The position numbers and the translations under genes were made by a program. Under the pieces are notes generated by a model that worked only from the letters and a program-made list of their open reading frames with translations, ran no database searches and was not told where the DNA came from. This document shows, piece after piece, positions 1 through 64,000 of a stretch of 64,000 nucleotides of DNA. This stretch comes from Bacteroidales bacterium. GTDB taxonomy: Bacteria; Bacteroidota; Bacteroidia; Bacteroidales; WCHB1-69. The DNA is taken from NCBI GenBank assembly GCA_024400635.1, contig JAKSMI010000004.1, positions 22,340 through 86,339 on the forward strand, written 5' to 3'. Position 1 is the first letter of the stretch, and each line of letters starts with the position of its first letter.

Positions 1-2
1 TC

Positions 3-737
3 GGAGAAAGCGAGGAAAGTGCCAAAGAGTTGGTTCCTGAGCCCCCGAAGTGCGAACCTTGGAATCCAATTCATAAGGCATCTGTTGAAAAAGAAGTGGC
101 TGGCTTTTATATTACAGGTCATCCTCTGGATACTTATAAGCACATCATTGATAATTTTACTACAGCGAAATTGGAGGATTTCAAAGATCCTGAATTCTTT
201 GCCAAACATTCGGGAAGGGATGTCTCCTTTGCGGCTATGGTCGTCAAAGTGGATCATGCAACGACAAAAACGGGAAAACCTATGGGCGTTGTGACATTTG
301 AAGATTATAATTCTTCATGGGTATGGCGACTTTTTAGCGAGGACTTCACGAAATACGAGCATCTTTTCCAAGAAGGAAGTTTCGTTTTTGTCAAAATGAA
401 AATTGATGAGCGTTATATGGGGAAGGGTTATGACGGACCGAAATTTTATAATCAGAAGCCACTTTCATTATGCTATTTGGCAGACGCGTATGATCATCTG
501 TGCAATTCGGTGACACTGGAGATGAGTGTCAATGATGTCTCTATTTCTTCGGCATATTTGATTAAAGAAGCTATTGAAAAATCACAGGAACAGGCTAAAG
601 TTCCGTTCTTTGTCAAGATTTTCGATGGGAATGAAAAATATAGCACGGCCTTTGGCAATGTTTCGTTAAAAATTAATGCGGAAGCATTTATGGCAGCGTT
701 GCATTTGCCCTTTGATTATAAGATTAAGTTGAAATAG
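3..737 (+). CDS. dnaE: DNA polymerase III alpha subunit, C-terminal part (5' end upstream of window)
   Basis: Frame is open from the window edge. Contains VEKEVAGFYITGHPLD and an OB-fold-like tail typical of the DnaE C-terminus. Stop at 735-737. Confidence 0.8.
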   Translation, partial: GESEESAKELVPEPPKCEPWNPIHKASVEKEVAGFYITGHPLDTYKHIIDNFTTAKLEDFKDPEFFAKHSGRDVSFAAMVVKVDHATTKTGKPMGVVTFEDYNSSWVWRLFSEDFTKYEHLFQEGSFVFVKMKIDERYMGKGYDGPKFYNQKPLSLCYLADAYDHLCNSVTLEMSVNDVSISSAYLIKEAIEKSQEQAKVPFFVKIFDGNEKYSTAFGNVSLKINAEAFMAALHLPFDYKIKLK

Positions 738-738
738 T

Positions 739-1503
739 ATGACGGAGAAGGTGTCGATAATCGGTTCTGGCAACATTGCTCATTGGATGGCCTATGCTAT
801 CACATGCCAGGGAATGAAATTGCAGCAAGTCTTTAGCCGACAGATGGAGCATGCGGAGTCGCTTGCCCAAAAGTATAAAGCTTCTGCCATTGATGATTTG
901 TCGCAATTGGATTCCAGTGCCGATTTGTACATCTTTTCAATCAAGGATGACAGTTTGGAGGATGTCTTGAAGCTGTTGCCTTTCAAATTGTCTCTTGCAG
1001 TACATACTGCTGGCGCCTTATCTGTTTCATTGCTAAAAGATTATGCGGAAAACTATGGCATTGTCTATCCTTGTCAAAGCTTGAATAAAGGAATGGATTT
1101 TGAAGGCGTTGAGGTTCCCTTGTGTGTGGAAGGAAATAATGCTGAAACACTGGGAAAATTGATGGAATTTGCATCGAGAATCAGTCCGTTGGCCAAGGCC
1201 GTGAATGAACAACAGCGCTTTGTACTACACCGTGCTGCCATTTTCGGCTGTAATTTTACCAATGTGATGTATGGTATTGCTCACGATTTGATGGAAGAGG
1301 GTAGTGTGGACTGGCAATTGCTTATCCCTTTGTTGCAGAATACTTTGGATAAGGTTAAAACCAATAATCCGCACGACGTGCAGACGGGACCAGCCCACCG
1401 TCACGATGAAAATGTCGTGCGTTTTCACGAAAAAGCTCTCAAGGATGATAAGATAAAGGAAATCTACCGATTGTTAAGTGACTATATAGGGCAAGGTAGG
1501 TGA
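739..1503 (+). CDS. Rossmann-fold NAD(P)-binding protein, DUF2520-like
   Basis: N-terminal IIGSGNIA dinucleotide-binding motif and C-terminal QTGPAHRHD motif, as remembered for DUF2520 proteins. Starts 1 nt after the dnaE stop codon. Confidence 0.55.
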   Translation: MTEKVSIIGSGNIAHWMAYAITCQGMKLQQVFSRQMEHAESLAQKYKASAIDDLSQLDSSADLYIFSIKDDSLEDVLKLLPFKLSLAVHTAGALSVSLLKDYAENYGIVYPCQSLNKGMDFEGVEVPLCVEGNNAETLGKLMEFASRISPLAKAVNEQQRFVLHRAAIFGCNFTNVMYGIAHDLMEEGSVDWQLLIPLLQNTLDKVKTNNPHDVQTGPAHRHDENVVRFHEKALKDDKIKEIYRLLSDYIGQGR

Positions 1504-1539
1504 TGAATTTTTTTATTTATGCCCAAAAGATTTTTTTTG

Positions 1540-1547
1540 TAATTTTG
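1540..1547 (+). promoter_or_regulatory. Bacteroidota-type -7 promoter box (TAnnTTTG)
   Basis: TAATTTTG lies 24 nt upstream of the spt ATG. Confidence 0.45.
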
Positions 1548-1570
1548 CACTCTTAAAAAGTGTTAAAATA

Positions 1571-2755
1571 ATGAAGCCTTTACGAGAGAAACTGTCTAAA
1601 TATACATTGCCGCAACAATTCAAAGAGCAGGGCGTTTACCCTTATTTTACACCGATATCTTCCGAGCAAAATACAGAAGTCGTTGTGAATGGGAAAAAGG
1701 TGTTGATGTTTGGCTCTAATTCGTATTTGGGACTGACAAACCATCCCAAAATCAAGGAAGCGGCAAAGGCGGCCATCGACAAATATGGTTCAGGTTGCGC
1801 AGGTTCCCCGTTTTTGAATGGCACTTTGGACATTCATATTCAGTTACAGAATGAACTGGCTGAATTTATGGGGAAGGATGAAGTAATGTTGTTTTCGGCA
1901 GGTTTTCAGGCTAATTCTGGAGTTATTCCTTGTGTGACAGGTCGTAATGATTTGGTTCTGTTTGATGAACGCGACCATGCATCCATTATTGAAGGTAAGC
2001 AGTTGACTTTTGCCAATACATTCAAGTACAAACACAACAATATGGAGGATCTGGAACGTCTTCTGCGGAAATATCCGGTGGAATTGCCAAAATTGGTGGT
2101 CACCGATGGCGTTTTCTCAATGGAAGGAGATGTTGCCCCGATTCCGGAATTGGTGAGGATTTGCGACAAATACCAGGCGACCTTGATGGTTGACGAAGCT
2201 CACGGTTTGGGAGTCTTCGGCCGCGAGGGTAGGGGCGTTTGTGACCATTTCAACCTTTTGCCGAAAGCGGATCTTGTGATGGGAACGTTCTCTAAATCCT
2301 TGGCATCTGTAGGAGGTTTCATCGCTGCCGACAAGGAAACGGCAAACTATATGAAGCACAACGTGCGTCCATATATTTTTACGGCATCGATTTCGCCAGC
2401 ATCTACCGCTTCGGCTTTGGCGGCATTACATATCATGCGAGCCGAACCTGAAAGACAGCAGGCGTTGTGGGACATTACACATTATGCGATGCAGGCATTT
2501 CGCCAGTTGGGGTTTGAAATCGGCAATACGGAAACTCCTATTATTCCTTTATTTGTCCGCGATAATGAAAAGACTTTCGGTATCACTCACGAATTGTTGG
2601 AAAAAGGAGTGTTTGTAAGCCCTGTCGTTGCTCCAGCTGTGCCATCTGAAGATACGCTCATTCGTATGGCGATGATGGCAACGCATACCAAGGCTCAGGT
2701 GGATTACGCTGTCGATACGATATACAAGTGTTTCAAAGCCAACGAAGTGTTGTGA
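1571..2755 (+). CDS. spt: Serine palmitoyltransferase (alpha-oxoamine synthase family, PLP-dependent)
   Basis: 394 aa. The N-terminus (KLSKYTLPQQFKEQGVYPYF) and the GTFSKSLASVGGF PLP-lysine region closely resemble Bacteroidales Spt as I remember it. Assignment to the BioF/Kbl/Spt family is certain; the Spt subtype is inferred. Confidence 0.75.
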   Translation: MKPLREKLSKYTLPQQFKEQGVYPYFTPISSEQNTEVVVNGKKVLMFGSNSYLGLTNHPKIKEAAKAAIDKYGSGCAGSPFLNGTLDIHIQLQNELAEFMGKDEVMLFSAGFQANSGVIPCVTGRNDLVLFDERDHASIIEGKQLTFANTFKYKHNNMEDLERLLRKYPVELPKLVVTDGVFSMEGDVAPIPELVRICDKYQATLMVDEAHGLGVFGREGRGVCDHFNLLPKADLVMGTFSKSLASVGGFIAADKETANYMKHNVRPYIFTASISPASTASALAALHIMRAEPERQQALWDITHYAMQAFRQLGFEIGNTETPIIPLFVRDNEKTFGITHELLEKGVFVSPVVAPAVPSEDTLIRMAMMATHTKAQVDYAVDTIYKCFKANEVL

Positions 2756-2785
2756 TTTGAAAGTTCGCTTTTACTTGCTTTTCTA

Positions 2786-3244
2786 TTGCTGATTGTTTTC
2801 AGCAATTTTATTGCTTTTCAACGAGTCTATCAAAGAATTGCTTATCATTACAATTTTAAATACACACAATTATATTCTCATTCCACTCCAAGTTTTGAGG
2901 ACGACAATGTGTTTGAGGTGAAAATGCCACTAAAGCAAAACCAAGAATTATCTTACGAAACCAATGGCCCCAAAGACATAAATCTGCCCAAAAATCTGCC
3001 CAAAAATCTGCTTGTATAATCCGAATTAGATAATGCTATTTTGCAAATCCTTGCCGTAAATCCGAAAACGACTTATACGGAATTATCTATACAACTGAAT
3101 GTGGCAAAAGAAACCATTCGCGTTCATATTAAGAAACTACAAGAAAAAGGACTTATAACTCGGATGGGATCCAATAAAAATGGCTACCTGACTTTGACAA
3201 CCTTAATGCGATTTGTTTGTAATATTATAATATTCAACGTTTAA
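2786..3244 (+). pseudogene. 5'-truncated remnant of an AlbA_2/HATPase_c_4/wHTH gene with an in-frame stop
   Basis: YSHSTPSFEDDNVFEVKMPL matches YAHSTPIFEDDNMFEVKIPL of the intact paralog at 6854-8599. The same frame continues through TAA at 3017-3019 into a wHTH segment (SELDNAILQILAVNPKTTYTELS...RMGSNKNGY). The N-terminal roughly 380 aa of the family are missing. Confidence 0.7.
2981..3011 (+). repeat. 12-nt tandem repeat (aatctgcccaaa, about 2.6 units) in the linker of the remnant
   Basis: The direct tandem copies encode (NLPK)n. They sit at the same linker position as the (GEQV)n repeat of the intact paralog. Confidence 0.8.
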
Positions 3245-3407
3245 GAAAAAGTTTCGGGTAACTTGGATGACGCGTAGTCAAAGTCAGGGAAAAAAACTCA
3301 ATTTTTCAACACCTGTTCGCGATTTTTATCTACGTTTGTAGTGTTTTTGCACTTGCTAGTTGAATCTGCAGATTTGCAAATTATGATTGTACTAACAATA
3401 TTTTTTT

Positions 3408-3415
3408 TATTTTTG
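3408..3415 (+). promoter_or_regulatory. Bacteroidota-type -7 promoter box (TATTTTTG)
   Basis: Lies in a 440-bp non-coding stretch, about 90 nt upstream of the nested hairpin at 3505-3619. Confidence 0.35.
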
Positions 3416-3504
3416 CAAACATAAATAAGTATTAACGAAAAAGCAATACATGGTAGAGTAGAATAAACACATTACATATTACAAAAAGCGTTAAGCTTTA
3501 GTCT

Positions 3505-3619
3505 TGTCTTTCGAAACTTAGGAACTTTCAAATGCTATCAAGAGCTAAAGAATAACGTCCGCGTGCTGCGTGGACTTATTTTTATTTGATAGCAGGGTTT
3601 CCTAAGGCCTCGAAAGACA
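3505..3619 (+). other. 115-nt nested inverted repeat; candidate structured RNA or leader
   Basis: The outer helix pairs 3505-3514 with 3610-3619 (10 bp). A second helix pairs 3517-3526 with 3597-3606 (10 bp), and a third pairs 3534-3541 with 3587-3594 (8 bp). The innermost GC hairpin (3557-3563 with 3569-3575) is followed by ttatttttattt, which looks like an intrinsic terminator. Confidence 0.4.
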
Positions 3620-3684
3620 AATAAAATGAGTTCACGTTTTTTTTTGTTGTCTTTTATACCAGATAAGTTCATGTCTGAAGATAA

Positions 3685-3810
3685 AAAACTAAAAGATGTC
3701 CGCTCGTTAACATCATAGGTTTGAGAAATATCATTGCGAGATATATCTTGATAGGATTAATTGCCATCGGTCAATTCATTTTCTTCAAACATTTCATATT
3801 CAACAATTAG
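3685..3810 (+). pseudogene. 3' remnant of a gtrA-like gene
   Basis: The frame ending at TAG 3808-3810 reads ...NIIARYILIGLIAIGQFIFFKHFIFNN*. This parallels the C-terminus of the intact GtrA at 8827-9225 (...LFATALIVICQFLFVKYFTFKK*). It has no start codon or N-terminal helices and ends 3 nt before the GT2 gene. Confidence 0.4.
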
Positions 3811-3813
3811 CCA

Positions 3814-4539
3814 ATGCAAACGACAATCATTATTCCTTGCTACAATGAAGCTTCCAGAATGAAAAAAGAAGAATTCATTCGTTTTGCATCCGAACACCCT
3901 CAGATAGATTTTCTTTTTGTAAATGATGGAAGTACTGACAATACATTATTCGTTTTGCAACAGCTTTCTGAAAAGTATGAACATCTTCATTATTTGAATG
4001 TTCAGCCAAACGGAGGAAAAGCAGAAGCTGTTCGAAAAGGTATGATGTACGCCGCACAAAACCATTTTTCGGATTTTATTGGATTTTGGGATGCAGATCT
4101 TGCAACACCATTATTTGAAATCGAAAATTTTGTTCACAACATTCAACGAAAAGATTTCGATATCGTAACGGGACTACGCTTAATGCGACTTGGGGCAGAC
4201 GTGAAACGAAAATCATCTCGTCATTACCTCGGACGTTGCTTTGCCACCACTGCGGCTATAGCTCTTAAACTTCCCGTTTATGACACCCAATGTGGCGCCA
4301 AACTTTATAAAACATCCATAGTCCCAACTCTTTTTTCAGAACCATTTATCACCCGCTGGTTATTTGATGTAGAATTGTTAGCACGATACAAAAAAGCCTT
4401 TGGCATAGAACAAACAATTAATAAAATTTACGAATATCCTGTATTGGCATGGGAAGACGTAAATGGTTCGCAAGTGAAGACAAAAGACTTCTTCAAAGCA
4501 CCCTATGAACTATGGAAAATCATTAGAAAATATAAATAA
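3814..4539 (+). CDS. Family 2 glycosyltransferase (polyprenyl-phosphate hexosyltransferase-like)
   Basis: Carries the IIIPCYNE start and the VNDGSTD and WDADL (DxD-like) motifs of GT2/GT-A enzymes. 241 aa with no C-terminal TM segments. Confidence 0.75.
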   Translation: MQTTIIIPCYNEASRMKKEEFIRFASEHPQIDFLFVNDGSTDNTLFVLQQLSEKYEHLHYLNVQPNGGKAEAVRKGMMYAAQNHFSDFIGFWDADLATPLFEIENFVHNIQRKDFDIVTGLRLMRLGADVKRKSSRHYLGRCFATTAAIALKLPVYDTQCGAKLYKTSIVPTLFSEPFITRWLFDVELLARYKKAFGIEQTINKIYEYPVLAWEDVNGSQVKTKDFFKAPYELWKIIRKYK

Positions 4540-4554
4540 TTAAACCGAGAACCT

Positions 4555-6657
4555 ATGAAATCAGCATCAATTTATGAAAAACCTTTAGATAAACAATTTT
4601 ATTGGCATATTGCGTTTTACATATTGGCGAGTATTGTTTTGTTATCATTAATTATAACTTCAACAAAAATAGGAATCACAGGAGATGAATTTATTGACGG
4701 AGCTAATGGAAAGTATGCCTTGGAATATTATACCGAAGGAGATACTACTTTTGCAAATTATTCGCAAATACAAGAATTAAAAATACCTTTTCATCAAAAA
4801 TATTACGGTGTTGGTTATGAAATCATTCCTGCTGTCTTTTTAAAATATTTTCACTTGTCTCCAGCAAATGAATACCCATTTAGGCACTTATTATGTGCCT
4901 TATTCGGCTTTTTATTTTTTCTTTTCACAGCTTTAACAGCCCAAAAACTATCAGATTGGCGAGGGGGAACGATAGCATTGTTACTCATTACTTTAACCCC
5001 TGTGGTCTTTGGTCTATCATTCTTCGCGACCAAAGACATACCCTTTGCCGCCGGATTTGCCATCGCCAATTACGCCTTTATTTCCATTTTCCAACATTTA
5101 CCTAAATTTAGAATCATAGACATAATATTGGCAATTATTGGTATAGCTATGGCTGTCAGCATCCGCATAGGGGGAATGCTTCTTGCTCTATACCTTGTTG
5201 TGATATTTATATTCTATCTTATTTTTAACAAACCTACTCGCCAACTTGTTTTTTCAAATCAAAATCATCTCATATTAAAATCCTTAGGTATTGGCACAGG
5301 AATTGTATTCTTCGGATGCTTATTGGGGCTGTCATTTTATCCTAATTTCTTTTATGAAGGGCCATTTAATCATATTCACAATGCTTTAACCTTAGTATCA
5401 AAATTCCCACAACGAATTCCTATGCTCTGGGAAGGAAAACCCATTGATTCTTTAAATTTACCTGATAACTACCTACTTAAAAGCTTTTTATACACTATTC
5501 CATTATTCATTTTCGCCAGTCTCCTGCTATTTTTAGTCAACATTATGAGTGTTTGGAAAAAATACGATAAGGCTGCCATTATTTATTTATTATTCACCAT
5601 TTTACTCCCCATTATTATGATATTAAAATCCGATTCCAATATTTATAATGGGTGGAGGCACGAAACATTTATCTATTCTGGTGTCGTTATTATCGCATCA
5701 ATTGGCCTATTGGAAACGTGGAATTGGTTTGCTGAAAAGAAATGGGGGAAATGGTGGAATATTGCATTCCCTCTAATATTAGTTGGAGTATTATCCCCCA
5801 CATTTATATGGATGGTTCGCAATAACAAATATTGCTATTCATATTATAACAGTTTAGTTGCGAACCCATATCTTAAATATGATATTGATTATTTTGAAAC
5901 AGCACAAACTGTATGTTTAGATTGGCTACTAAAAAATGAACTATCCGACAATCACGACAAATGTCTTATTGGATGCAAGAATTATAATGCGGTTAAATAT
6001 TATAAAACCTTAGAATTATCCACAGATTCTGTCTTTCAAACAAGTTATAAAGGTTTTGCCGAATCCGATTGTGATTATTCTATTTTATCCATTCAATTTT
6101 TAACCAAGAAATACATCAAAAATTTCTTCCCGCCCAAAGGCACCATCCACGTTGAATATGTGGATGGAAATCCAATTTGTGCTGTTGTCAAGCGCAACAA
6201 GTTGGATTCGAAGGGTATTAAGTTAGTACGAGAAGGAAAATTTGCGGAAGGAATGCAGTTACTCGACTCGGCTTACCAATTTGATCCCAACAATTTCGGC
6301 ATCTGGTTTTGGATGGGATATGGCAATTACCAAATTGGCAAATATGAACAATCCATTACCTTTATGGATAAGGCATTGGCTTTCGACCCGAATGAAGATC
6401 AACTCAGAATTGGCAACGAATATAAAGGATTGTCTCTGCACGCGCTAAAACGCTATAAAGAAGCTATTCCAGCCTTACAAACAGCTGAAAGAATGTCCAA
6501 AGACGCCAATGAACAAAGTTTTATAAGAGCAAATATCGGATTGGCTTATTACAATGAAAAGGACTATGCCAACGCAATTCCTTACCTTCAAGCCTGCCTC
6601 AACCAATATCCCCAGTTAAATGGGGCATTGCAAGAATGCATTGCCTTGAAAAAATAA
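4555..6657 (+). CDS. GT-C fold (ArnT/PMT-like) membrane glycosyltransferase with C-terminal TPR repeats
   Basis: 700 aa. The first roughly 430 aa are multi-spanning and paralogous to 10168-11349. The C-terminal roughly 130 aa show TPR-like repeats (GKFAEGMQLLDSAYQFDPNN..., YKEAIPALQTA..., DYANAIPYLQACL). Confidence 0.65.
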   Translation: MKSASIYEKPLDKQFYWHIAFYILASIVLLSLIITSTKIGITGDEFIDGANGKYALEYYTEGDTTFANYSQIQELKIPFHQKYYGVGYEIIPAVFLKYFHLSPANEYPFRHLLCALFGFLFFLFTALTAQKLSDWRGGTIALLLITLTPVVFGLSFFATKDIPFAAGFAIANYAFISIFQHLPKFRIIDIILAIIGIAMAVSIRIGGMLLALYLVVIFIFYLIFNKPTRQLVFSNQNHLILKSLGIGTGIVFFGCLLGLSFYPNFFYEGPFNHIHNALTLVSKFPQRIPMLWEGKPIDSLNLPDNYLLKSFLYTIPLFIFASLLLFLVNIMSVWKKYDKAAIIYLLFTILLPIIMILKSDSNIYNGWRHETFIYSGVVIIASIGLLETWNWFAEKKWGKWWNIAFPLILVGVLSPTFIWMVRNNKYCYSYYNSLVANPYLKYDIDYFETAQTVCLDWLLKNELSDNHDKCLIGCKNYNAVKYYKTLELSTDSVFQTSYKGFAESDCDYSILSIQFLTKKYIKNFFPPKGTIHVEYVDGNPICAVVKRNKLDSKGIKLVREGKFAEGMQLLDSAYQFDPNNFGIWFWMGYGNYQIGKYEQSITFMDKALAFDPNEDQLRIGNEYKGLSLHALKRYKEAIPALQTAERMSKDANEQSFIRANIGLAYYNEKDYANAIPYLQACLNQYPQLNGALQECIALKK

Positions 6658-6717
6658 TATTCCAAAGCAATCTAAAAATACACGATTTTCCACATAACAG
6701 AATTTTTATTATCTTTG
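6580..6717. repeat. 138-bp direct repeat, copy 1 (last 26 codons of the GT-C/TPR gene plus 60 nt downstream)
   Basis: Matches 8633-8770 with 3 mismatches by eye. Includes TATCTTTG at 6710-6717. Confidence 0.9.
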
Positions 6718-6771
6718 ATCCAAAGAAAATTTTATTCTTTACCAACTATCCTAAAATTCAAAATTATTATG

Positions 6772-6779
6772 TAGTTTTG
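6772..6779 (+). promoter_or_regulatory. Bacteroidota-type -7 promoter box (TAGTTTTG)
   Basis: Lies 75 nt upstream of the ATG at 6854. Confidence 0.4.
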
Positions 6780-6853
6780 CAAGTTAGAATATATATCATA
6801 CTTTTGATATAAAATGAAAGTCGTCATTTAGTTGGCGAATACGGTAAAAGAAT

Positions 6854-8599
6854 ATGAATACGCAAGATATAATAAAACTCATAGAGCAAGGCGAAGGTGT
6901 TTCCGTGGAATTTAAAACTGCGAAACACAGTCTTCCTAACAATCTTTTTGAGACTGTTTGCGCATTCTTAAACCACAACGGCGGTCATATCTTGTTAGGC
7001 GTTAAGGATGATGGAACTATTGAAGGCATTCCTTCTGATAACGTTGCTGAAATGTGCAAGGAATTGTCAAACCTAAGCAATAATCCTAATAAAATCGACC
7101 CGCCTTTTTTACTTCAACCGCAAGAATTTGATATAAAAGGCAAAAATGTCATTTACATTTTTGTTCCTTCAAGTTCACAAGTGCATAAAACTTGTGGAAA
7201 AGTGTATGACAGAAGTAGCGATGGTGATTTCGTTCTGAAAAGCCATACGAAAATCTCAGAACTATATCTGAAAAAAAACAATTTCTACAGCGAAAACATC
7301 ATATATCCTTATCTTTACGAAGAACATTTCAAGCCAGGCCTACTTAATAAGGTGAGAAACTTGATACATAGTTTTCATCCAGGACATCCATGGCTGGATT
7401 TGTCAGATAGCGAATTTTACAAGGCTGCTGGTTTATACAGATATGATACTACAAACCACGTAGAAGGCTTTACCCTTGCCGCACTGCTGCTGTTTGGGAA
7501 GGATGAAATCATTCATAGTACATTGCCCTATTACCGAATAGAAGCCATTGTGCGGAAAGAAAATTTGGAGCGATACGATGACCGTATTACGGTAATGTGC
7601 AACTTGATTGACGCCCACGAACAATTGATGGAGTTTATCCGAAAACATTTGCCAGATACTTTCTACATGGAAAAGGATCAGCGCATCTCCATTAGGGAAA
7701 AGCTGTTTAGGGAAATCGTCGCAAACTTGTTGATACATAGAGAGTATTTGAATCCTTCCGTCTCAATGATCACCATCGAAAAGGACAAAGTTTTGGCAGT
7801 CAATGCAAATAAACCACTACATTACGAAAATTTTGAAACCTATAAATACCAATCCTTCCCTAAAAATCCGACTATTGCACTGTTTTTTGTTCAAATAGGA
7901 CGTGCTGAATTTTTGGGAACAGGCATTCGCAACATTGTCAAATACTCAAAAGCTTACGCCCATTCCACTCCAATCTTTGAGGACGACAATATGTTTGAAG
8001 TGAAGATACCGCTTGTTGATGGGGAACAAGTAGGGGAACAAGTAAGGGAACAAGTAAGGGAACAAGTAACGATAATAGAAACAGAATGTGTCATACGGTT
8101 GCTGTCTGTGATTTCTAAAGAACATTCAATCAGTGAACTGATGACTTTATTACAATTGTCTGGAAGACGGAATTTTATTGAAAAATACATTTCTCCAGCC
8201 CTCAAAGATGGCTTGATAGAAATGTCTCAGCCCGACAGTCCCAATAGTCCTACGCAAAAATATCGGCTTACTACCAGAGGGGAACAAGTAAAGGAACAAG
8301 TAGGGGAACAAGTAAGGGAACAAGTAGAGGAACAAGTAGGGGAGCAAGTAACGATAATAGAAACAGAATGTGTCATACGATTGTTGTCTGTGATTTCTAA
8401 AGAACATTCAACTAACGAACTGATGACTTTATTACAATTGTCTGGAAGACGGAATTTTATCGAAAAATACATTTCTCCAGCCCTCAAAGATGGGTTGATA
8501 GAAATGTCTCAGCCTGACAGTCCCAATAGTCCTACGCAAAAATATCGGCTTACGGCTAAGGGGAAACAAATTCAGCAAATAATACTCAACAATGAATAA
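6854..8599 (+). CDS. Schlafen/AlbA_2 domain + HATPase_c_4-like + duplicated wHTH protein (often annotated as RecG-like or putative transcriptional regulator)
   Basis: The N-terminus (GEGVSVEFKTAKHSLPNNLFETVCAFLNHNGGHILLGVKDDGTIEGI) is a typical AlbA_2 signature. REIVANLLIHREY marks the ATPase-like domain. The C-terminal wHTH module is present twice. Confidence 0.7.
   Translation: MNTQDIIKLIEQGEGVSVEFKTAKHSLPNNLFETVCAFLNHNGGHILLGVKDDGTIEGIPSDNVAEMCKELSNLSNNPNKIDPPFLLQPQEFDIKGKNVIYIFVPSSSQVHKTCGKVYDRSSDGDFVLKSHTKISELYLKKNNFYSENIIYPYLYEEHFKPGLLNKVRNLIHSFHPGHPWLDLSDSEFYKAAGLYRYDTTNHVEGFTLAALLLFGKDEIIHSTLPYYRIEAIVRKENLERYDDRITVMCNLIDAHEQLMEFIRKHLPDTFYMEKDQRISIREKLFREIVANLLIHREYLNPSVSMITIEKDKVLAVNANKPLHYENFETYKYQSFPKNPTIALFFVQIGRAEFLGTGIRNIVKYSKAYAHSTPIFEDDNMFEVKIPLVDGEQVGEQVREQVREQVTIIETECVIRLLSVISKEHSISELMTLLQLSGRRNFIEKYISPALKDGLIEMSQPDSPNSPTQKYRLTTRGEQVKEQVGEQVREQVEEQVGEQVTIIETECVIRLLSVISKEHSTNELMTLLQLSGRRNFIEKYISPALKDGLIEMSQPDSPNSPTQKYRLTAKGKQIQQIILNNE
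8021..8560 (+). repeat. In-frame tandem duplication (258 + 282 nt), each copy led by a 12-nt microsatellite
   Basis: Copy 1 (8021-8278) has 4 units of ggggaacaagta-like sequence and copy 2 (8279-8560) has 6 units. The remaining 204-nt module, (TIIETECVIRLL...PTQKYRLT), is nearly identical in both copies. A degenerate third unit start (GKQI) follows. Confidence 0.9.
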
Positions 8600-8632
8600 A
8601 CGGGAAGAGATTTTGAATTTGACATACAAATC

Positions 8633-8770
8633 CCTTACCTACAAGCTTGCCTCAACCAATATCCCCAGTTAAATGGGGCATTGCAAGAATGCATTGCCTT
8701 GAAAAAATAATATTCCAAAGCAATCTAAAAATACACGATTTTCCACATAGCAGAATTTTTATTATCTTTG
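8633..8770. repeat. 138-bp direct repeat, copy 2
   Basis: Matches 6580-6717. It retains an orphan copy of the GT-C/TPR gene's last 26 codons and its stop codon. Confidence 0.9.
8763..8770 (+). promoter_or_regulatory. Bacteroidota-type -7 promoter box (TATCTTTG) inside repeat copy 2
   Basis: Lies 57 nt upstream of the gtrA ATG. An identical box occurs in copy 1 at 6710-6717. Confidence 0.4.
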
Positions 8771-8826
8771 CAGTTTATATTTAGGTTAAAAAAACATAAA
8801 AGAACGAAGCAAAAAGCAGTCTCGCA

Positions 8827-9225
8827 ATGATAGAAAAATTCAAGTTACTACTCCAAAAATATCGCAATTTCATTCTGTATTGCTGTATTGGTGTGATTAA
8901 TACGGGAGTGGATTTCGGCGTGTTTGCATTGTTGGATTGGGCAGGGCTCTATTACATCATAGCTCACGTCATCAGCTATCATTGCGGCATTTTTTGCAGT
9001 TTTTTCCTTAACAGGTATTATAATTTTAAGGTTAAGGACAAACCCGTGCATCGTTTTTTGTCTTTTTACGCTTCCAGTTTAGTGGCCATGGCTCTTAGCG
9101 CCGGACTACTATATCTATTTGTCACGGCATTTGGCTTGCCACACCTACTTGGTAAATTATTTGCCACCGCACTTATTGTCATTTGCCAATTCCTCTTTGT
9201 TAAATACTTTACCTTTAAAAAATAA
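8827..9225 (+). CDS. gtrA: GtrA-family small membrane protein (polyprenyl-phosphate-sugar flippase-like)
   Basis: 132 aa with four predicted TM helices. Carries an N-terminal (F)ILYCCIGVINTGVDFGVF motif typical of GtrA. Confidence 0.7.
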   Translation: MIEKFKLLLQKYRNFILYCCIGVINTGVDFGVFALLDWAGLYYIIAHVISYHCGIFCSFFLNRYYNFKVKDKPVHRFLSFYASSLVAMALSAGLLYLFVTAFGLPHLLGKLFATALIVICQFLFVKYFTFKK

Positions 9226-9229
9226 CAAC

Positions 9230-10156
9230 ATGCTCCTATCCGTAATTGTTCCTTGCTATAATGAAGAACTCGTGGTCCGCGAATCATATAGGCGGCTTAC
9301 AGATGTTTTGCGTCAAACCAACATGGACTACGAATTGATATTTATCAATGATGGAAGCAAAGATCAAACGTTTTCTATATTAAAGGAACTATCCCAAAGT
9401 GACACTGCCGTCAAAATCATCAATTTTGCCAGAAATTTCGGACACCAATGTGCCGTCACGGCCGGCATCAATAATTGCAAAGGAGACCTTGCCGTCATCA
9501 TTGATTCCGACTTGCAAGATCCCCCTGAAGTTATTTTGGATATGCTGGAGATTCAAAAGCGAGAAGATGCTAATGTGGTTTATGGCGTACGTAAAAAACG
9601 AGATGGCGAAACTTGGTTCAAGTTGGTAACGGCAAAATACTTCTATCGCACCTTGAACAAATTGTCAGAAGTCCATTTCCCCGTTGACACAGGCGATTTC
9701 CGTATGATTGACCGCAATATCATTGATTTGTTCAATAGTTTACATGAAAAAAACAAATACATTCGGGGGCTTATCAGTTGGATGGGATATAAACAAGTTC
9801 CTTGTTATTATGATAGAAAGGAACGTTTCGCTGGTGAAACACATTATCCACTGAAAAAAATGCTTAAGTTTGCCCTTACAGGTTTGCTTGGCTTTTCAAA
9901 AAAGCCACTTAAACTTGCATCTGCACTGGGCATTTTGTTTGTCACATTGAGTGTTTTATGTGCCATTATCCTGTTAATTATCAAATTGTGTAATCCTGAT
10001 TTTGTCGTCGGCTTAGGAAATATCGCACTACTCATTTCGTTTATTGGAGGATTGCAATTTATCACAATTGGTATCATTGGCGAATATTTGGCCAATATGT
10101 TTGATGAAGCCAAAGACAGACCTGAATATATCATTAAAAACAAAGTTAATTTTTAA
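9230..10156 (+). CDS. GtrB/ArnC-like family 2 glycosyltransferase (polyprenyl-phosphate glycosyltransferase)
   Basis: Starts at ATG 9230 (MLLSVIVPCYNEE) and carries INDGSKD and DSDLQDPPE motifs plus two C-terminal TM helices. The longer ORF from 9119 overlaps gtrA and is rejected. Confidence 0.75.
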   Translation: MLLSVIVPCYNEELVVRESYRRLTDVLRQTNMDYELIFINDGSKDQTFSILKELSQSDTAVKIINFARNFGHQCAVTAGINNCKGDLAVIIDSDLQDPPEVILDMLEIQKREDANVVYGVRKKRDGETWFKLVTAKYFYRTLNKLSEVHFPVDTGDFRMIDRNIIDLFNSLHEKNKYIRGLISWMGYKQVPCYYDRKERFAGETHYPLKKMLKFALTGLLGFSKKPLKLASALGILFVTLSVLCAIILLIIKLCNPDFVVGLGNIALLISFIGGLQFITIGIIGEYLANMFDEAKDRPEYIIKNKVNF

Positions 10157-10167
10157 TAACGCCTAAA

Positions 10168-11349
10168 ATGAATAACTTTTTCAAAGAAAACAAAAAAAAT
10201 CCGTGGTTTTGGGCATTTACTATTTTAAGCATAGTTCTCTTATTCGCAATGCCAATATTAAGTCTTGATGCCGGCAATAGTGGCGATGAAGACGGGTTCC
10301 AATGGCCATATGCTGAACAGATTTATAATTACTATGCCTCTGGCGGCCAAGATACCACCTGCCTGCAAAATGATGATATGGGTATGCATGGTGGTTTTTT
10401 TGACCAAATGACATACGCTTTCGTGAAATGGTTCAATATAGATGATTACAGTCAGTTCAGACATATCTGCAATGCTTTGTTCGGATGGATTGGCATTCTT
10501 TTTGCAGGACTTTTAGCATACAAACTCATTGGTTGGAGAGCTGCGGTTTTCACACTATTATTGATGTTTTTTTCGCCGCGCTATCTTGGGAACGCATTCA
10601 ACAATCCAAAAGACTTAATTTTTGCCTCTACAATGATGGCAAGCATATACTATGTCGCATGCTTGATAAAAGAGTATCCCAAACCTAAAATATCCACATC
10701 GATCAAGCTTTCTGTATTCGCAGCTTTAGCTATTGTATCTCGTTTTGCTGGATACTTGTTATTTGCCTACTTAGTACTTTTCCTCATTATTTACCACATT
10801 AGATTAAATAAGAAAAATAGTCTAAAAAAAGAAAATGCTAAAACCATTGGTAGATATATTCTTTATGTAACTGGCATAGGAATAGTAACCTTTGGTATAA
10901 GTATCGCATTATGGCCTTATATCATGTCTTCACCCATAAAGACTACGATGAAGATATTTACCGAGATGTCTCAATATACTATTTCTCTCCGCCAGCTCTT
11001 CGAGGGTACTTTGCAGTGGTCCGACGCACTTCCGTGGTACTACACCCCAAAATATATTTTGATGACTATTCCTATCGCCGTGATAGTCGGATTGCTACTA
11101 TTTTTCATTTTCTGCTGGCGCAAAAAGGAAGACCGCTTCTGGGCATTTGTCGTGTTCTTCACATTCTTCTTCCCCGTGTTCTGGATTGTCTATACCCACG
11201 CCAATGTTTATGGCGGCTGGCGTCATGCGATGTTCGCCTACCCTCCTATGGTCGTGGCCGCAGGTTGGGGTTTCGATGCCCTTTTGAAATGGGTGGAAGA
11301 AAAGTGGATGGTGGAAAATAAAGAAATGAGAACTGAGATTTGTGATTAG
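10168..11349 (+). CDS. GT-C fold (ArnT/PMT-like) membrane glycosyltransferase, probably C-terminally truncated
   Basis: Paralogous to residues 1 to about 390 of the 700-aa protein (FRHICNALFGW vs FRHLLCALFGF; GGWRHAMFAYP vs NGWRHETFIYS). It ends about 10 residues after the point where the paralog continues for another roughly 300 aa. Confidence 0.6.
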   Translation: MNNFFKENKKNPWFWAFTILSIVLLFAMPILSLDAGNSGDEDGFQWPYAEQIYNYYASGGQDTTCLQNDDMGMHGGFFDQMTYAFVKWFNIDDYSQFRHICNALFGWIGILFAGLLAYKLIGWRAAVFTLLLMFFSPRYLGNAFNNPKDLIFASTMMASIYYVACLIKEYPKPKISTSIKLSVFAALAIVSRFAGYLLFAYLVLFLIIYHIRLNKKNSLKKENAKTIGRYILYVTGIGIVTFGISIALWPYIMSSPIKTTMKIFTEMSQYTISLRQLFEGTLQWSDALPWYYTPKYILMTIPIAVIVGLLLFFIFCWRKKEDRFWAFVVFFTFFFPVFWIVYTHANVYGGWRHAMFAYPPMVVAAGWGFDALLKWVEEKWMVENKEMRTEICD

Positions 11350-11413
11350 GGGTATGAGTGAGTTGTGAAGTTGTGCACCCTTCTAGGCAGGGCGGTTGCC
11401 AAAGCACTCAAAA

Positions 11414-12349
11414 TTAAAAAGGAGTCTTATCGCCGAGATAACATAAAATATTGTTATCCAAATAGATGGATTGTAATTTCTGCATTTTTTCAGTCGAAAC
11501 ATCGCCGCCTGTGGCGTAATCGTAGCTTAAGCCCAATTGCTCCCATTTGGTTTGTCCCAAACGATGAAATGGCAATAAGTTTATTTCATACAATCCATTT
11601 TCTTTCATGAAGTCAATAGTTTTCAACGCATTGTCTTCCGAGTCGTTGTATTCTCCAATGATGGGCGTGCGTAATACCAATCGGCCATTCCACCGACTTG
11701 TTTTTAGTGTGGCAATATTGTTAAGGATGAGATTGTTGGAAACTCCAGTTCCTGCTTTATGCTGTGTGTCATCCATGTTCTTTACATCAATGAAAGCGAA
11801 ATCCACAAGTGGCATGATATCTAAAAAAGTACTTTGTGGTATGTACGCTGATGTCTCTATGGCTGTGTGAATTTGCATTTTCTTGCAGGCTTGTAGCACG
11901 GCTTTCAAAAATTGCGGTTGTAACATCGGGTCACCGCCGCTGAAAGTGACGCCGCCATCATTGCCCCAATGGCAAAAGTCTCGGCGCAAAATCGTCATCA
12001 CGTCTTCTACGGAATATTCCTTGCCGCAGACACGCAAAGCATTGGCAGCGCACGTTTGGGTACACTCGAAAGTAGTACACTCTTGACAAATATCCCATGA
12101 GACTTGTGGACCATCCTCGTTGAATGTCAGTGAGTTGTGGGTGCATTTGTTTTCACAGGCACGGCAGCCCGACGACCATTTGCAAACACGCCCGGCAAAC
12201 ATCAGGTGCGCCTTCAAAGCAAAATTTTCAGGATTGGAACACCATCGGCAACGCAACGGACAACCAGCGAAGAATATTGTCGTCCTACAACCCGGTCCAT
12301 CATGAACCGAAAAGGCTTGTACGTCAAAAATTATTCCCTTTGGCGCCAT
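11414..12349 (-). CDS. hpdA: Glycyl-radical enzyme activating protein (radical SAM)
   Basis: Carries a CRTTIFFAGCPLRCRWCSNPE radical-SAM cluster motif plus extra Cys-rich ferredoxin-like inserts. It is the last gene of the B-C-A order. Confidence 0.75.
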   Translation of the reverse strand: MAPKGIIFDVQAFSVHDGPGCRTTIFFAGCPLRCRWCSNPENFALKAHLMFAGRVCKWSSGCRACENKCTHNSLTFNEDGPQVSWDICQECTTFECTQTCAANALRVCGKEYSVEDVMTILRRDFCHWGNDGGVTFSGGDPMLQPQFLKAVLQACKKMQIHTAIETSAYIPQSTFLDIMPLVDFAFIDVKNMDDTQHKAGTGVSNNLILNNIATLKTSRWNGRLVLRTPIIGEYNDSEDNALKTIDFMKENGLYEINLLPFHRLGQTKWEQLGLSYDYATGGDVSTEKMQKLQSIYLDNNILCYLGDKTPF

Positions 12350-12393
12350 AAATGTTAATTGTTGAAAACGAAAAAAATGTAACTAAAACGCTT

Positions 12394-12663
12394 TCATCTC
12401 TCATCTCTCATTTCAAAGTATTCGCAAGATCCAGCACCGCAAGAGGCGTATGCCCAATTGGGCTTTTCGAAACCTTCGCAGGTGCCTAAACCATGGCTGT
12501 CGGGATCTTTGAAGTGAGTACAGCAACCACATTTGGGAGCCATCACGAATTTGGGACAAGCATCGCTGCCTTTGCCATCAATCGGCAACATCATTTTGGT
12601 CAGTGCGCACATGCCCTTTTCACAATCCAGATAAGTATAATTTTTGCAATCTATATGTTTCAT
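12394..12663 (-). CDS. hpdC: 4-hydroxyphenylacetate decarboxylase small (gamma) subunit, Cys-rich Fe-S protein
   Basis: 89 aa. MKHIDCKNYTYLDCEKGMCALTK...CPKF...CGCC...LGTC...WAYASCGAGSC closely resembles the clostridial HpdC sequence as I remember it. Confidence 0.7.
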   Translation of the reverse strand: MKHIDCKNYTYLDCEKGMCALTKMMLPIDGKGSDACPKFVMAPKCGCCTHFKDPDSHGLGTCEGFEKPNWAYASCGAGSCEYFEMRDER

Positions 12664-12686
12664 TATGAAAGTTTTTCAATGGGTTA

Positions 12687-15377
12687 TTAGTTGTCGTATT
12701 CGGTTCTGTAAATAACTTCGTCTTGGATGGGTTTTCCGATTTCGCACCAATATTGGGTGAATCCTGCCACACGCACCATCAGGTCTCTATAATTTTCAGG
12801 TTTGGCTTGTGCCGCCCGTAAAGTGTTAGAATCCACAATGTTGAATTGGACGTGGAAGCCTCCTTTGCGCATATAGGAACGAACGATGTCGAGCAGTTTT
12901 CGAGTGCCTTGAATGCCTTTTACGGCAGATGGGTGAAGTTTGAGGTTCATCTGAGCATTCTGCTGTGTGCCGTGATCGTATACTGTTGCCGACTGGAAGA
13001 TGGCGTAGATGCCGTTCTTGTCGGTGCCTGCCGCTGCGGAAACGGAACCATCGGAGTAGGTCGTGCCGGCCAAACGGCCTGCGGCATCAGCCAAAGTGAC
13101 AAAACCTTGTGGACCATGTGTTGAAACTGAAATCTGGCACATGTAAAGTGGCTTGCCATAATAGGATTCGTATGAACGTGTCAAGTCAAACATGGTGTCT
13201 TCATACCATTTTAAGAATTGGTCAGCTTCCCAATCGGCATTGCCGAATTTCGGCGCATTGATACAGTCGGCGAAAATTTGTTCGTATTTGCCGGCCAAGT
13301 CTGTGGCTTCACGAAAATCGGGTGAGAAAACACCGGTTTCGTAAGAAGTCTTGAAACCGAAGTTATGCAACATCGCATCTAACATTTCCTCCAATGTGTA
13401 TTTCTTGTCTTTGAAAACATTCTTGTACAACGATGCCAAAGAATTAATGAAGGTAATGGTGCCACATGATTCGAAATTGATGGTGGCGTTGTAGCGTCCA
13501 CCCATCATGCCGAGGTCGCGGCCCTTGGTGAAGCAGTCGGGCTTTAATAATGAATTAACAATGGGCATACAGTGCTTGCGCCAGATGTCCATCTGCAAAT
13601 TGTTGACTTTGTTCAGTGCGTTGATGATCATTTTGAGATAGTTAACCCATTCATTTTGAATGGTTTCCAAACTATCAAGCTCTTTGTTGTGGGCTGGTAG
13701 AATCTGACGTTTCATACGATGGTCGTAGCCATTGGTGAGCACCAATTCAAGAACTTTGGGCAGCCCGACGAAGTGAACGCCGGAACCGGCCGTTGGTCCA
13801 GCTCCACCAGGAATCCAGTAGGTTTTGCCATTGTAGTTGAGCGGCAGGAAGCATCCTGGAGATGATTCGAGACAGCCTCCCAAGCACCAGGCGCGTGCGT
13901 CCTGCAGATTCATGCCTTCCGGACCGTAATTCAACATCATGAAATTAATGCCGTCTTGATTGTTCATCCATGCAGGATAACCCATGCCGAGTTTTGTGCA
14001 GGATGCCGCCTTCATCAGAAAGTCTTCAGGAGTTTTTTCGTCATAAAGGATAGACAAGGTCGGTTGTGTTGTTCGGCAGCGCATGCCAGCTTCAATAATC
14101 AGATATTCCAGTGGAGTAACGGCAGTCAGGCCATCGCGGTTGAGGCCGCCCAGTGACAGGTTGTTGAAAGTGTTGCCCGACAACACGCCACCCGTTACAC
14201 CCGCTGATGCGAAACATTCAATGCTGGTTATCTTAATGCGGTAGAATTCAAGCAGTTCTATAACTTCTTCTTCTGTGGTAATGCCGTCGGCAATGTCTTT
14301 TTCGTAGAATGGTTGAAGCACTTGACCCAAACGGCCGATAGACTGTCCTGATTGTGGATCTTCGTTGACAACACCGTAATGGCAGCAAAGTGTCAGCTGC
14401 AAAGCTTGACGGAAGGTGGAGGGAGCCTTGTGTGCGATGTGAGACATCACGGCTTCTATATCTTCGTAATTTTTCTTGAAAGCAGGATCCGTTTCAATGC
14501 TGGCAAGATAGTGTGCGCGGTCTGCGTAATTCTGACACCATTTGCTCATTCCCTGGGCCAAAATCTTCATGGCAACATAGTAGTATCCGCGACCCATGCC
14601 GAGAATACCGTCGCTGTCGGCTTCGCCCATCGTTTCTGTAATGCGTTGATTGCAAAGTTCGATGATGCCGTCCCACCCGTATTGCAGAGGAAGATAGTAG
14701 TTCATCACTTCGCGACCTTGCGGAATGCAGTAGGAGTCGAACATGCAAAGCACAGACTCCATGATGTTTTGTTCCAACGCGTAATCGGGTGTGTATTGGG
14801 CATATTTGTTACTCAGCTCTTCCACTGAATTGCCGTCCCAAGGTTTCGAAACGCGGACCAACACCGGAATTTCCTCTTTGCGCATGCCGAATTTTTTGGC
14901 AATGGAGATGATATTGCCATAGCTTTTGGTTACGTTGCCTCCGCCATCGCCAACGATGGAAACGGCATCAGCTTCTGATTCTGCCGGAGCATCGGCTTCG
15001 GCCATAAGTGCCTCTGCTTGAGCATTGAAAAAACTGGCGGTTACCCATGGGAATGGGAATGCACCACGCACGTTGCGGGTTTTGTTCATCACCAATCTTT
15101 CGTATGGCTGAATCGTTGGTGTAAGGTGCGATAAGGCGGCCGCCATGGCTTTGGCACGCCTTACAATAGTAATGTCTCCATCATTCTCTTGCCAAACACG
15201 GTTGTACCAATACGGGTACTCCATGTCCACTGTGTTTTTCAGCGTATAGTAAATCTCCATCAGCTTTTCACATCCTTCAGCTTTTTGCGGAATGTTTTCC
15301 AATGCCGAATACTTGTCTTCTTCCATTTCAATGCCGTGCTGCTTGAGCAATTCGTTCAGCTTATCTTCATTCGTCAT
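12687..15377 (-). CDS. hpdB: Glycyl-radical enzyme, 4-hydroxyphenylacetate decarboxylase large subunit type
   Basis: 896 aa with a C-terminal RVAGFTQYW glycyl-radical motif and a GGCLE thiyl-Cys/Glu loop. Adjacent to the small subunit and the activase. Confidence 0.7.
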   Translation of the reverse strand: MTNEDKLNELLKQHGIEMEEDKYSALENIPQKAEGCEKLMEIYYTLKNTVDMEYPYWYNRVWQENDGDITIVRRAKAMAAALSHLTPTIQPYERLVMNKTRNVRGAFPFPWVTASFFNAQAEALMAEADAPAESEADAVSIVGDGGGNVTKSYGNIISIAKKFGMRKEEIPVLVRVSKPWDGNSVEELSNKYAQYTPDYALEQNIMESVLCMFDSYCIPQGREVMNYYLPLQYGWDGIIELCNQRITETMGEADSDGILGMGRGYYYVAMKILAQGMSKWCQNYADRAHYLASIETDPAFKKNYEDIEAVMSHIAHKAPSTFRQALQLTLCCHYGVVNEDPQSGQSIGRLGQVLQPFYEKDIADGITTEEEVIELLEFYRIKITSIECFASAGVTGGVLSGNTFNNLSLGGLNRDGLTAVTPLEYLIIEAGMRCRTTQPTLSILYDEKTPEDFLMKAASCTKLGMGYPAWMNNQDGINFMMLNYGPEGMNLQDARAWCLGGCLESSPGCFLPLNYNGKTYWIPGGAGPTAGSGVHFVGLPKVLELVLTNGYDHRMKRQILPAHNKELDSLETIQNEWVNYLKMIINALNKVNNLQMDIWRKHCMPIVNSLLKPDCFTKGRDLGMMGGRYNATINFESCGTITFINSLASLYKNVFKDKKYTLEEMLDAMLHNFGFKTSYETGVFSPDFREATDLAGKYEQIFADCINAPKFGNADWEADQFLKWYEDTMFDLTRSYESYYGKPLYMCQISVSTHGPQGFVTLADAAGRLAGTTYSDGSVSAAAGTDKNGIYAIFQSATVYDHGTQQNAQMNLKLHPSAVKGIQGTRKLLDIVRSYMRKGGFHVQFNIVDSNTLRAAQAKPENYRDLMVRVAGFTQYWCEIGKPIQDEVIYRTEYDN

Positions 15378-15451
15378 TATAAAAATATTTTTAGTATTAT
15401 TTGTGTTATCTAATTGATATATAAGTTGTTGTGTTAATAATGTTTAGATTG

Positions 15452-15459
15452 CAAATTTA
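15452..15459 (-). promoter_or_regulatory. Bacteroidota-type -7 promoter box (TAAATTTG on minus strand)
   Basis: Lies 75 nt upstream of the hpdB ATG. Confidence 0.35.
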
Positions 15460-15583
15460 CAAAAAAAAACTATAATATTTTATGTGATAAATATAGTTGA
15501 ATTGTTGAGTTGTTTTGTCTGAAAGGCAACACAACATAGTAACTGGTTCCACCAATCAAGGAGAAAAACATCTTACTGTTGGC

Positions 15584-15622
15584 AAAAAAACGCCGCCAAA
15601 GATAAATCTTCAGCGGCGTTTT
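15584..15622 (-). terminator. Rho-independent terminator
   Basis: A 10-bp stem (15587-15596 with 15613-15622, aaaacgccgc/gcggcgtttt) is followed by a T-run on the minus strand. It lies 20 nt downstream of the 15643 stop. Confidence 0.65.
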
Positions 15623-15642
15623 CGAAATGTTGAATAAAAATC

Positions 15643-16266
15643 TTATTTCAAGTTGTGGTTTTGAAGCGATTTGGTGTATTCTTCAATTTGTTTATTTAAT
15701 GCTTCATGTTCTTTCTCGCTTTTTTCCATGGCAGCTTTCATTTTTTCCATCGCTTTGTCATTTTTTGCCTTTTCTTTGTTGGCTTTTTCCAAATCTTTCT
15801 TCAATTGCGCAATCTTTTCTTCCAACTGATATTTTTCAATGGCTTGAGGAAATTTTGTGGACATGAAATTTTTGATGCTGTTGGCCGTATTGGCATCTGA
15901 CGATGATGAAATCATATTGTCGTAACCATAGCTGACAATCATAACAATGTCGGAAGAAAGGTCTTTTTTCTTTCCTTTTTGAATTGTGGTAAGATAAATG
16001 TCGTATTTGTTGTCACCAATCAAAGGACAGGCCTGTCCTTGGTAAACGACAAAACCGGAGGCGTTTTTGCTTTTTCCAAAGTTGATTTCCTTGAAATAGT
16101 TTTGAACAGAATTCATTGCCACTTTGCTATCAACGCCTTTAATGTTGATTACAAAACCATTGGCCTTGCTTTTGTTAAAATCGATGATTTGTTCTTCAAC
16201 AGTCTGTGCCATTGCAAATCCTGATGCTATAATGGCAAACATTACAAATGCGAAAATTTTTTTCAT
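15643..16266 (-). CDS. Secreted protein with C-terminal coiled coil (function unknown)
   Basis: Starts at ATG 16266 (MKKIFAFVMFAIIASGFAMAQ signal peptide). The C-terminal roughly 60 aa are Lys/Glu-rich with heptad-like spacing. Confidence 0.55.
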   Translation of the reverse strand: MKKIFAFVMFAIIASGFAMAQTVEEQIIDFNKSKANGFVINIKGVDSKVAMNSVQNYFKEINFGKSKNASGFVVYQGQACPLIGDNKYDIYLTTIQKGKKKDLSSDIVMIVSYGYDNMISSSSDANTANSIKNFMSTKFPQAIEKYQLEEKIAQLKKDLEKANKEKAKNDKAMEKMKAAMEKSEKEHEALNKQIEEYTKSLQNHNLK

Positions 16267-16391
16267 GGGATTAATTTTTTTATTGATTATTAACTTTGAT
16301 TTTAATTCCTTATATATTTGAAATTGCAAATATAAGATTTTTTTTCTTACATTTGATGAATTGAATTTGTGTTTTTTGATTTATTTAAGTG

Positions 16392-16399
16392 TATTTTTG
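16392..16399 (+). promoter_or_regulatory. Bacteroidota-type -7 promoter box (TATTTTTG)
   Basis: Lies 26 nt upstream of the dut ATG at 16425. Confidence 0.45.
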
Positions 16400-16424
16400 C
16401 ATTCATAAAAAATTTATTCTAAAA

Positions 16425-16862
16425 ATGATGAATTGCAAAATTGTCAATAAGTCTAAAAATGCGACCCCGGCATACGCTACAGCACAAAGTGCTGGTATGG
16501 ATTTGAGAGCCGATTTGTCAGAATCATTGATTATTCAACCTTTAGAAAGGAAAATTGTTCCTACGGGACTTTATATAGAACTTCCTGTCGGCTATGAAGC
16601 TCAGATTCGCCCGCGTAGTGGTCTCGCTGCAAAACAGGGTATTACCGTGCTTAATAGTCCCGGGACAATCGACGCGGACTACCGAGGTGAGATCAAGGTG
16701 ATTCTAGTCAACCTTTCCAATGTTCCTTTCGAAATCCAAAACGGAGAACGCATTGCACAAATGGTCATCGCAAAACACGAAACAGTACAATGGATTGAAG
16801 TGGATGAATTATCGGATACTGAACGTGGCGCCGGTGGTTTCGGAAGTAGTGGCGTGAAATAG
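16425..16862 (+). CDS. dut: dUTP diphosphatase
   Basis: Carries the [25 protein letters not shown] and GGFGSSG dUTPase motifs. Confidence 0.9.
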
Positions 16863-16863
16863 T

Positions 16864-18198
16864 TTACTTTGATTGCAAAATGCAATCTTCCAGAATTTTA
16901 AGAGCCTCATCTACGGGAATGATTTCCGAGACGCGCTGCTTGCCTTTATAAACTGCAGCTAAACCATTGGTGGCACCAACAATGCCGTAGTCGGCATCGG
17001 CCATTTCGCCCGGCCCATTAACGATGCATCCCATTACGCCGATTTTTAGGCCTGGATAGCTTGAAAACCTTTCTTTAACTTTGGCTAATATGCTTTCAAT
17101 GTCGTATTGTGTTCGTCCGCACGATGGGCAGGCAATGAATTCTGTCTTCGTCATCTTTAGCCGACAGGCTTGCAAAATGCTTTCAGTCAATTGTTTGTTT
17201 TCATCTTCTGAAAAATATGGATTGTCAATTTTGATGTCTTCTATATTTTTCTGATAATGATGAAAACCGCAAACAGCAGCAGCTCCAGCAATCCAAAGAT
17301 CATGTTTTTTTTCTTTTTTTGTATAATAAATAATGTGATTATCAATATGATAATCTTCATCTTTAACGTTTTTTACTGCTTCAATCAAGGCGTGGGCAAA
17401 AGGCGTTTCGTTTTCTGGCTTTTCAGTCAGCGAAACACGTATGGTGTCACCGATGCCCATCATCAACAAGGCACCAATACCTGCTGCGGATTTTACCCGA
17501 CCATCTAAACCGTTGCCAGCTTCGGTAACGCCAAGATGTAAGGGATAAACGCTGCCGTGCTGTTTCATCATTTCGTGAAGGAGCAAAGTTGCCTCCATCA
17601 TTACATTCACATTGCTGGCTTTCATGGAAAAGACCATGTTGTGAAAGTCGTTTTTTTTGCAGATGTCCAGCCATTCCATCGCAGACATGGCCATGGCTTT
17701 CGGCGTGTTCCCGTAGCGACTGACGATGCGGTCGCTCATAGAACCGTGATTGATGCCGATACGTAATACCGTGTTGTGTTGCCGACAAACTTCAAATAGT
17801 GGTTTGGCTTTGGCTTCCATCGCATCCAGTGAGGATTTGTATTCCAAATCACTGAGTTCCAAATGTTTGAAATTTCGTTTATCGGTGTAATTTCCAGGAT
17901 TTATTCTTACTTTTTCAACAATGGCAGCGGCGGCTTCGGCAACTTTAGGGTTGAAATGAACATCAGCAATGAGAGGCGTGGCAATTCCATCAGCTCTCAA
18001 TTGTGCTTTGATTTGACGCAGAGGAACTATTTCTTTCATTGAAGGAACAGTCAGTCTCACCATTTCAGCTCCAGCGGCTATCATTCGTTTGCATTGAGCT
18101 ACCGTAGCGTCAACATCTTCTGTGGCAGTGTTAGTCATAGACTGCACCACAACGGGATTTCCGTCTCCTAACTTGACATTCCCGATATGAATAGTCAT
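16864..18198 (-). CDS. ispG: 4-hydroxy-3-methylbut-2-enyl diphosphate synthase
   Basis: VVVQSMTNT, the TIM-barrel region, and the C-terminal CPSCGRT...GCIVNGPGE Fe-S motifs. Confidence 0.85.
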   Translation of the reverse strand: MTIHIGNVKLGDGNPVVVQSMTNTATEDVDATVAQCKRMIAAGAEMVRLTVPSMKEIVPLRQIKAQLRADGIATPLIADVHFNPKVAEAAAAIVEKVRINPGNYTDKRNFKHLELSDLEYKSSLDAMEAKAKPLFEVCRQHNTVLRIGINHGSMSDRIVSRYGNTPKAMAMSAMEWLDICKKNDFHNMVFSMKASNVNVMMEATLLLHEMMKQHGSVYPLHLGVTEAGNGLDGRVKSAAGIGALLMMGIGDTIRVSLTEKPENETPFAHALIEAVKNVKDEDYHIDNHIIYYTKKEKKHDLWIAGAAAVCGFHHYQKNIEDIKIDNPYFSEDENKQLTESILQACRLKMTKTEFIACPSCGRTQYDIESILAKVKERFSSYPGLKIGVMGCIVNGPGEMADADYGIVGATNGLAAVYKGKQRVSEIIPVDEALKILEDCILQSK

Positions 18199-18239
18199 AG
18201 TGTTATGAAATTTATCAGTTCACAGGCGGCAGTTGCCGA

Positions 18240-18998
18240 TTACAGCATTGAATCGATGAGTTTGTTGTCTTCGATGCAAATGGTTCGAGACGTAAATTTA
18301 TCAATCATGCTGAAATTGTGCGTGGCCATCAAAACGGTCGTATGGTTGGTCTTGTTGATTTCGTGGAAAATCTTGAAGATTTCTTCTGAAGTAATCGGAT
18401 CCAAATTCCCGGTGGGTTCGTCGGCAAGGATGATTTCGGGATTGTTGAGCAAGGCTCTGGCAATGCAGACTCGTTGTTGTTCGCCACCTGACAATTGGTG
18501 TGGATAACGGAAATCCTTTGTGGCCAAGCCGACCATTTCAAGAACTTCTTCGCAACGATTACCCATGGCAACCTTATCTTTCCAGCGTGTGGCTTTCAAG
18601 ACATACATCAGATTTTCCAAGACCGTCATATCTGACAATAATTGGTAATCTTGAAAAACCATGCCCATGCTTTTGCGGAGTTGCGGGATTTGGCGTTTCT
18701 TCAGTTTCAGCAGGTTGTATCCGTTGATGTAGGCTTCGTCACCTTGGGCTGGAACTTCTGCAATCAACGTTTTCAATATTGAAGACTTTCCACTGCCGGT
18801 TTTGCCAATCAGATAGACAAACTCACCTTTTTTGACATTCATGGTTACTTGTGGAAGAATCAGAATGTTACGTTGATAGATGTCAACATTCTTTAATGAA
18901 ATGACCAATTCTTCTTTGGATGTTTCTTGTAATTCTTGAGTCTGCGGTACACTCTGCTGTTCTTGCGATTCCAAGGTTTCGATATTTTCGTCAGCCAT
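18240..18998 (-). CDS. ftsE: Cell-division ABC transporter ATP-binding protein FtsE-like
   Basis: Walker A (GKTGSGKSS), the LSGGEQQR signature and Walker B (ILADEPTGNLD). It has a roughly 30-aa acidic N-terminal extension. Confidence 0.7.
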   Translation of the reverse strand: MADENIETLESQEQQSVPQTQELQETSKEELVISLKNVDIYQRNILILPQVTMNVKKGEFVYLIGKTGSGKSSILKTLIAEVPAQGDEAYINGYNLLKLKKRQIPQLRKSMGMVFQDYQLLSDMTVLENLMYVLKATRWKDKVAMGNRCEEVLEMVGLATKDFRYPHQLSGGEQQRVCIARALLNNPEIILADEPTGNLDPITSEEIFKIFHEINKTNHTTVLMATHNFSMIDKFTSRTICIEDNKLIDSML

Positions 18999-19041
18999 AG
19001 CTCTGAAAATTGATGATGATTAATACGATGTGTATATCCGA

Positions 19042-21024
19042 TTATGCATCGATGTTGGCATATCTTGCGTTCTGTTCTATGAATTCGCGACGTGGTGGAA
19101 CTTCGTCACCCATCAGCATGGCAAAGACACGGTCCGCATCTGCTGCGTTTTCGATGGTTACTTGTCGCAACGTACGACTATGAGGATCCATGGTTGTAGA
19201 CCACAGTTGCTCATCGTTCATTTCACCCAAACCTTTGTAGCGTTGAACGTGCAAGCCTGCTTCGTTGGCTCCGTTGTTGGTCATTTCGTTCACCAACGCG
19301 ATACGTTCTTCATCCGACCACGCGTATTTTGCGTTGGTGCCTTTTTTGATAAGGTAGAGTGGGGGAGTTGCTATGTAAACGTGACCTTCTTCGATAAGTT
19401 CTTTCATGTGGCGGAAGAAGAAGGTCAAAATCAAAGTCGCGATATGACTGCCATCGACATCAGCATCGGTCATGATGATGACTTTGTGGTAGCGTAACTT
19501 CGACATATTCAATGCTTTGCTGTCTTCTTCTGTCCCGATGGTTACGCCGAGGGCGGTATAGATGTTTTTGATTTCTTCGCTTTCAAGAACACGGTGTTGC
19601 ATGGCTTTTTCCACGTTCAGGATTTTACCACGCAATGGCAGAATCGCCTGGTGCTTGCTGTCGCGGCCTTGTTTTGCCGTACCACCAGCAGAATCACCCT
19701 CGACGAGGAACAATTCGCATTCTTCAGCATTCTTTGAAGAACAATCTGACAATTTGCCAGGAAGACCTCCACCACTGAAAACACTCTTACGCTGTACCAA
19801 CTCGCGAGCCTTGCGTGCCGCGTTGCGTGCGGTTGCTGCCAAAATTACTTTTTCTACAATTTCTTTGGCATCTTTAGGATTCTCTTCAAGATAGTAAGTC
19901 AGCATTTTACCAACAATACGGTCAACAATACCTTTGACTTCGTCGTTGCCGAGCTTGGTCTTGGTTTGTCCTTCGAACTGTGGTTCTGCCACTTTTACCG
20001 AGATGATGGCTGTAAGGCCTTCGCGGAAGTCGTCGCCGGAAATCTCGATTTTCTGCTTGGTCAACTTCTCAAGCATCTTGCTTTCGTCAGCATATTTTTT
20101 CAGAGTTCTGGTAAGGGCTGTGCGAAAACCAGAAAGGTGTGTTCCACCTTCTATGGTGTTGATGTTGTTGACGTATGAATGGATGTTTTCGGTGAACGAA
20201 GTATTGTATTGCATGACGATTTCCACTGGAACGCCTGTTTCGGCGCCGTCGTCTTCCATGTACATGGGGTGTTCCATGATTTTTTCGCGCCCACCATCTA
20301 AATATTGGATGAAATCCTTAAGTCCATCTTTGGAATAGAAGGTCTCGCTCATCGGATTGCCATTGTCGTCTTTAACTCGCATGTCGGTAATGCTCAGTGT
20401 GATGCCTTTGTTAAGGAAAGCGAGTTCCTTCATGCGGGTTGCCAATGTCTGATAGCAGTATTCGTTTACGATGAAGATGGTATCGTCAGGCTTAAACCAG
20501 ATGAGCGTGCCGCGCTTGTCGGTTTTCCCTATTTCCTTGACGGGATATTTGGGATGGCCATATTCGTATTCCTGCATATAGTGAACGCCTTCGCGGAAGA
20601 CTTCTGCGCGCAGACTCTTTGATAAGGCGTTGACACAAGATACACCAACGCCGTGCAAACCGCCGGAAACCTTGTAGGAATCTTTGTTGAATTTGCCACC
20701 GGCATGAAGTACCGTAAGAACGACTTCCAATGCTGATTTCTTTTCCTTTTCGTGCCATCCTGTGGGAATGCCACGCCCATTGTCCAGAACGGAAATTGAA
20801 TTGTCTTCGTAGATGGTGACTTCTATTCGGTTGCAGTGGCCGGCGAGAGCTTCGTCAATGGAATTGTCAACCACTTCATATACCAAATGGTGCAGGCCTC
20901 GGACGCCGACATCGCCAATATACATGGCTGGACGTTTTCTTACCGCTTCCAAACCCTCCAACACCTGGATGTTTTCGGCTGTGTATTCTTGCTCTTGTGT
21001 TTTGTCTTTTTCTAATTCACTCAT
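19042..21024 (-). CDS. gyrB: DNA gyrase subunit B
   Basis: YTAENIQVLEGLEAVRKRPAMYIG, the LVEGDSAGG Toprim region and the C-terminal NARYANIDA tail. Confidence 0.95.
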   Translation of the reverse strand: MSELEKDKTQEQEYTAENIQVLEGLEAVRKRPAMYIGDVGVRGLHHLVYEVVDNSIDEALAGHCNRIEVTIYEDNSISVLDNGRGIPTGWHEKEKKSALEVVLTVLHAGGKFNKDSYKVSGGLHGVGVSCVNALSKSLRAEVFREGVHYMQEYEYGHPKYPVKEIGKTDKRGTLIWFKPDDTIFIVNEYCYQTLATRMKELAFLNKGITLSITDMRVKDDNGNPMSETFYSKDGLKDFIQYLDGGREKIMEHPMYMEDDGAETGVPVEIVMQYNTSFTENIHSYVNNINTIEGGTHLSGFRTALTRTLKKYADESKMLEKLTKQKIEISGDDFREGLTAIISVKVAEPQFEGQTKTKLGNDEVKGIVDRIVGKMLTYYLEENPKDAKEIVEKVILAATARNAARKARELVQRKSVFSGGGLPGKLSDCSSKNAEECELFLVEGDSAGGTAKQGRDSKHQAILPLRGKILNVEKAMQHRVLESEEIKNIYTALGVTIGTEEDSKALNMSKLRYHKVIIMTDADVDGSHIATLILTFFFRHMKELIEEGHVYIATPPLYLIKKGTNAKYAWSDEERIALVNEMTNNGANEAGLHVQRYKGLGEMNDEQLWSTTMDPHSRTLRQVTIENAADADRVFAMLMGDEVPPRREFIEQNARYANIDA

Positions 21025-21056
21025 AATCAGTATCTTCCTTTAATTTCTATAAAAAG

Positions 21057-21064
21057 CAAATATA
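21057..21064 (-). promoter_or_regulatory. Bacteroidota-type -7 promoter box (TATATTTG on minus strand)
   Basis: Lies 33 nt upstream of the gyrB ATG. Confidence 0.4.
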
Positions 21065-21162
21065 CGATTTTTTTTTGAAATATAGAACTTTTTTTTATAA
21101 AAAAAGTAGAGATTTTTGCTTCAAGCAAGCCGTAAGTCACCACAAAGGAATGAGCAAAATTC

Positions 21163-22062
21163 TCATCGCTCAACACATCTGTTTTTCCAAATGAAATAAA
21201 TGCCTATTACCGTTAAAATCAAAGAAACGGCTAAGATGTACTTGTAATAATGGATGTCGGATAACTGCAACAATTCGGTGTCATAACCGCGCCGCAACAT
21301 GACGAATTCGGTAATCAAACTCATGCTGTTGTGCATGAAGTGAGCCAGAATAGGCAGCCATATAGAGCCGCTCCAGTAAACCAAATATCCCAAATAGGCT
21401 CCTAACAACATTCTGGAAATGAACCCGCTGATTTGAAAATGTATGGCGCTGAAAATGAATGCCGTAATCCAGATGGCGACGTGAGGATTCCTTATCCATT
21501 GATGTAGAAATGGTTGGAGAGTGCCGCGGAATAGCAACTCTTCGCCCAAGGCGGGAATAATGGCCATCAATACAATGTTGAGGAGGAAAATGCTGATACG
21601 AGTGTCTTTGCACATCAGCATGATGATTTCCTGATTCTGTTCTTCCATCGTTCGCATCCATTTTTCAATGCGATACATGGAGTCGGGGAGATGTAGCCCG
21701 TCAAACCATTCGGCAAGACCTAAAACCAAAGGCAATATTGCCAACGACATCACGATGACAATGTCCATCATCCGGTAATTGGGCTTCTTGTTTAATTTGT
21801 TGTATGAAAAGAAATTGCCGTTTGAACAGTACGCAAACAATAGGGCTGGCCCCATGAAAGTACCTACAGAACCGAAAAACTGGCTGATGCGCATGAAGCC
21901 GGCCTGCTGTGCTTCCGGTAATTGAAAGTAGATGAAAGTTCCATAAACCAAACTGGCTATCAGGGTTCCCAATGCTGAAAAAATCAACATTCCTGCAAAT
22001 ACAAATAGCAGAAAATAACAAATCTGTACGAAACGGTTTTTGCCTTCAAAAAATGATGCCAT
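21163..22062 (-). CDS. CPBP-family intramembrane metalloprotease (CAAX protease-like)
   Basis: Polytopic protein with EELLFRG and FSAIHF/H-containing helices. Confidence 0.7.
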   Translation of the reverse strand: MASFFEGKNRFVQICYFLLFVFAGMLIFSALGTLIASLVYGTFIYFQLPEAQQAGFMRISQFFGSVGTFMGPALLFAYCSNGNFFSYNKLNKKPNYRMMDIVIVMSLAILPLVLGLAEWFDGLHLPDSMYRIEKWMRTMEEQNQEIIMLMCKDTRISIFLLNIVLMAIIPALGEELLFRGTLQPFLHQWIRNPHVAIWITAFIFSAIHFQISGFISRMLLGAYLGYLVYWSGSIWLPILAHFMHNSMSLITEFVMLRRGYDTELLQLSDIHYYKYILAVSLILTVIGIYFIWKNRCVER

Positions 22063-22131
22063 GATAAATTGTTATAAGAGAACTGATGTTTGAAAAATCA
22101 AGAGGTTAAGGGACTGATTTGTTGAAAATCC

Positions 22132-23922
22132 CTATTCGACAAACGCAATTATTTCCCCTTTTGTTACCTTCTGTCCCTGGTCTACAACCACCTCTACGAG
22201 TTTTCCGCTGTAAAGGGTATGGACTTCTTCGAGACCGTAGAACGCATTGACCCAACAAACGATATCGCCTTCTTTGAGATTGCTGCCCAATGGTTTACTC
22301 ATAGATGGCTCGTTGACAGACAATTCCCAGAGAATCTGTCCAGAGACGGGGGCGACAACAGCCTTGGCATTGGGATGTTTCTCTTCCACTCTGGCAATGA
22401 GTTCTTGTCTTGTAACCTCTGGGGCTTTGATTTCCTTAATGACAACTTGTATGTTGGATTTTTTCTTGGCTTCTTCCAGTTCGGCCTCGAATTTCTTCTT
22501 GGCAATGCCTGATCGATAATCAAGGTATTGGCGCTCATGCATGGCATATTCAAACAACTCTTCGTCATCCTGGCCGCGATCCCAACCTTGTTCTTCCATC
22601 AGTTTGATGTATTTGGGAAGTTCATCGGGATAGTTGTCTTGAGGAACGCCGGTGAAAAATTCATAGCCGTTTTCCTTGGCGAGTTCGATAATTTCTGGAG
22701 CGAGTGTGCCGGGAAGCTTTCCGGTTTTGCCCAAAATCATATCCCATGTGTTCTTGTCCATTTGCGAGAAACGGGGCTTGCCTTGCGCCATCTGCATGAT
22801 ATTCATCAAAGCGATATTCTTAACGTATTGGCTGAAAGGCGTTACCAATGGGGGATTGCCTACTTTGGGCCATACATACTGTACTTCCTGGAACATGGCA
22901 ACGAGCAGTTCGTCTTCGCTCAATTCTTTTTTGCCGGCGTTGCGGAGAAACATGTTGATTCCGTTTTGCGCACCGCGAAGGTCGGCCATTAACGAGCCCA
23001 TCATGCCGCCGGGAAGACCGCAACCCACAAGAAGTGAGGTGCAGATTTTGTTCTTCGGGTTGATGAAGTAACCAAGAAAATCGTCCATGAACTTCTGGGT
23101 GAGGGCACGGGCCTGCATGTAGGCATTCATGTTGATTTCGGGAACGTCAAAGCCAGCGTCTTTCAACATGGCTTGTACCGTGATTACGTCAGGATGAACC
23201 ATCCCCCAAGAAAGGGGCTCCATCGCAACGTCGATAATGTCGCCACCGTTTTTGCATACTTCCAAAACGGAAGCCATAGAGAACCCCGGACCTGTGTGCC
23301 CGTGGTATTGTACGCGGATGTGCGGGTATTTTTCCTTGATGGATTTTACCAAGCGTCCCAACATGACGGGACGACCAACACCAGCCATATCCTTCAAGCC
23401 GATTTCATCGCAGCCGTATTCCACACACTTGTCGACAACGCCCATATAATATTCTACGGTATGTATTTCAGAATAGGTGATGCTAAGTGCGGCTTGAGAA
23501 ATCATTCCGGCTTCTTTGGCATATTTGATGGACCATTCGAGGTTGCGGTGGTCGTTGAGTCCACAAAATGAACGGGCAATGTCAACTCCTTGTGCTTTCT
23601 TGACTTTGAACATCAGACGGCGGACATCCTTAGGCACTGGATTCATTCGCAGTCCGTTGAGCGCGCGTTCGAGCATCTGTGTCTTGATGCCTGCTTCGTT
23701 GAAATGTCTGCACCAACGACGTACTGAGGTGTTGGGGTTTTCACCATAAAGCAGATTGACTTGCTCGGCAGCACCGCCATTGGTCTCAACACGGCTGAAA
23801 CACCCCATCTCGATGATGACAGGCGCAATTTCCTCTAACTGATCCACGCGGGGGACGTATTTCCCTGATGACTGCCACATGTCCCGGTATACCAAACAAA
23901 ATTCAATTTTCTTTTTCTCCAT
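22132..23922 (-). CDS. Carboxyltransferase (oxaloacetate decarboxylase alpha / transcarboxylase 5S-like) with a degenerate biotinyl-like C-terminal domain
   Basis: An HMGL-like TIM barrel with LKDMAG and HGHTGPG motifs. The usual RDAHQS motif reads RDMWQS. In the C-terminal barrel-sandwich domain, NAFYG replaces EAMKM, so there is no biotinyl-lysine. Confidence 0.65.
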   Translation of the reverse strand: MEKKKIEFCLVYRDMWQSSGKYVPRVDQLEEIAPVIIEMGCFSRVETNGGAAEQVNLLYGENPNTSVRRWCRHFNEAGIKTQMLERALNGLRMNPVPKDVRRLMFKVKKAQGVDIARSFCGLNDHRNLEWSIKYAKEAGMISQAALSITYSEIHTVEYYMGVVDKCVEYGCDEIGLKDMAGVGRPVMLGRLVKSIKEKYPHIRVQYHGHTGPGFSMASVLEVCKNGGDIIDVAMEPLSWGMVHPDVITVQAMLKDAGFDVPEINMNAYMQARALTQKFMDDFLGYFINPKNKICTSLLVGCGLPGGMMGSLMADLRGAQNGINMFLRNAGKKELSEDELLVAMFQEVQYVWPKVGNPPLVTPFSQYVKNIALMNIMQMAQGKPRFSQMDKNTWDMILGKTGKLPGTLAPEIIELAKENGYEFFTGVPQDNYPDELPKYIKLMEEQGWDRGQDDEELFEYAMHERQYLDYRSGIAKKKFEAELEEAKKKSNIQVVIKEIKAPEVTRQELIARVEEKHPNAKAVVAPVSGQILWELSVNEPSMSKPLGSNLKEGDIVCWVNAFYGLEEVHTLYSGKLVEVVVDQGQKVTKGEIIAFVE

Positions 23923-24099
23923 GATAAAATCCTTATTGTTATTTTATTTATAGTGTTGATAATGAGTATTCTATGTTAAGAATAATCGCTTTTCGATAAC
24001 GAATGCAAATATAATCAAAATTTTGAAGATTTCGCTTTCAAAATTTGATAAAAATCAATATAAAAAATGTTATTTTTGTTGCTCTATGACATTTTTTTC

Positions 24100-24107
24100 T
24101 ATTTTTG
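24100..24107 (+). promoter_or_regulatory. Bacteroidota-type -7 promoter box (TATTTTTG)
   Basis: Lies 44 nt upstream of the pdxJ ATG. Confidence 0.4.
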
Positions 24108-24150
24108 CAAAAATGTTGTTTTTTTATTCATTTAAGAACCAATTTTTAAT

Positions 24151-24873
24151 ATGAAAAATAATACAAGGCTTAGTGTCAACATCAACAAAGTGGCTACGCT
24201 GAGAAATGCTCGCGGTGGTAATATGCCCGATGTGCTAAAAGTGGCAATGGATTGTGAACGTTTTGGAGCTCAGGGGATTACGGTTCACCCTCGTCCGGAT
24301 GAACGTCATATTCGTTATCAGGATGTCTACGATCTGAAGAAAATTGTCACTACGGAATTCAATATAGAAGGTTATCCGTGTGAGAAATTCATCAACTTGG
24401 TGATGGATGTGAAACCGACCCAGGTGACTTTGGTGCCCGATCCACCAGAAGCCCTGACTTCCAATGCCGGTTGGGACACAATTAAAAATGCTCATTTTTT
24501 GACTAAGGTCATCGAGGGGTTTCATCGAGAAGGTATTCGTACCAGCATTTTCGTTGATGCCAATCCGGAAATGATTGTTGCGGCAAAGGCAACGGGTACG
24601 GATCGTGTGGAATTATATACCGAAAGTTATGCCCGCAATTATCCCGCGGATCCAGAGGGTGCCATTCGCGATTTCGTGACAGCGGCAAAGGAGGCGCAAA
24701 AACAGGGAATTGGACTGAATGCCGGCCACGACTTGTCGTTGGTGAATTTGAAGTATTTCAATCAGAATATTCCAGGATTGCTTGAGGTTTCCATAGGTCA
24801 TGCCTTGATTTGCGATGCTCTTTATTTAGGTCTTGAAAAAACCGTTAAGGATTATCTCCGTCAGTTGCGTTAA
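24151..24873 (+). CDS. pdxJ: Pyridoxine 5'-phosphate synthase
   Basis: [29 protein letters not shown] and NAGHDL motifs. Confidence 0.9.
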
Positions 24874-24874
24874 G

Positions 24875-25735
24875 ATGAGTAGAGCGTATGTTTTTCCCGG
24901 TCAAGGCGCTCAATTTGTCGGAATGGGGCAGGACTTGTACGATTCTTCAGACAAGGCACGACAATTGTTTGAGGAAGCTAATGAAGTTTTGGGTTTTGAC
25001 ATTACATCGATGATGTTTTCCGGTACCGATGATGATTTGAAGCAGACTAAGGTGACGCAGCCAGCGGTTTTCATTCATTCGGTTATTGCCGCTATGGCGC
25101 TGGAAGATTTTTGTCCGGCAGCCGTGGCCGGTCATTCCTTGGGCGAATTTTCCGCATTGGCGGCCATCGGCTGCCTCTCTTTTGCCGACGGACTTCGCCT
25201 GGTGGCAAAGCGTGCCGCCGCCATGCAAAAGGCTTGCGAATCCCAGAAGTCGACAATGGCGGCCGTAGTCGGAGGCACAGATGAAGATGTTATTGCTGCT
25301 TGCAACGCCGTTGATGAAATTGTCGTCGCCGCCAATTTCAACTGCCCGGGGCAAATCGCTATTTCTGGCACCTTGTCAGGTATAGAAAAAGTGTCCCAAT
25401 CACTGAAGGGAAAAGTGAAAAGAATCTTGCCGTTGAAGGTCGGCGGCGCCTTCCATTCTCCGTTGATGGAACCTGCCCGTCTGGAATTGGCTCAAGCCAT
25501 CGCTGCTACAACTTTTTCAAAACCCCGCTGCCCAATTTATCAAAATGTCGATGCCCATGCCCATACTGATGTCGATGACATTAAACAAAATTTGATGTCT
25601 CAGTTGACATCGCCTGTCCTATGGACACAAACCATTCTGCAAATGCACCATGACGGTTTTGACGATTTTATTGAACTTGGCCCTGGAACAGTACTCTCCG
25701 GACTGATCAAGAGAATAATAGTGCGGCCGAATTGA
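24875..25735 (+). CDS. fabD: Malonyl CoA-ACP transacylase
   Basis: Starts at ATG 24875 (MSRAYVFPGQGAQ), 1 nt after the pdxJ stop. Carries the GHSLGEFSA active-site motif. Confidence 0.9.
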   Translation: MSRAYVFPGQGAQFVGMGQDLYDSSDKARQLFEEANEVLGFDITSMMFSGTDDDLKQTKVTQPAVFIHSVIAAMALEDFCPAAVAGHSLGEFSALAAIGCLSFADGLRLVAKRAAAMQKACESQKSTMAAVVGGTDEDVIAACNAVDEIVVAANFNCPGQIAISGTLSGIEKVSQSLKGKVKRILPLKVGGAFHSPLMEPARLELAQAIAATTFSKPRCPIYQNVDAHAHTDVDDIKQNLMSQLTSPVLWTQTILQMHHDGFDDFIELGPGTVLSGLIKRIIVRPN

Positions 25736-25815
25736 AACAAACGAACGAAGCAACGTGATCTATATCTTTCTCAATTTATCATTTTGCTTTCTTGATTTCG
25801 TAATTTAAAAATTTG

Positions 25816-25823
25816 TATCTTTG
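25816..25823 (+). promoter_or_regulatory. Bacteroidota-type -7 promoter box (TATCTTTG)
   Basis: Lies 24 nt upstream of the ATG at 25847. Confidence 0.45.
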
Positions 25824-25846
25824 CAATCTGTTTAAAAGAATGTATT

Positions 25847-27001
25847 ATGATTTACTTAGACAATTCCGCAACCACGTATCCGAAACCTGCTGAGGTTTAC
25901 GATTTTATGAATAATTATTACCGTACTCACGGTGTTAGTCCTGGCCGTTCCGGCTTTGATGCCGCTATAGAAACTGGCGAGTTGGTCGAAAATACTCGCA
26001 AAATGCTGACCAAACTCTTCAATGGTGGTGATGATGCTAATCGCTTGACTTTCAGCTATAACGCGACAGATTCATTGAATATCCTGATTCAAGGTCTTGT
26101 GGAAAAAGGTGCACACGTTATCACTACGATGTTGGAACACAATTCTGTTCTTCGTCCTTTGTATGTGATGGAACAGCGTGGCTTGATTGAGGTTACCTAT
26201 CTCCCTTTCGATAAGCACGGCTATGTTGATCCTGATGACGTGAAGAAAGCTATTAAGCCCAATACGAAATTTGTGGTTTGTACGCAGTGCTCTAACGTCA
26301 TCGGTACTGTTCAACCCATTGCCGCCATCGGTAAAATCTGTAAGGAAAATGGTCTGATTTTCGTTGTTGACGGTAGTCAGGGCGCGGGTGCCAATACAAT
26401 GGATATGATTAACTATGGTGTTGATTGCTATGCTTTTACGGGTCATAAATGTTTGATGGGACCTACCGGAATTGGAGGCTCTTATGTTCGCGAAGGTGTA
26501 ACCATTAATCATACCCGCTTTGGCGGTACGGGCGTTCGTTCGGCATATCCAGCTCATCTTGAGGAATATCCTTATCGTCTCGAAGCTGGAACCATGAATC
26601 TTCTTGGCGTTGCCGGTTTGCATGCAGGTGTAAAATGGGTGATGGAACATGGTGTGGAAAATCTCCATAACCAGGAAATGAAACTTTGGGAAAAACTTCG
26701 TCTCGGTATCAAGGACGTTCCTGGTGTTACGTTGTATTGTGCAGAATCCGTGGAGAATCATAATCCTGTGATGTCTCTCAATATCAATGGTTTCGAGGCT
26801 GGTGATGTGGGAACGATGCTGGATGTTGACTACGATATCGCTTGCCGTACGGGTTTGCAATGTGCTCCAAAGGTTCATCAGGGTATTGGCACAATCGATA
26901 TACATGGTACGGTGCGTCTCAGTATAGGTGCCTTCAACACCGAGGCCGATATCGATACCGCCATCAAGGCTATCAAAGAAATTGCTGCTATTAAGAATTA
27001 A
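25847..27001 (+). CDS. Class V aminotransferase-fold PLP enzyme (cysteine desulfurase family)
   Basis: IYLDNSATTYPKP start and FTGHKCLMGPTGIGG PLP-lysine motif. Confidence 0.75.
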   Translation: MIYLDNSATTYPKPAEVYDFMNNYYRTHGVSPGRSGFDAAIETGELVENTRKMLTKLFNGGDDANRLTFSYNATDSLNILIQGLVEKGAHVITTMLEHNSVLRPLYVMEQRGLIEVTYLPFDKHGYVDPDDVKKAIKPNTKFVVCTQCSNVIGTVQPIAAIGKICKENGLIFVVDGSQGAGANTMDMINYGVDCYAFTGHKCLMGPTGIGGSYVREGVTINHTRFGGTGVRSAYPAHLEEYPYRLEAGTMNLLGVAGLHAGVKWVMEHGVENLHNQEMKLWEKLRLGIKDVPGVTLYCAESVENHNPVMSLNINGFEAGDVGTMLDVDYDIACRTGLQCAPKVHQGIGTIDIHGTVRLSIGAFNTEADIDTAIKAIKEIAAIKN

Positions 27002-27636
27002 GACAGTCTCAACATGATTTGAATCTGATAATATTCATTCTTTTCGATGATGTTTAATCGATGTTTGTGCCGATAATGAAGTTGAAGCATTTTTTGTAAT
27101 GACTTCAAACCAGATTGCAGAGAATGATTTTTGTAGATGTCAAAATTGTTTTCACAGACGAATAATAATTTCTGATCCTCAACGGTTATGTTCAAGTGAA
27201 TGTAGCCGTTGTGTTTTTTTACTCTTTTGAAACAATTATTGATGATGTCATCTAAAAGAGCTGGAACAATCATTAATTCAGGATTGAAATCATTTGGAAA
27301 TGTATATTTAAATTCAACGTTTTTTGCTAATTGTTTGGTATATAAGTGAATGGATTCTTCCCAATGAGCTAATTCCTGAGATAGCGGTACCAACAATTTG
27401 TCAATATGTTCAACATAGTACCGGATGTAATTGGCCGTATCGATAATGATGGTGGATAATTCCTTATTGATATTATATAGGTTGACGTGGATGTTGGTGA
27501 GACGATTGAATAGAAAATGTGGAGTCATTCTCATGCGTAATAACATGCTTTCCAATTGCTTGCATTTGATGCTTTTATAATGGAAAAGTATTAATGTCGC
27601 CACATTTGTGACAATTAAAAACAAGATAATCAGCAT
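26998..27636 (-). CDS. LytS/YehU-type sensor histidine kinase, short form
   Basis: One N-terminal TM helix, then MTPHFLFNRLTN (His_kinase family motif) and an ATPase-like C-terminus. No LytTR partner is adjacent. Confidence 0.6.
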   Translation of the reverse strand: MLIILFLIVTNVATLILFHYKSIKCKQLESMLLRMRMTPHFLFNRLTNIHVNLYNINKELSTIIIDTANYIRYYVEHIDKLLVPLSQELAHWEESIHLYTKQLAKNVEFKYTFPNDFNPELMIVPALLDDIINNCFKRVKKHNGYIHLNITVEDQKLLFVCENNFDIYKNHSLQSGLKSLQKMLQLHYRHKHRLNIIEKNEYYQIQIMLRLS

Positions 27637-28544
27637 AAATTGTTGTTTGGAACTTTCTTTTTCTGGACAAGAAAAATTCCAACAATAACGATGATTATGC
27701 CGAGAATTTTGTAAAGCGGAAAATCTTCCTGCAATATAAAAAATGATAAAATGGCTGTGACAATGGGAATTAGGTTGGTGAAAATACAGGCTTTGCCAAT
27801 GCCGAAACGTCGCATTCCTTGCAAATAAAACATGAAAGCCATTGCTGAACAGAAAATGGCAAGGGGAATGATGCAGTAGATATTGGGAGCTGAAAATAGT
27901 GAAATTAGTTGATTGTCAAGGCTTTGTGAATCGTTTAAAATGAATATGAGAGGCGTGAACAATGCCAATCCAATCATGTTCTGGTAGGTGACGGTCACAA
28001 TGGGGTTGTAGTGTTCTGGAAATTTACGCAGGTGAAAAGTATAACCAACCGATGCCAAAACAGCACCAAAAGCCAATAAAACACCTAATGTGCTTGCTGA
28101 TGCATCCTTGAAAGATGGGAAAAGTAGCACAAATATACCTATGAATGTGCAGAATACCCCCAAAAGATTTAGTTTGCTAAAGTTTTCTTTAAAATAAAAT
28201 AGTGATAAAAATGCCGTTGCAATGGGAATGGTGGCCACAATGATTGAAACCACGGACGCATCGCAATGCAGTAGGCTGTAAGTTTCAAATATGAAGTATA
28301 AAAATGGTTCGAAAAAACTGAAACATACCAATGTCCACAGGTCTTTCCTTTTGATTTTCATTTCTTTTCTGAAGAAAAGCAGACTGATGATTAAGAAAAA
28401 CAGACTGGCTACGACAAGTCTGGCAAAGACAATGCACACTGGTGTGGCACTCAGGAGCAGTCGTTTTGTGAAAATGAAGGAACTGCCCCAAAAGATGGCT
28501 GAGCATACCAGCATTAAATAGAAAATCCAATCCTTGTTTTTCAT
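27630..28544 (-). CDS. DMT-superfamily transporter (EamA)
   Basis: 304 aa with about 10 TM helices arranged as two EamA-like halves. Confidence 0.7.
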   Translation of the reverse strand: MKNKDWIFYLMLVCSAIFWGSSFIFTKRLLLSATPVCIVFARLVVASLFFLIISLLFFRKEMKIKRKDLWTLVCFSFFEPFLYFIFETYSLLHCDASVVSIIVATIPIATAFLSLFYFKENFSKLNLLGVFCTFIGIFVLLFPSFKDASASTLGVLLAFGAVLASVGYTFHLRKFPEHYNPIVTVTYQNMIGLALFTPLIFILNDSQSLDNQLISLFSAPNIYCIIPLAIFCSAMAFMFYLQGMRRFGIGKACIFTNLIPIVTAILSFFILQEDFPLYKILGIIIVIVGIFLVQKKKVPNNNLC

Positions 28545-28552
28545 TTTTTTGA

Positions 28553-28588
28553 CAAAAAAAAAGAGGATTGCAGAAATCCTCTTTTTTA
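28553..28588 (-). terminator. Rho-independent (bidirectional-looking) terminator
   Basis: A 9-bp stem (aagaggatt / aatcctctt, 28561-28583) is flanked by an A-run and a T-run. It lies 17 nt downstream of the secG stop. Confidence 0.7.
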
Positions 28589-28604
28589 TGGATGATAAAT
28601 TTGA

Positions 28605-28898
28605 TTACTCTTCTGCGGTTTCGTCAACCAATTCGGTTTGCTGTTGTGAAGCGTAAGGATCGTTGGCTTTGAATTCATTCTTTACCATGAAAGCGCAAAC
28701 AAAGCACATTACCATAATGAATGCTGCCAGCCCCCATGTGGCTTTTTCAAGAAAGTCGGTAGTTTTTCTAACACCCATAATTTGGTTTGAACCGGCAAAA
28801 TTCGAAGCGAGACCACCACCTTTTGAATTCTGAATCAGAACGATAAAGGCTAAGATGATACATGCTAAAATGATTAATACAACTACAAATGTCAACAT
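28605..28898 (-). CDS. secG: Preprotein translocase subunit SecG
   Basis: 97 aa with two TM helices and the LIQNSKGGGL motif. Confidence 0.8.
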   Translation of the reverse strand: MLTFVVVLIILACIILAFIVLIQNSKGGGLASNFAGSNQIMGVRKTTDFLEKATWGLAAFIMVMCFVCAFMVKNEFKANDPYASQQQTELVDETAEE

Positions 28899-28904
28899 CT
28901 TTTT

Positions 28905-29594
28905 TTAATTTTCTTGATTATTATTTTTTTCGTTTTTTATCCTCTCAATTTGGGCTGCAAAGATACTACTTTTTTCTGGATAAATCAAACTTAATTTTTT
29001 CAACATTTTGATGGCCTTACCAGTGTATCCTTGATCTGCATAAATTATTGCTAATGTTTTACTTACGATTTCTTCATCTTCTATAAGACTTCCTTCGGAA
29101 TAGTTTGCCAGCGGATCGTGGTTTATAGGAGTTTTTTTGATTGTCGGAGGATCATTGCTGAATTTTTCAATCAATGAATCGATGACATGAGTTTGTTCTT
29201 TTGTTTCAGCCGCAGGCTCTTGAACCAGCTGATTCTCAACAGGAAGTATTTCATCAACATTGGATTTCGTTTCTTGTGAAACTGGTCCTGAGTTTTCTTC
29301 TTGTGCATGTTGTGAATCAACATCTGTCGATTTCAATAATTTGTCAATGGCACTTGGCTTTTGTCCGAGTTGAAACTGATGAAACCGATGCTTATTGTAA
29401 ATTCCTAATAGTAATTTTGCTTTGTTTCGGTCGTATTCTTTGGAATTGTTTTGCTGTAGTAATTTGAGATACAGTAGGTTAAGTGTGTTTGCACACGGAT
29501 ATTTGTGATGAAGGTTGATCAGCTTTTGCTCAAGTTCTTTTTGACTGTCTTGCAATGAGTTTGGAAAATAGTCTGAAAGTATGATTTTATCCAT
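28905..29594 (-). CDS. Hypothetical protein with a TPR-like C-terminal segment
   Basis: ATG at 29594 (MDKIILSDY); the track start at 29603 is TTG. The C-terminal AIIYADQGYTGKAIKMLKKLSLIYPEK looks TPR-like. It sits between the LptE-like gene and secG. Confidence 0.5.
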   Translation of the reverse strand: MDKIILSDYFPNSLQDSQKELEQKLINLHHKYPCANTLNLLYLKLLQQNNSKEYDRNKAKLLLGIYNKHRFHQFQLGQKPSAIDKLLKSTDVDSQHAQEENSGPVSQETKSNVDEILPVENQLVQEPAAETKEQTHVIDSLIEKFSNDPPTIKKTPINHDPLANYSEGSLIEDEEIVSKTLAIIYADQGYTGKAIKMLKKLSLIYPEKSSIFAAQIERIKNEKNNNQEN

Positions 29595-29596
29595 AT

Positions 29597-30103
29597 TTAC
29601 CAATTTACAAATGCTTTATTGAAGATGTCGTCTGACAAAGCATCGTTGATTTCTGAAACCAACGACGATTCAACGGAGGTGAAATTCTGATTGCTGGGGT
29701 AGTCGGCATAGCGGGAAAAGGATTGTTCGAAATCTTGTTCTTCGTCGAAAGTGTTGGTGAATCGCACACGTACTGAAATGGTTAGTCGGTTCATGGCGGC
29801 CGCATCGTTGCCTTGAATGGCAATAGGTGAAATGGAGTAGTTCGTGATTTCGCCTTCGATGCTGTAATCACCGCCCACATTATTGATGATGGTCAGAGGT
29901 GTTTGGTCTTGAATCTTGTTTTTCAATGCGGTGGTAAAATCCTGACTCAGGGTGGGATTAACCAGTGAGGAATTGTTGGTGAAAGTTTGTACATACACCG
30001 TTTTCGCCCGTGGGTCAACGGTGCCGCCGGTCAAAGATACTGTTAATCGGCATCCCGTCAGCAATATGCATAATACCATTAATACCCCGAATTTTCTCAT
30101 CAT
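29597..30103 (-). CDS. LptE-like outer-membrane lipoprotein
   Basis: Lipobox LLTGC, 168 aa. The size and position upstream of secG match my memory of the Bacteroidota LptE family, with no stronger motif evidence. Confidence 0.45.
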   Translation of the reverse strand: MMRKFGVLMVLCILLTGCRLTVSLTGGTVDPRAKTVYVQTFTNNSSLVNPTLSQDFTTALKNKIQDQTPLTIINNVGGDYSIEGEITNYSISPIAIQGNDAAAMNRLTISVRVRFTNTFDEEQDFEQSFSRYADYPSNQNFTSVESSLVSEINDALSDDIFNKAFVNW

Positions 30104-30240
30104 TTTTTTTATCTTATTTCTTATTGGTGCTGTCTTTCAGATAGATAATTGATTTTAACTTCTTTCCCCGAAGACTACGTCCTCGGTTACTAATTGTACT
30201 GTCTTTCAGACAGATTTCGGCAGCTCATAATTCGAATCTC

Positions 30241-30302
30241 TTAGTTCCTTAATTTCTTAGTTCTTTAGTTTCTTCGTTTCTTCGTTTCTTCGTTTCTTAG
30301 TT
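30241..30302. repeat. Low-complexity tandem 8-mers (tttcttcg x3 flanked by ttcttagt-like units)
   Basis: Read directly from the sequence. Lies in the 242-bp spacer between the sigma-54 activator gene and the LptE-like gene. Confidence 0.8.
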
Positions 30303-30345
30303 AAAAAACATCCTCCCCATAAAAAACATCATAAATCACCCCTTT

Positions 30346-31626
30346 TTAGATCTCCAACTCCTTAATTTTCCTATATAGAGTTCTTTCAGAAATTCCCAAT
30401 TCTTTGGCAGCGGCAGCCCTTTTATTTCCATTTCTCAGTAATGCTTTGATAATCAAATCTTTTTCATGATCTTCTAATGATAAGCTTGTGTCATTATCTT
30501 CTTCAGATACATTATTGATTTTAGTGCTTGCATTGCTTTCGCTTACGATTTCAGAATCCCAATACTGATTATTTTCTTCATCTGCGGCAGGGTAGGTGAT
30601 TGTGGTTCCATCCTGCTGTAAATTAATTAATCTGGTACTGTTGATGTTGTGAATCTGTTGGAAATCCTGTTGTAATTGTGTGGGTTTGATGTCCCCGTTG
30701 ATGATGTGTTTTACCAATTCTCGTAGTTCTGTCACTTCGCGTTTCATATCTGCCAACAGATTGAAAATGATTTCACGTTCAAAGGGATTGTCGATATGAT
30801 TTTCAGAATGAGCCAAAACTGGCAGTTGTGAAGCTGTTGGACTAATCAGATAGTGGCTGAGGGTTTCTTCGTTGATGAGTCTTTGTGGCTCAATCAGAGA
30901 CATTTGTTCAGTGACGTTTTTCAGTTGTCGGATATTGCCGGGCCAACTGTAATTTGCGAGAGCCTCTTTGGCGCCATCGGTGAGGTTGATTTGTGGGAAA
31001 TTGTATTTCTCGGCACATTCTGATGCGAAATATATAAATAGAGGATAAATGTCCTCTTTTCTTTGTCTCAGCGATGGTACGGAGATGGGTACGGTATTCA
31101 GACGATAGAACAGGTCTTCTCTAAATTTTCCGTTGGCGATGCTGTTGGCAAGATTAACATTGGTGGCAGAAATGACTCGGACATCGGTTTTTTGAACCTG
31201 AGCAGATCCGACTTTCATGAATTCGCCAGTTTCGAGCACACGGAGTAAGCGAACTTGTGTTGCGATGGGAAGATCGCCGACTTCATCGAGAAAAATGGTA
31301 CCTTTGTTGGCCACCTCGAAATAACCTTTGTGGTCTTCCGTGGCTCCGGTAAAGGCACCTTTGACGTGCCCGAAAAGTTCAGAATCGATCGTTCCTTCGG
31401 GTATGGCTCCGCAGTTGACAGCAAAATAGGGTCCGTGTTTGCGGCGGCTGAACTCGTGGATGATTTTCGGAAAGTTTTCTTTGCCGACGCCGCTTTCACC
31501 AGTCACCAAAACCGATAAGTCCGTGGGGGCCACTTGTACGGCAATACGTATCGCCCGCTCCAATTCAGGGTTGAAGCCGATGATGCCGAAGCGCTGCTTG
31601 ATGGTTTTGATGTCGATGTTGGCCAT
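30346..31626 (-). CDS. Sigma-54-dependent transcriptional activator (AAA+ EBP, no receiver domain)
   Basis: GESGVGKE Walker A, GAFTGA loop, and a C-terminal Fis-type HTH (AAKELGISERTLYRKIKEL). Confidence 0.85.
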   Translation of the reverse strand: MANIDIKTIKQRFGIIGFNPELERAIRIAVQVAPTDLSVLVTGESGVGKENFPKIIHEFSRRKHGPYFAVNCGAIPEGTIDSELFGHVKGAFTGATEDHKGYFEVANKGTIFLDEVGDLPIATQVRLLRVLETGEFMKVGSAQVQKTDVRVISATNVNLANSIANGKFREDLFYRLNTVPISVPSLRQRKEDIYPLFIYFASECAEKYNFPQINLTDGAKEALANYSWPGNIRQLKNVTEQMSLIEPQRLINEETLSHYLISPTASQLPVLAHSENHIDNPFEREIIFNLLADMKREVTELRELVKHIINGDIKPTQLQQDFQQIHNINSTRLINLQQDGTTITYPAADEENNQYWDSEIVSESNASTKINNVSEEDNDTSLSLEDHEKDLIIKALLRNGNKRAAAAKELGISERTLYRKIKELEI

Positions 31627-31650
31627 TTTTACTGTTTTCTTATTGATAAA

Positions 31651-31687
31651 ACATACTTGAAATCGGACGGGCCGACTTCAAGTATGT
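31651..31687 (-). terminator. Hairpin terminator downstream of glyA
   Basis: An 11-bp stem (acatacttgaa / ttcaagtatgt) followed by tttta on the minus strand. Confidence 0.5.
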
Positions 31688-31715
31688 AAAATTTATGCTT
31701 GTGATGAACTGTCTA

Positions 31716-32996
31716 TTACCAAGCGTTCAAAGGACGTTGAGACATCATGGCATTGACTTTGCCTCTTACTTTATCAACAACGCTGGTGTCGCCGAGGTGG
31801 CAGAGAACATCATCGATGAGTTCAACGATAACGCCCATGTCGGCTTCTTTCAATCCTCGGGTGGTGATGGCAGGTGTGCCGATACGCAAACCGCTGGTCA
31901 TGAAAGCACTGCGGCTGTCGAATGGAACCATGTTCTTGTTAACGGTGATGTCTGCTGCTACCAATGCGTTTTCAGCTTCCTTACCTGTCATTTCGGGGAA
32001 TTTGGTGCGAAGGTCGATGAGCATCAAATGGTTGTCGGTGCCGTTGCTGATGACCTTGTAGCCTTTGTCAATGAATGCGGAGCACATGGTCTTGGCATTC
32101 TTCATCACTTGCTGTATGTATTGATCGTAACCACTGGTCAATGCTTCGCCGAATGCGACAGCCTTAGCAGCGATGACGTGTTCCAACGGACCACCTTGTA
32201 CGCCTGGGAAGACGGCGCTGTCGAGGAGTGCGCTCATTTTCTTGATTTCGCCCTTGGGTGTGGTTTTGCCCCAGGGGTTGTCAAAATCTTCACCCATCAG
32301 AATCATACCGCCACGAGGTCCACGAAGGGTTTTGTGTGTGGTAGTGGTGACGATGTGGCAATATTTAACGGCATTGTTAAGATAGCCCTTGGCAATCAAA
32401 CCGCTGGGGTGGCTGATGTCGCCCATCAGGATTGCACCGATTTTGTCGGCAATCTGACGCATGCGTGCCCAATCCCAGTCACGGCTATATGCGGAAGCAC
32501 CACCGATGATGAGTTTGGGTTTCGTTTCCAGTGCGCGAGCTTCCATCTTGTCATAGTCAATCATACCGGTTTCTTCTTCTACGCTGTAATCAACGACATT
32601 GAACATGATACCGGAGAAGTTGACAGCACTACCATGGCTTAAGTGACCACCGTGGTTCAAGTTCATACCCATGAAAGTATCACCTGCATTAAGGCAGGCC
32701 ATGAAAACTGCCATGTTGGCTTGTGCGCCACTGTGAGGTTGAACGTTAGCCCAGCAAGCACCGAAAAGCTCTTTCGCACGTTCGATGGCGATGGTTTCAC
32801 TTTGATCAACTACTTGGCAACCACCATAATAACGTTTTCCAGAATATCCTTCAGCATATTTGTTGGTCATCACTGAACCCATAGCTTCCATCACTTGTTC
32901 GCTAACGAAGTTCTCTGATGCAATCAGTTCAATGCCATTGGTCTGGCGTTCTCTTTCCTTCTGGATAAGATCGAAAATTTGAGTGTCTCTTGTCAT
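31716..32996 (-). CDS. glyA: Serine hydroxymethyltransferase
   Basis: ELIASENF, the [17 protein letters not shown]-lysine motif, 426 aa. Confidence 0.95.
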
Positions 32997-33052
32997 TGTA
33001 TTTCGTTTTTATATTGGTAATTAATGATTAAATTTCATCGTAAAATTGCATG

Positions 33053-33060
33053 CAAAGATA
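33053..33060 (-). promoter_or_regulatory. Bacteroidota-type -7 promoter box (TATCTTTG on minus strand)
   Basis: Lies 57 nt upstream of the glyA ATG. Confidence 0.4.
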
Positions 33061-33136
33061 CAAAAAATATTCATTGGGGTATCCTTTGTGTTTTTGTATT
33101 TTGCAATGTTTGATTTTGTGAAAAATTGATCCTATT

Positions 33137-34360
33137 CTATAAGGATAAACAATCGTCCAATGCTTGTGTAAGTGCCTGCTTGTCAAGTTGTTGTCCGATG
33201 AATACGATTTTTTGCATTCGGTCTCCGTATTGATCGTCCCAATCGCGGCGGAGTCCGGGTTCCTTTTCCATCATTTCGGCAAGTTCAGAAGGTCTCATTG
33301 TGGCGTACCACAAACCGACATCTTTGAGTGAAAGCTGTTTGCCCGCTTGTTCAAATAGATAGCAACGGTCATATTCATCCCTGAAATAGCAGATACCTTT
33401 GGCACGGATGACATTTTTCGGCAGTGATGACACGAATTCATCAAAGCGTCCCAAGTTAAAAGGACGGCGGCGATAATAAACGAATGTACCGATGCCGTAT
33501 TCTTCAACCTCGCCGCCTTCGTGCTCATGGTCATGATGGTGATGATGATGCTGATGATCGTGTTCTTCCTCCTCGTCTTCATGATGGTGATGGTGTTCAT
33601 GTTCATCATCGTCGTCATCATCGTCGTCGTGATGTTTTTCTATTTCGCGAATCCATGTGGCAGAGGTGGCGACTTTTTCAAAATCGAACATCTTCGTATT
33701 TAAAATCTTATCAAAATCCACATTGCCATAATCGCATTCAATGATTTCTGCCGAGGGTTGCAATGCACGAACGATTTCTTTCAGGCGTCTTAGTTCTGAT
33801 GGAGCGATTTCAGAAGCTTTGTTTAGCAGGACGATATTGCAGAATTCGATTTGTTGGATAACTAAGCGTTCGAGGTCATCATCACCAAGATTCGTTTTTA
33901 ACAAATCATCGCCGCAAGAAAATTCGCTTTGCATGCGTAGAGCATCAACAACGGTTACAACGCAGTCGAGACGAGGAACGCCGTGCTGGATGAAATCCTT
34001 ACCCATCACGGGAATAGAGCAGATGGTCTGTGCGATGGGGTCGGGCTCGCAAATGCCACTGGCTTCAATTATGATGTAGTCGAATCGTTCCATCGCAATG
34101 ATGTCTGTGATTTGCTTGACGAGATCCATTTTCAGCGTACAGCAAATGCAACCATTTTGCAATGCGACCAAGCTGTCGTCGTTTTGGCCGACAATACCGC
34201 CTTTTTGTATTAGGTCCGCATCAATATTCACTTCGCCAATGTCATTGACGATGACCGCAAATTTGATGCCTTGATTGTTGGATAAAATCCTATTCAGCAA
34301 TGTCGTTTTTCCGCTGCCCAAATATCCTGTCAAAAGCAGCACTGGAGTTTCTTTTTTCAT
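33137..34360 (-). CDS. COG0523/CobW-family GTPase metallochaperone with a His/Asp-rich insert
   Basis: GYLGSGKTT P-loop, a CICC metal motif, and an HHDDDDDDDDEHEHHHHHEDEEEEHDHQHHHHHHDHEHE stretch encoded at about 33535-33650. Confidence 0.8.
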   Translation of the reverse strand: MKKETPVLLLTGYLGSGKTTLLNRILSNNQGIKFAVIVNDIGEVNIDADLIQKGGIVGQNDDSLVALQNGCICCTLKMDLVKQITDIIAMERFDYIIIEASGICEPDPIAQTICSIPVMGKDFIQHGVPRLDCVVTVVDALRMQSEFSCGDDLLKTNLGDDDLERLVIQQIEFCNIVLLNKASEIAPSELRRLKEIVRALQPSAEIIECDYGNVDFDKILNTKMFDFEKVATSATWIREIEKHHDDDDDDDDEHEHHHHHEDEEEEHDHQHHHHHHDHEHEGGEVEEYGIGTFVYYRRRPFNLGRFDEFVSSLPKNVIRAKGICYFRDEYDRCYLFEQAGKQLSLKDVGLWYATMRPSELAEMMEKEPGLRRDWDDQYGDRMQKIVFIGQQLDKQALTQALDDCLSL

Positions 34361-34416
34361 AGCTTTGATTTTTAGAATTTAGTTTCACTGAAAACAAACC
34401 TTAACATCTTAGTTTC

Positions 34417-37053
34417 TTAATCCAACAGCCCCATTCTCTGTAAAATCGCCTGCAATTCTTCCGTGGTTTTAACCTTGACATCTCTGGGTTTGCCGGCACG
34501 TTCGGCGGGACCGACAATGCCGAATTCTTCCAACTGGTCCATGATTCGTCCTGCACGGTTGTAACCTAATTTCAACTTGCGTTGAATGTTTGATGTTGAT
34601 CCTTGCTGTGAATTGACAACCAAAGTGGCTGCTTCCATGAAGTAAGAGTCAATTTCGTCGGAGTTGAATTCTTCGCCTTCATTGTCAGAGTTGCGGTCGT
34701 CGCTGGTATCGGGGACATCTGGTAAGTAGAACGGTTCTGGATAGGCCTGCTGTTCTTCGATGAAATTGGCAATGCGTTCCACTTCAGGGGTGTCAACGAA
34801 TGCGCATTGCAAACGAATTAGATCGCTGCCGGTGGAGATGAGCATATCGCCCTTGCCAATCAGCTGGTTGGCACCGCTGCCGTCGAGAATGGTGCGGGAG
34901 TCGACCACTGACGTTACGCGGAAGGCGATACGTGCGGGGAAGTTGGCCTTGATGGTACCCGTGATGATGTTCACGGAAGGACGCTGGGTTGCAATGACTA
35001 AGTGTATGCCAACGGCACGGGCCAGCTGGGCCAAACGGGCAATAGGCATTTCCACATCGCGGCCCGCGGTCATGATCAAATCACCGAATTCGTCAATGAT
35101 GAGCACGATGTAGGGAAGATAGCGGTGACCGGCGGCCGGTGACAATTTGCGTGCGCAGAACTTGGCGTTGTATTCCTTGATATTTCTGGTCTTTGCTAAT
35201 TCCAGCAAATCGTAACGCTGATCCATTTCAACGCATAATGAATTGAGTGTACGGACAACCTTCTTGGTGTCGGTGATGATGGCCTTGTCAACATCGGGTA
35301 ATTTGGCCAGATAATGATTTTCGATGGCCGCGTATAAGGTGAACTCAACTTTCTTCGGGTCAACAAGCACGAACTTGAGTTCTGACGGGTGTTTGGTGTA
35401 AAGCAATGAGGTGATGACGGCATTCAAACCGACGGACTTGCCTTGTCCGGTGGCACCAGCCATCAAAACGTGTGGCATCTTGGCCAAGTCAACGACAAAA
35501 GGCTCGTTGCTAATGGTCTTGCCCAAAGCAATCGGCAGGGCGAACTTGTTGTTTTTGAATTTGTCTGATGACAGCACTTCCTTCATCGAAACGATGTTGG
35601 GAGTTTTGTTCGGCACTTCGATACCGATGGTTCCACGACCGGGAATCGGAGCGATGATACGAATGCCCAAAGCGGACAAACTCAAGGCAATGTCGTCTTC
35701 CAAATTCTTGATTTTGCTGATACGCACGCCTGGGGCTGGGACGATTTCGTAAAGCGTAACCGTAGGACCAACGGTGGCCGTGATATTTTGAATGCTGATA
35801 CCGAAGTTGTTGAGTGTTTGCTCAATGCGAACTTTCTTTTCGGTCAGTTCTTTACGCATTTGGTCTTCGCTGGCTTCCTTGTTGGGGTAATCTTCCAGCA
35901 AATCCAAAGAGGGAAATTCATAGAACGACAAGTCTTTGCGTGGGTCGTAATCTTCCAATGGCTCTTGTGGTACTTGACTGTCTTCGGCAACTTCTTCGTT
36001 TTCAGTGGTTTCCATATCCGAAGACTCGTCGTCAGGAAAAATATCTTCAACATTGGCATCGTTTCCGCCATCGGCAATCTTGATGTCGAAAGGAACTTCG
36101 TCATAGACTTTTTTGTTGCTTTCGACAAGTTTAGGTTGGAAGATGTCTTCTTGCTCTGTCATTGGTTCTGGTGCAACTTGCTGTTTTTCAGGTTCATCAA
36201 AGGTGAAAACTTTGCCGCGATACTCGTCGCTTAATTCGTTGAGATTGCTAATGTATTGATCTCCAAGTTTTGTGTCTTCAGTTTGAGGCTCAAATTTCGG
36301 AGCGTCTTTTTTGTTCTTTTTTAAGAAACTGAAAAGTCCATTTTTGTTGGATTTTTTCTGATTATCAGCATCTTCTTTCTTATCACTCTCTTTATCTTTC
36401 TTTGAGAAAAATGACAGCAGACATTCTATGGAAACATTATAACACAAAATGAGCAGTATGAGGAGCAGGGCCGCAACGATAAGCACGGCTACGATTTTGC
36501 CAGTATAACTGATGAGTAGGTCGGAAAAATATACGCCAAATGTGCCAGCTAAAAATTCCGCATCAGAGTGGAAGAGTACCAAGCCGACGCCCATGGTGAT
36601 AGAAAGCCATGCCATTGTCAACAGGGTGGTAAGGGTGGTGCGAACAAGAGGTAGTGGCTTTTTCTTGAAGGTGAGATTCAAACCGTAGAGGAAAAATAGA
36701 AAGGCAAAACCGATGGCAAAGATGCCCATGCAGCTGTCGACAAAAATGTGGGCGATGTGCGCACCTACCGAACCAGCTACGTTGCCAGGTGTTGTTGCTG
36801 AGGAAATGTAAGACAGGTCTTCCGCATGGTGAATGCATGTCGAAACCAAAGAAACGGCCAGCAATAATGAAAACAGTATCAGGATGATACCGTAGATTTG
36901 GCAGGCTTTGGTGCCGAAAATACCTTCGGAATTAGTTTTTTTACCAGCACTTTTCCCACTTTCCTTGGCCTTGCTTCTCTTGCTTGAAGCCTTGGCTTTG
37001 GCGTGGTTGGTGACTTTTTTTGAAGAATGGGTGCTATGTTGTGCTTTATACAT
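34417..37053 (-). CDS. ftsK: DNA translocase FtsK
   Basis: N-terminal TM helices, an acidic linker, an AAA motor (GATGQGKS) and a C-terminal gamma wHTH. ATG at 37053; the track start at 37089 is TTG. Confidence 0.9.
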   Translation of the reverse strand: MYKAQHSTHSSKKVTNHAKAKASSKRSKAKESGKSAGKKTNSEGIFGTKACQIYGIILILFSLLLAVSLVSTCIHHAEDLSYISSATTPGNVAGSVGAHIAHIFVDSCMGIFAIGFAFLFFLYGLNLTFKKKPLPLVRTTLTTLLTMAWLSITMGVGLVLFHSDAEFLAGTFGVYFSDLLISYTGKIVAVLIVAALLLILLILCYNVSIECLLSFFSKKDKESDKKEDADNQKKSNKNGLFSFLKKNKKDAPKFEPQTEDTKLGDQYISNLNELSDEYRGKVFTFDEPEKQQVAPEPMTEQEDIFQPKLVESNKKVYDEVPFDIKIADGGNDANVEDIFPDDESSDMETTENEEVAEDSQVPQEPLEDYDPRKDLSFYEFPSLDLLEDYPNKEASEDQMRKELTEKKVRIEQTLNNFGISIQNITATVGPTVTLYEIVPAPGVRISKIKNLEDDIALSLSALGIRIIAPIPGRGTIGIEVPNKTPNIVSMKEVLSSDKFKNNKFALPIALGKTISNEPFVVDLAKMPHVLMAGATGQGKSVGLNAVITSLLYTKHPSELKFVLVDPKKVEFTLYAAIENHYLAKLPDVDKAIITDTKKVVRTLNSLCVEMDQRYDLLELAKTRNIKEYNAKFCARKLSPAAGHRYLPYIVLIIDEFGDLIMTAGRDVEMPIARLAQLARAVGIHLVIATQRPSVNIITGTIKANFPARIAFRVTSVVDSRTILDGSGANQLIGKGDMLISTGSDLIRLQCAFVDTPEVERIANFIEEQQAYPEPFYLPDVPDTSDDRNSDNEGEEFNSDEIDSYFMEAATLVVNSQQGSTSNIQRKLKLGYNRAGRIMDQLEEFGIVGPAERAGKPRDVKVKTTEELQAILQRMGLLD

Positions 37054-37149
37054 GATTTTATGGATTCTTTTTTTATTAAGAAACCACAAAATTACGTTAA
37101 TTTTTACTTATATATGTATAATAATAAAAAGAATGCTAACAGCAGAATG

Positions 37150-37716
37150 TTAATGCAATTCATAGCTGTTGATAAGATGGTTGAACTCTTCCATCTCCAT
37201 TTTCATTAGAGCACAATCAGTTTTTTTATAACTCAATACGATGCGGGCGAAGCCTTGTGCCGCCTTCTTTTTGGCAGTTAAGGTGACGACATAATACTTG
37301 CCATCATCCTTGATGCTGTAATTGGCATTGTTGGCGGTGGCAATGCTCTCAACTTGACCGGTAAATGCCTGACACAAGAAGTTGGCCAGTTTTTTCATTG
37401 GCGCATTCTTGGTGAGGTCGTATTTGACCTCTTTCCCGTTGGCGATGACTTGCATCTTGTTGCCATCCAATACGAAACGGTCTGTGGCTGGTTTTGTGTA
37501 TGTCATTTTTAGCTGACCGGGAGCTTTGAACGTTAGAGAGCCGTTCATCTCAACCTTGACCTTGGCAGCGTTGGTACGGATGTGCGTGAATTTGCTTTCT
37601 ACCGATGTGTGTTTTTTGCCGGCAGCACTGATCTTGTTCAAAATGTCATTGTCATTTCCTGCAAAAAGGGAAATGACAAGAAAAAAAATCATCAAAAAAC
37701 TGATTGTCTTTTTCAT
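37150..37716 (-). CDS. LolA-like outer-membrane lipoprotein carrier protein
   Basis: 188 aa with a signal peptide. Size and beta-rich composition fit the LolA family, and it sits between the MMPL gene and ftsK. Confidence 0.55.
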   Translation of the reverse strand: MKKTISFLMIFFLVISLFAGNDNDILNKISAAGKKHTSVESKFTHIRTNAAKVKVEMNGSLTFKAPGQLKMTYTKPATDRFVLDGNKMQVIANGKEVKYDLTKNAPMKKLANFLCQAFTGQVESIATANNANYSIKDDGKYYVVTLTAKKKAAQGFARIVLSYKKTDCALMKMEMEEFNHLINSYELH

Positions 37717-37718
37717 TT

Positions 37719-40202
37719 TTACTTTCTGGTATTTAATTTTAGAATTTTCTTGTGAACGAAGTCTATTTTATTTAACTGTCTAAATAAGAATGGCTGTAAA
37801 CTATAGGAAATCAAAATGTTGGCACTCATGCCGATGAGAGTGCATGCACCAACGGAATAGACGGCTGGATGCTTGGCGAAAAGCAGTGAAACCAGTACTA
37901 CGATGAGAATGAATGCTGAAAATGAAATGGCGGTTTTGTGGTAGGTGAGAATGCTGTCGGAATGGCCTTGCTCACTGGCAATAAGTCCGCTCATGATGAA
38001 AATGCTGTAGTCAACGCCGACACCGAAAATGATGCTCGCTACAATGATGTTGATGAGATTGAACTGCAAGCCTAACATCGCCATCATGCCTTGAACAATA
38101 TACCAACTGAGAAACATCGGCAAAAAGGACAATAGAGCCAATGTGATGCTTCGATACGATATTAGTAGTACAATCAATACGAAAATCGAAGAGATGAATA
38201 GTACAACGTTGAAATTGTCGTGAATGATGGCTATCATTCCATCGGTATAATAAAATGGGTCTGTAACGATGGCATGGGGTTGTACGCTTACCACGTCACT
38301 GATTTCATCCACATCGGATGGCTCTGATAATACCGATGTGAAAACCAGATAGTTGCTGTCGACCTTCTCAACAAAGTTGCTGGATAGTTCCACTGGAAAA
38401 ATACCAGATTCCATCAGCGATTCTGCTTCGTAATCGGCTTCTGCCAAGGCATAGAACGGGTCGAAAATGTCGGGTTCCAAGCCGTTCTTTTGGGCGGCGG
38501 AGCTGACAAGAGCACGAACTTCGCTGATTCTCTGTGGACTCCAGTATGCTTTCCATCGGTCGATGTTGGCCTGTTGTTCGTCCAATGGCAGGAACAGACC
38601 GGCGACACTCGAATACTGTTTTACAATGCCTTTGTTTTGCAAAGAATCAAGCACATCGTCAATGCGGGCGTTATGGGACATGGCTTCATCAAAAGTCTTT
38701 CCCGAGGCGGCATAGAAAGTGGCTTGGTATCCCTTGTTGACTTTCTCGTTGTAAATCTGTTGCGAACGTGCTGTCTGTTTGGATATGTAGCCAATATTGT
38801 TCAGGTCGTTGTCAAATTGCACTTTCCGCGAAGCGAAAATACAAACCACACTCCATATCACAATGATGCCGATAAGGACGTGGTATTTGTCCAAAGTAAT
38901 CGTGTTGATTTTTTCCAAGATCTGGAAAGCGCGCTTGTTGTGCAAATTCCTGTTTTTGTAAAAGAATTGTGGTAGGAAAATCAGGGCACTCAAAGTTGTG
39001 CCAACGAGGGCAAAAGTGGCAAACAGACCAAAATCCTTCAGCAGGTCGCTGCTGGTGAAATATAAGCCGGCAAAGGCACCGATGGTGGTGAGGCAACTTA
39101 AGCAAACAGGTGTTGATTGCTCTCTCAATACGGTTACAGGCGATGTGACGTACTTGTAATGTGTTAGAATGTGCATGACGTAGCTCATTGCGATGCCCAT
39201 CACCACAGTCCCAACGCCAATGGCTAGCATTGAAATCGAACCTCTGAACCAATACATGCATGCCATGGAAAACAGCAAACCATAAACCAATGGGAAGAGT
39301 AGTAATAGTATGGTGGATTTGTTTCTGTAGCACAATAAGATGACGAGAATAATGATAATCAGAGAGATGCTCATTGTCAAAGCCAAATCTTTGCGGACCT
39401 GGCTGGAATTGCCGGAACTGAGAACTGAATTGCCGTGATAAAGGATTTCTATGCCCGGATGTTTTTGTTCATACTGCTTAGCTGTGGCGTTGATCATCGC
39501 AATCAGACTGGCGCAAGAACGAGAGTCCAAGTAGTTGAAACTTGGTGTGATAAAGGCCAAAGAAACGGTGCTGTCGGATGAAAACAAATGTTTGTCAATA
39601 ATGGTATATCCTGCCATTTGTTTGGTGGCATTGTTAACTTGTCCCATCATGGCGTTGCGAAGTCCGGCGGGATCGTAACAAATCATCGTGGTAACATTTC
39701 CCGTGAAATCCTCACTCATCAAGGACAGATTCTGTTCCATCTGTTGTTCAATGGCTTCAGCTGTCAATAAGGTGTCGAAGGCAGGGTAGACGTCTTCGTT
39801 TATCAAACTGGGAAAATGCGACAGCAAATAGTCCAACCCATTGATGGTCCAGTCGTCTTCAATACGATATAAAACGTTGGCAATGAAATGTTGGGAGCTG
39901 TCTCTTGCCAATAGCATTTCGAAGAATTCGTCGTTGGCTAGGGCTAGTTCTTCGGCAGAAAGCGACTGGCCTTCTTTGGTCGTAAACTGGACGAATATCT
40001 TGTCTTTAATGCTCATCTGCTCGAAAGCGAGGACGCCTTTTTCAGACTGCTCGGTTTTGGGCAGCAATTTGGCGATGTCTTCTTCATATTTTAGCTGAAA
40101 AGCGAAAAATGCAAAAACGAGAGTGGTGATGATCATTGAACACCACATGAATACCGGATGTTTCTCCAAAAACAAGTAGATGGAAACGAAAAATTTAGCC
40201 AT
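37719..40202 (-). CDS. MMPL/RND-superfamily exporter
   Basis: 827 aa with two blocks of about 6 TM helices separated by large loops. Its stop codon abuts the start codon of the LolA-like gene. Confidence 0.65.
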   Translation of the reverse strand: MAKFFVSIYLFLEKHPVFMWCSMIITTLVFAFFAFQLKYEEDIAKLLPKTEQSEKGVLAFEQMSIKDKIFVQFTTKEGQSLSAEELALANDEFFEMLLARDSSQHFIANVLYRIEDDWTINGLDYLLSHFPSLINEDVYPAFDTLLTAEAIEQQMEQNLSLMSEDFTGNVTTMICYDPAGLRNAMMGQVNNATKQMAGYTIIDKHLFSSDSTVSLAFITPSFNYLDSRSCASLIAMINATAKQYEQKHPGIEILYHGNSVLSSGNSSQVRKDLALTMSISLIIIILVILLCYRNKSTILLLLFPLVYGLLFSMACMYWFRGSISMLAIGVGTVVMGIAMSYVMHILTHYKYVTSPVTVLREQSTPVCLSCLTTIGAFAGLYFTSSDLLKDFGLFATFALVGTTLSALIFLPQFFYKNRNLHNKRAFQILEKINTITLDKYHVLIGIIVIWSVVCIFASRKVQFDNDLNNIGYISKQTARSQQIYNEKVNKGYQATFYAASGKTFDEAMSHNARIDDVLDSLQNKGIVKQYSSVAGLFLPLDEQQANIDRWKAYWSPQRISEVRALVSSAAQKNGLEPDIFDPFYALAEADYEAESLMESGIFPVELSSNFVEKVDSNYLVFTSVLSEPSDVDEISDVVSVQPHAIVTDPFYYTDGMIAIIHDNFNVVLFISSIFVLIVLLISYRSITLALLSFLPMFLSWYIVQGMMAMLGLQFNLINIIVASIIFGVGVDYSIFIMSGLIASEQGHSDSILTYHKTAISFSAFILIVVLVSLLFAKHPAVYSVGACTLIGMSANILISYSLQPFLFRQLNKIDFVHKKILKLNTRK

Positions 40203-40332
40203 AAAATTATGCTTTACATTGTGCGGATATAGTTGCGCACATCACCCTCGGTAACGAAGGTTTCATTGTTTAGTTGTTTAATTGTTTAGTTGTTTGATTT
40301 AAAGTTGTAAGTCTTTTAATGGTTAATTCAGT

Positions 40333-40583
40333 TTACTGATTTCTCGCCACTTTCATGCTGCCGGTGCGTTTGAAATCTTCTTTGCGGACGCTGATTTGGG
40401 CAATTTTGCCGTTGGCAAGACAATGGTGTTCTCTTTATAATTATAGGTGACTTCCAAATTGGAAACAGCAGGTAGTTCTGCATATTCTTTTTCAATCCAT
40501 TCCAAAAATTCAGAAACAGTGGGAATATAACGCAGCCTTGCTTTTTCATCTTCAGGAATAGAATCATAGAAGTAATCTTTCAT
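40333..40583 (-). pseudogene. Small gene with an apparent frameshift (function unknown)
   Basis: The ORF from ATG 40583 (MKDYFYDSIPEDEKARLRYIP...) becomes low-complexity after about 40415. Another frame continues plausibly (ANGKIAQISVRKEDFKRTGSMKVARNQ*) to 40333. The total length of 251 nt is not a multiple of 3. Confidence 0.3.
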
Positions 40584-40710
40584 AATTAATGTATTTTAAC
40601 TTTTTCATATTCTTGATTAATACCTAATTAAAATTTTTAATTACGATAAATAAACAAATGCAATATTACAAAAAAATATGTTTCATTTCTCTTTTGGCGG
40701 ATAATTTTTG

Positions 40711-40718
40711 TACTTTTG
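40711..40718 (+). promoter_or_regulatory. Bacteroidota-type -7 promoter box (TACTTTTG)
   Basis: Lies 23 nt upstream of the ATG at 40741. Confidence 0.45.
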
Positions 40719-40740
40719 CCTTCTCAATAAAATATCCACA

Positions 40741-41241
40741 ATGATATCAATAGATATGAACCAAGAACCCACACTTAACGCCCACAACAAAGACGAATTT
40801 CCGCCAGCGCATACGGCGGAGCATTTGCTGAATCAGACCATGGGAAGAATGTTCGGCTGCGAGCGCAGTCGCAATACCCACGTCGAACGCAAGAAAAGCA
40901 AGATCAACTTCCTCTTGGAACGACCGCTTACGCAAGAAGAAGTGGCTGCCGTGGAGAGCAAAATCAATGAACTCATTGCCGCGGACCTACCCGTAACCTA
41001 CGAGTTTGTCACTCGCGACAATATTCCCGAAGGCGTAACCCTTGCCAAACTTCCAGAGAACGCGAGCGACGCCTTGCGTCTGGTACGCATTGGCGACTAC
41101 GACATTTGCGCCTGCTTAGGCACGCATGTGGCTTCAACCAAGGAAATCGGCACTTTCCGCATCACTTCCACCTCCTGGACACCTCTGGAAACCGGCGGCA
41201 GCTTTAGAATCGTCTTTAGAACTGAAATTAGTGAGCAGTGA
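40741..41241 (+). CDS. AlaX-like tRNA editing domain protein (tRNA_SAD)
   Basis: HTAEHLL and CACLGTHV zinc/editing motifs; 166 aa. Confidence 0.7.
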   Translation: MISIDMNQEPTLNAHNKDEFPPAHTAEHLLNQTMGRMFGCERSRNTHVERKKSKINFLLERPLTQEEVAAVESKINELIAADLPVTYEFVTRDNIPEGVTLAKLPENASDALRLVRIGDYDICACLGTHVASTKEIGTFRITSTSWTPLETGGSFRIVFRTEISEQ

Positions 41242-41332
41242 ACAGTGAGCAGTGAATTGTGAATCGTTTAGTAGAGACGCACATCCGTCCCTGTGTCTTA
41301 TTTAGCGAGCATAGCGAGCGGAAGGTTTATTT

Positions 41333-41701
41333 TTAATAAAACAGATGCTGCTTGCTCTTATTTACCCAGCCGGCTTCGTATTTGTAACTCGTGAAATAGA
41401 CTTTGATGTCGGCATCGTATTTATAATCAGTGAAATAAATCTTCTTTTTGGCATCATATTTATAGTCGGTAAAATACCATAAACCTTTGTTGCCTTCAAC
41501 TTCGTATTTGTAATTGCATTTGTAAACGATTAGGTCCGCCTCGTACTTGTACTGCGTTACATATACTTTTACATCAGCATCGTATTTATACTGAGTCGAA
41601 TAAACCAACTGGGCAAAACTCGTTGCCGGTAGGAAGCTGATGAACGTAATCGTCAGTGCTATAATGATTTGTACTAGTTTTCCTTTGAAAATATTATTCA
41701 T
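41333..41701 (-). CDS. Small secreted tandem-repeat protein (YKY[DE]AD repeats; possibly DUF6150-like)
   Basis: ATG at 41701 and a signal peptide ending SFAQ. It has 5-6 repeats of about 13 aa ([ST]xYKY[DE]ADxKVY[FV]) and a C-terminal AGWVNKSKQHLFY. Confidence 0.6.
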   Translation of the reverse strand: MNNIFKGKLVQIIIALTITFISFLPATSFAQLVYSTQYKYDADVKVYVTQYKYEADLIVYKCNYKYEVEGNKGLWYFTDYKYDAKKKIYFTDYKYDADIKVYFTSYKYEAGWVNKSKQHLFY

Positions 41702-41814
41702 GATTTTAAAAATTTGAAAGTGCAAAGATAATGAATTGTGTTTAATTGATGAATCTTTGATTTATTTCTCGGCAAAAATCTGATAAAAATTGGTGTTCGT
41801 ATTTAATATTTTTG

Positions 41815-41822
41815 TACTTTTG
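41815..41822 (+). promoter_or_regulatory. Bacteroidota-type -7 promoter box (TACTTTTG)
   Basis: Lies 30 nt upstream of the ATG at 41852. Confidence 0.45.
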
Positions 41823-41851
41823 CAGATTATTATCATTAAATAGGAATTAAT

Positions 41852-42769
41852 ATGAAAAAAACGTTGACACTCCTCCTGATAGCCGTACTTTCGTGCGTCC
41901 TTTTCTCTTCATGCAATAAATACGAGGAGTCGATGTATAACAAGTCAAAACATCAGATTCAATATGTCTGGTACAAAAGCAATGTTGGCGATCCTAACGA
42001 AACCTTTACCTATGACAAACATCATTTGCTGACAGACATAACCATCCTTGATACTGCGCATATTGGCGGAGTTCTTGCTGAGAATTATAAGTTTGAATAC
42101 AATAAGGATAAAACCGTTAGTAAAGTTTTTTATACTGATGGTGATTTAGAAGAAACCATTACTTTTGCCTATCTCAACAAGTACGTGAAATATATGTCCT
42201 ATTCCATCAATGGCGAAGTTAGACTATTGTGCAACTTTTATCGTGATGATGAAAAAGCGGCAAAAATCACCCGTATCACAGAGGTTTATGACCATACGTT
42301 TTTCGAAGATATGCATCTCTTGAGTGCCACAAGCCTTTATAATCGTTTTATTGGTAATCTTCAAGAAATGAGAGATTTATCAACATCAATGAATAGTAAG
42401 GCTTTAACTCTATATTGCAATAAGACGGTCACTTATCAGGGTGAGAATGTGGTTTCCCTCGAATCAGAATATCCCGATTTGCTAAAGAAGGTGGTCGTTA
42501 ATTTTTCCTATGCGGATGTCATGAATCCTTATTACGGACTCAATTATGCTTATTCAGACGAACTGCTGGGATTTTCTCGGAACATGCCTGCTGAAAAAAC
42601 AATTTCCACTTATTATGGTGGCAATTTAACAGAATCAGAAATTATTGCCTACGATTACAAAGATGTGAATAAGGACAAATATCCTCGAATGTTCACTTCT
42701 GCGTCAAGCAAGGATGCGGGCATCGCTTTCAAAACATATATCCATTACTTTAGTGAATATCAAGACTAG
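41852..42769 (+). CDS. Lipoprotein of unknown function
   Basis: Signal peptide with a lipobox (LFSSC). No motif recognised. Confidence 0.6.
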   Translation: MKKTLTLLLIAVLSCVLFSSCNKYEESMYNKSKHQIQYVWYKSNVGDPNETFTYDKHHLLTDITILDTAHIGGVLAENYKFEYNKDKTVSKVFYTDGDLEETITFAYLNKYVKYMSYSINGEVRLLCNFYRDDEKAAKITRITEVYDHTFFEDMHLLSATSLYNRFIGNLQEMRDLSTSMNSKALTLYCNKTVTYQGENVVSLESEYPDLLKKVVVNFSYADVMNPYYGLNYAYSDELLGFSRNMPAEKTISTYYGGNLTESEIIAYDYKDVNKDKYPRMFTSASSKDAGIAFKTYIHYFSEYQD

Positions 42770-42775
42770 ACTGTA

Positions 42776-43432
42776 ATGAAGATTCAAAAGGAAGGGCTTC
42801 CCATTATTTGCATTATGACCATTTTAATAGCGGTCATTCTCTGCTTCGATTTTCTTTTTTTATCTCTCCATTGGTGCGTCAGCGTAATTCTTAGTATTGC
42901 TCTGTTGGCATTCTTGTATATGATTATTCGATTTTTCAGGAATCCCAAACGTATCGTTAATAGAACAGAAGACGGTATCCTTTCGCCTGCTGACGGTACG
43001 ATTGTCAATGTCGAAAAGGTTTATGAAAAGGAATATTTCAAAGACGAACGCATCATTGTGTCGATTTTTATGTCGGCCCACAACGTTCATGTCAACAGCT
43101 ATCCCATTGATGGCGTGGTAGATTATGTCGGCTATCATCCGGGAAAATATCTCATCGCCAAGTTGCCGAAATCTTCAACTGATAACGAACATAATTCCGT
43201 GGTGGTCAAACAGAGCGAAGACCGTGTGGTGCTTTTCCGTCAAATTGCTGGTTTCGTCGCCCGCCGCATCGTTTGTTATGCCGAACCGGGCATGATTGTT
43301 AAGCAGGGCGATGAAATGGGAATGATTAAATTCGGTTCCCGCGTGGATGTGTTCCTTCCTCTTGATGCCACTGTCGAAGTGAAAATCGGTGACAGTGTCA
43401 GATCGAAAAAAAGCGTCTTAGCTTATTTCTGA
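42776..43432 (+). CDS. psd: Phosphatidylserine decarboxylase family protein
   Basis: 218 aa with N-terminal TM helices and the FGSR self-cleavage-type motif near the C-terminus. Confidence 0.7.
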   Translation: MKIQKEGLPIICIMTILIAVILCFDFLFLSLHWCVSVILSIALLAFLYMIIRFFRNPKRIVNRTEDGILSPADGTIVNVEKVYEKEYFKDERIIVSIFMSAHNVHVNSYPIDGVVDYVGYHPGKYLIAKLPKSSTDNEHNSVVVKQSEDRVVLFRQIAGFVARRIVCYAEPGMIVKQGDEMGMIKFGSRVDVFLPLDATVEVKIGDSVRSKKSVLAYF

Positions 43433-43433
43433 G

Positions 43434-45407
43434 ATGAAAATCAGCATAGTTATTGTCAATTATAATGTACAGCATTTTCTGGAACAATGCTTGCACTCGG
43501 TATTTGTTGCCTTGGAAGGCATTGATGGTGAAGTGTGGGTGGTGGACAATAACTCCGTTGATGGTTCCTTGGCCATGTTGGAGCGGAAGTTTCCACAGGT
43601 GAAACTCATTGCCAACAAGGAAAATGTGGGTTTCGCCCGTGCCAATAACCAGGCCATCCGCCAAGCTGTCGGCGAATATGTGCTCCTCCTCAATCCCGAT
43701 ACATTGGTCGAACCCGATACGTTTCGACTTTGCCTCGACTTCATGGACCAAACTCCTGATGCCGGTGGCTTGGGGGTCAAAATGCTTGACGGAAACGGCA
43801 ATTTCCTGCCCGAGTCCAAACGAGGCCTGCCCGTGCCTTCCGTGGCTTTTTACAAGATTTTCGGACTGTCGAAGCTCTTCCCGAAATCAAAGAAATTCGG
43901 AGCTTACCACTTGACATATCTTGATAAGGACGAAATTCATTCCGTCGATGTACTGTCCGGTGCTTTTATGCTGATGCGTAAAAGTGTCTTGGATAAGGTT
44001 GGGCTGCTTGATGAGGATTATTTTATGTATGGTGAAGACATTGACCTGTCATATCGTATTACTTTGGGCGGCTATAAGAATTACTATTTTCCAAAGACCA
44101 GGATTATCCATTATAAAGGAGAAAGCACCAAGAAAAGCAGTGTCAATTACGTTTATGTTTTTTACAATGCAATGCGGATTTTTGCTGAAAAGCATTTTTC
44201 CAATAAGAATGCCCGCCTTTTCGGATGGCTTATCAATTTGGCCATTGCTTTTCGCGCGTCTTTGGCTGTGTTGAGTCGTTTTTTTAAAGCCGTTCTTTTG
44301 CCTTTGGTAGATGCCGCGGTGATTTGTGGAGGCGTCTTCGCTTTGTCTAAGTATTGGGAAATCAATATTTTAATGGAAAGGAATAGCAGTTTTCCTCCAA
44401 TTTATCGAAGAGTGTTTATTCCGTTATACATTCTTATATGGATATTGTCGATGGCTTGCTGTGGCGGTTATCGGAAACCATTTGCCGCTCGTAAAGCCAA
44501 CAAGGGAATTCTGATAGGTACTGTCATCATTTTGCTGATTTATTCCTTGTCTCCCGAAACCTACCGATTTTCTCGTGCCGTGACGATTTTCGGTGCAATG
44601 TGGACCATTCTCGGCGTGAATATGGTACGCTATCTGATGCGTAAATTAAATATAGGAAGTGCGATTTTCGGAGGCAAAGACAAACGCCGTATTGCCGTCG
44701 TCGGTGGTAATGGCGAGGTACAGCGTGTGGCAACGTTAGTTCGAATCGTTAATAGGAAATGTGATTTTATCGGACTTGTCTTTGATGATTATGATTCTGA
44801 TAATCAAGAAAATAAATTTAGTTATTTAGGTAAAAAATCTCAACTGAAGGATATCATCAGCATCTATCGCATTAACGAATTGGTTTTTTGTTCAAAGGAT
44901 TTGACAGCGGATGCGATTATCAGTCTGATGACGCAGCTTCAGGATTGCCAGGTGGAATACAAGATTGCGCCAGAGGAAAGCGATTCGATCATCGGCAGCA
45001 ACAGTATCAATACTTATGATGAAATTTATGCTGTATCGGTCAACAGCTTGACAACGCCGCAAAATCGCCGCAGGAAACGTTGTTTTGATATTCTGTCGGC
45101 GCTTTTATTGGGACTGTTTTTACCCATTGATGTCTGGTTTGTAAGCGACAAGGGAGGTTTCGTTCGCAACATTGTGAAAGTGCTATGTGGCCGCAAGAGT
45201 TGGGTGGGGGTGCGCGGTAGTGCCGATGCGGACCAACTGTCTGAAATTAAAAACGGGGTGTTGTCCCCAGCCGACGCCTTTCATCTGGCACAGGAAGATG
45301 CCTCTATTCTTCACAAAATCAATATGATGTATGTGAAGGATTATTCCATCGGAAGCGATTTCAATATTTTATGCAAAGGATTCGGATTTTTAGGAAGACA
45401 GGACTAA
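43434..45407 (+). CDS. GT2 glycosyltransferase fused to a TM region and a degenerate polyprenyl-phosphate sugar transferase-like tail
   Basis: The N-terminus (ISIVIVNYNVQHFLEQCL, VDNNSVDGS, NPDT) is GT2. A central block of about 5 TM helices follows. The C-terminus (RRKRCFDILSALLLGLFLP ... GRKSWVG ... YVKDYSIGSDFNIL) resembles the ends of the Bac_transf domain, but the core is missing. Confidence 0.6.
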   Translation: MKISIVIVNYNVQHFLEQCLHSVFVALEGIDGEVWVVDNNSVDGSLAMLERKFPQVKLIANKENVGFARANNQAIRQAVGEYVLLLNPDTLVEPDTFRLCLDFMDQTPDAGGLGVKMLDGNGNFLPESKRGLPVPSVAFYKIFGLSKLFPKSKKFGAYHLTYLDKDEIHSVDVLSGAFMLMRKSVLDKVGLLDEDYFMYGEDIDLSYRITLGGYKNYYFPKTRIIHYKGESTKKSSVNYVYVFYNAMRIFAEKHFSNKNARLFGWLINLAIAFRASLAVLSRFFKAVLLPLVDAAVICGGVFALSKYWEINILMERNSSFPPIYRRVFIPLYILIWILSMACCGGYRKPFAARKANKGILIGTVIILLIYSLSPETYRFSRAVTIFGAMWTILGVNMVRYLMRKLNIGSAIFGGKDKRRIAVVGGNGEVQRVATLVRIVNRKCDFIGLVFDDYDSDNQENKFSYLGKKSQLKDIISIYRINELVFCSKDLTADAIISLMTQLQDCQVEYKIAPEESDSIIGSNSINTYDEIYAVSVNSLTTPQNRRRKRCFDILSALLLGLFLPIDVWFVSDKGGFVRNIVKVLCGRKSWVGVRGSADADQLSEIKNGVLSPADAFHLAQEDASILHKINMMYVKDYSIGSDFNILCKGFGFLGRQD

Positions 45408-46690
45408 GCAAAACCGTTTTAGGCTTGGCTTTGCCTAATATTATCACCAACATCACGGTGCCTTTGTTGGGTATGGTGGATTTGGCCATTGTGGGGCACA
45501 TTGGCAATGCCACATACATCGGTGCCATCGCTTTGGGGACGATGATTTTCAATTTGATTTATTGGAATTTCGGCTTTTTGCGTATGGGGACCAGTGGTTT
45601 TACGGCGCAAGCTTATGGCGCTGGAGATCTTGATGAAGCATTGCGAATTATGGTCAGAGGAGTGGCTATCGCACTGTCGGCGGCGGCACTGCTCATCATT
45701 TTGCAGTATCCTATCGCCCTCTTGTGCCGCCGCCTCATCAACAGCAGTCCGGAAGTCATGGAACTGGCCCTCACGTATTTCTTTGTCCGTATTTGGGCGG
45801 CACCTGCCACCCTCGGACTCTACGTTTTCAAAGGCTGGTTCATCGGAATGCAAAACTCCAAAGATCCCATGTGGATAGCTATCATATTAAACATCATCAA
45901 TATCGTGTTCAGTTTGCTATTCGTCATGGTTTGGCACCTGGGGATAAAAGGTGTCGCGTTGGGTACCGTTCTGGCCCAATATTCCGGACTGCTGATGGCT
46001 TTGGTGTTGTGGCGCGTGAAATATGGTCATTTGCGCCACCATTTCGATATCAAAGGCAGTTTGCATTGGACGGAAATGAAACGATTTTTCAGAGTCAATG
46101 GCGATATTTTCTTGCGGACACTCTGCTTGGTGGCTGTCTTCACGTTCATTCCAGCCATTTCAGCTTCGATGGGCGACAGCATTTTGGCGGCCAACACCTT
46201 GCTGATGCAGCTGTTTACCCTATTTTCCTATATTATGGATGGCTTTGCATATGCGGGCGAGTCGTTGGTGGGACGCTTTATCGGTGCCAAGGACCAGCAG
46301 AATCTGGCGAAAACAATACGCTGCCTGTTGCGTTGGGGAATGCTGCTGACGCTCTTGTTTACAGTGCTGTATGCTTTCTGGGGCGAAGCGATTCTGTCGC
46401 TGCTTACCAATGATGCCGATGTCATTGCTGAAGCCATGCAATATATGCTTTGGACACTGCTCGTGCCGATTACGGGCTTTAGCGCATTTCTGTTTGACGG
46501 TATTTACATTGGTGCAACCGCCTCTAAATCAATGCGAAATATTATGTTTATTGCCACGGCGGCCTTCTTTGCGGCTTATTACGCCTTGAATCCTTTTTTA
46601 TTTAATAATGGCTTGTGGATTGCCTTCTTGATTTTCCTCACTTTGCGTGGCGTTTTGATGTGGGCACGGTGGAGAGAAGAACTAAACTAA
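45371..46690 (+). CDS. MATE-family efflux transporter
   Basis: 439 aa with 12 TM helices and the N-terminal LALPNIITNITVPLLGMVD motif. Overlaps the previous gene by 37 nt. Confidence 0.75.
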   Translation: MQRIRIFRKTGLSKTVLGLALPNIITNITVPLLGMVDLAIVGHIGNATYIGAIALGTMIFNLIYWNFGFLRMGTSGFTAQAYGAGDLDEALRIMVRGVAIALSAAALLIILQYPIALLCRRLINSSPEVMELALTYFFVRIWAAPATLGLYVFKGWFIGMQNSKDPMWIAIILNIINIVFSLLFVMVWHLGIKGVALGTVLAQYSGLLMALVLWRVKYGHLRHHFDIKGSLHWTEMKRFFRVNGDIFLRTLCLVAVFTFIPAISASMGDSILAANTLLMQLFTLFSYIMDGFAYAGESLVGRFIGAKDQQNLAKTIRCLLRWGMLLTLLFTVLYAFWGEAILSLLTNDADVIAEAMQYMLWTLLVPITGFSAFLFDGIYIGATASKSMRNIMFIATAAFFAAYYALNPFLFNNGLWIAFLIFLTLRGVLMWARWREELN

Positions 46691-46923
46691 TGATTATTCT
46701 CCAGGCCATGATACGCTTGAAAATAATGCTACAGGATTTTCTGTTGTTCCAGCCGGTTACTACGGACAGATTTTCAGCAGTTTCCGTTACGGTGCGTATT
46801 TTTGTCCGCTACGCAGTATGATAGCAATCATGCCTATTGTCGGCGTTTGACCTACTTTCAAACCTTCGTTAACAGAAGTTTCCTGAACTATGAATATGCC
46901 TTTTCAGTCCGTTGTGTGAAAAA

Positions 46924-48300
46924 TTAATGATTTATCACCAACTTCGGCTCATTCAACCTTATCCGCATCCACTTCAACAACGCGGCTTTTTGCTCTTCAC
47001 TCATGTCTTGTTTTGATTCTATGAATAGGGTGGGGATGGTGTCAGGTTTCATTGTCGTGGTGTTGGTATATACCAAACGCGAAACGGAAAAAGATGTGAT
47101 TTGCGGATATTGAACAGCTAATTCTTTGGCAATTTGCATGTTGGTTTCTGAATTGGTGCCAACACGGTTCAGCTCATTCTCCAATGATTTGATTTTTTCA
47201 TTGCGTTCTGCCAACAGTGCGTCTTTCTTTTCAAGCATATTCCCTATCAATTCTGATTCATTAATCGGATCAAAAGTATTGTTCGTCTGACGTACTATCA
47301 GATTGGCCTTGGGCAAGCTGTACTGCTTATGCATAATACTCTGCATCAAGGCAACATCTTCTTCCGAAATTTCACGTCCAATGATGGATAGGGTTATTTC
47401 TTGATTCTTCCGGCTGTATTCCTTCTTTACCGCAACTATCTGTGAATCTTCGAAATAGGGCTGATCTTGAATCTCTGTGACGAATTTGTTGGCTGATGAG
47501 TTGAACGAACTTTCCCTGACCACTTGGATGGCGATAATGATGCTCGGAATGATGACGATTATCGAAAACAAACTGATGTATCGTTTAACGGTTTTTGCCC
47601 TTGCCGCATCTTGATATTTTGTCTTTGGGAAATGTAAATATCTGACTATGATATAAGTAGATAGGGCAATGAAGAACGAATTGATGAAGAATAGATAGAA
47701 GGCTCCGAAAAAGTATTTGAACTGCGCGGTGGCAAGTCCGTAACCCGCCGTGCACAATGGCGGCATCAATGCGGTGGCAATGGCGACGCCAGAAATGACG
47801 GTGAAGTTCTGCGAGCGGCGTGAGGTGGCAATGATACCGGCTGCGCCACCAAAGAAGGCGATTAGTACATCAAAAATGGTAGGTCTTGTTCTTGCCAACA
47901 ACTCCGATTGTGCATCGCCCAATGGTGATAACAAAAAATAGGCAAAGGATGCCAATAGGCTGATTAACACCATGATACATAGATTGTTGAGGGATTTCTT
48001 CAGCAGGTCTGTATCCGATATGCCAATGGCAAGGCCGATGCCGTTGATAGGCCCCATCAAAGGGGAAATGAGCATGGCACCAATGATGACAGCCGTGGAG
48101 TTTACATTCAAGCCAATGGAGGCGACGATGATGGCAAAAAACAAAATCCATACATTCACCCCTTTGAAAACTACAGAACTGCTAATGCTGCTGACGGTGG
48201 CTTCATAATCAGTGTCCTCGTGAATGCGTATGGTCTTCTTGAACCATGCCAGCAGATTCCGCCACCAACGTACCCAAGTTGACTGTCCTTTCTTTTCCAT
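46924..48300 (-). CDS. DUF389-family membrane protein with an extended C-terminal domain
   Basis: GAMLISPLMGPI and the hydrophobic core as remembered for DUF389/TIGR00341 proteins. The last roughly 190 aa are soluble. Confidence 0.55.
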   Translation of the reverse strand: MEKKGQSTWVRWWRNLLAWFKKTIRIHEDTDYEATVSSISSSVVFKGVNVWILFFAIIVASIGLNVNSTAVIIGAMLISPLMGPINGIGLAIGISDTDLLKKSLNNLCIMVLISLLASFAYFLLSPLGDAQSELLARTRPTIFDVLIAFFGGAAGIIATSRRSQNFTVISGVAIATALMPPLCTAGYGLATAQFKYFFGAFYLFFINSFFIALSTYIIVRYLHFPKTKYQDAARAKTVKRYISLFSIIVIIPSIIIAIQVVRESSFNSSANKFVTEIQDQPYFEDSQIVAVKKEYSRKNQEITLSIIGREISEEDVALMQSIMHKQYSLPKANLIVRQTNNTFDPINESELIGNMLEKKDALLAERNEKIKSLENELNRVGTNSETNMQIAKELAVQYPQITSFSVSRLVYTNTTTMKPDTIPTLFIESKQDMSEEQKAALLKWMRIRLNEPKLVINH

Positions 48301-48570
48301 ATTTTTATCTTTGTAAATTATTGAAATTCAAAAATATTCCATTTTACAGGATTGCAAAGGCAAAAATACACATTTATTGCTTATGTATGAATAAGATATC
48401 GTATTTTTTTCAAAGGTGTTTAATGTTAATTGTTTATTGTTTATTTTCCTCGTCCTATATAGGCCCGCACTTCACGGTCGTTATACAGGCGGATGAAGGT
48501 TTTCATTTCAATCTACATTTATTTAGCATTTTGGCGTTAGGATTATATTGTCTATCGGACGTTATCTTTT

Positions 48571-49278
48571 TTATATTCCCCATTTGCTTGATATTTCGCG
48601 ACAGTACTCTTCATGTTGTTGTATGATAGTTGTGTTATCACCATTTGCAACAGCTTTTTCCAATTCGCAAATTATTTCCATTTTATCGCCGTAGGCGGCG
48701 GATCTCTCCGTTTGCAAGGAATCTAAAATGGAGACAACTTGATTTGGGTAGATGACAAACGTATTTTCGGGGATATTGCTGACATCCCGCAATATTGAAG
48801 TTCCGTAAAATACGACAACTGAATAAAATGGGACATCTTTGTTTTTGGTGAAACGTTGCTTCAATGCTTGTATATGCCCATCGTTCTGTTTTACGGGATT
48901 GTAAAACCGGTGTTTTTCCCGCCCGTATGCCAGAACTTGAGTCCATTGCTCCTGATTCCCTTTCCCAAATATCCATCCGCTGTAATCTTTCACTTCAAAA
49001 ACGATGATGCCTGCTTTTGTGGCGACAACAACATCTATTTGAGAATATTTTCCTTCAGTTCTTTTTACATACAGGTCGTGATAAATTGCCTTTGGATGAA
49101 TCCCATGTTTCAACAATTGTAAAACCAAATCCCGCTCCGACCATGTTCCTCTATCCAAGCGGGTGACAGTTGCGAGTAATTTTCTGTCTTCCCTTTTTTG
49201 CTTTATCGTAAGATATATCTTGAAAGATACAGCGATAAGGAGTGCGACAACCGCTACTGTCATTATAATGTCTGTCAT
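48571..49278 (-). CDS. NERD (nuclease-related) domain protein with an N-terminal TM helix
   Basis: A TM helix, then GTWSERDL...YHDLYV...YSQIDVVVATKAGIIVFEVKDYSGWIFG, which is the typical NERD core (D...EVK). Confidence 0.7.
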   Translation of the reverse strand: MTDIIMTVAVVALLIAVSFKIYLTIKQKREDRKLLATVTRLDRGTWSERDLVLQLLKHGIHPKAIYHDLYVKRTEGKYSQIDVVVATKAGIIVFEVKDYSGWIFGKGNQEQWTQVLAYGREKHRFYNPVKQNDGHIQALKQRFTKNKDVPFYSVVVFYGTSILRDVSNIPENTFVIYPNQVVSILDSLQTERSAAYGDKMEIICELEKAVANGDNTTIIQQHEEYCREISSKWGI

Positions 49279-49332
49279 GCTGCAATTTGTGTTTTATAAT
49301 GTACAATGGTTTGTTTTCCTGATTTTTTTTTC

Positions 49333-49367
49333 AATTCTTTCCAATATTTTAAAGATTGGAAAGAATT
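49333..49367. repeat. 35-bp palindromic element, copy 1 (aattctttccaat-N9-attggaaagaatt)
   Basis: 13-bp perfect arms. A near-identical copy lies at 50538-50572. Confidence 0.85.
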
Positions 49368-49436
49368 TTATTTAAAGACCTGCTCCACGTTCCTGCGGTT
49401 GCCGTCGATGGTGATTTGGATTTTATCCTGATTGAA
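49368..49436 (-). pseudogene. Fragment of an ndpA-like 3' region (left half of the split site)
   Basis: Reads FNQDKIQITIDGNRRNVEQ/VFK*. It matches RLDQKIQIIIDGNRENVEQ of the full gene up to the 9-bp core at 49379-49387, then diverges. Confidence 0.65.
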
Positions 49437-50288
49437 TCAAATGGCATCATCGTCTTTCGATTTCTTTTCGCCTTTCAGGGCTTTCTTTTCGTCGCTTTTC
49501 AAACGGCGTTCAACCTTTTTCACATCCTCAGCCGGTGGAAGATTTTCTGGCACGATTCCTCTTTCAATCAGCATTTTCCTAACGGCAAGATTGTTGTCAA
49601 CATGTTCCTTTTCAATGCTTTGCTCGCCCGACAAATCCTTAGCCTGAACATTGACGCTTGTCATTTCGGCTGCAAAATCCTTTGCCTTAATGCTGATTGT
49701 CGGTAGAAAATCGGCTATGGGACGACTATTTGGCACACCCATTTTTCTTTTCAGTTGCTGCGTGGTCAGATGGAACAAGGCTTGGTCGCCTTTCGAGCGG
49801 ATAATGGCAAATCCTTGGTCGTTCACACCTCTTTCATAAAGCACACCCGAAAGCTTCTTTTCCGTTTCCTGCAATTTTGCACGCGCTTTCACACGCTCCG
49901 CTTCCAACAGTCTCTGTTCCACAAGTTCAGCGCGGCGCGTCTGCACGGCAAAATAAGTCTGTGCAAATGCGATTTGCGGTTTCCGAGGGTCTCCGTTTTG
50001 TGCAATAAGATAGCAAGCGTAACGAGTCAGAAGGATGTCATCTATCTCATGCTGAGCACCTTTACCTGCTTCTATCACCTTGCTGACGTCAGCAAAGTGA
50101 TCCGATACTTTATTGCCAGCATTCCGGCATGATTCTTTTGCTTTGTCAACCGCATTCATAAAATTACGCCATTGCGAGTATCCCAAAATCGGATACAATT
50201 CTCTTGCGCTCCAACATTCCACGCCTTCCACCTCGGCCGCAGCCTGCTCAAACTGCTCAAACAACTGTTTTACTTCTTCTGTTTTCAT
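49437..50288 (-). CDS. dinD: DNA damage-inducible protein D
   Basis: [18 protein letters not shown]...[33 protein letters not shown] closely parallels E. coli DinD. ATG at 50288 (MKTEE) is conserved in the duplicated fragment; the track start at 50309 is GTG. Confidence 0.8.
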
Positions 50289-50367
50289 ATTTATTTTGAT
50301 TTGGTTCACATTTCTTGCCGGTAATACACCTTATAGAACTTGCCCCTTTCGTCCTCGCCCTGCTCCA
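50225..50367. repeat. 143-bp direct repeat, copy A (ndpA 3' end, spacer and the first 21 codons of dinD)
   Basis: Aligns with 52575-52717 at about 90 percent identity (about 14 mismatches by eye, mostly in the 17-nt spacer). Confidence 0.85.
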
Positions 50368-50524
50368 TCACATTGAATGGGCGAGGATAGCCATTGAAAT
50401 ACAGCCAATTCTGTTTAAGGAGGGGAACATCGCTGCTCAATTTTCCCCTAACGTCCGTTGTTATCGCCATCTTGGTAATATTGTATGATTGGTTCTGCAA
50501 AAATATCCAATGTTTTATCTTCAT
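50306..50524 (-). pseudogene. Chimeric ORF whose last 20 codons are an ndpA 3' end (right half of the split site)
   Basis: The C-terminus ([19 protein letters not shown]) equals the end of the full gene. The upstream 52 aa are unrelated. Confidence 0.6.
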
Positions 50525-50537
50525 TTTATTTCACTCC

Positions 50538-50572
50538 AATTCTTTCCAATGTTTTAAAGATTGGAAAGAATT
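50538..50572. repeat. 35-bp palindromic element, copy 2
   Basis: Has the same 13-bp arms as 49333-49367. The loop differs at one position. Confidence 0.85.
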
Positions 50573-50630
50573 TATGTGCTTTTCAATTTACAATTTATAA
50601 TGAACACTGTGCAATGGTTTGAGCTTACGA

Positions 50631-51356
50631 TTACCAATTTATATTGTTTTCCAACGCCTCAACGTATTTTTTGTACAGGCAGATGAAAATTTCGTCAATT
50701 AATATCAAAATGGCAAAACGAAAGAAATAATTATGATAGATGTAATCGGAACTTGCTAATGTATCAAGTGTTGGTAAGTTTTGTTGATATGATGTTAGGT
50801 TATGGGCACAACGGTTGCGGTGCTTATAAACAATTTCATCGTATGATTTATGTAGGTCGGATTGAAATAGTATGTAAGTATCTTTTTGTTTTTGTTTGAT
50901 CTGATTATCCTTTAATATTGTGTTGTTTGACTTAAAATATGAGAAACTTTCTTGTTGAGCGGCTCGTAACAGATTGGGATTGTCTAAAATATTAAGAACT
51001 ATATTTTTAACGTCCTTAACATTTGCTGTAATAACATCTATATCGAACTGGGGGATTCGTTTGATTAAATCTTTATATATGTTGTTCTTACTACAATAAT
51101 CAGAATGCTCTCCGTAATTCTTATTATTCAGATATTCATACCGATACTCATAATCATTCGTGGCCATTTCCCAGCATATACACTTCATTTTTTGCTCTTG
51201 CGCACCTGTCATTTTTAAGAAAACCGATTGCATAATGTAATCGCACAATGGATATGTTTCAATACCGCTTCCAATACCTCGGATGGCATTAACACTATCT
51301 TCCAAAATCTTTGAGAGAGGCGTTGTTATGAATTTATAATGCTGGCTCTTGTACAT
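50631..51356 (-). CDS. HEPN-like protein (R-x4-H motif)
   Basis: KHRNRCAHN (RNRCAH = R-x4-H) lies in an alpha-helical protein of 241 aa. ATG at 51356 overlaps the DUF262 stop by 23 nt; the track start at 51395 is TTG. Confidence 0.55.
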   Translation of the reverse strand: MYKSQHYKFITTPLSKILEDSVNAIRGIGSGIETYPLCDYIMQSVFLKMTGAQEQKMKCICWEMATNDYEYRYEYLNNKNYGEHSDYCSKNNIYKDLIKRIPQFDIDVITANVKDVKNIVLNILDNPNLLRAAQQESFSYFKSNNTILKDNQIKQKQKDTYILFQSDLHKSYDEIVYKHRNRCAHNLTSYQQNLPTLDTLASSDYIYHNYFFRFAILILIDEIFICLYKKYVEALENNINW

Positions 51357-52542
51357 AGTCTTTGTAGATATTGATTGATGCTTTGATTCTCTCAACAGTA
51401 TATTTTAGAGCGTTTGGTGCTCGCTTATGGGCCTCTGATTTAAAATTGGCATCATTGATTTTATTCTTAATAGCAGAATCGAGATCATCCTTGTTTGTAA
51501 TATCAATAGTTTTCCCCTTAATAATAACATAGTAAATCAACCCGAGTAAATACATGTCGGCATCAATGATTGTGTTAAAGTCCTTTGGTATTGATAAATT
51601 GTTTAACGCTGACCTTAGTGCGTCAAGTCTGCTCGTAATATCATTATCTGGATTAGGAAAAACAAATGTTATTGCTGGGAATTTTTGGTGGTCTTTTTTC
51701 TCTTCCACAATAGTTGTAATAAATTCAGAAAAATATTCTTCTCGTTTTCTGCCATAGCCATAAGCCACTTTTGTAGTATTGGGATCATTTAATTTACAAA
51801 AATCAAAAAGATATGCCAAATAACGCACAAAGTCAGGATTTTTAGGTTCTGAATTTTGCATAATTGTAATACTCTTAAGAACACCTGAATCCAATAATTT
51901 CGTGTACTTTCCATTTAGGAAATATAATGCTCGGCGGCTCTCCTCTGGTAGCAATACTTTTCCTAATGTATTGATGTGCTTAAAAATACGTGAATAATAT
52001 TTTTGTTGTTCGTTTTGGTCTGAAGTGTTAGATACGATATAAGAGAATCCTAAAAAAGTATCTTCCAAAACCTCATCAGAAATTGTCTCCGCTAGATCAT
52101 CATATCGGTCGTCAGTTGCTATCTTTTGTCTTATGTTTTCTATATTCTTGCCCATCCCTAACAATTCATCAAATCTCCATTCCAAAATAGTTTTGTCTTC
52201 ACCTTCCGAGTCCATTCCATCATCACCCTCAGCAAGAGAATTTTCTTTTAATTTGAATTTTCCTGCATTAGGATACTTTTTTATACAAGCAAGGAGAATA
52301 CTTGTTAGGCGTTGTTGCCCATCAATGATGTAATTGTGCGTTTTGCCATCGCTTGCGGTAAAAGCACCTATTGTAATAGGCGGGACAAAGTCTTTATCTC
52401 TCAAAGACTGAATTAGTTTTTTTATACTTTCCTGATTCCAACAAAACTTCCTTTGATAACGCGGTAATTCAATATTGCCACTCAACATTAAACCAATCCA
52501 ATGTTTTAGTGAGTATTCTCCATAATAAACTCTATTTTTCAT
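51334..52542 (-). CDS. DUF262 (ParB/Srx-like) protein without a DUF1524/HNH domain
   Basis: ELPRYQRKFCW and IIDGQQRLTS hallmark motifs. The C-terminal roughly 200 aa were not recognised and no H-N-H motif was seen. ATG at 52542; the track start at 52548 is TTG. Confidence 0.7.
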   Translation of the reverse strand: MKNRVYYGEYSLKHWIGLMLSGNIELPRYQRKFCWNQESIKKLIQSLRDKDFVPPITIGAFTASDGKTHNYIIDGQQRLTSILLACIKKYPNAGKFKLKENSLAEGDDGMDSEGEDKTILEWRFDELLGMGKNIENIRQKIATDDRYDDLAETISDEVLEDTFLGFSYIVSNTSDQNEQQKYYSRIFKHINTLGKVLLPEESRRALYFLNGKYTKLLDSGVLKSITIMQNSEPKNPDFVRYLAYLFDFCKLNDPNTTKVAYGYGRKREEYFSEFITTIVEEKKDHQKFPAITFVFPNPDNDITSRLDALRSALNNLSIPKDFNTIIDADMYLLGLIYYVIIKGKTIDITNKDDLDSAIKNKINDANFKSEAHKRAPNALKYTVERIKASINIYKDYVQEPAL

Positions 52543-52554
52543 ATTCAATCCTCC

Positions 52555-52638
52555 TTAATTATTCATTGTTAATTCTTCCACCTCGGCGGCGGCTTGTTCA
52601 AACTGCTCAAACAACTGTTTTATTTCTTCTGTTTTCAT
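52555..52638 (-). pseudogene. 5' fragment of a second dinD copy
   Basis: [21 protein letters not shown] matches the first 21 codons of dinD. Then comes the unrelated ELTMNN*. Confidence 0.75.
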
Positions 52639-52717
52639 ATTTATGCTGTCTTAATTTACATTTCCTGCTGGTAATACACCTTATAGAACTTGCCCCTTTC
52701 GTCCTCGCCCTGCTCCA
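52575..52717. repeat. 143-bp direct repeat, copy B
   Basis: See copy A at 50225-50367. Confidence 0.85.
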
Positions 52718-53696
52718 CGTTCTCGCGGTTGCCGTCGATGATGATTTGGATTTTCTGGTCCAATCGAATGACACGCTTGTAGCTGCGTTGTTGCTTCTTG
52801 CGTGCCGATTCAGAAATGGTAAATTGGTCATCAATGGCGATTTGGCTTTCTTCTTCGTATGCGCGCTTGTACAGATGGAATTTTTCAATCACCTCTGGCT
52901 GTTCGATGACTTCGTTGGCAAACTCCTCAATGTCGAAAGTGTCCTTTTCCTTGAAAAACTTTAATGACTTGTTAAGCAGGTCGATTTGGTCGGCTTTAGT
53001 TACCTCAAATTCGTTAGGCAGTTCCTTTGTGACAAAATCCTTTGCAAAAGTCATGAAATTCTGCGTGTTGGCGTATTCGTCTTTACGCTGGCGCACGTGC
53101 AGGAAATCGTCCACCCAATATTGCGCTTCAATGCCTTTGTTGGTATTATCAACTACCGCCACGACATAACCGTTTTCCTTTTCCTTATTGAAAATCAGGC
53201 AGCCTTTATCCAATTTCTTGATATTGATGCCTTTTTCGCTTTCCAAATTGAAACTGTTGTTTTCGTGCAGCACCTTGAGGAAAGTGTCTTTGTTTTCCGA
53301 CTTGAACAAGCCGACCGCATCCATTGTTTCGCCATCCAAAATGCAATCCTTGAAATAGACGGTATAAAACTCACCGCCTTTGATTTTCGGATGTGTGCTT
53401 TGTTCGTAAAGATGCTTTGCCAGATTCACCGACTGATCATATAGCGCATCGGGATTGTCGAAAATACGGGAAACGTAGGTGTAAACAGCGTTAAGTTCAA
53501 GCTCGCTTTCGTGAAAAAATTCGAAATATTCGTTGGTGGTGAAAGGTGAGATATAATATAATAATAAAAGGTCTTTTAATCTATCATCTATATTTACAAA
53601 TGTATTAGATAATATTATTCCATCATCCGCAACTTTATTTCCGACAAAATGTAATGTAACATTTTGAATTTTTGATTCCAAGAATATTGCACTCAT
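52656..53696 (-). CDS. Nucleoid-associated protein, NdpA/YejK (NA37) family-like
   Basis: 346 aa. The N-terminus (IQNVTLHFVGNK) and overall pattern fit my memory of Bacteroidota NA37-family proteins. Its start overlaps the upstream stop codon as ATGA. Confidence 0.6.
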   Translation of the reverse strand: MSAIFLESKIQNVTLHFVGNKVADDGIILSNTFVNIDDRLKDLLLLYYISPFTTNEYFEFFHESELELNAVYTYVSRIFDNPDALYDQSVNLAKHLYEQSTHPKIKGGEFYTVYFKDCILDGETMDAVGLFKSENKDTFLKVLHENNSFNLESEKGINIKKLDKGCLIFNKEKENGYVVAVVDNTNKGIEAQYWVDDFLHVRQRKDEYANTQNFMTFAKDFVTKELPNEFEVTKADQIDLLNKSLKFFKEKDTFDIEEFANEVIEQPEVIEKFHLYKRAYEEESQIAIDDQFTISESARKKQQRSYKRVIRLDQKIQIIIDGNRENVEQGEDERGKFYKVYYQQEM

Positions 53697-54832
53697 CGTT
53701 TTTGCTGTTTTAAGTATTCCAAAAAGTTGTTATATACAACATTTTTTTGTCTATCCATCTCTGAAAGCAATTTTGATTTCAGTTTGTTTTTATCAGTTGT
53801 GCTTAGTCTTTTTTCTGAACTTAATTGTGAAATATTCATTTCAAATTCAGCATTACCAAATTTGTTAGGATAATCCGGAAAGCCTAAACTGATAGTAAAT
53901 TTACCTTTTTCTCCCCTGTAATTATATGAAAATACGGCATCCATATTCCATAGAATAATGGAATTATGATATTTGGTATCTTTCATAAAAAACTTATCAT
54001 TCAATGATTCTCCAGACAACAGAATCTTTTTCATTTTATCCATCCAAATAATTTCTTCAGGAAGGGCTGAATTATCATCCGGTTTGATTGAAATATCCTT
54101 TATGTTTTCGCAAGTAAAGTTGTCATTTTCTAAATGAGTTGTCAACCGGTAAAAAAACGCGAATCTCTCATTATTTGAAAATTCAGAAAAAATAATTTTC
54201 TTTAGTTTTGCATCTTGCGCAACAATTCCTTTCTCTTTAAATTTTTGAATTTGTTGTTTAATAATTTGTTCTGCAATCTCTTTCGTTTCTGGCGCAGTAT
54301 GAGTTATTTTAATATGTCCCTTACCATTCTCATTAATAATTTCGACTTTCCCTGGAAATTCATTTTTCTGCTCATACCATGATTTATTTCTATCATAGCG
54401 AATAATTGTAAAGTCAGCAATTAAGTGTTCTGGATTGTTGTCAACTTTCGTAAAACGAGTTGGATACTTTAATTCACAAGAAGGCAAGTTTTTCTTTAAG
54501 AAATCATTAATATCAACATTATTACAATCAGGGTGAAACAATGTTGCATTTGGATTAAATTCTATTTCTCTTGAAAACTTTTTTTCATTATCTTCTCTCT
54601 CAGATAACGACAATCTCACTTCTTCAAATTCTTTGGGCGACAATAAAAGTGTTTGCAGAATAGGTACGGTGTATGATTTGTCGTTATTAAGTGCAAATAC
54701 TCCACGTTCTTTTAATATCCGGTGTATTTCCGCATTAGAAATAGAACTCTGGTTAACAAAACCTCGGAGCATTTCTCCAAAAGGCAACATCTTATCAATA
54801 TCGTTTTGACTTACATTCATATTAATACACAT
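53693..54832 (-). CDS. Hypothetical protein, 379 aa, no recognisable domain
   Basis: A long ORF, AT-rich and Lys/Asn-rich. ATG at 54832 overlaps the upstream gene by 11 nt; the alternative ATG at 54820 lies 1 nt after its stop. Confidence 0.6.
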   Translation of the reverse strand: MCINMNVSQNDIDKMLPFGEMLRGFVNQSSISNAEIHRILKERGVFALNNDKSYTVPILQTLLLSPKEFEEVRLSLSEREDNEKKFSREIEFNPNATLFHPDCNNVDINDFLKKNLPSCELKYPTRFTKVDNNPEHLIADFTIIRYDRNKSWYEQKNEFPGKVEIINENGKGHIKITHTAPETKEIAEQIIKQQIQKFKEKGIVAQDAKLKKIIFSEFSNNERFAFFYRLTTHLENDNFTCENIKDISIKPDDNSALPEEIIWMDKMKKILLSGESLNDKFFMKDTKYHNSIILWNMDAVFSYNYRGEKGKFTISLGFPDYPNKFGNAEFEMNISQLSSEKRLSTTDKNKLKSKLLSEMDRQKNVVYNNFLEYLKQQKR

Positions 54833-55754
54833 TTAAAAGATTTCTGTAATTCTCCACGGTAACAGTTTTTGTAAATTCATTATCCTGAAAACCTTGTTTC
54901 GATTCTGCTACAATGTTTTTATGCAACAAATTATTATAATCTGGGAAAGCTATAATCACATCTCCTACCCAATTTGATGATATATCTTTTGCTAGTCCCA
55001 TTAAACGTTTCAGGTCTGCGGCTTCAAAATTATCTATACTTGCCAATAACAAAGCTATTTCTTTTTCGTTGCTCTTTTTCATCAACTTTATTGGAATGAT
55101 ACTTGAATTCAGATATTCAACAGGAAGGATTGAGCCTGTATTATTCCTGTTTTGTGGATTTAAATTTTGACCTGTTGCTGGATAATAAAAGAAATAGTTA
55201 TATTCTGTTTTTGATTTGATATAACTCATCACTTCTAAGATAAAACCAACTCGTTTGTTATCCATGATATAAATAGTATTATTCTTGAAAGAATCAATTC
55301 GTACAGTTGACACTGCATTAATTAAATCATCATAACCATCTTCGCTATTATTCAACCAAAATAGTACTCCAACATCATTAATTGTTGTTGGATGAAAGTT
55401 GGGTATTATTGAATCTTTTTGCGGAGAACAATCAAAACATTCAATAGTGTTAATTAAGTCCAGCATATACTTTTTAAAAGTACTTTGTGGACTATTGGGA
55501 TATTTATCATTACTATATTTTGATGATATTACGATATTGTTTAATTGTCCATCAACAAGAGGATTCATGTAGGAATATAAGAAATCTATCCCATGTGTTC
55601 TTGCTGGTTCTCCTTTAGAATTTAAATGTTCCCCATTCTGTTGAGAGCAATCAATTTGAATTCCTTTTGCCAAATCTGACCATCCTATTACGGATAAGAA
55701 TCTTTCGACGACAGATTCTCCGTATTCTCCTATTTTTTTAGACCATTCACCCAT
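54822..55754 (-). CDS. Hypothetical protein, 310 aa, possible PD-(D/E)xK-like N-terminal core
   Basis: GEYGESVVERFLSVIGW...HGIDFLYS...NIVISSKY resembles a nuclease-fold G-x-x-GE ... D ... (E/S)xK arrangement. This is weak evidence, read by eye only. Confidence 0.55.
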   Translation of the reverse strand: MGEWSKKIGEYGESVVERFLSVIGWSDLAKGIQIDCSQQNGEHLNSKGEPARTHGIDFLYSYMNPLVDGQLNNIVISSKYSNDKYPNSPQSTFKKYMLDLINTIECFDCSPQKDSIIPNFHPTTINDVGVLFWLNNSEDGYDDLINAVSTVRIDSFKNNTIYIMDNKRVGFILEVMSYIKSKTEYNYFFYYPATGQNLNPQNRNNTGSILPVEYLNSSIIPIKLMKKSNEKEIALLLASIDNFEAADLKRLMGLAKDISSNWVGDVIIAFPDYNNLLHKNIVAESKQGFQDNEFTKTVTVENYRNLLNVY

Positions 55755-55795
55755 AGTTATTTGATTTATTTATTTGTTGTTATTTCCGTATATTT

Positions 55796-58237
55796 TTATT
55801 TCCCAATTCTTTCCACATACCTTTTCAGCATCTCCATTTCCTTGCGTTTCATATAGTTTTCCATGAAAACATAGTCCGGCTCGCCTTTGGAATTTACTGG
55901 AAGCATGATAGTAAACGAATTTAAGCGATTTGAATTTATTGAATGTCCGTGCCCGAAAAACTCTTCTTGCATGGAAATGCAACGAGACAAAAACACCTGT
56001 ATGTGCTTTGACAGTTCTTGTTTAGGATACAAAGCCGTAACATGACTATCTAACGCAAAATCAAATGGCTGGTAGTAGGCTAAACCTGCACCACCGTCAC
56101 CATCATTGTTGAGAGTGACACAATGTCCCTGATACAAATTTTGTGTCTCAACAAAAGACCTCAAACCATTATTCACTTTTCTTGCAGAAACCAAAGGCAC
56201 ATCTCCATCTTGCAAAGAATTCATATCTGTTTGATTTCCTTTATTCGGAGTGAACAATTTTATTAATCTAAAAGGTTTCCATTCTTTATTATCAATTCGT
56301 TCTATTTTCGGCAATTCACCAATTCGTTCCCTTCTTTCTGAATTATCAAACAAATACCCGCGTCCGTGGGCAATCATGTTAAACTCAAAAGTGAGGTAGT
56401 CGGCCATTGTCTTTTCAAAGTCGGCTTCGGTCGGGATGTCCTCGTTGAAATAATAGAACGAATGCAGCCATTCATCTTCGGCTTCAACGGTGGAAGTCAC
56501 CATGAAGTCGTTGGTGGTATGCCTGCCCATCAGCCAACATTCCAACAAAAGTTTCTTGCGCTCCTTGGCTTGCTCGGTCGGCAGCAGCCCCAAATGCGGA
56601 AACACCACAAAGCCGTCATCCTTAAAGTTAATGAACTTACTGTATTTGTTTTTCGGGTGCGGACGATGAGCGGTGAAAACGGCAATCACGGGATTGGTGC
56701 CAACGCCGTAGAAAGTCTGAGGATTCAAGGTTATCACGCCTTCCAAAGTATGGTTTTCCAGAATATAGCGTTTGTCGATTTTGTCTTCCTTGGTTTTACC
56801 TACCATAGTGCTTTGTGGCACAATCACCACGCAACGTGCGCCATCGGCCAACGAATCAAGCAAATGGCAGATGAATTTCAATTCCGTAAGTTCGGCTGTC
56901 GTTTTGTTTTTGCCTTGCGAATAAGGCGGATTCATGAAACCGACGGTGAAGTTTTTCTTTCGCAGTTCCTCGGCTGGCTGTTTCAGAAAATCGGCACAAA
57001 TCAGATTGCTTTTTCCATCGCCGCGCAAAATCATGTTGGTTGTGGCAATCGAAAACATATCGTCACGCAACTCAATGCCATGCAAACGCTCTTTCTTTAT
57101 GGTGTGCTGTTCGTCGCGGCTCGCATTTTTCAACATTCGGTGCATGGCCGAAATCAGGAAGCCGCCCGTGCCGCAACAAGGGTCAAAGACTTTGTCGGTC
57201 GGTTTCAAATCGGCTAAATCGACAAAAAGCTCCGTAATGTGTTTCGGTGTCAGCACAACGCCCAATGTCTGTCCGTCGCCACCACTGTAACGGATAAACT
57301 CGCCATAGAAACGCCCCAAGACATCTTCAGGCGAATTGTTGCAAATGGCGGTGAGGATATTAGAATAAAGATATTCAGCAAAATAACGCAATGGTGACTT
57401 GCCCAATTTGGAACTGAACTCCGATAAATGCGGACGGTTTTTTATCAGTCGGAACTGGTCGAGAACCTTTTCCTTTTTCACTTGCGGCTGAACGTGAACG
57501 CTGTCCATGTGTTTTGAAAGGGCATCAAAAATTTTGTCGCCGTCAGTCTCTCCGTTTTCCCGCGAAGCGGTCAGTTGCTCAGTGTCGAAATTCTGTTCCT
57601 GCAAGGCAAGCAAGATGGCAGACACCACCAAAGGTTTTTCCGAATCGCCCAACTGTCCGTAATTGCGCAAATCCTCATGCAGTTGTCCGGCACGTTTCAG
57701 AATCACTTCCAATTCCGCCTGTTCCACAGTCTTGCTGCCCAAGACCTCAGTGCGATAATAATTGGTGATTTTTTCAGCCGTAAAATTCTCAAAACTCTTT
57801 ACTTTTTTGAGAATCTGATAGCCGTTCTCACTCACGAAAATAGGACGAATGATGATTCTTTCATCCTGCGTGCCCGAACAGCCAAAGGCAAAGACCTTTT
57901 TGAAATGCGTCTTTTCAATGATGTTCAGGGCATAATGCAAGGCACCGTTTTCTGCATAGTTAGTCACGCTTGATGTGTCCATTAGAAGCGTGTCCTCTCT
58001 TTCGTTCATGTATTTTGCCTGCTTCGTCTGGTCGGCCTTATCCTCGATGACGATGATAAACTCGCCAGATTGAGCGACAAATTCAGGGAATCCGGTTTTG
58101 CCCGTTCCTCGTTTCGAAGACGTTTTGAGGGCTTCATTGATTTCCTCAATCTGGCTGCCATTCATCGTAAAATCGAGGCCAGCCTTTGTGAGCAATTGCG
58201 CCACAATGAAATCGGTTTTCTTCTCGTAGTCAGTCAT
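55796..58237 (-). CDS. Single-chain restriction-modification enzyme, Type IIG/IIB-like (nuclease-like N-domain + N6-adenine methyltransferase + HsdS-like TRD)
   Basis: The N-terminus (GFPEFVAQSGEFIIVIEDKAD) has a PE...ExK pattern. FDPCCGTGGF is SAM motif I and FMNPPY is motif IV. The C-terminal roughly 190 aa look like a TRD. ATG at 58237; the track start at 58240 is GTG. Confidence 0.7.
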   Translation of the reverse strand: MTDYEKKTDFIVAQLLTKAGLDFTMNGSQIEEINEALKTSSKRGTGKTGFPEFVAQSGEFIIVIEDKADQTKQAKYMNEREDTLLMDTSSVTNYAENGALHYALNIIEKTHFKKVFAFGCSGTQDERIIIRPIFVSENGYQILKKVKSFENFTAEKITNYYRTEVLGSKTVEQAELEVILKRAGQLHEDLRNYGQLGDSEKPLVVSAILLALQEQNFDTEQLTASRENGETDGDKIFDALSKHMDSVHVQPQVKKEKVLDQFRLIKNRPHLSEFSSKLGKSPLRYFAEYLYSNILTAICNNSPEDVLGRFYGEFIRYSGGDGQTLGVVLTPKHITELFVDLADLKPTDKVFDPCCGTGGFLISAMHRMLKNASRDEQHTIKKERLHGIELRDDMFSIATTNMILRGDGKSNLICADFLKQPAEELRKKNFTVGFMNPPYSQGKNKTTAELTELKFICHLLDSLADGARCVVIVPQSTMVGKTKEDKIDKRYILENHTLEGVITLNPQTFYGVGTNPVIAVFTAHRPHPKNKYSKFINFKDDGFVVFPHLGLLPTEQAKERKKLLLECWLMGRHTTNDFMVTSTVEAEDEWLHSFYYFNEDIPTEADFEKTMADYLTFEFNMIAHGRGYLFDNSERRERIGELPKIERIDNKEWKPFRLIKLFTPNKGNQTDMNSLQDGDVPLVSARKVNNGLRSFVETQNLYQGHCVTLNNDGDGGAGLAYYQPFDFALDSHVTALYPKQELSKHIQVFLSRCISMQEEFFGHGHSINSNRLNSFTIMLPVNSKGEPDYVFMENYMKRKEMEMLKRYVERIGK

Positions 58238-58601
58238 CACTTTACCTTATTATCTATGTTTCAATCTTACAAAACGTCAGCGGCATAAAACCCGCTTAAA
58301 TATTTTGATTATTTTCGTTTAAAAAGTTGCGTATATCATTGATTACAAGTGCTTTTTTTAGTGCATAAAACCAAACGACCAACAGTCTCTAACACGCGCA
58401 ACTTGGCTGCAAAGTTCGCAAAATTTCCTGACATCTGTAAGAGATTCTCTAAAAAATTATCAACAGGCATGGGATATAAGTTGCCGGTCGGTTTTAAAAC
58501 TTGTGAAAGTTAAAATTTTTCTTTACATTTTACGTGATATATTATTTTTATTTCTATTTTTTCAGTCAAATTAACAATTACATATTCAGTTAATGAAAAC
58601 C

Positions 58602-58735
58602 GTCAGCTGACACGGCTGAACAGACATTGATGTCGGCAAAAACTGTCAGGCGACGAAAAAAACAGACATTAATGTCGAAAAATTTGTCAAACGGTGCGCA
58701 GGAATAGACATTAATGTCAATATCATAAACAGACA
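58602..58735. promoter_or_regulatory. Phased array of GACA/TGTC palindromes (operator- or iteron-like)
   Basis: gtcagctgac starts at 58602, gacattgatgtc at 58623, and gacattaatgtc at both 58665 and 58707. The last three are exactly 42 bp apart. TGTC/GACA half-sites sit about 21 bp out of phase at 58644, 58685 and 58732. Confidence 0.55.
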
Positions 58736-58762
58736 ATGAAAAAACCTTAAAATAAACATATC

Positions 58763-59416
58763 ATGAAACAGCTTGTAAGGATAATCCAGAATTTCAAGAT
58801 TGTAGGTGCGACGCACACGATCATCACAATTGTAAACAGTTATGACAACAAGGAACAGGTGAAGGCATTGACGGACAGGCTCGGTGTCTTGTGCGACCAG
58901 TTTGTGGACATCAACAAGGAGTTCGTTGACGGCAGCAATATGCGTGCGGCGGATAAGAACGTCGATGCGATGTTCCGCACGGTGAAGATGCTTGCTGATG
59001 CGTATTCACGATGGCCGGAGGCTGATGTCCAGTCAGCCGCGAAACATCTGTATGGCATGGTTTCGGAATACGGACATTTCAGCAGGAAGAGCTATGACGA
59101 GAAGCCTGTGGCGGTGGAATCGTTGGTGACGGACCTCGGCAAAGACGGGGTGAAGGACATGGTGGCGCTGATACCCGGGCTGCCGGCGGCCGTGGACAAG
59201 CTCAAGGAGTACGGTGAGGCTATGGCGGCAAGCCATTACGAACACAGCAGCCTCGTCTCCGCAAAAATGTCGCAGGCCAAGTCGCGCGACATCGTCCGGC
59301 AGATCGCCGGCATCCTCAACGACGAGCTTTTGGTACTGCTCAACGCCGCAGCCATCGAGGACCAGAACAACACCAATAAGAGCACCGGCTTTTCCGTCCG
59401 CTGTCTAAGGGACTAA
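58763..59416 (+). CDS. Helical hypothetical protein (possibly DUF6261-like) ending in a GFSVRCLRD tail
   Basis: Visibly GC-richer than its surroundings. The tail matches the usual C-terminus of FISUMP-domain proteins, which suggests a fusion or remnant. Confidence 0.45.
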   Translation: MKQLVRIIQNFKIVGATHTIITIVNSYDNKEQVKALTDRLGVLCDQFVDINKEFVDGSNMRAADKNVDAMFRTVKMLADAYSRWPEADVQSAAKHLYGMVSEYGHFSRKSYDEKPVAVESLVTDLGKDGVKDMVALIPGLPAAVDKLKEYGEAMAASHYEHSSLVSAKMSQAKSRDIVRQIAGILNDELLVLLNAAAIEDQNNTNKSTGFSVRCLRD

Positions 59417-59431
59417 TCATCAAAATAAACC

Positions 59432-59465
59432 AAGCCATTTCCATGCGTGAGCGGGGAAATGGCTT
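59432..59465 (+). terminator. Hairpin downstream of 58763-59416
   Basis: An 11-bp stem (aagccatttcc / ggaaatggctt) with a 12-nt loop and a weak T-tract. Confidence 0.35.
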
Positions 59466-59578
59466 ACCTTAATATAATTACATCTGTTCTCCAAAACGTA
59501 TTTATAATTATTGCTAAGTTCTACTTAGAAGTGCAATATTTTTTTTCTCGGAAAGAATGCCGTATAATGATTTTATTG

Positions 59579-59586
59579 TATTTTTG
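59579..59586 (+). promoter_or_regulatory. Bacteroidota-type -7 promoter box (TATTTTTG)
   Basis: Lies 62 nt upstream of the ATG at 59648. Confidence 0.4.
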
Positions 59587-59647
59587 CAACTCAATTCATA
59601 ACAAAAAATCCATCGGTTTTTTCGGGGCCAAAACAATATTTATAATT

Positions 59648-60895
59648 ATGAAAAACTTCAAACTTTCAATCCTTTTCGTAAGCGTTATGCTTATGATTTG
59701 CTCTTGCGGAAACAAGAAAACTGCAGAAGAACCTGCTCTTAATCCCAATATGCAGTACCGTGAACTCGGTTCTACTGGCATCAAAGTGGCTGAAATCGGT
59801 ATCGGTTGCTCTGCCTTCGGTTACATGGATACCACTCAAAGCTACGAATTTATGACGGTTGCCCTTGAAGGCGGTGTCAACTATATGGACTTATACGATG
59901 CAGATCCGACGGTACGCAGCAATATCGGTTATGCTCTTCGTGGCCGCCGCGACCAGATGAACATCCAAGGCCATATCGGCAATTATTGGAACAACGGACA
60001 GTACGAACGTACCCGTGATATGGATAAGGTGAAAGCCGGCTTCGAAGATCTACTTCAACGTCTTGAAACTGACCATATTGAAGTGGGCATGCTTCACATC
60101 AGCGATGATATGGAAGACTGGAATGCTATCGCTAATGGTCCTATGATTGAATATGCTCAGCAACTGAAAGATGAAGGTAAAATCAAACATATCGGTATGA
60201 GCAGCCATAATGCGGAAGTGGCTCTTGCTGCTGCAAAAAGTGGTCTCGTTGAAGTCATCATGTTCAGCTTGAATCCTGCCTTCGACTTGATTCCTTCTGG
60301 TTTAAGTGTTTGGGATTCCACAAGTTATACTCAGATGATGAGCGGCATCGATCCTGTCCGTGTTGAGTTGTACGACTATTGCGCACAGCACAACATCGCC
60401 ATCACTGTTATGAAGGCTTTCGGTGGTGCCGGCGGACAATTGATGGATGCGTCAAGATCTCCTCTGAAAGTGGCTTTGTCTCCAGCTCAGTGCCTTGCAT
60501 ACGCTTTGGCTAAGCCATGCGTGGCAACTGTTGTCTGCGGCGCTAAGACCATCGATGAACTCAAAATAGACTTGGCATACGAACAGGCTTCCGAAAGCGA
60601 CAAAGACTATTCTGCCGTGCTGAATGGGGAAGGACAACATAGTGGCGAAAGTGCCTGCACCTATTGCAATCACTGTTCTCCTTGTCCGCAAGGTATTGAC
60701 ATTGCAAAAGTTAACGAATTGCTCGACCAGGCAACAGCTGGAGACCAAGTTCCTGAAAACGTAGTTAAAGAATACAAAGCATTGGCTCATAAGGCCGGTG
60801 AATGCACGCAATGCGGCGCATGCGAAAGCCGTTGCCCATTCGGCGTTTCTATCCGCGAAAGAATGAAGGAAGCTCAACGCGTTTTTGGCGAATAA
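59648..60895 (+). CDS. Aldo/keto reductase with a C-terminal 4Fe-4S ferredoxin-type domain and a lipoprotein-like signal
   Basis: ATG at 59648 (MKNFKLSILFVSVMLMICSCG). An AKR core is followed by CTYCNHCSPCP and CTQCGACESRCP cluster motifs. Confidence 0.7.
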   Translation: MKNFKLSILFVSVMLMICSCGNKKTAEEPALNPNMQYRELGSTGIKVAEIGIGCSAFGYMDTTQSYEFMTVALEGGVNYMDLYDADPTVRSNIGYALRGRRDQMNIQGHIGNYWNNGQYERTRDMDKVKAGFEDLLQRLETDHIEVGMLHISDDMEDWNAIANGPMIEYAQQLKDEGKIKHIGMSSHNAEVALAAAKSGLVEVIMFSLNPAFDLIPSGLSVWDSTSYTQMMSGIDPVRVELYDYCAQHNIAITVMKAFGGAGGQLMDASRSPLKVALSPAQCLAYALAKPCVATVVCGAKTIDELKIDLAYEQASESDKDYSAVLNGEGQHSGESACTYCNHCSPCPQGIDIAKVNELLDQATAGDQVPENVVKEYKALAHKAGECTQCGACESRCPFGVSIRERMKEAQRVFGE

Positions 60896-61992
60896 AACTG
60901 CTGTGCCACTATCCAGGCACTTGCCCAGGCGAAAAACAGATTATATCCCCCACATAGACCGTCTATGTCCAACATTTCTCCAAGGACATAGACGTTTTTT
61001 AGTTTTTTTAACTCGAAGTTTTTATCTATTTCTTCCACTTTGATGCCCCCATGACATACCTGGGCGAATTCAAAATCGTAAACACCTTTGATGTCAAACT
61101 TCAAATTTCTGATACTGAAAGGATTGCGTTCGTAATATTGAACTAATTTTGGGTGAATCAATCCTTTGAAACTGTTGAATTGCTGCCAATGACGACGCTC
61201 ATCGTAATCAGGATCATCAGGTATCAAATCAAAGTGAATAGAACAATTCCCTTTGTCTTTCAATCGATTATAATAAGCTGAAAGATTGAGAATTACAATT
61301 CCAGAAACCCCATCATCCTTGAAGGTGATTTCGCCGGTTTCGGAATATATAAGTTGCTGCTTTTGGAACAAACTGCAACGGGCTTTGCAGCGACAACCCG
61401 ATAGCGATTTAGGATATTTTAAGAGTTTAAAACCTACCAAAGATGGTTGAAATTCATTTTTCTGAATCTTAAAATCTGTTAAACAGTCTCCTATATCAAT
61501 TCTGTTTTTGGCAATGACTCCTGCCGGACTGCCCGTAGCCCAAATCAATTTGTCAAACTTTATTTCTAAATTGTTGATTTTGAAATAATTATTGGTTTTA
61601 ACGAATTTTGACACGAAATAGTCGTATTCAAAATGAACATTCTGGTGTAGATTTTCGAGCAGAACATCAAGGACAGTTTGAGAAAAGAAAGTGGCAGGGT
61701 AGACTCTTCCTTCTTCGTCGGTGCTCATCCTAAGTCCCATGTTTTCAAATTCCCGAGCTATGGTTTGAGGTGTCACGCGACATAATAAATCAGCGATGAA
61801 TGCTGAATTGTTGTAGCATTCACCGCTGATGTGTGTATTGAAAATGTTGGCCTTTCCGCCGCCTGATGCTTTGATTTTGAAGCCGGGTTTGCTGTTTTTC
61901 TCGAAGATGTATATCTGAAGATCCTTATTTTTGGCAATAAGTTTTGCTAAAAACAAGCCTGCAGCACCAGCACCGACAATCGCGATATTCAT
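60874..61992 (-). CDS. HI0933/BaiN-family FAD-dependent oxidoreductase
   Basis: [15 protein letters not shown] motif, [11 protein letters not shown], and a C-terminal [12 protein letters not shown] motif. Confidence 0.65.
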
Positions 61993-62010
61993 CAGGACGA
62001 TTTTGAATGC

Positions 62011-63015
62011 TTATTTTTGCATTTCTTTAGCCAGTTTTTCAGTCAACAAAGGAATAACCTTGTTCAAATCGCCAACGAGGCCAAGGTCTGCCACCTGGAA
62101 GATAGGAGCATACTTGTCTTTGTTGATGGCGATGATGAAGTCGGATTCTTCCATACCTGCCAAGTGCTGGATGGCACCGGAAATACCGCAAGCGAAATAA
62201 ACGTTTGGACGTACGGTCTTACCGGTTTGTCCAACCTGACGGTCGTGAGGCATAACGCCGGCATCGACCATGGCACGTGAAGAAGAAACCTGTCCACCGA
62301 GAACGTCAGCGAGAGCTTGCAATTTCTTGAAACCTTCGGCGCAGCCAACGCCACGTCCACCAGAAACCAGAATCTTGGCAGCCTGGATGTCAACGGCATT
62401 CTTTTCTTCCTTGACGGTCTTCAGCAATTTGACTTTGAATTTGCTGCTGTCGAATTGAGGTTGGAAATCAATGACTTCACCTTTGCGGTTGGCATCGCGA
62501 ACCATTTTCTGCATTACACCAGGACGTACGGTAGACATCTGAGGACGATGTTCGGTACACATAATGGTAGCCATCAAGTTGCCACCAAATGCGGGACGGG
62601 TCATCATTAACTGTTTGTCTTCTGATACTTCCAATTTGGTGCAGTCTGCAGTCAGACCAGTACCAAGGCGGGCTGCCAATCTTGGAGCCAGGTCACGGCC
62701 GATGGTTGTGGCACCGAACATCAGAATGCTGGGCTGGAATTTCTGAACCATCTGATAGATGGCCTGTGAATATTGTTCTGTGAGATAGTCTTTCAATTCT
62801 GGAGTGTCCATGCAAATGACTTCATCAGCACCCATTTCGATGAGGAATTGGGCGTGTTTCTTCACCTGGTCGCCAGCAAGGATAGCCACCACCTTTTCGT
62901 TCAGGTCAGCAGCCAAATCGCGTGCTTTTCCCAACAGCTCCAATCCAACGGACTGGATTTCGCCTTCGCGTTGTTCTACGAAAACATATACGTTTTTATA
63001 ATCTGTCTTTTCCAT
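62011..63015 (-). CDS. etfA: Electron transfer flavoprotein alpha subunit
   Basis: The C-terminal FAD-binding region ([18 protein letters not shown]). Confidence 0.85.
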
Positions 63016-63049
63016 AATTACAATATTATATTATACCGACTGTTGCCGA

Positions 63050-63832
63050 TTAGATGATGTGTTTTTCTTTTAACTTACTGATGATGATGTTGCAAGCTTC
63101 TTCGGCATCGACTTCGAAAGTTTCGCCGGCACCTTTTTGCGCCTTGGTGAAAGATTTCTTCACGCGGGTGGGGGAGCCTGACAAACCTAATTTTTCTTTG
63201 GCAACGTCAATCTTGTCTGCCGTCCAGATTTCAACCTCTTTGTCGAAGGCTTCCATGATGCCGGCAACACTCATGTAGCGAGCCTTGTTGGCGGTAGCCA
63301 AAACAGTGAGAAGGCAAGGCATTTCCACAGAAAGCATCTGATAACCATTTTCCGTTTCTTTCTTAATGGTCAGATTCTTGCTTCCATCATATTCAATGCC
63401 TGTAACGTAAGAAATCTGTGGCAATTGGAGGTGTTCTGCCATTTCAGGACCTACCTGTGCGGTATCACCATCAATAGCCTGACGACCACCGATGACAAGG
63501 TCGTAGTCCATGCAACGCAACGCGCCAGCCAAAGCATTGGAAGTAGCTAAAGTGTCAGCGCCAGCAAATGCTCTGTCTGTCAATAAGATAGCGCGATCTG
63601 CGCCCATGGCGAATGCTTCACGAAGGATGGCTTCTGCCTGTGGAGGTCCCATCGTGATGACGGTAACTTCCGCTCCGTATTGGTCTTTCAAGCGGAGTGC
63701 CATTTCCAAACCGCCTTTGTCATCTGGGTTCATAATACTGGGAACGCCATCACGGATGAGGGTGCCTGTAACCGGATTTATTTTAATTTCGGTGGTATCC
63801 GGAACCTGTTTTATACATACTACAATTTTCAT
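63050..63832 (-). CDS. etfB: Electron transfer flavoprotein beta subunit
   Basis: MKIVVCIKQVPDT start and GRQAIDGDTAQVGP motif. Confidence 0.85.
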   Translation of the reverse strand: MKIVVCIKQVPDTTEIKINPVTGTLIRDGVPSIMNPDDKGGLEMALRLKDQYGAEVTVITMGPPQAEAILREAFAMGADRAILLTDRAFAGADTLATSNALAGALRCMDYDLVIGGRQAIDGDTAQVGPEMAEHLQLPQISYVTGIEYDGSKNLTIKKETENGYQMLSVEMPCLLTVLATANKARYMSVAGIMEAFDKEVEIWTADKIDVAKEKLGLSGSPTRVKKSFTKAQKGAGETFEVDAEEACNIIISKLKEKHII

Positions 63833-63840
63833 AATTTTTT

Positions 63841-64000
63841 CTATTTTAATAATTTACCAGCGATGACCATACGTTGAACTTCAGATGTGCCTTCATAAAT
63901 TTCGGTAATCTTAGCATCACGCATCATTCTTTCAACAGGATATTCACGGGTGTAACCGTAACCACCGTGGAGCTGAACGGCCTTGGTAGTAACTTCCATT
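63841..64000 (-). CDS. Acyl-CoA dehydrogenase, C-terminal fragment (5' end beyond window)
   Basis: The minus strand reads ...[46 protein letters not shown]. It lies upstream of etfBA. Confidence 0.8.

What the first reader, a model, noticed from the sequence alone, without database searches (positions are those of the whole stretch)
52656..58240. Coupled four-gene operon (Type IIG-like RM fusion + two orphan proteins + NdpA/YejK-like protein): best candidate for an undescribed defence system
Four same-strand genes run from 58237 down to 52656. Their junctions are a 41-nt gap, then either an 11-nt overlap or a 1-nt spacer, then a 4-nt ATGA overlap, so they are very probably co-translated. Gene 1 combines a PE...ExK nuclease-like N-domain, SAM motif I (FDPCCGTGGF), NPPY and one HsdS-like TRD. 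Genes 2 (310 aa) and 3 (379 aa) match nothing I can name. Gene 2 opens with GEYGESVVERFL...HGIDFLY...IVISSKY, which may be a PD-(D/E)xK-like core with Ser replacing Glu. Gene 4 looks like an NA37 nucleoid-associated protein. To my knowledge, that family is not a component of any named anti-phage system. Genes 2 and 3 are visibly more AT-rich than the methylase gene. The operon also sits in an island with NERD, DinD and DUF262/HEPN genes. A DNA-coating or DNA-bridging protein wired to a methylase and a putative nuclease would be a new logic, for example self/non-self marking plus nucleoid-level sensing.
Basis: partly seen in the sequence, partly recalled or inferred. Interest (0 to 1): 0.8.

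Follow-up and report, generated by a model that had tools for sequence, protein, structure and literature searches.

The report
RM plus GAPS4–nucleoid-protein defence operon
The four genes are real and co-oriented, but they are a restriction-modification enzyme followed by the already named GAPS4 anti-phage nuclease pair and a YejK-like nucleoid protein. In Bacteroidota that protein almost always follows GAPS4 as a third gene, a linkage not stated in the two source papers read here.

Summary
In detail: there are four minus-strand ORFs with the stated junctions. The interpretation as an undescribed system is only partly right.

- **Gene 1** is a Type IIG R-M-S fusion (PADLOC 8.9e-173).
- **Genes 2 and 3** are GAPS4a and GAPS4b (NCBIfam 2e-109 and 2.3e-107, both above cutoff). 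GAPS4 is a published DNA-break-triggered abortive-infection DNase. Gene 2 carries its HGxD-SxK motif.
- **Gene 4** is an NA37/YejK-like nucleoid protein. This family was shown in 2026 (PANGU, DefensePredictor) to act in anti-phage defence.

What is new:
- In Bacteroidota, GAPS4a-GAPS4b-NA37 is a conserved, tightly coupled trio (71 of 73 informative metagenome contigs). Two Enterobacterales plasmids carry only the GAPS4 pair.
- The upstream RM partner varies (Type I, II, IIG, III, or none).
- The same conserved NA37 body follows at least eight other cassette types, including PANGU-like pairs, or stands alone.
- NA37 is mosaic. Its first ~50 codons travel with the cassette, and the rest follows lineage.
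- In this window the exchanged block is 53544-58280: RM, GAPS4 and the NA37 5' end.

Most likely this is an RM gene plus a GAPS4-NAP variant sitting at an NA37-anchored recombination hotspot. Functional coupling between NAP and GAPS4 is inferred, not shown.

The parts
55796..58240 (-). G1: Type IIG R-M-S fusion enzyme, 814 aa. It has a PD-(D/E)xK-type nuclease N-domain (PEF52...IEDK65), a gamma-class N6-adenine MTase (FDPCCGTGGF352, NPPY437) and a single HsdS-like TRD (residues ~641-814, 55796-56320).
   Evidence: PADLOC REase_MTase_IIG PDLC03602, 8.9e-173, over residues 6-637. Pfam N6_Mtase 3.7e-34 and Methylase_S 3.3e-10. Motif positions. The TRD (55911-56346) is non-homologous to L001 while its flanks are 87-97% identical, which indicates a TRD swap.
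54822..55754 (-). G2: GAPS4a, a divergent PD-(D/E)xK DNase subunit, 310 aa. Catalytic motif H54-G55-I-D57 ... S77-S-K79.
   Evidence: NCBIfam NF047933 antiphage_GapS4a, 2e-109, 365.5 bits against a cutoff of 270. Homologs carry the precomputed label PF26115 PDDEXK_GAPS4. H54, G55, D57, S77, K79 and G9, E10, G12, E13 are invariant in 53 of 53 trio homologs.
53693..54832 (-). G3: GAPS4b, the partner subunit of the GAPS4 complex. It is 379 aa, or more probably 375 aa from the ATG at 54820.
   Evidence: NCBIfam NF047934 antiphage_GapS4b, 2.3e-107, 358.9 bits against a cutoff of 300. Homologs carry PF26110 GAPS4b_N.
52656..53696 (-). G4: an NA37/YejK-like nucleoid-associated protein, 346 aa. It overlaps G3 by ATGA and has an invariant basic patch H200-V-R-Q-R-K205.
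   Evidence: Pfam NA37 PF04245, 1.9e-33. There are 6848 homologs, and the top 120 are at least 72% identical. Invariant columns are listed.
53546..53696 (-). The cassette-linked, AT-rich 5' module of G4 (about codons 1-50).
   Evidence: GC jumps from 0.19 to 0.40 at ~53550. DNA homology to same-lineage loci that carry other cassettes begins at 53543 (L002), 53502 (L009) and 53584 (L010). Pairs from the same lineage with different cassettes show identity of 0.25-0.53 over residues 1-50, against 0.86 and higher from residue 61.
53544..58280 (-). The exchangeable block: G1, G2, G3 and the first ~50 codons of G4.
   Evidence: WIN and L002 are 92% identical at 52647-53543. They match again in overlapping alignments across 58281-59379 (78-92% identity). 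The interior is replaced in L002 by a different IIG R-M-S gene, a 301-aa gene, a 176-aa TM gene and a different NA37 5' end.
58279..58296 (.). A small GC-rich hairpin (AGCGGGTTTTATGCCGCT) at the left edge of the exchangeable block.
   Evidence: Found. It coincides with the homology breakpoint at 58281. Its function is not established.
52575..52717 (-). Direct repeat copy 1: the NA37 3' end, a spacer and the dinD 5' start. It includes the truncated dinD' ORF at 52557-52640.
   Evidence: Repeat D1, 143 nt, 90% identical to 50225-50367. The sequence is shown.
50225..50367 (-). Direct repeat copy 2: an NA37 3' remnant followed by the start of the full dinD gene. Together with copy 1 it brackets the GmrSD_N + HEPN-like cassette at 50631-52548.
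49379..49424 (-). A third NA37 3'-end remnant (encoding KIQIIIDGNRENVEQ), lying between dinD and the NERD gene.
   Evidence: Repeat D3, 93% identical to 52709-52754.

Best explanation
The cluster is a composite defence operon, not one new four-part machine.

1. G1 is a self-contained Type IIG restriction-modification enzyme, with nuclease, N6-adenine methylase and one target-recognition domain in a single chain.
2. G2 and G3 are GAPS4. In published work GAPS4a2b2 is a non-selective PD-(D/E)xK DNase that is switched on by DNA breaks and aborts infection.
3. G4 is a YejK-like nucleoid-associated protein. In Bacteroidota it is the near-obligatory third gene of GAPS4.

By analogy with PANGU, I infer the following mechanism. 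The NAP sits on intact chromosomal DNA. It is released when DNA is broken or degraded. It then gates activation of the GAPS4 nuclease, either licensing it or setting its threshold. The NAP's N-terminal ~50 residues belong to the cassette and may form the effector-facing part.

Separately, and as shown here, the conserved NA37 body acts as the homology anchor of a recombination hotspot. Whole blocks (RM + effector pair + NA37 5' end) are swapped upstream of it, and further defence cassettes accumulate downstream.

Shown:
- the gene identities;
- the conservation of the trio;
- the variability of the RM partner;
- the mosaic structure and the breakpoints.

Inferred:
- physical or functional coupling between NAP and GAPS4;
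- the direction of any regulation.
For: GAPS4 mechanism and motif:
- Both are taken from bioRxiv 10.1101/2025.09.07.674715.
- The motif is invariant here.

Conservation of the trio:
- NA37 lies 11 nt of overlap to 15 nt of gap downstream of GAPS4b in 71 of 73 informative metagenome contigs.
- The same arrangement is found in Parabacteroides, Chryseobacterium, a Saprospiraceae genome and a 5.9-Mb genome, in unrelated flanks.
- Two Enterobacterales plasmids carry GAPS4a+b alone.

Co-variation within 53 distinct trios:
- GAPS4b against GAPS4a: r = 0.92.
- GAPS4b against NA37 residues 1-50: r = 0.82.
- GAPS4b against the NA37 body: r = 0.66.

The PANGU precedent:
- YejK-like NAPs clamp long dsDNA.
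- They are released on genome degradation.
- They bind and activate diverse effectors.
- Interface residues of Pag1A include K6, E47 and K52.
- The paper lists a 'Cluster4' with two hypothetical genes upstream of the NAP.

DefensePredictor validated a defence unit containing a YejK domain.
Against: - The same NA37 body also stands alone next to housekeeping genes. This is the case in 28 of 72 species-level loci.
- The NA37 body also follows cassettes that already contain their own NA37 paralog plus an effector. It therefore need not be the cognate sensor of whatever lies upstream.
- The NA37 body tracks lineage, not cassette.
- Two-gene GAPS4 is sufficient in E. coli, although that host has its own YejK.
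- No acidic DNA-mimic domain of the kind PANGU effectors use is evident in G2 or G3. Their net charges are -8 and +1, and they have the same length as the enterobacterial homologs.
- The cross-lineage, cassette-specific signal in the NA37 N-terminus is statistically real but small (0.376 against 0.328).
- No structural model could be obtained.
Confidence: 0.55

Rival explanations
1. NA37 is only a passive anchor. It is a resident housekeeping nucleoid protein whose very conserved coding sequence serves as a homology arm for exchanging defence cassettes. GAPS4 is one of many cassettes that spread through Bacteroidota by recombining at this gene. The tight coupling and co-occurrence reflect that route of spread, and there is no functional interaction.
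For: - Stand-alone NA37 genes lie in housekeeping synteny.
- At least nine different upstream cassette types share the same NA37 body, including complete PANGU-like pairs with their own NAP.
- In Segatella/Prevotella the downstream synteny is the same while the upstream pair differs (L012, L014, L031, L032).
- The NA37 body follows lineage.
- NA37 3'-end remnants are duplicated between the downstream cassettes in this window.
- Tyrosine integrases lie upstream of the cassette in Segatella.
Against: - In the GAPS4-centred sample NA37 is nearly always present, in 71 of 73 informative contigs. This holds across orders and in unrelated flanks, including a Chryseobacterium locus next to ParB and resolvase genes.
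- Every cassette type ends within -49 to +19 nt of the NA37 start, whereas stand-alone genes have 180-650 nt upstream.
- The N-terminal module co-varies with GAPS4b more than the body does.
- The PANGU precedent places N-terminal NAP residues at the effector interface.
Confidence: 0.3
2. All four genes form one obligate system in which the methylase marks self DNA, and the nucleoid protein and nuclease read that mark.
For: - The four genes are co-oriented, with gaps of 41 nt or less.
- RM + pair + NA37 5' end is exchanged as one block between WIN and L002.
- An RM system of some type lies directly upstream in most of the trio loci whose upstream genes were annotated.
Against: - The upstream partner is not conserved. 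It can be Type IIG, Type IIG plus a separate S subunit, BanI R + C5 MTase, an EcoRI-like MTase + GmrSD-HNH, Type III Res/Mod, Type I, AlwI, SMC+TIR, HipBA or nothing.
- GAPS4 works without any methylase.
- The G1 TRD has been swapped independently of G2-G4.
Confidence: 0.07
3. NA37 acts as a brake or antitoxin-like buffer rather than as an activating sensor. It limits GAPS4 self-toxicity, because GAPS4 sensitises cells to any DNA break.
For: GAPS4 is described as a 'double-edged sword' that sensitises cells to nalidixic acid and to T6SS DNases. NA37 is encoded last and is translationally coupled to G3.
Against: In PANGU the NAP is an activator, not an antitoxin. There are no data here on direction.
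Confidence: 0.08

Closest known systems
GAPS4 (GAPS4a/GAPS4b; Mahata et al., bioRxiv 10.1101/2023.03.28.534373 and 10.1101/2025.09.07.674715)
   Same: - G2 and G3 score above the NCBIfam cutoffs for GapS4a and GapS4b.
- The HGxD-SxK catalytic motif is invariant.
- The genes are in tandem, in a-then-b order.
- Fused a-b forms also occur in related loci.
- Bacteroidales homologs, including my L012 contig from Prevotella baroniae, are already listed in that paper's Dataset S1.
   Different: The published system is defined and validated as two genes. In the Bacteroidota clade examined here, a translationally coupled NA37 gene is a near-constant third member. That paper does not mention this: a term search for nucleoid, YejK, NdpA and NA37 returned nothing.
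PANGU and PANGU-like NAP operons (Li et al., bioRxiv 10.64898/2026.04.06.716658)
   Same: - A YejK-like NA37 protein sits in a tight operon with effector-type genes inside a defence island next to RM.
- That paper's 'Cluster4' (two conserved hypothetical proteins upstream of the NAP) may be this very trio.
- Loci related to this one carry type I-like pairs (NA37 paralog + RelA_SpoT) and type II-like pairs (NA37 paralog + TM protein).
   Different: - PANGU is defined as bicistronic, with an effector that bears an acidic DNA-mimic domain.
- Here the candidate effector is a two-subunit DNase that is itself known to sense DNA breaks.
- No acidic domain is evident.
- The NAP body is shared among unrelated cassettes and with stand-alone genes.
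- GAPS4 is not named in that paper.
Type IIG/IIB single-chain R-M-S enzymes (REBASE classes; examples recalled from memory are HaeIV, AloI and CjeI)
   Same: The domain order is N-terminal PD-(D/E)xK nuclease, then gamma N6-adenine methylase, then an HsdS-like TRD. The PADLOC IIG profile matches end to end.
   Different: G1 has one TRD only (814 aa). The 1264-1321-aa two-TRD relatives occupy the same slot in L002 and L009. Specificity and cleavage have not been tested.
Core-gene-flanked defence hotspots (for example the P. aeruginosa core defence hotspots, PMC10250203, known to me by title and abstract only)
   Same: Variable defence cargo lies between conserved flanks at a syntenic site.
   Different: Here one breakpoint lies inside the conserved gene, so each cassette brings its own first ~50 codons. 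Remnants of the gene's 3' end separate the downstream cassettes.

Membership tests
GAPS4 | A GAPS4a homolog (PD-(D/E)xK family) that scores above the curated family threshold | tested here: met
   NF047933, 365.5 bits against a cutoff of 270, covering residues 1-303 of 310.
GAPS4 | The non-canonical catalytic motif HGxD ... SxK near the N-terminus | tested here: met
   H54-G-I-D57 and S77-S-K79, invariant in 53 of 53 related GAPS4a proteins. The motif is defined.
GAPS4 | A GAPS4b homolog encoded immediately downstream of GAPS4a | tested here: met
   NF047934, 358.9 bits against a cutoff of 300. The junction is an 11-nt overlap or a 1-nt spacer.
GAPS4 | An a2b2 heterotetramer with DNase activity triggered by DNA breaks, giving abortive infection | not testable with these tools
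   This needs biochemistry and phage assays. It is described for the Vibrio and E. coli systems only.
GAPS4 | A two-gene system that is sufficient on its own | not testable with these tools
   The genomic pattern here is three genes. Sufficiency of G2+G3 is unknown.
PANGU / PANGU-like | A YejK-like NAP (NA37 family) core protein | tested here: met
   Pfam PF04245, 1.9e-33, covering residues 47-324.
PANGU / PANGU-like | The NAP lies in an operon (neighbours less than 40 bp apart) with a non-NAP effector and near known defence genes | tested here: met
   G3 and G4 overlap by 4 nt. An RM gene, DinD, a GmrSD_N gene and a NERD gene lie within 10 kb.
PANGU / PANGU-like | A bicistronic architecture (one NAP plus one effector) | tested here: not met
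   Two non-NAP genes precede the NAP. At best this corresponds to the untested 'Cluster4' class of PANGU-like operons.
PANGU / PANGU-like | An effector that carries an acidic DNA-mimicking (DMK) domain bound by the NAP | tested here: inconclusive
   Net charges are G2 -8 and G3 +1, and there is no extra domain relative to the NA37-less enterobacterial homologs. A charge profile is a crude test, and no complex model was possible.
PANGU / PANGU-like | NAP binding to long dsDNA through a basic patch, with relocalisation on genome degradation | not testable with these tools
   An invariant H-V-R-Q-R-K patch at 200-205 is present, but its equivalence to Pag1A K200/R203/K204 was not aligned.
Type IIG restriction-modification | A single polypeptide with a PD-(D/E)xK nuclease, SAM-binding motif I, catalytic NPPY/F and a target-recognition domain | tested here: met
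   PEF52/IEDK65, FDPCCGTGGF352 and NPPY437. Methylase_S covers 651-799. PADLOC REase_MTase_IIG, 8.9e-173.
Type IIG restriction-modification | Demonstrated methylation and cleavage at a defined site | not testable with these tools
   This needs long-read methylome data or enzymology.

The most novel reading that the evidence does not exclude
In Bacteroidota, one conserved YejK-like nucleoid protein may be a shared, split-gene sensor for a whole family of interchangeable abortive-infection effectors.

The effectors seen upstream of it are:
- the GAPS4 DNase;
- toxSAS pairs;
- several families of membrane proteins.

Each cassette would bring its own ~50-residue N-terminal adaptor, which plugs into the resident DNA-binding body.

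On this reading, GAPS4's known 'DNA-break sensing' would be mediated by a NAP. In E. coli and Vibrio that could be the host's own YejK/NdpA. This would unify GAPS4 and PANGU as one class of nucleoid-integrity sentinels.
Probability: 0.3. Interest if true: 0.78.

Novelty: new variant of a known kind. Interest (0 to 1): 0.55.

Why it matters
GAPS4 and the NAP-based PANGU systems were described independently as sentinels of genome integrity. This locus and its relatives show the two joined in one operon across a phylum, which gives a concrete and testable hypothesis for how GAPS4 senses DNA damage.

The mosaic NA37 gene, with a swappable 5' module and a lineage-constant body, also shows how defence cassettes are exchanged in gut and rumen Bacteroidales without an obvious integrase. 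It offers a simple bait for discovery: the genes ending within about 25 nt upstream of this NA37. That bait already yields at least four families of '~300-aa protein plus small membrane protein' pairs that match no PADLOC, NCBIfam or Pfam defence model.

Tried and rejected
- **Pfam and PADLOC on G2 and G3.** The local Pfam-A and PADLOC-2023 libraries gave no hits. Only NCBIfam named the proteins. PHROGs gave weak families of unknown function.
- **AlphaFold2 of G4.** The run used the 20-sequence alignment A1 and gave a mean pLDDT of 49.6. The model is unusable, so no fold search was run. The alignment was too shallow, because only homologs of at least 72% identity were available.
- **Sequence search of the PDB.** Nothing was found for NA37 or GAPS4a. 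GAPS4b gave only weak LRR-like noise.
- **Site-specific insertion into the NA37 5' end (dusA-like).** I looked for direct repeats at the two block boundaries (about 53545 and 58281). None of at least 20 nt was reported, so I favour homologous exchange. Integrases do occur upstream in Segatella, so this is not excluded elsewhere.
- **First coarse test of N-terminal co-variation.** Using residues 1-85, it showed almost nothing (0.46 against 0.42). The signal became clear only when pairs were split by lineage and narrower windows were used.
- **Source genome.** The look-up for the 100%-identical protein returned no DNA, so the source genome and its NA37 copy number could not be examined.
- **Promoter and terminator scan.** Results were at chance level, and the scan is not designed for Bacteroidota promoters.
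- **tRNA scan.** No tRNA genes were found in the window.

Full report
**1. Observation**

Four minus-strand ORFs occupy 52656-58240:
- G1: 55796-58240, 814 aa.
- G2: 54822-55754, 310 aa.
- G3: 53693-54832, 379 aa. An in-frame ATG at 54820 gives 375 aa, the length of the 99%-identical database protein P0121.
- G4: 52656-53696, 346 aa.

G1 to G2 is a 41-nt gap. G2 to G3 is an 11-nt overlap, or a 1-nt spacer with the alternative start. G3 to G4 is an ATGA overlap.

The quoted motifs are all present. G1 has PEF52, IEDK65, FDPCCGTGGF352 and NPPY437. G2 has HGID54 and SSK77.

The composition shift is real and sharp. GC is about 0.47 in the R-M part of G1. It is about 0.3 from the G1 TRD through G2, G3 and the first ~150 nt of G4. 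It returns to about 0.42 from ~53550 onward.

**2. What the genes are**

G1 matches a PADLOC Type IIG REase-MTase profile end to end (8.9e-173, residues 6-637). It adds a Pfam Methylase_S TRD at residues 651-799.

G2 and G3 gave nothing in the local Pfam or PADLOC-2023 libraries. They match NCBIfam antiphage_GapS4a (2e-109, 365 bits, cutoff 270) and antiphage_GapS4b (2.3e-107, 359 bits, cutoff 300). Their homologs carry the newer Pfam labels PDDEXK_GAPS4 and GAPS4b_N.

GAPS4 was discovered in Vibrio GMT islands (bioRxiv 10.1101/2023.03.28.534373). It was later characterised in detail (bioRxiv 10.1101/2025.09.07.674715):
- both genes are required;
- GAPS4a is a divergent PD-(D/E)xK enzyme with an HGxD-SxK motif;
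- the complex is a2b2;

H54, G55, D57, S77 and K79 are invariant in 53 of 53 related proteins.

G4 is a Pfam NA37 protein (1.9e-33).

**3. NA37 in defence is no longer unknown**

A 2026 preprint describes PANGU (bioRxiv 10.64898/2026.04.06.716658). Its main points are:
- YejK-like NAPs sit in two-gene operons with a toxSAS effector (type I) or a membrane effector (type II).
- The NAP dimer clamps long dsDNA and is released when phage nucleases degrade the chromosome.
- It then binds and activates the effector.
- The main Pag1A-Pag1B interface includes Pag1A residues K6, E47, K52, E278 and D282.
- Ten PANGU-like clusters are listed, and 'Cluster4' has two conserved hypothetical proteins upstream of the NAP.
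- GAPS4 is not mentioned.

DefensePredictor (PMC13092281) independently validated a defence unit containing a YejK domain. Conversely, the GAPS4 paper never mentions a nucleoid protein. Its Dataset S1 nevertheless lists Bacteroidales homologs, including the Prevotella baroniae contig that is my locus L012.

**4. Is the trio a unit?**

I first sampled starting from GAPS4b.
- Four lineages were examined: Parabacteroides faecis, Chryseobacterium, a Saprospiraceae genome and a 5.9-Mb genome. All show GAPS4a-GAPS4b-NA37 with gaps of -4 to +3 nt, in unrelated flanks.
- A metagenome scan with a GAPS4b alignment returned 80 contigs, with matches 47-68% identical to G3. NA37 is the next gene in 71 of the 73 contigs that extend far enough.
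- Two Enterobacterales plasmids (Pantoea, Ewingella) carry GAPS4a+b with no NA37.

In the Bacteroidota clade sampled here, a three-gene form is therefore the rule.

The upstream partner is not constant. It can be:
- a Type IIG enzyme, fused to its S domain or with a separate S subunit;
- BanI R + C5 methylase;
- an EcoRI-like methylase + GmrSD_N-HNH;
- Type III Res/Mod;
- Type I RM;
- AlwI;
- an SMC-like ATPase + TIR;
- HipBA;
- tyrosine integrases;
- nothing.

The RM gene is a frequent neighbour, not a fixed component.

**5. The view from NA37**

I then scanned one genome per species with an NA37 alignment. This gave at least 577 hits, and I fetched 80 loci at 59-90% identity. I called and clustered the ORFs myself.

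Of 72 informative loci:
- 28 have a stand-alone NA37 with 180-650 nt upstream, next to housekeeping genes such as a THUMP-like methyltransferase or an AMP-binding/acyltransferase gene;
- 44 have a same-strand gene ending within 25 nt upstream.

Those 44 break down as follows:
- 13 GAPS4, separate or fused;
- 13 with a divergent NA37 paralog plus a protein with C-terminal TM helices (PANGU type II-like; Pfam NA37 7.8e-19 and 6.4e-55);
- 3 with an NA37 paralog plus RelA_SpoT (type I-like, 4.1e-20);
- 11 with a ~300-aa soluble protein plus a small multi-TM protein, with essentially no database match;
- 4 singletons.

In Segatella and Prevotella the downstream synteny is constant while the upstream pair differs. 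L005 and L049 share ffh/folD downstream but carry different pairs.

**6. NA37 is mosaic**

Grouped alignments show cassette-specific N-termini joined to lineage-specific bodies.

Quantitatively, take NA37 pairs whose bodies are at least 85% identical but whose cassettes differ. Their identity is 0.25-0.53 over residues 1-50, which is the background level. It rises to 0.64 at residues 51-60, 0.86 at 61-70 and about 0.95 beyond residue 90.

At the DNA level:
- This window and L002 are 92% identical at 52647-53543. They match again in overlapping alignments across 58281-59379 (78-92% identity).
- The interior (53544-58280) is replaced in L002 by a different IIG enzyme, a 301-aa gene, a 176-aa TM gene and a different NA37 5' end.
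- Homology to L009 starts at 53502 and to L010 at 53584.
- The GC step lies at the same place.
- Against L001, which carries the same cassette, everything is 87-97% identical except the G1 TRD (55911-56346). The TRD has been swapped.

Within 53 distinct trios:
- GAPS4b identity correlates with GAPS4a at r = 0.92.
- It correlates with NA37 residues 1-50 at r = 0.82.
- It correlates with the NA37 body at r = 0.66.
- Discordant pairs occur in both directions.

Across lineages the cassette-specific N-terminal signal is significant but small. It is 0.376 against 0.328 (permutation p <= 0.0005), and it is absent for residues 51-90.

**7. Downstream of NA37 in this window**

A 143-nt direct repeat (NA37 3' end + dinD 5' start, 90% identical) brackets the GmrSD_N + HEPN-like cassette. 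A third NA37 3' remnant lies between dinD and the NERD gene. A 37-nt perfect-stem palindrome occurs twice between cassettes. NA37 therefore also anchors cassette turnover on its 3' side.

**8. Interpretation**

Shown:
- The cluster is a Type IIG RM gene, GAPS4 and a YejK-like NAP.
- The GAPS4-NAP trio is conserved in the Bacteroidota GAPS4 clade sampled here.
- The RM partner is variable.
- RM + pair + NA37 5' end is an exchange unit anchored on the conserved NA37 body.

Inferred:
- The NAP works with GAPS4, by analogy with PANGU and because both respond to loss of DNA integrity.

Evidence that weakens the inference:
- the same NA37 body serves unrelated cassettes, some of which have their own NAP;
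- the NA37 body also exists alone;
- two-gene GAPS4 suffices in E. coli, a host with its own YejK;
- no acidic DNA-mimic domain is visible in G2 or G3;
- I could not obtain a usable structure.

I put functional coupling at about 0.55 and a purely passive anchor at about 0.3. The two are not mutually exclusive.

**9. Novelty and score**

Four points appear to be new, or at least are not stated in the two source papers:
- the near-obligate GAPS4-NAP trio in Bacteroidota;
- the split, mosaic NA37 gene;
- the NA37-anchored exchange of whole RM + effector blocks;
- several uncharacterised cassette families found with this bait.

I classify the finding as a new variant of a known kind, with interest 0.55.

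Noticed in passing
window 50225-50367 and 52575-52717; 49379-49424 and 52709-52754: Direct repeats derived from the NA37 3' end (plus the dinD 5' start) bracket the GmrSD_N/HEPN-like cassette and recur after dinD. A truncated dinD' ORF ([27 protein letters not shown]) lies at 52557-52640. This pattern suggests serial cassette insertion by recombination at the NA37/dinD junction.
   Followed up: partly
window 49332-49368 and 50537-50573: A 37-nt palindrome with a 13-bp perfect stem, CAATTCTTTCCAAT(A/G)TTTTAAAGATTGGAAAGAATTT, occurs twice between defence cassettes, on either side of dinD. It could be a terminator or a recombination site.
   Followed up: no
window 58600-58730: Three copies of a GACAT(T/C)AATGTC palindrome lie in the 520-nt intergenic region between G1 and the divergent DUF6261 gene (58763-59416). 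The arrangement looks like an operator, but no regulator was identified.
   Followed up: no
window 55911-56346 compared with L001: The target-recognition domain of the Type IIG enzyme is non-homologous between this window and a close relative. The flanking DNA is 87-97% identical. This is a clean TRD (specificity) swap.
   Followed up: partly
L002 8559-10000; L009 8372-10001; L031 8551-9989; L032 ~8390-10008: Four families of '~300-330-aa soluble protein plus a 150-215-aa protein with 2-5 TM helices' sit exactly where GAPS4 sits, tightly coupled to NA37. They have no hit in PADLOC or NCBIfam. The only signals are a weak DUF6731 match and a PDC-M67A match for one of them. They are candidate new abortive-infection pairs.
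   Followed up: partly
L011 and L014 (about 7430-11008); L010: In these loci a second, divergent NA37 paralog (349-350 aa) and a ~500-aa protein with three C-terminal TM segments precede the conserved NA37. Two NAP genes therefore flank one effector.
   Followed up: partly
L012, L014, L031, L078 (Segatella/Prevotella); also L103-L106: One or two tyrosine integrase genes (Arm-DNA-bind_5 + Phage_integrase) lie 300-420 nt upstream of the variable pair at the NA37 locus. Site-specific recombination may contribute to cassette turnover in that genus.
   Followed up: no
L022, L033, L035-L037, L039, L042, L072, L088: Near-identical Bacteroidales-type NA37 loci are binned into MAGs labelled Treponema, Campylobacter, Solobacterium, Proteocatella or Hyphomicrobiales. 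This is either mis-binning or recent inter-phylum transfer of the module.
   Followed up: no
window 50631-51395: The 254-aa protein downstream of the GmrSD_N gene has no family hit in Pfam, NCBIfam or PADLOC. It carries an Rx4H motif (RNRCAH at residue 193), which is consistent with a HEPN RNase partner.
   Followed up: partly
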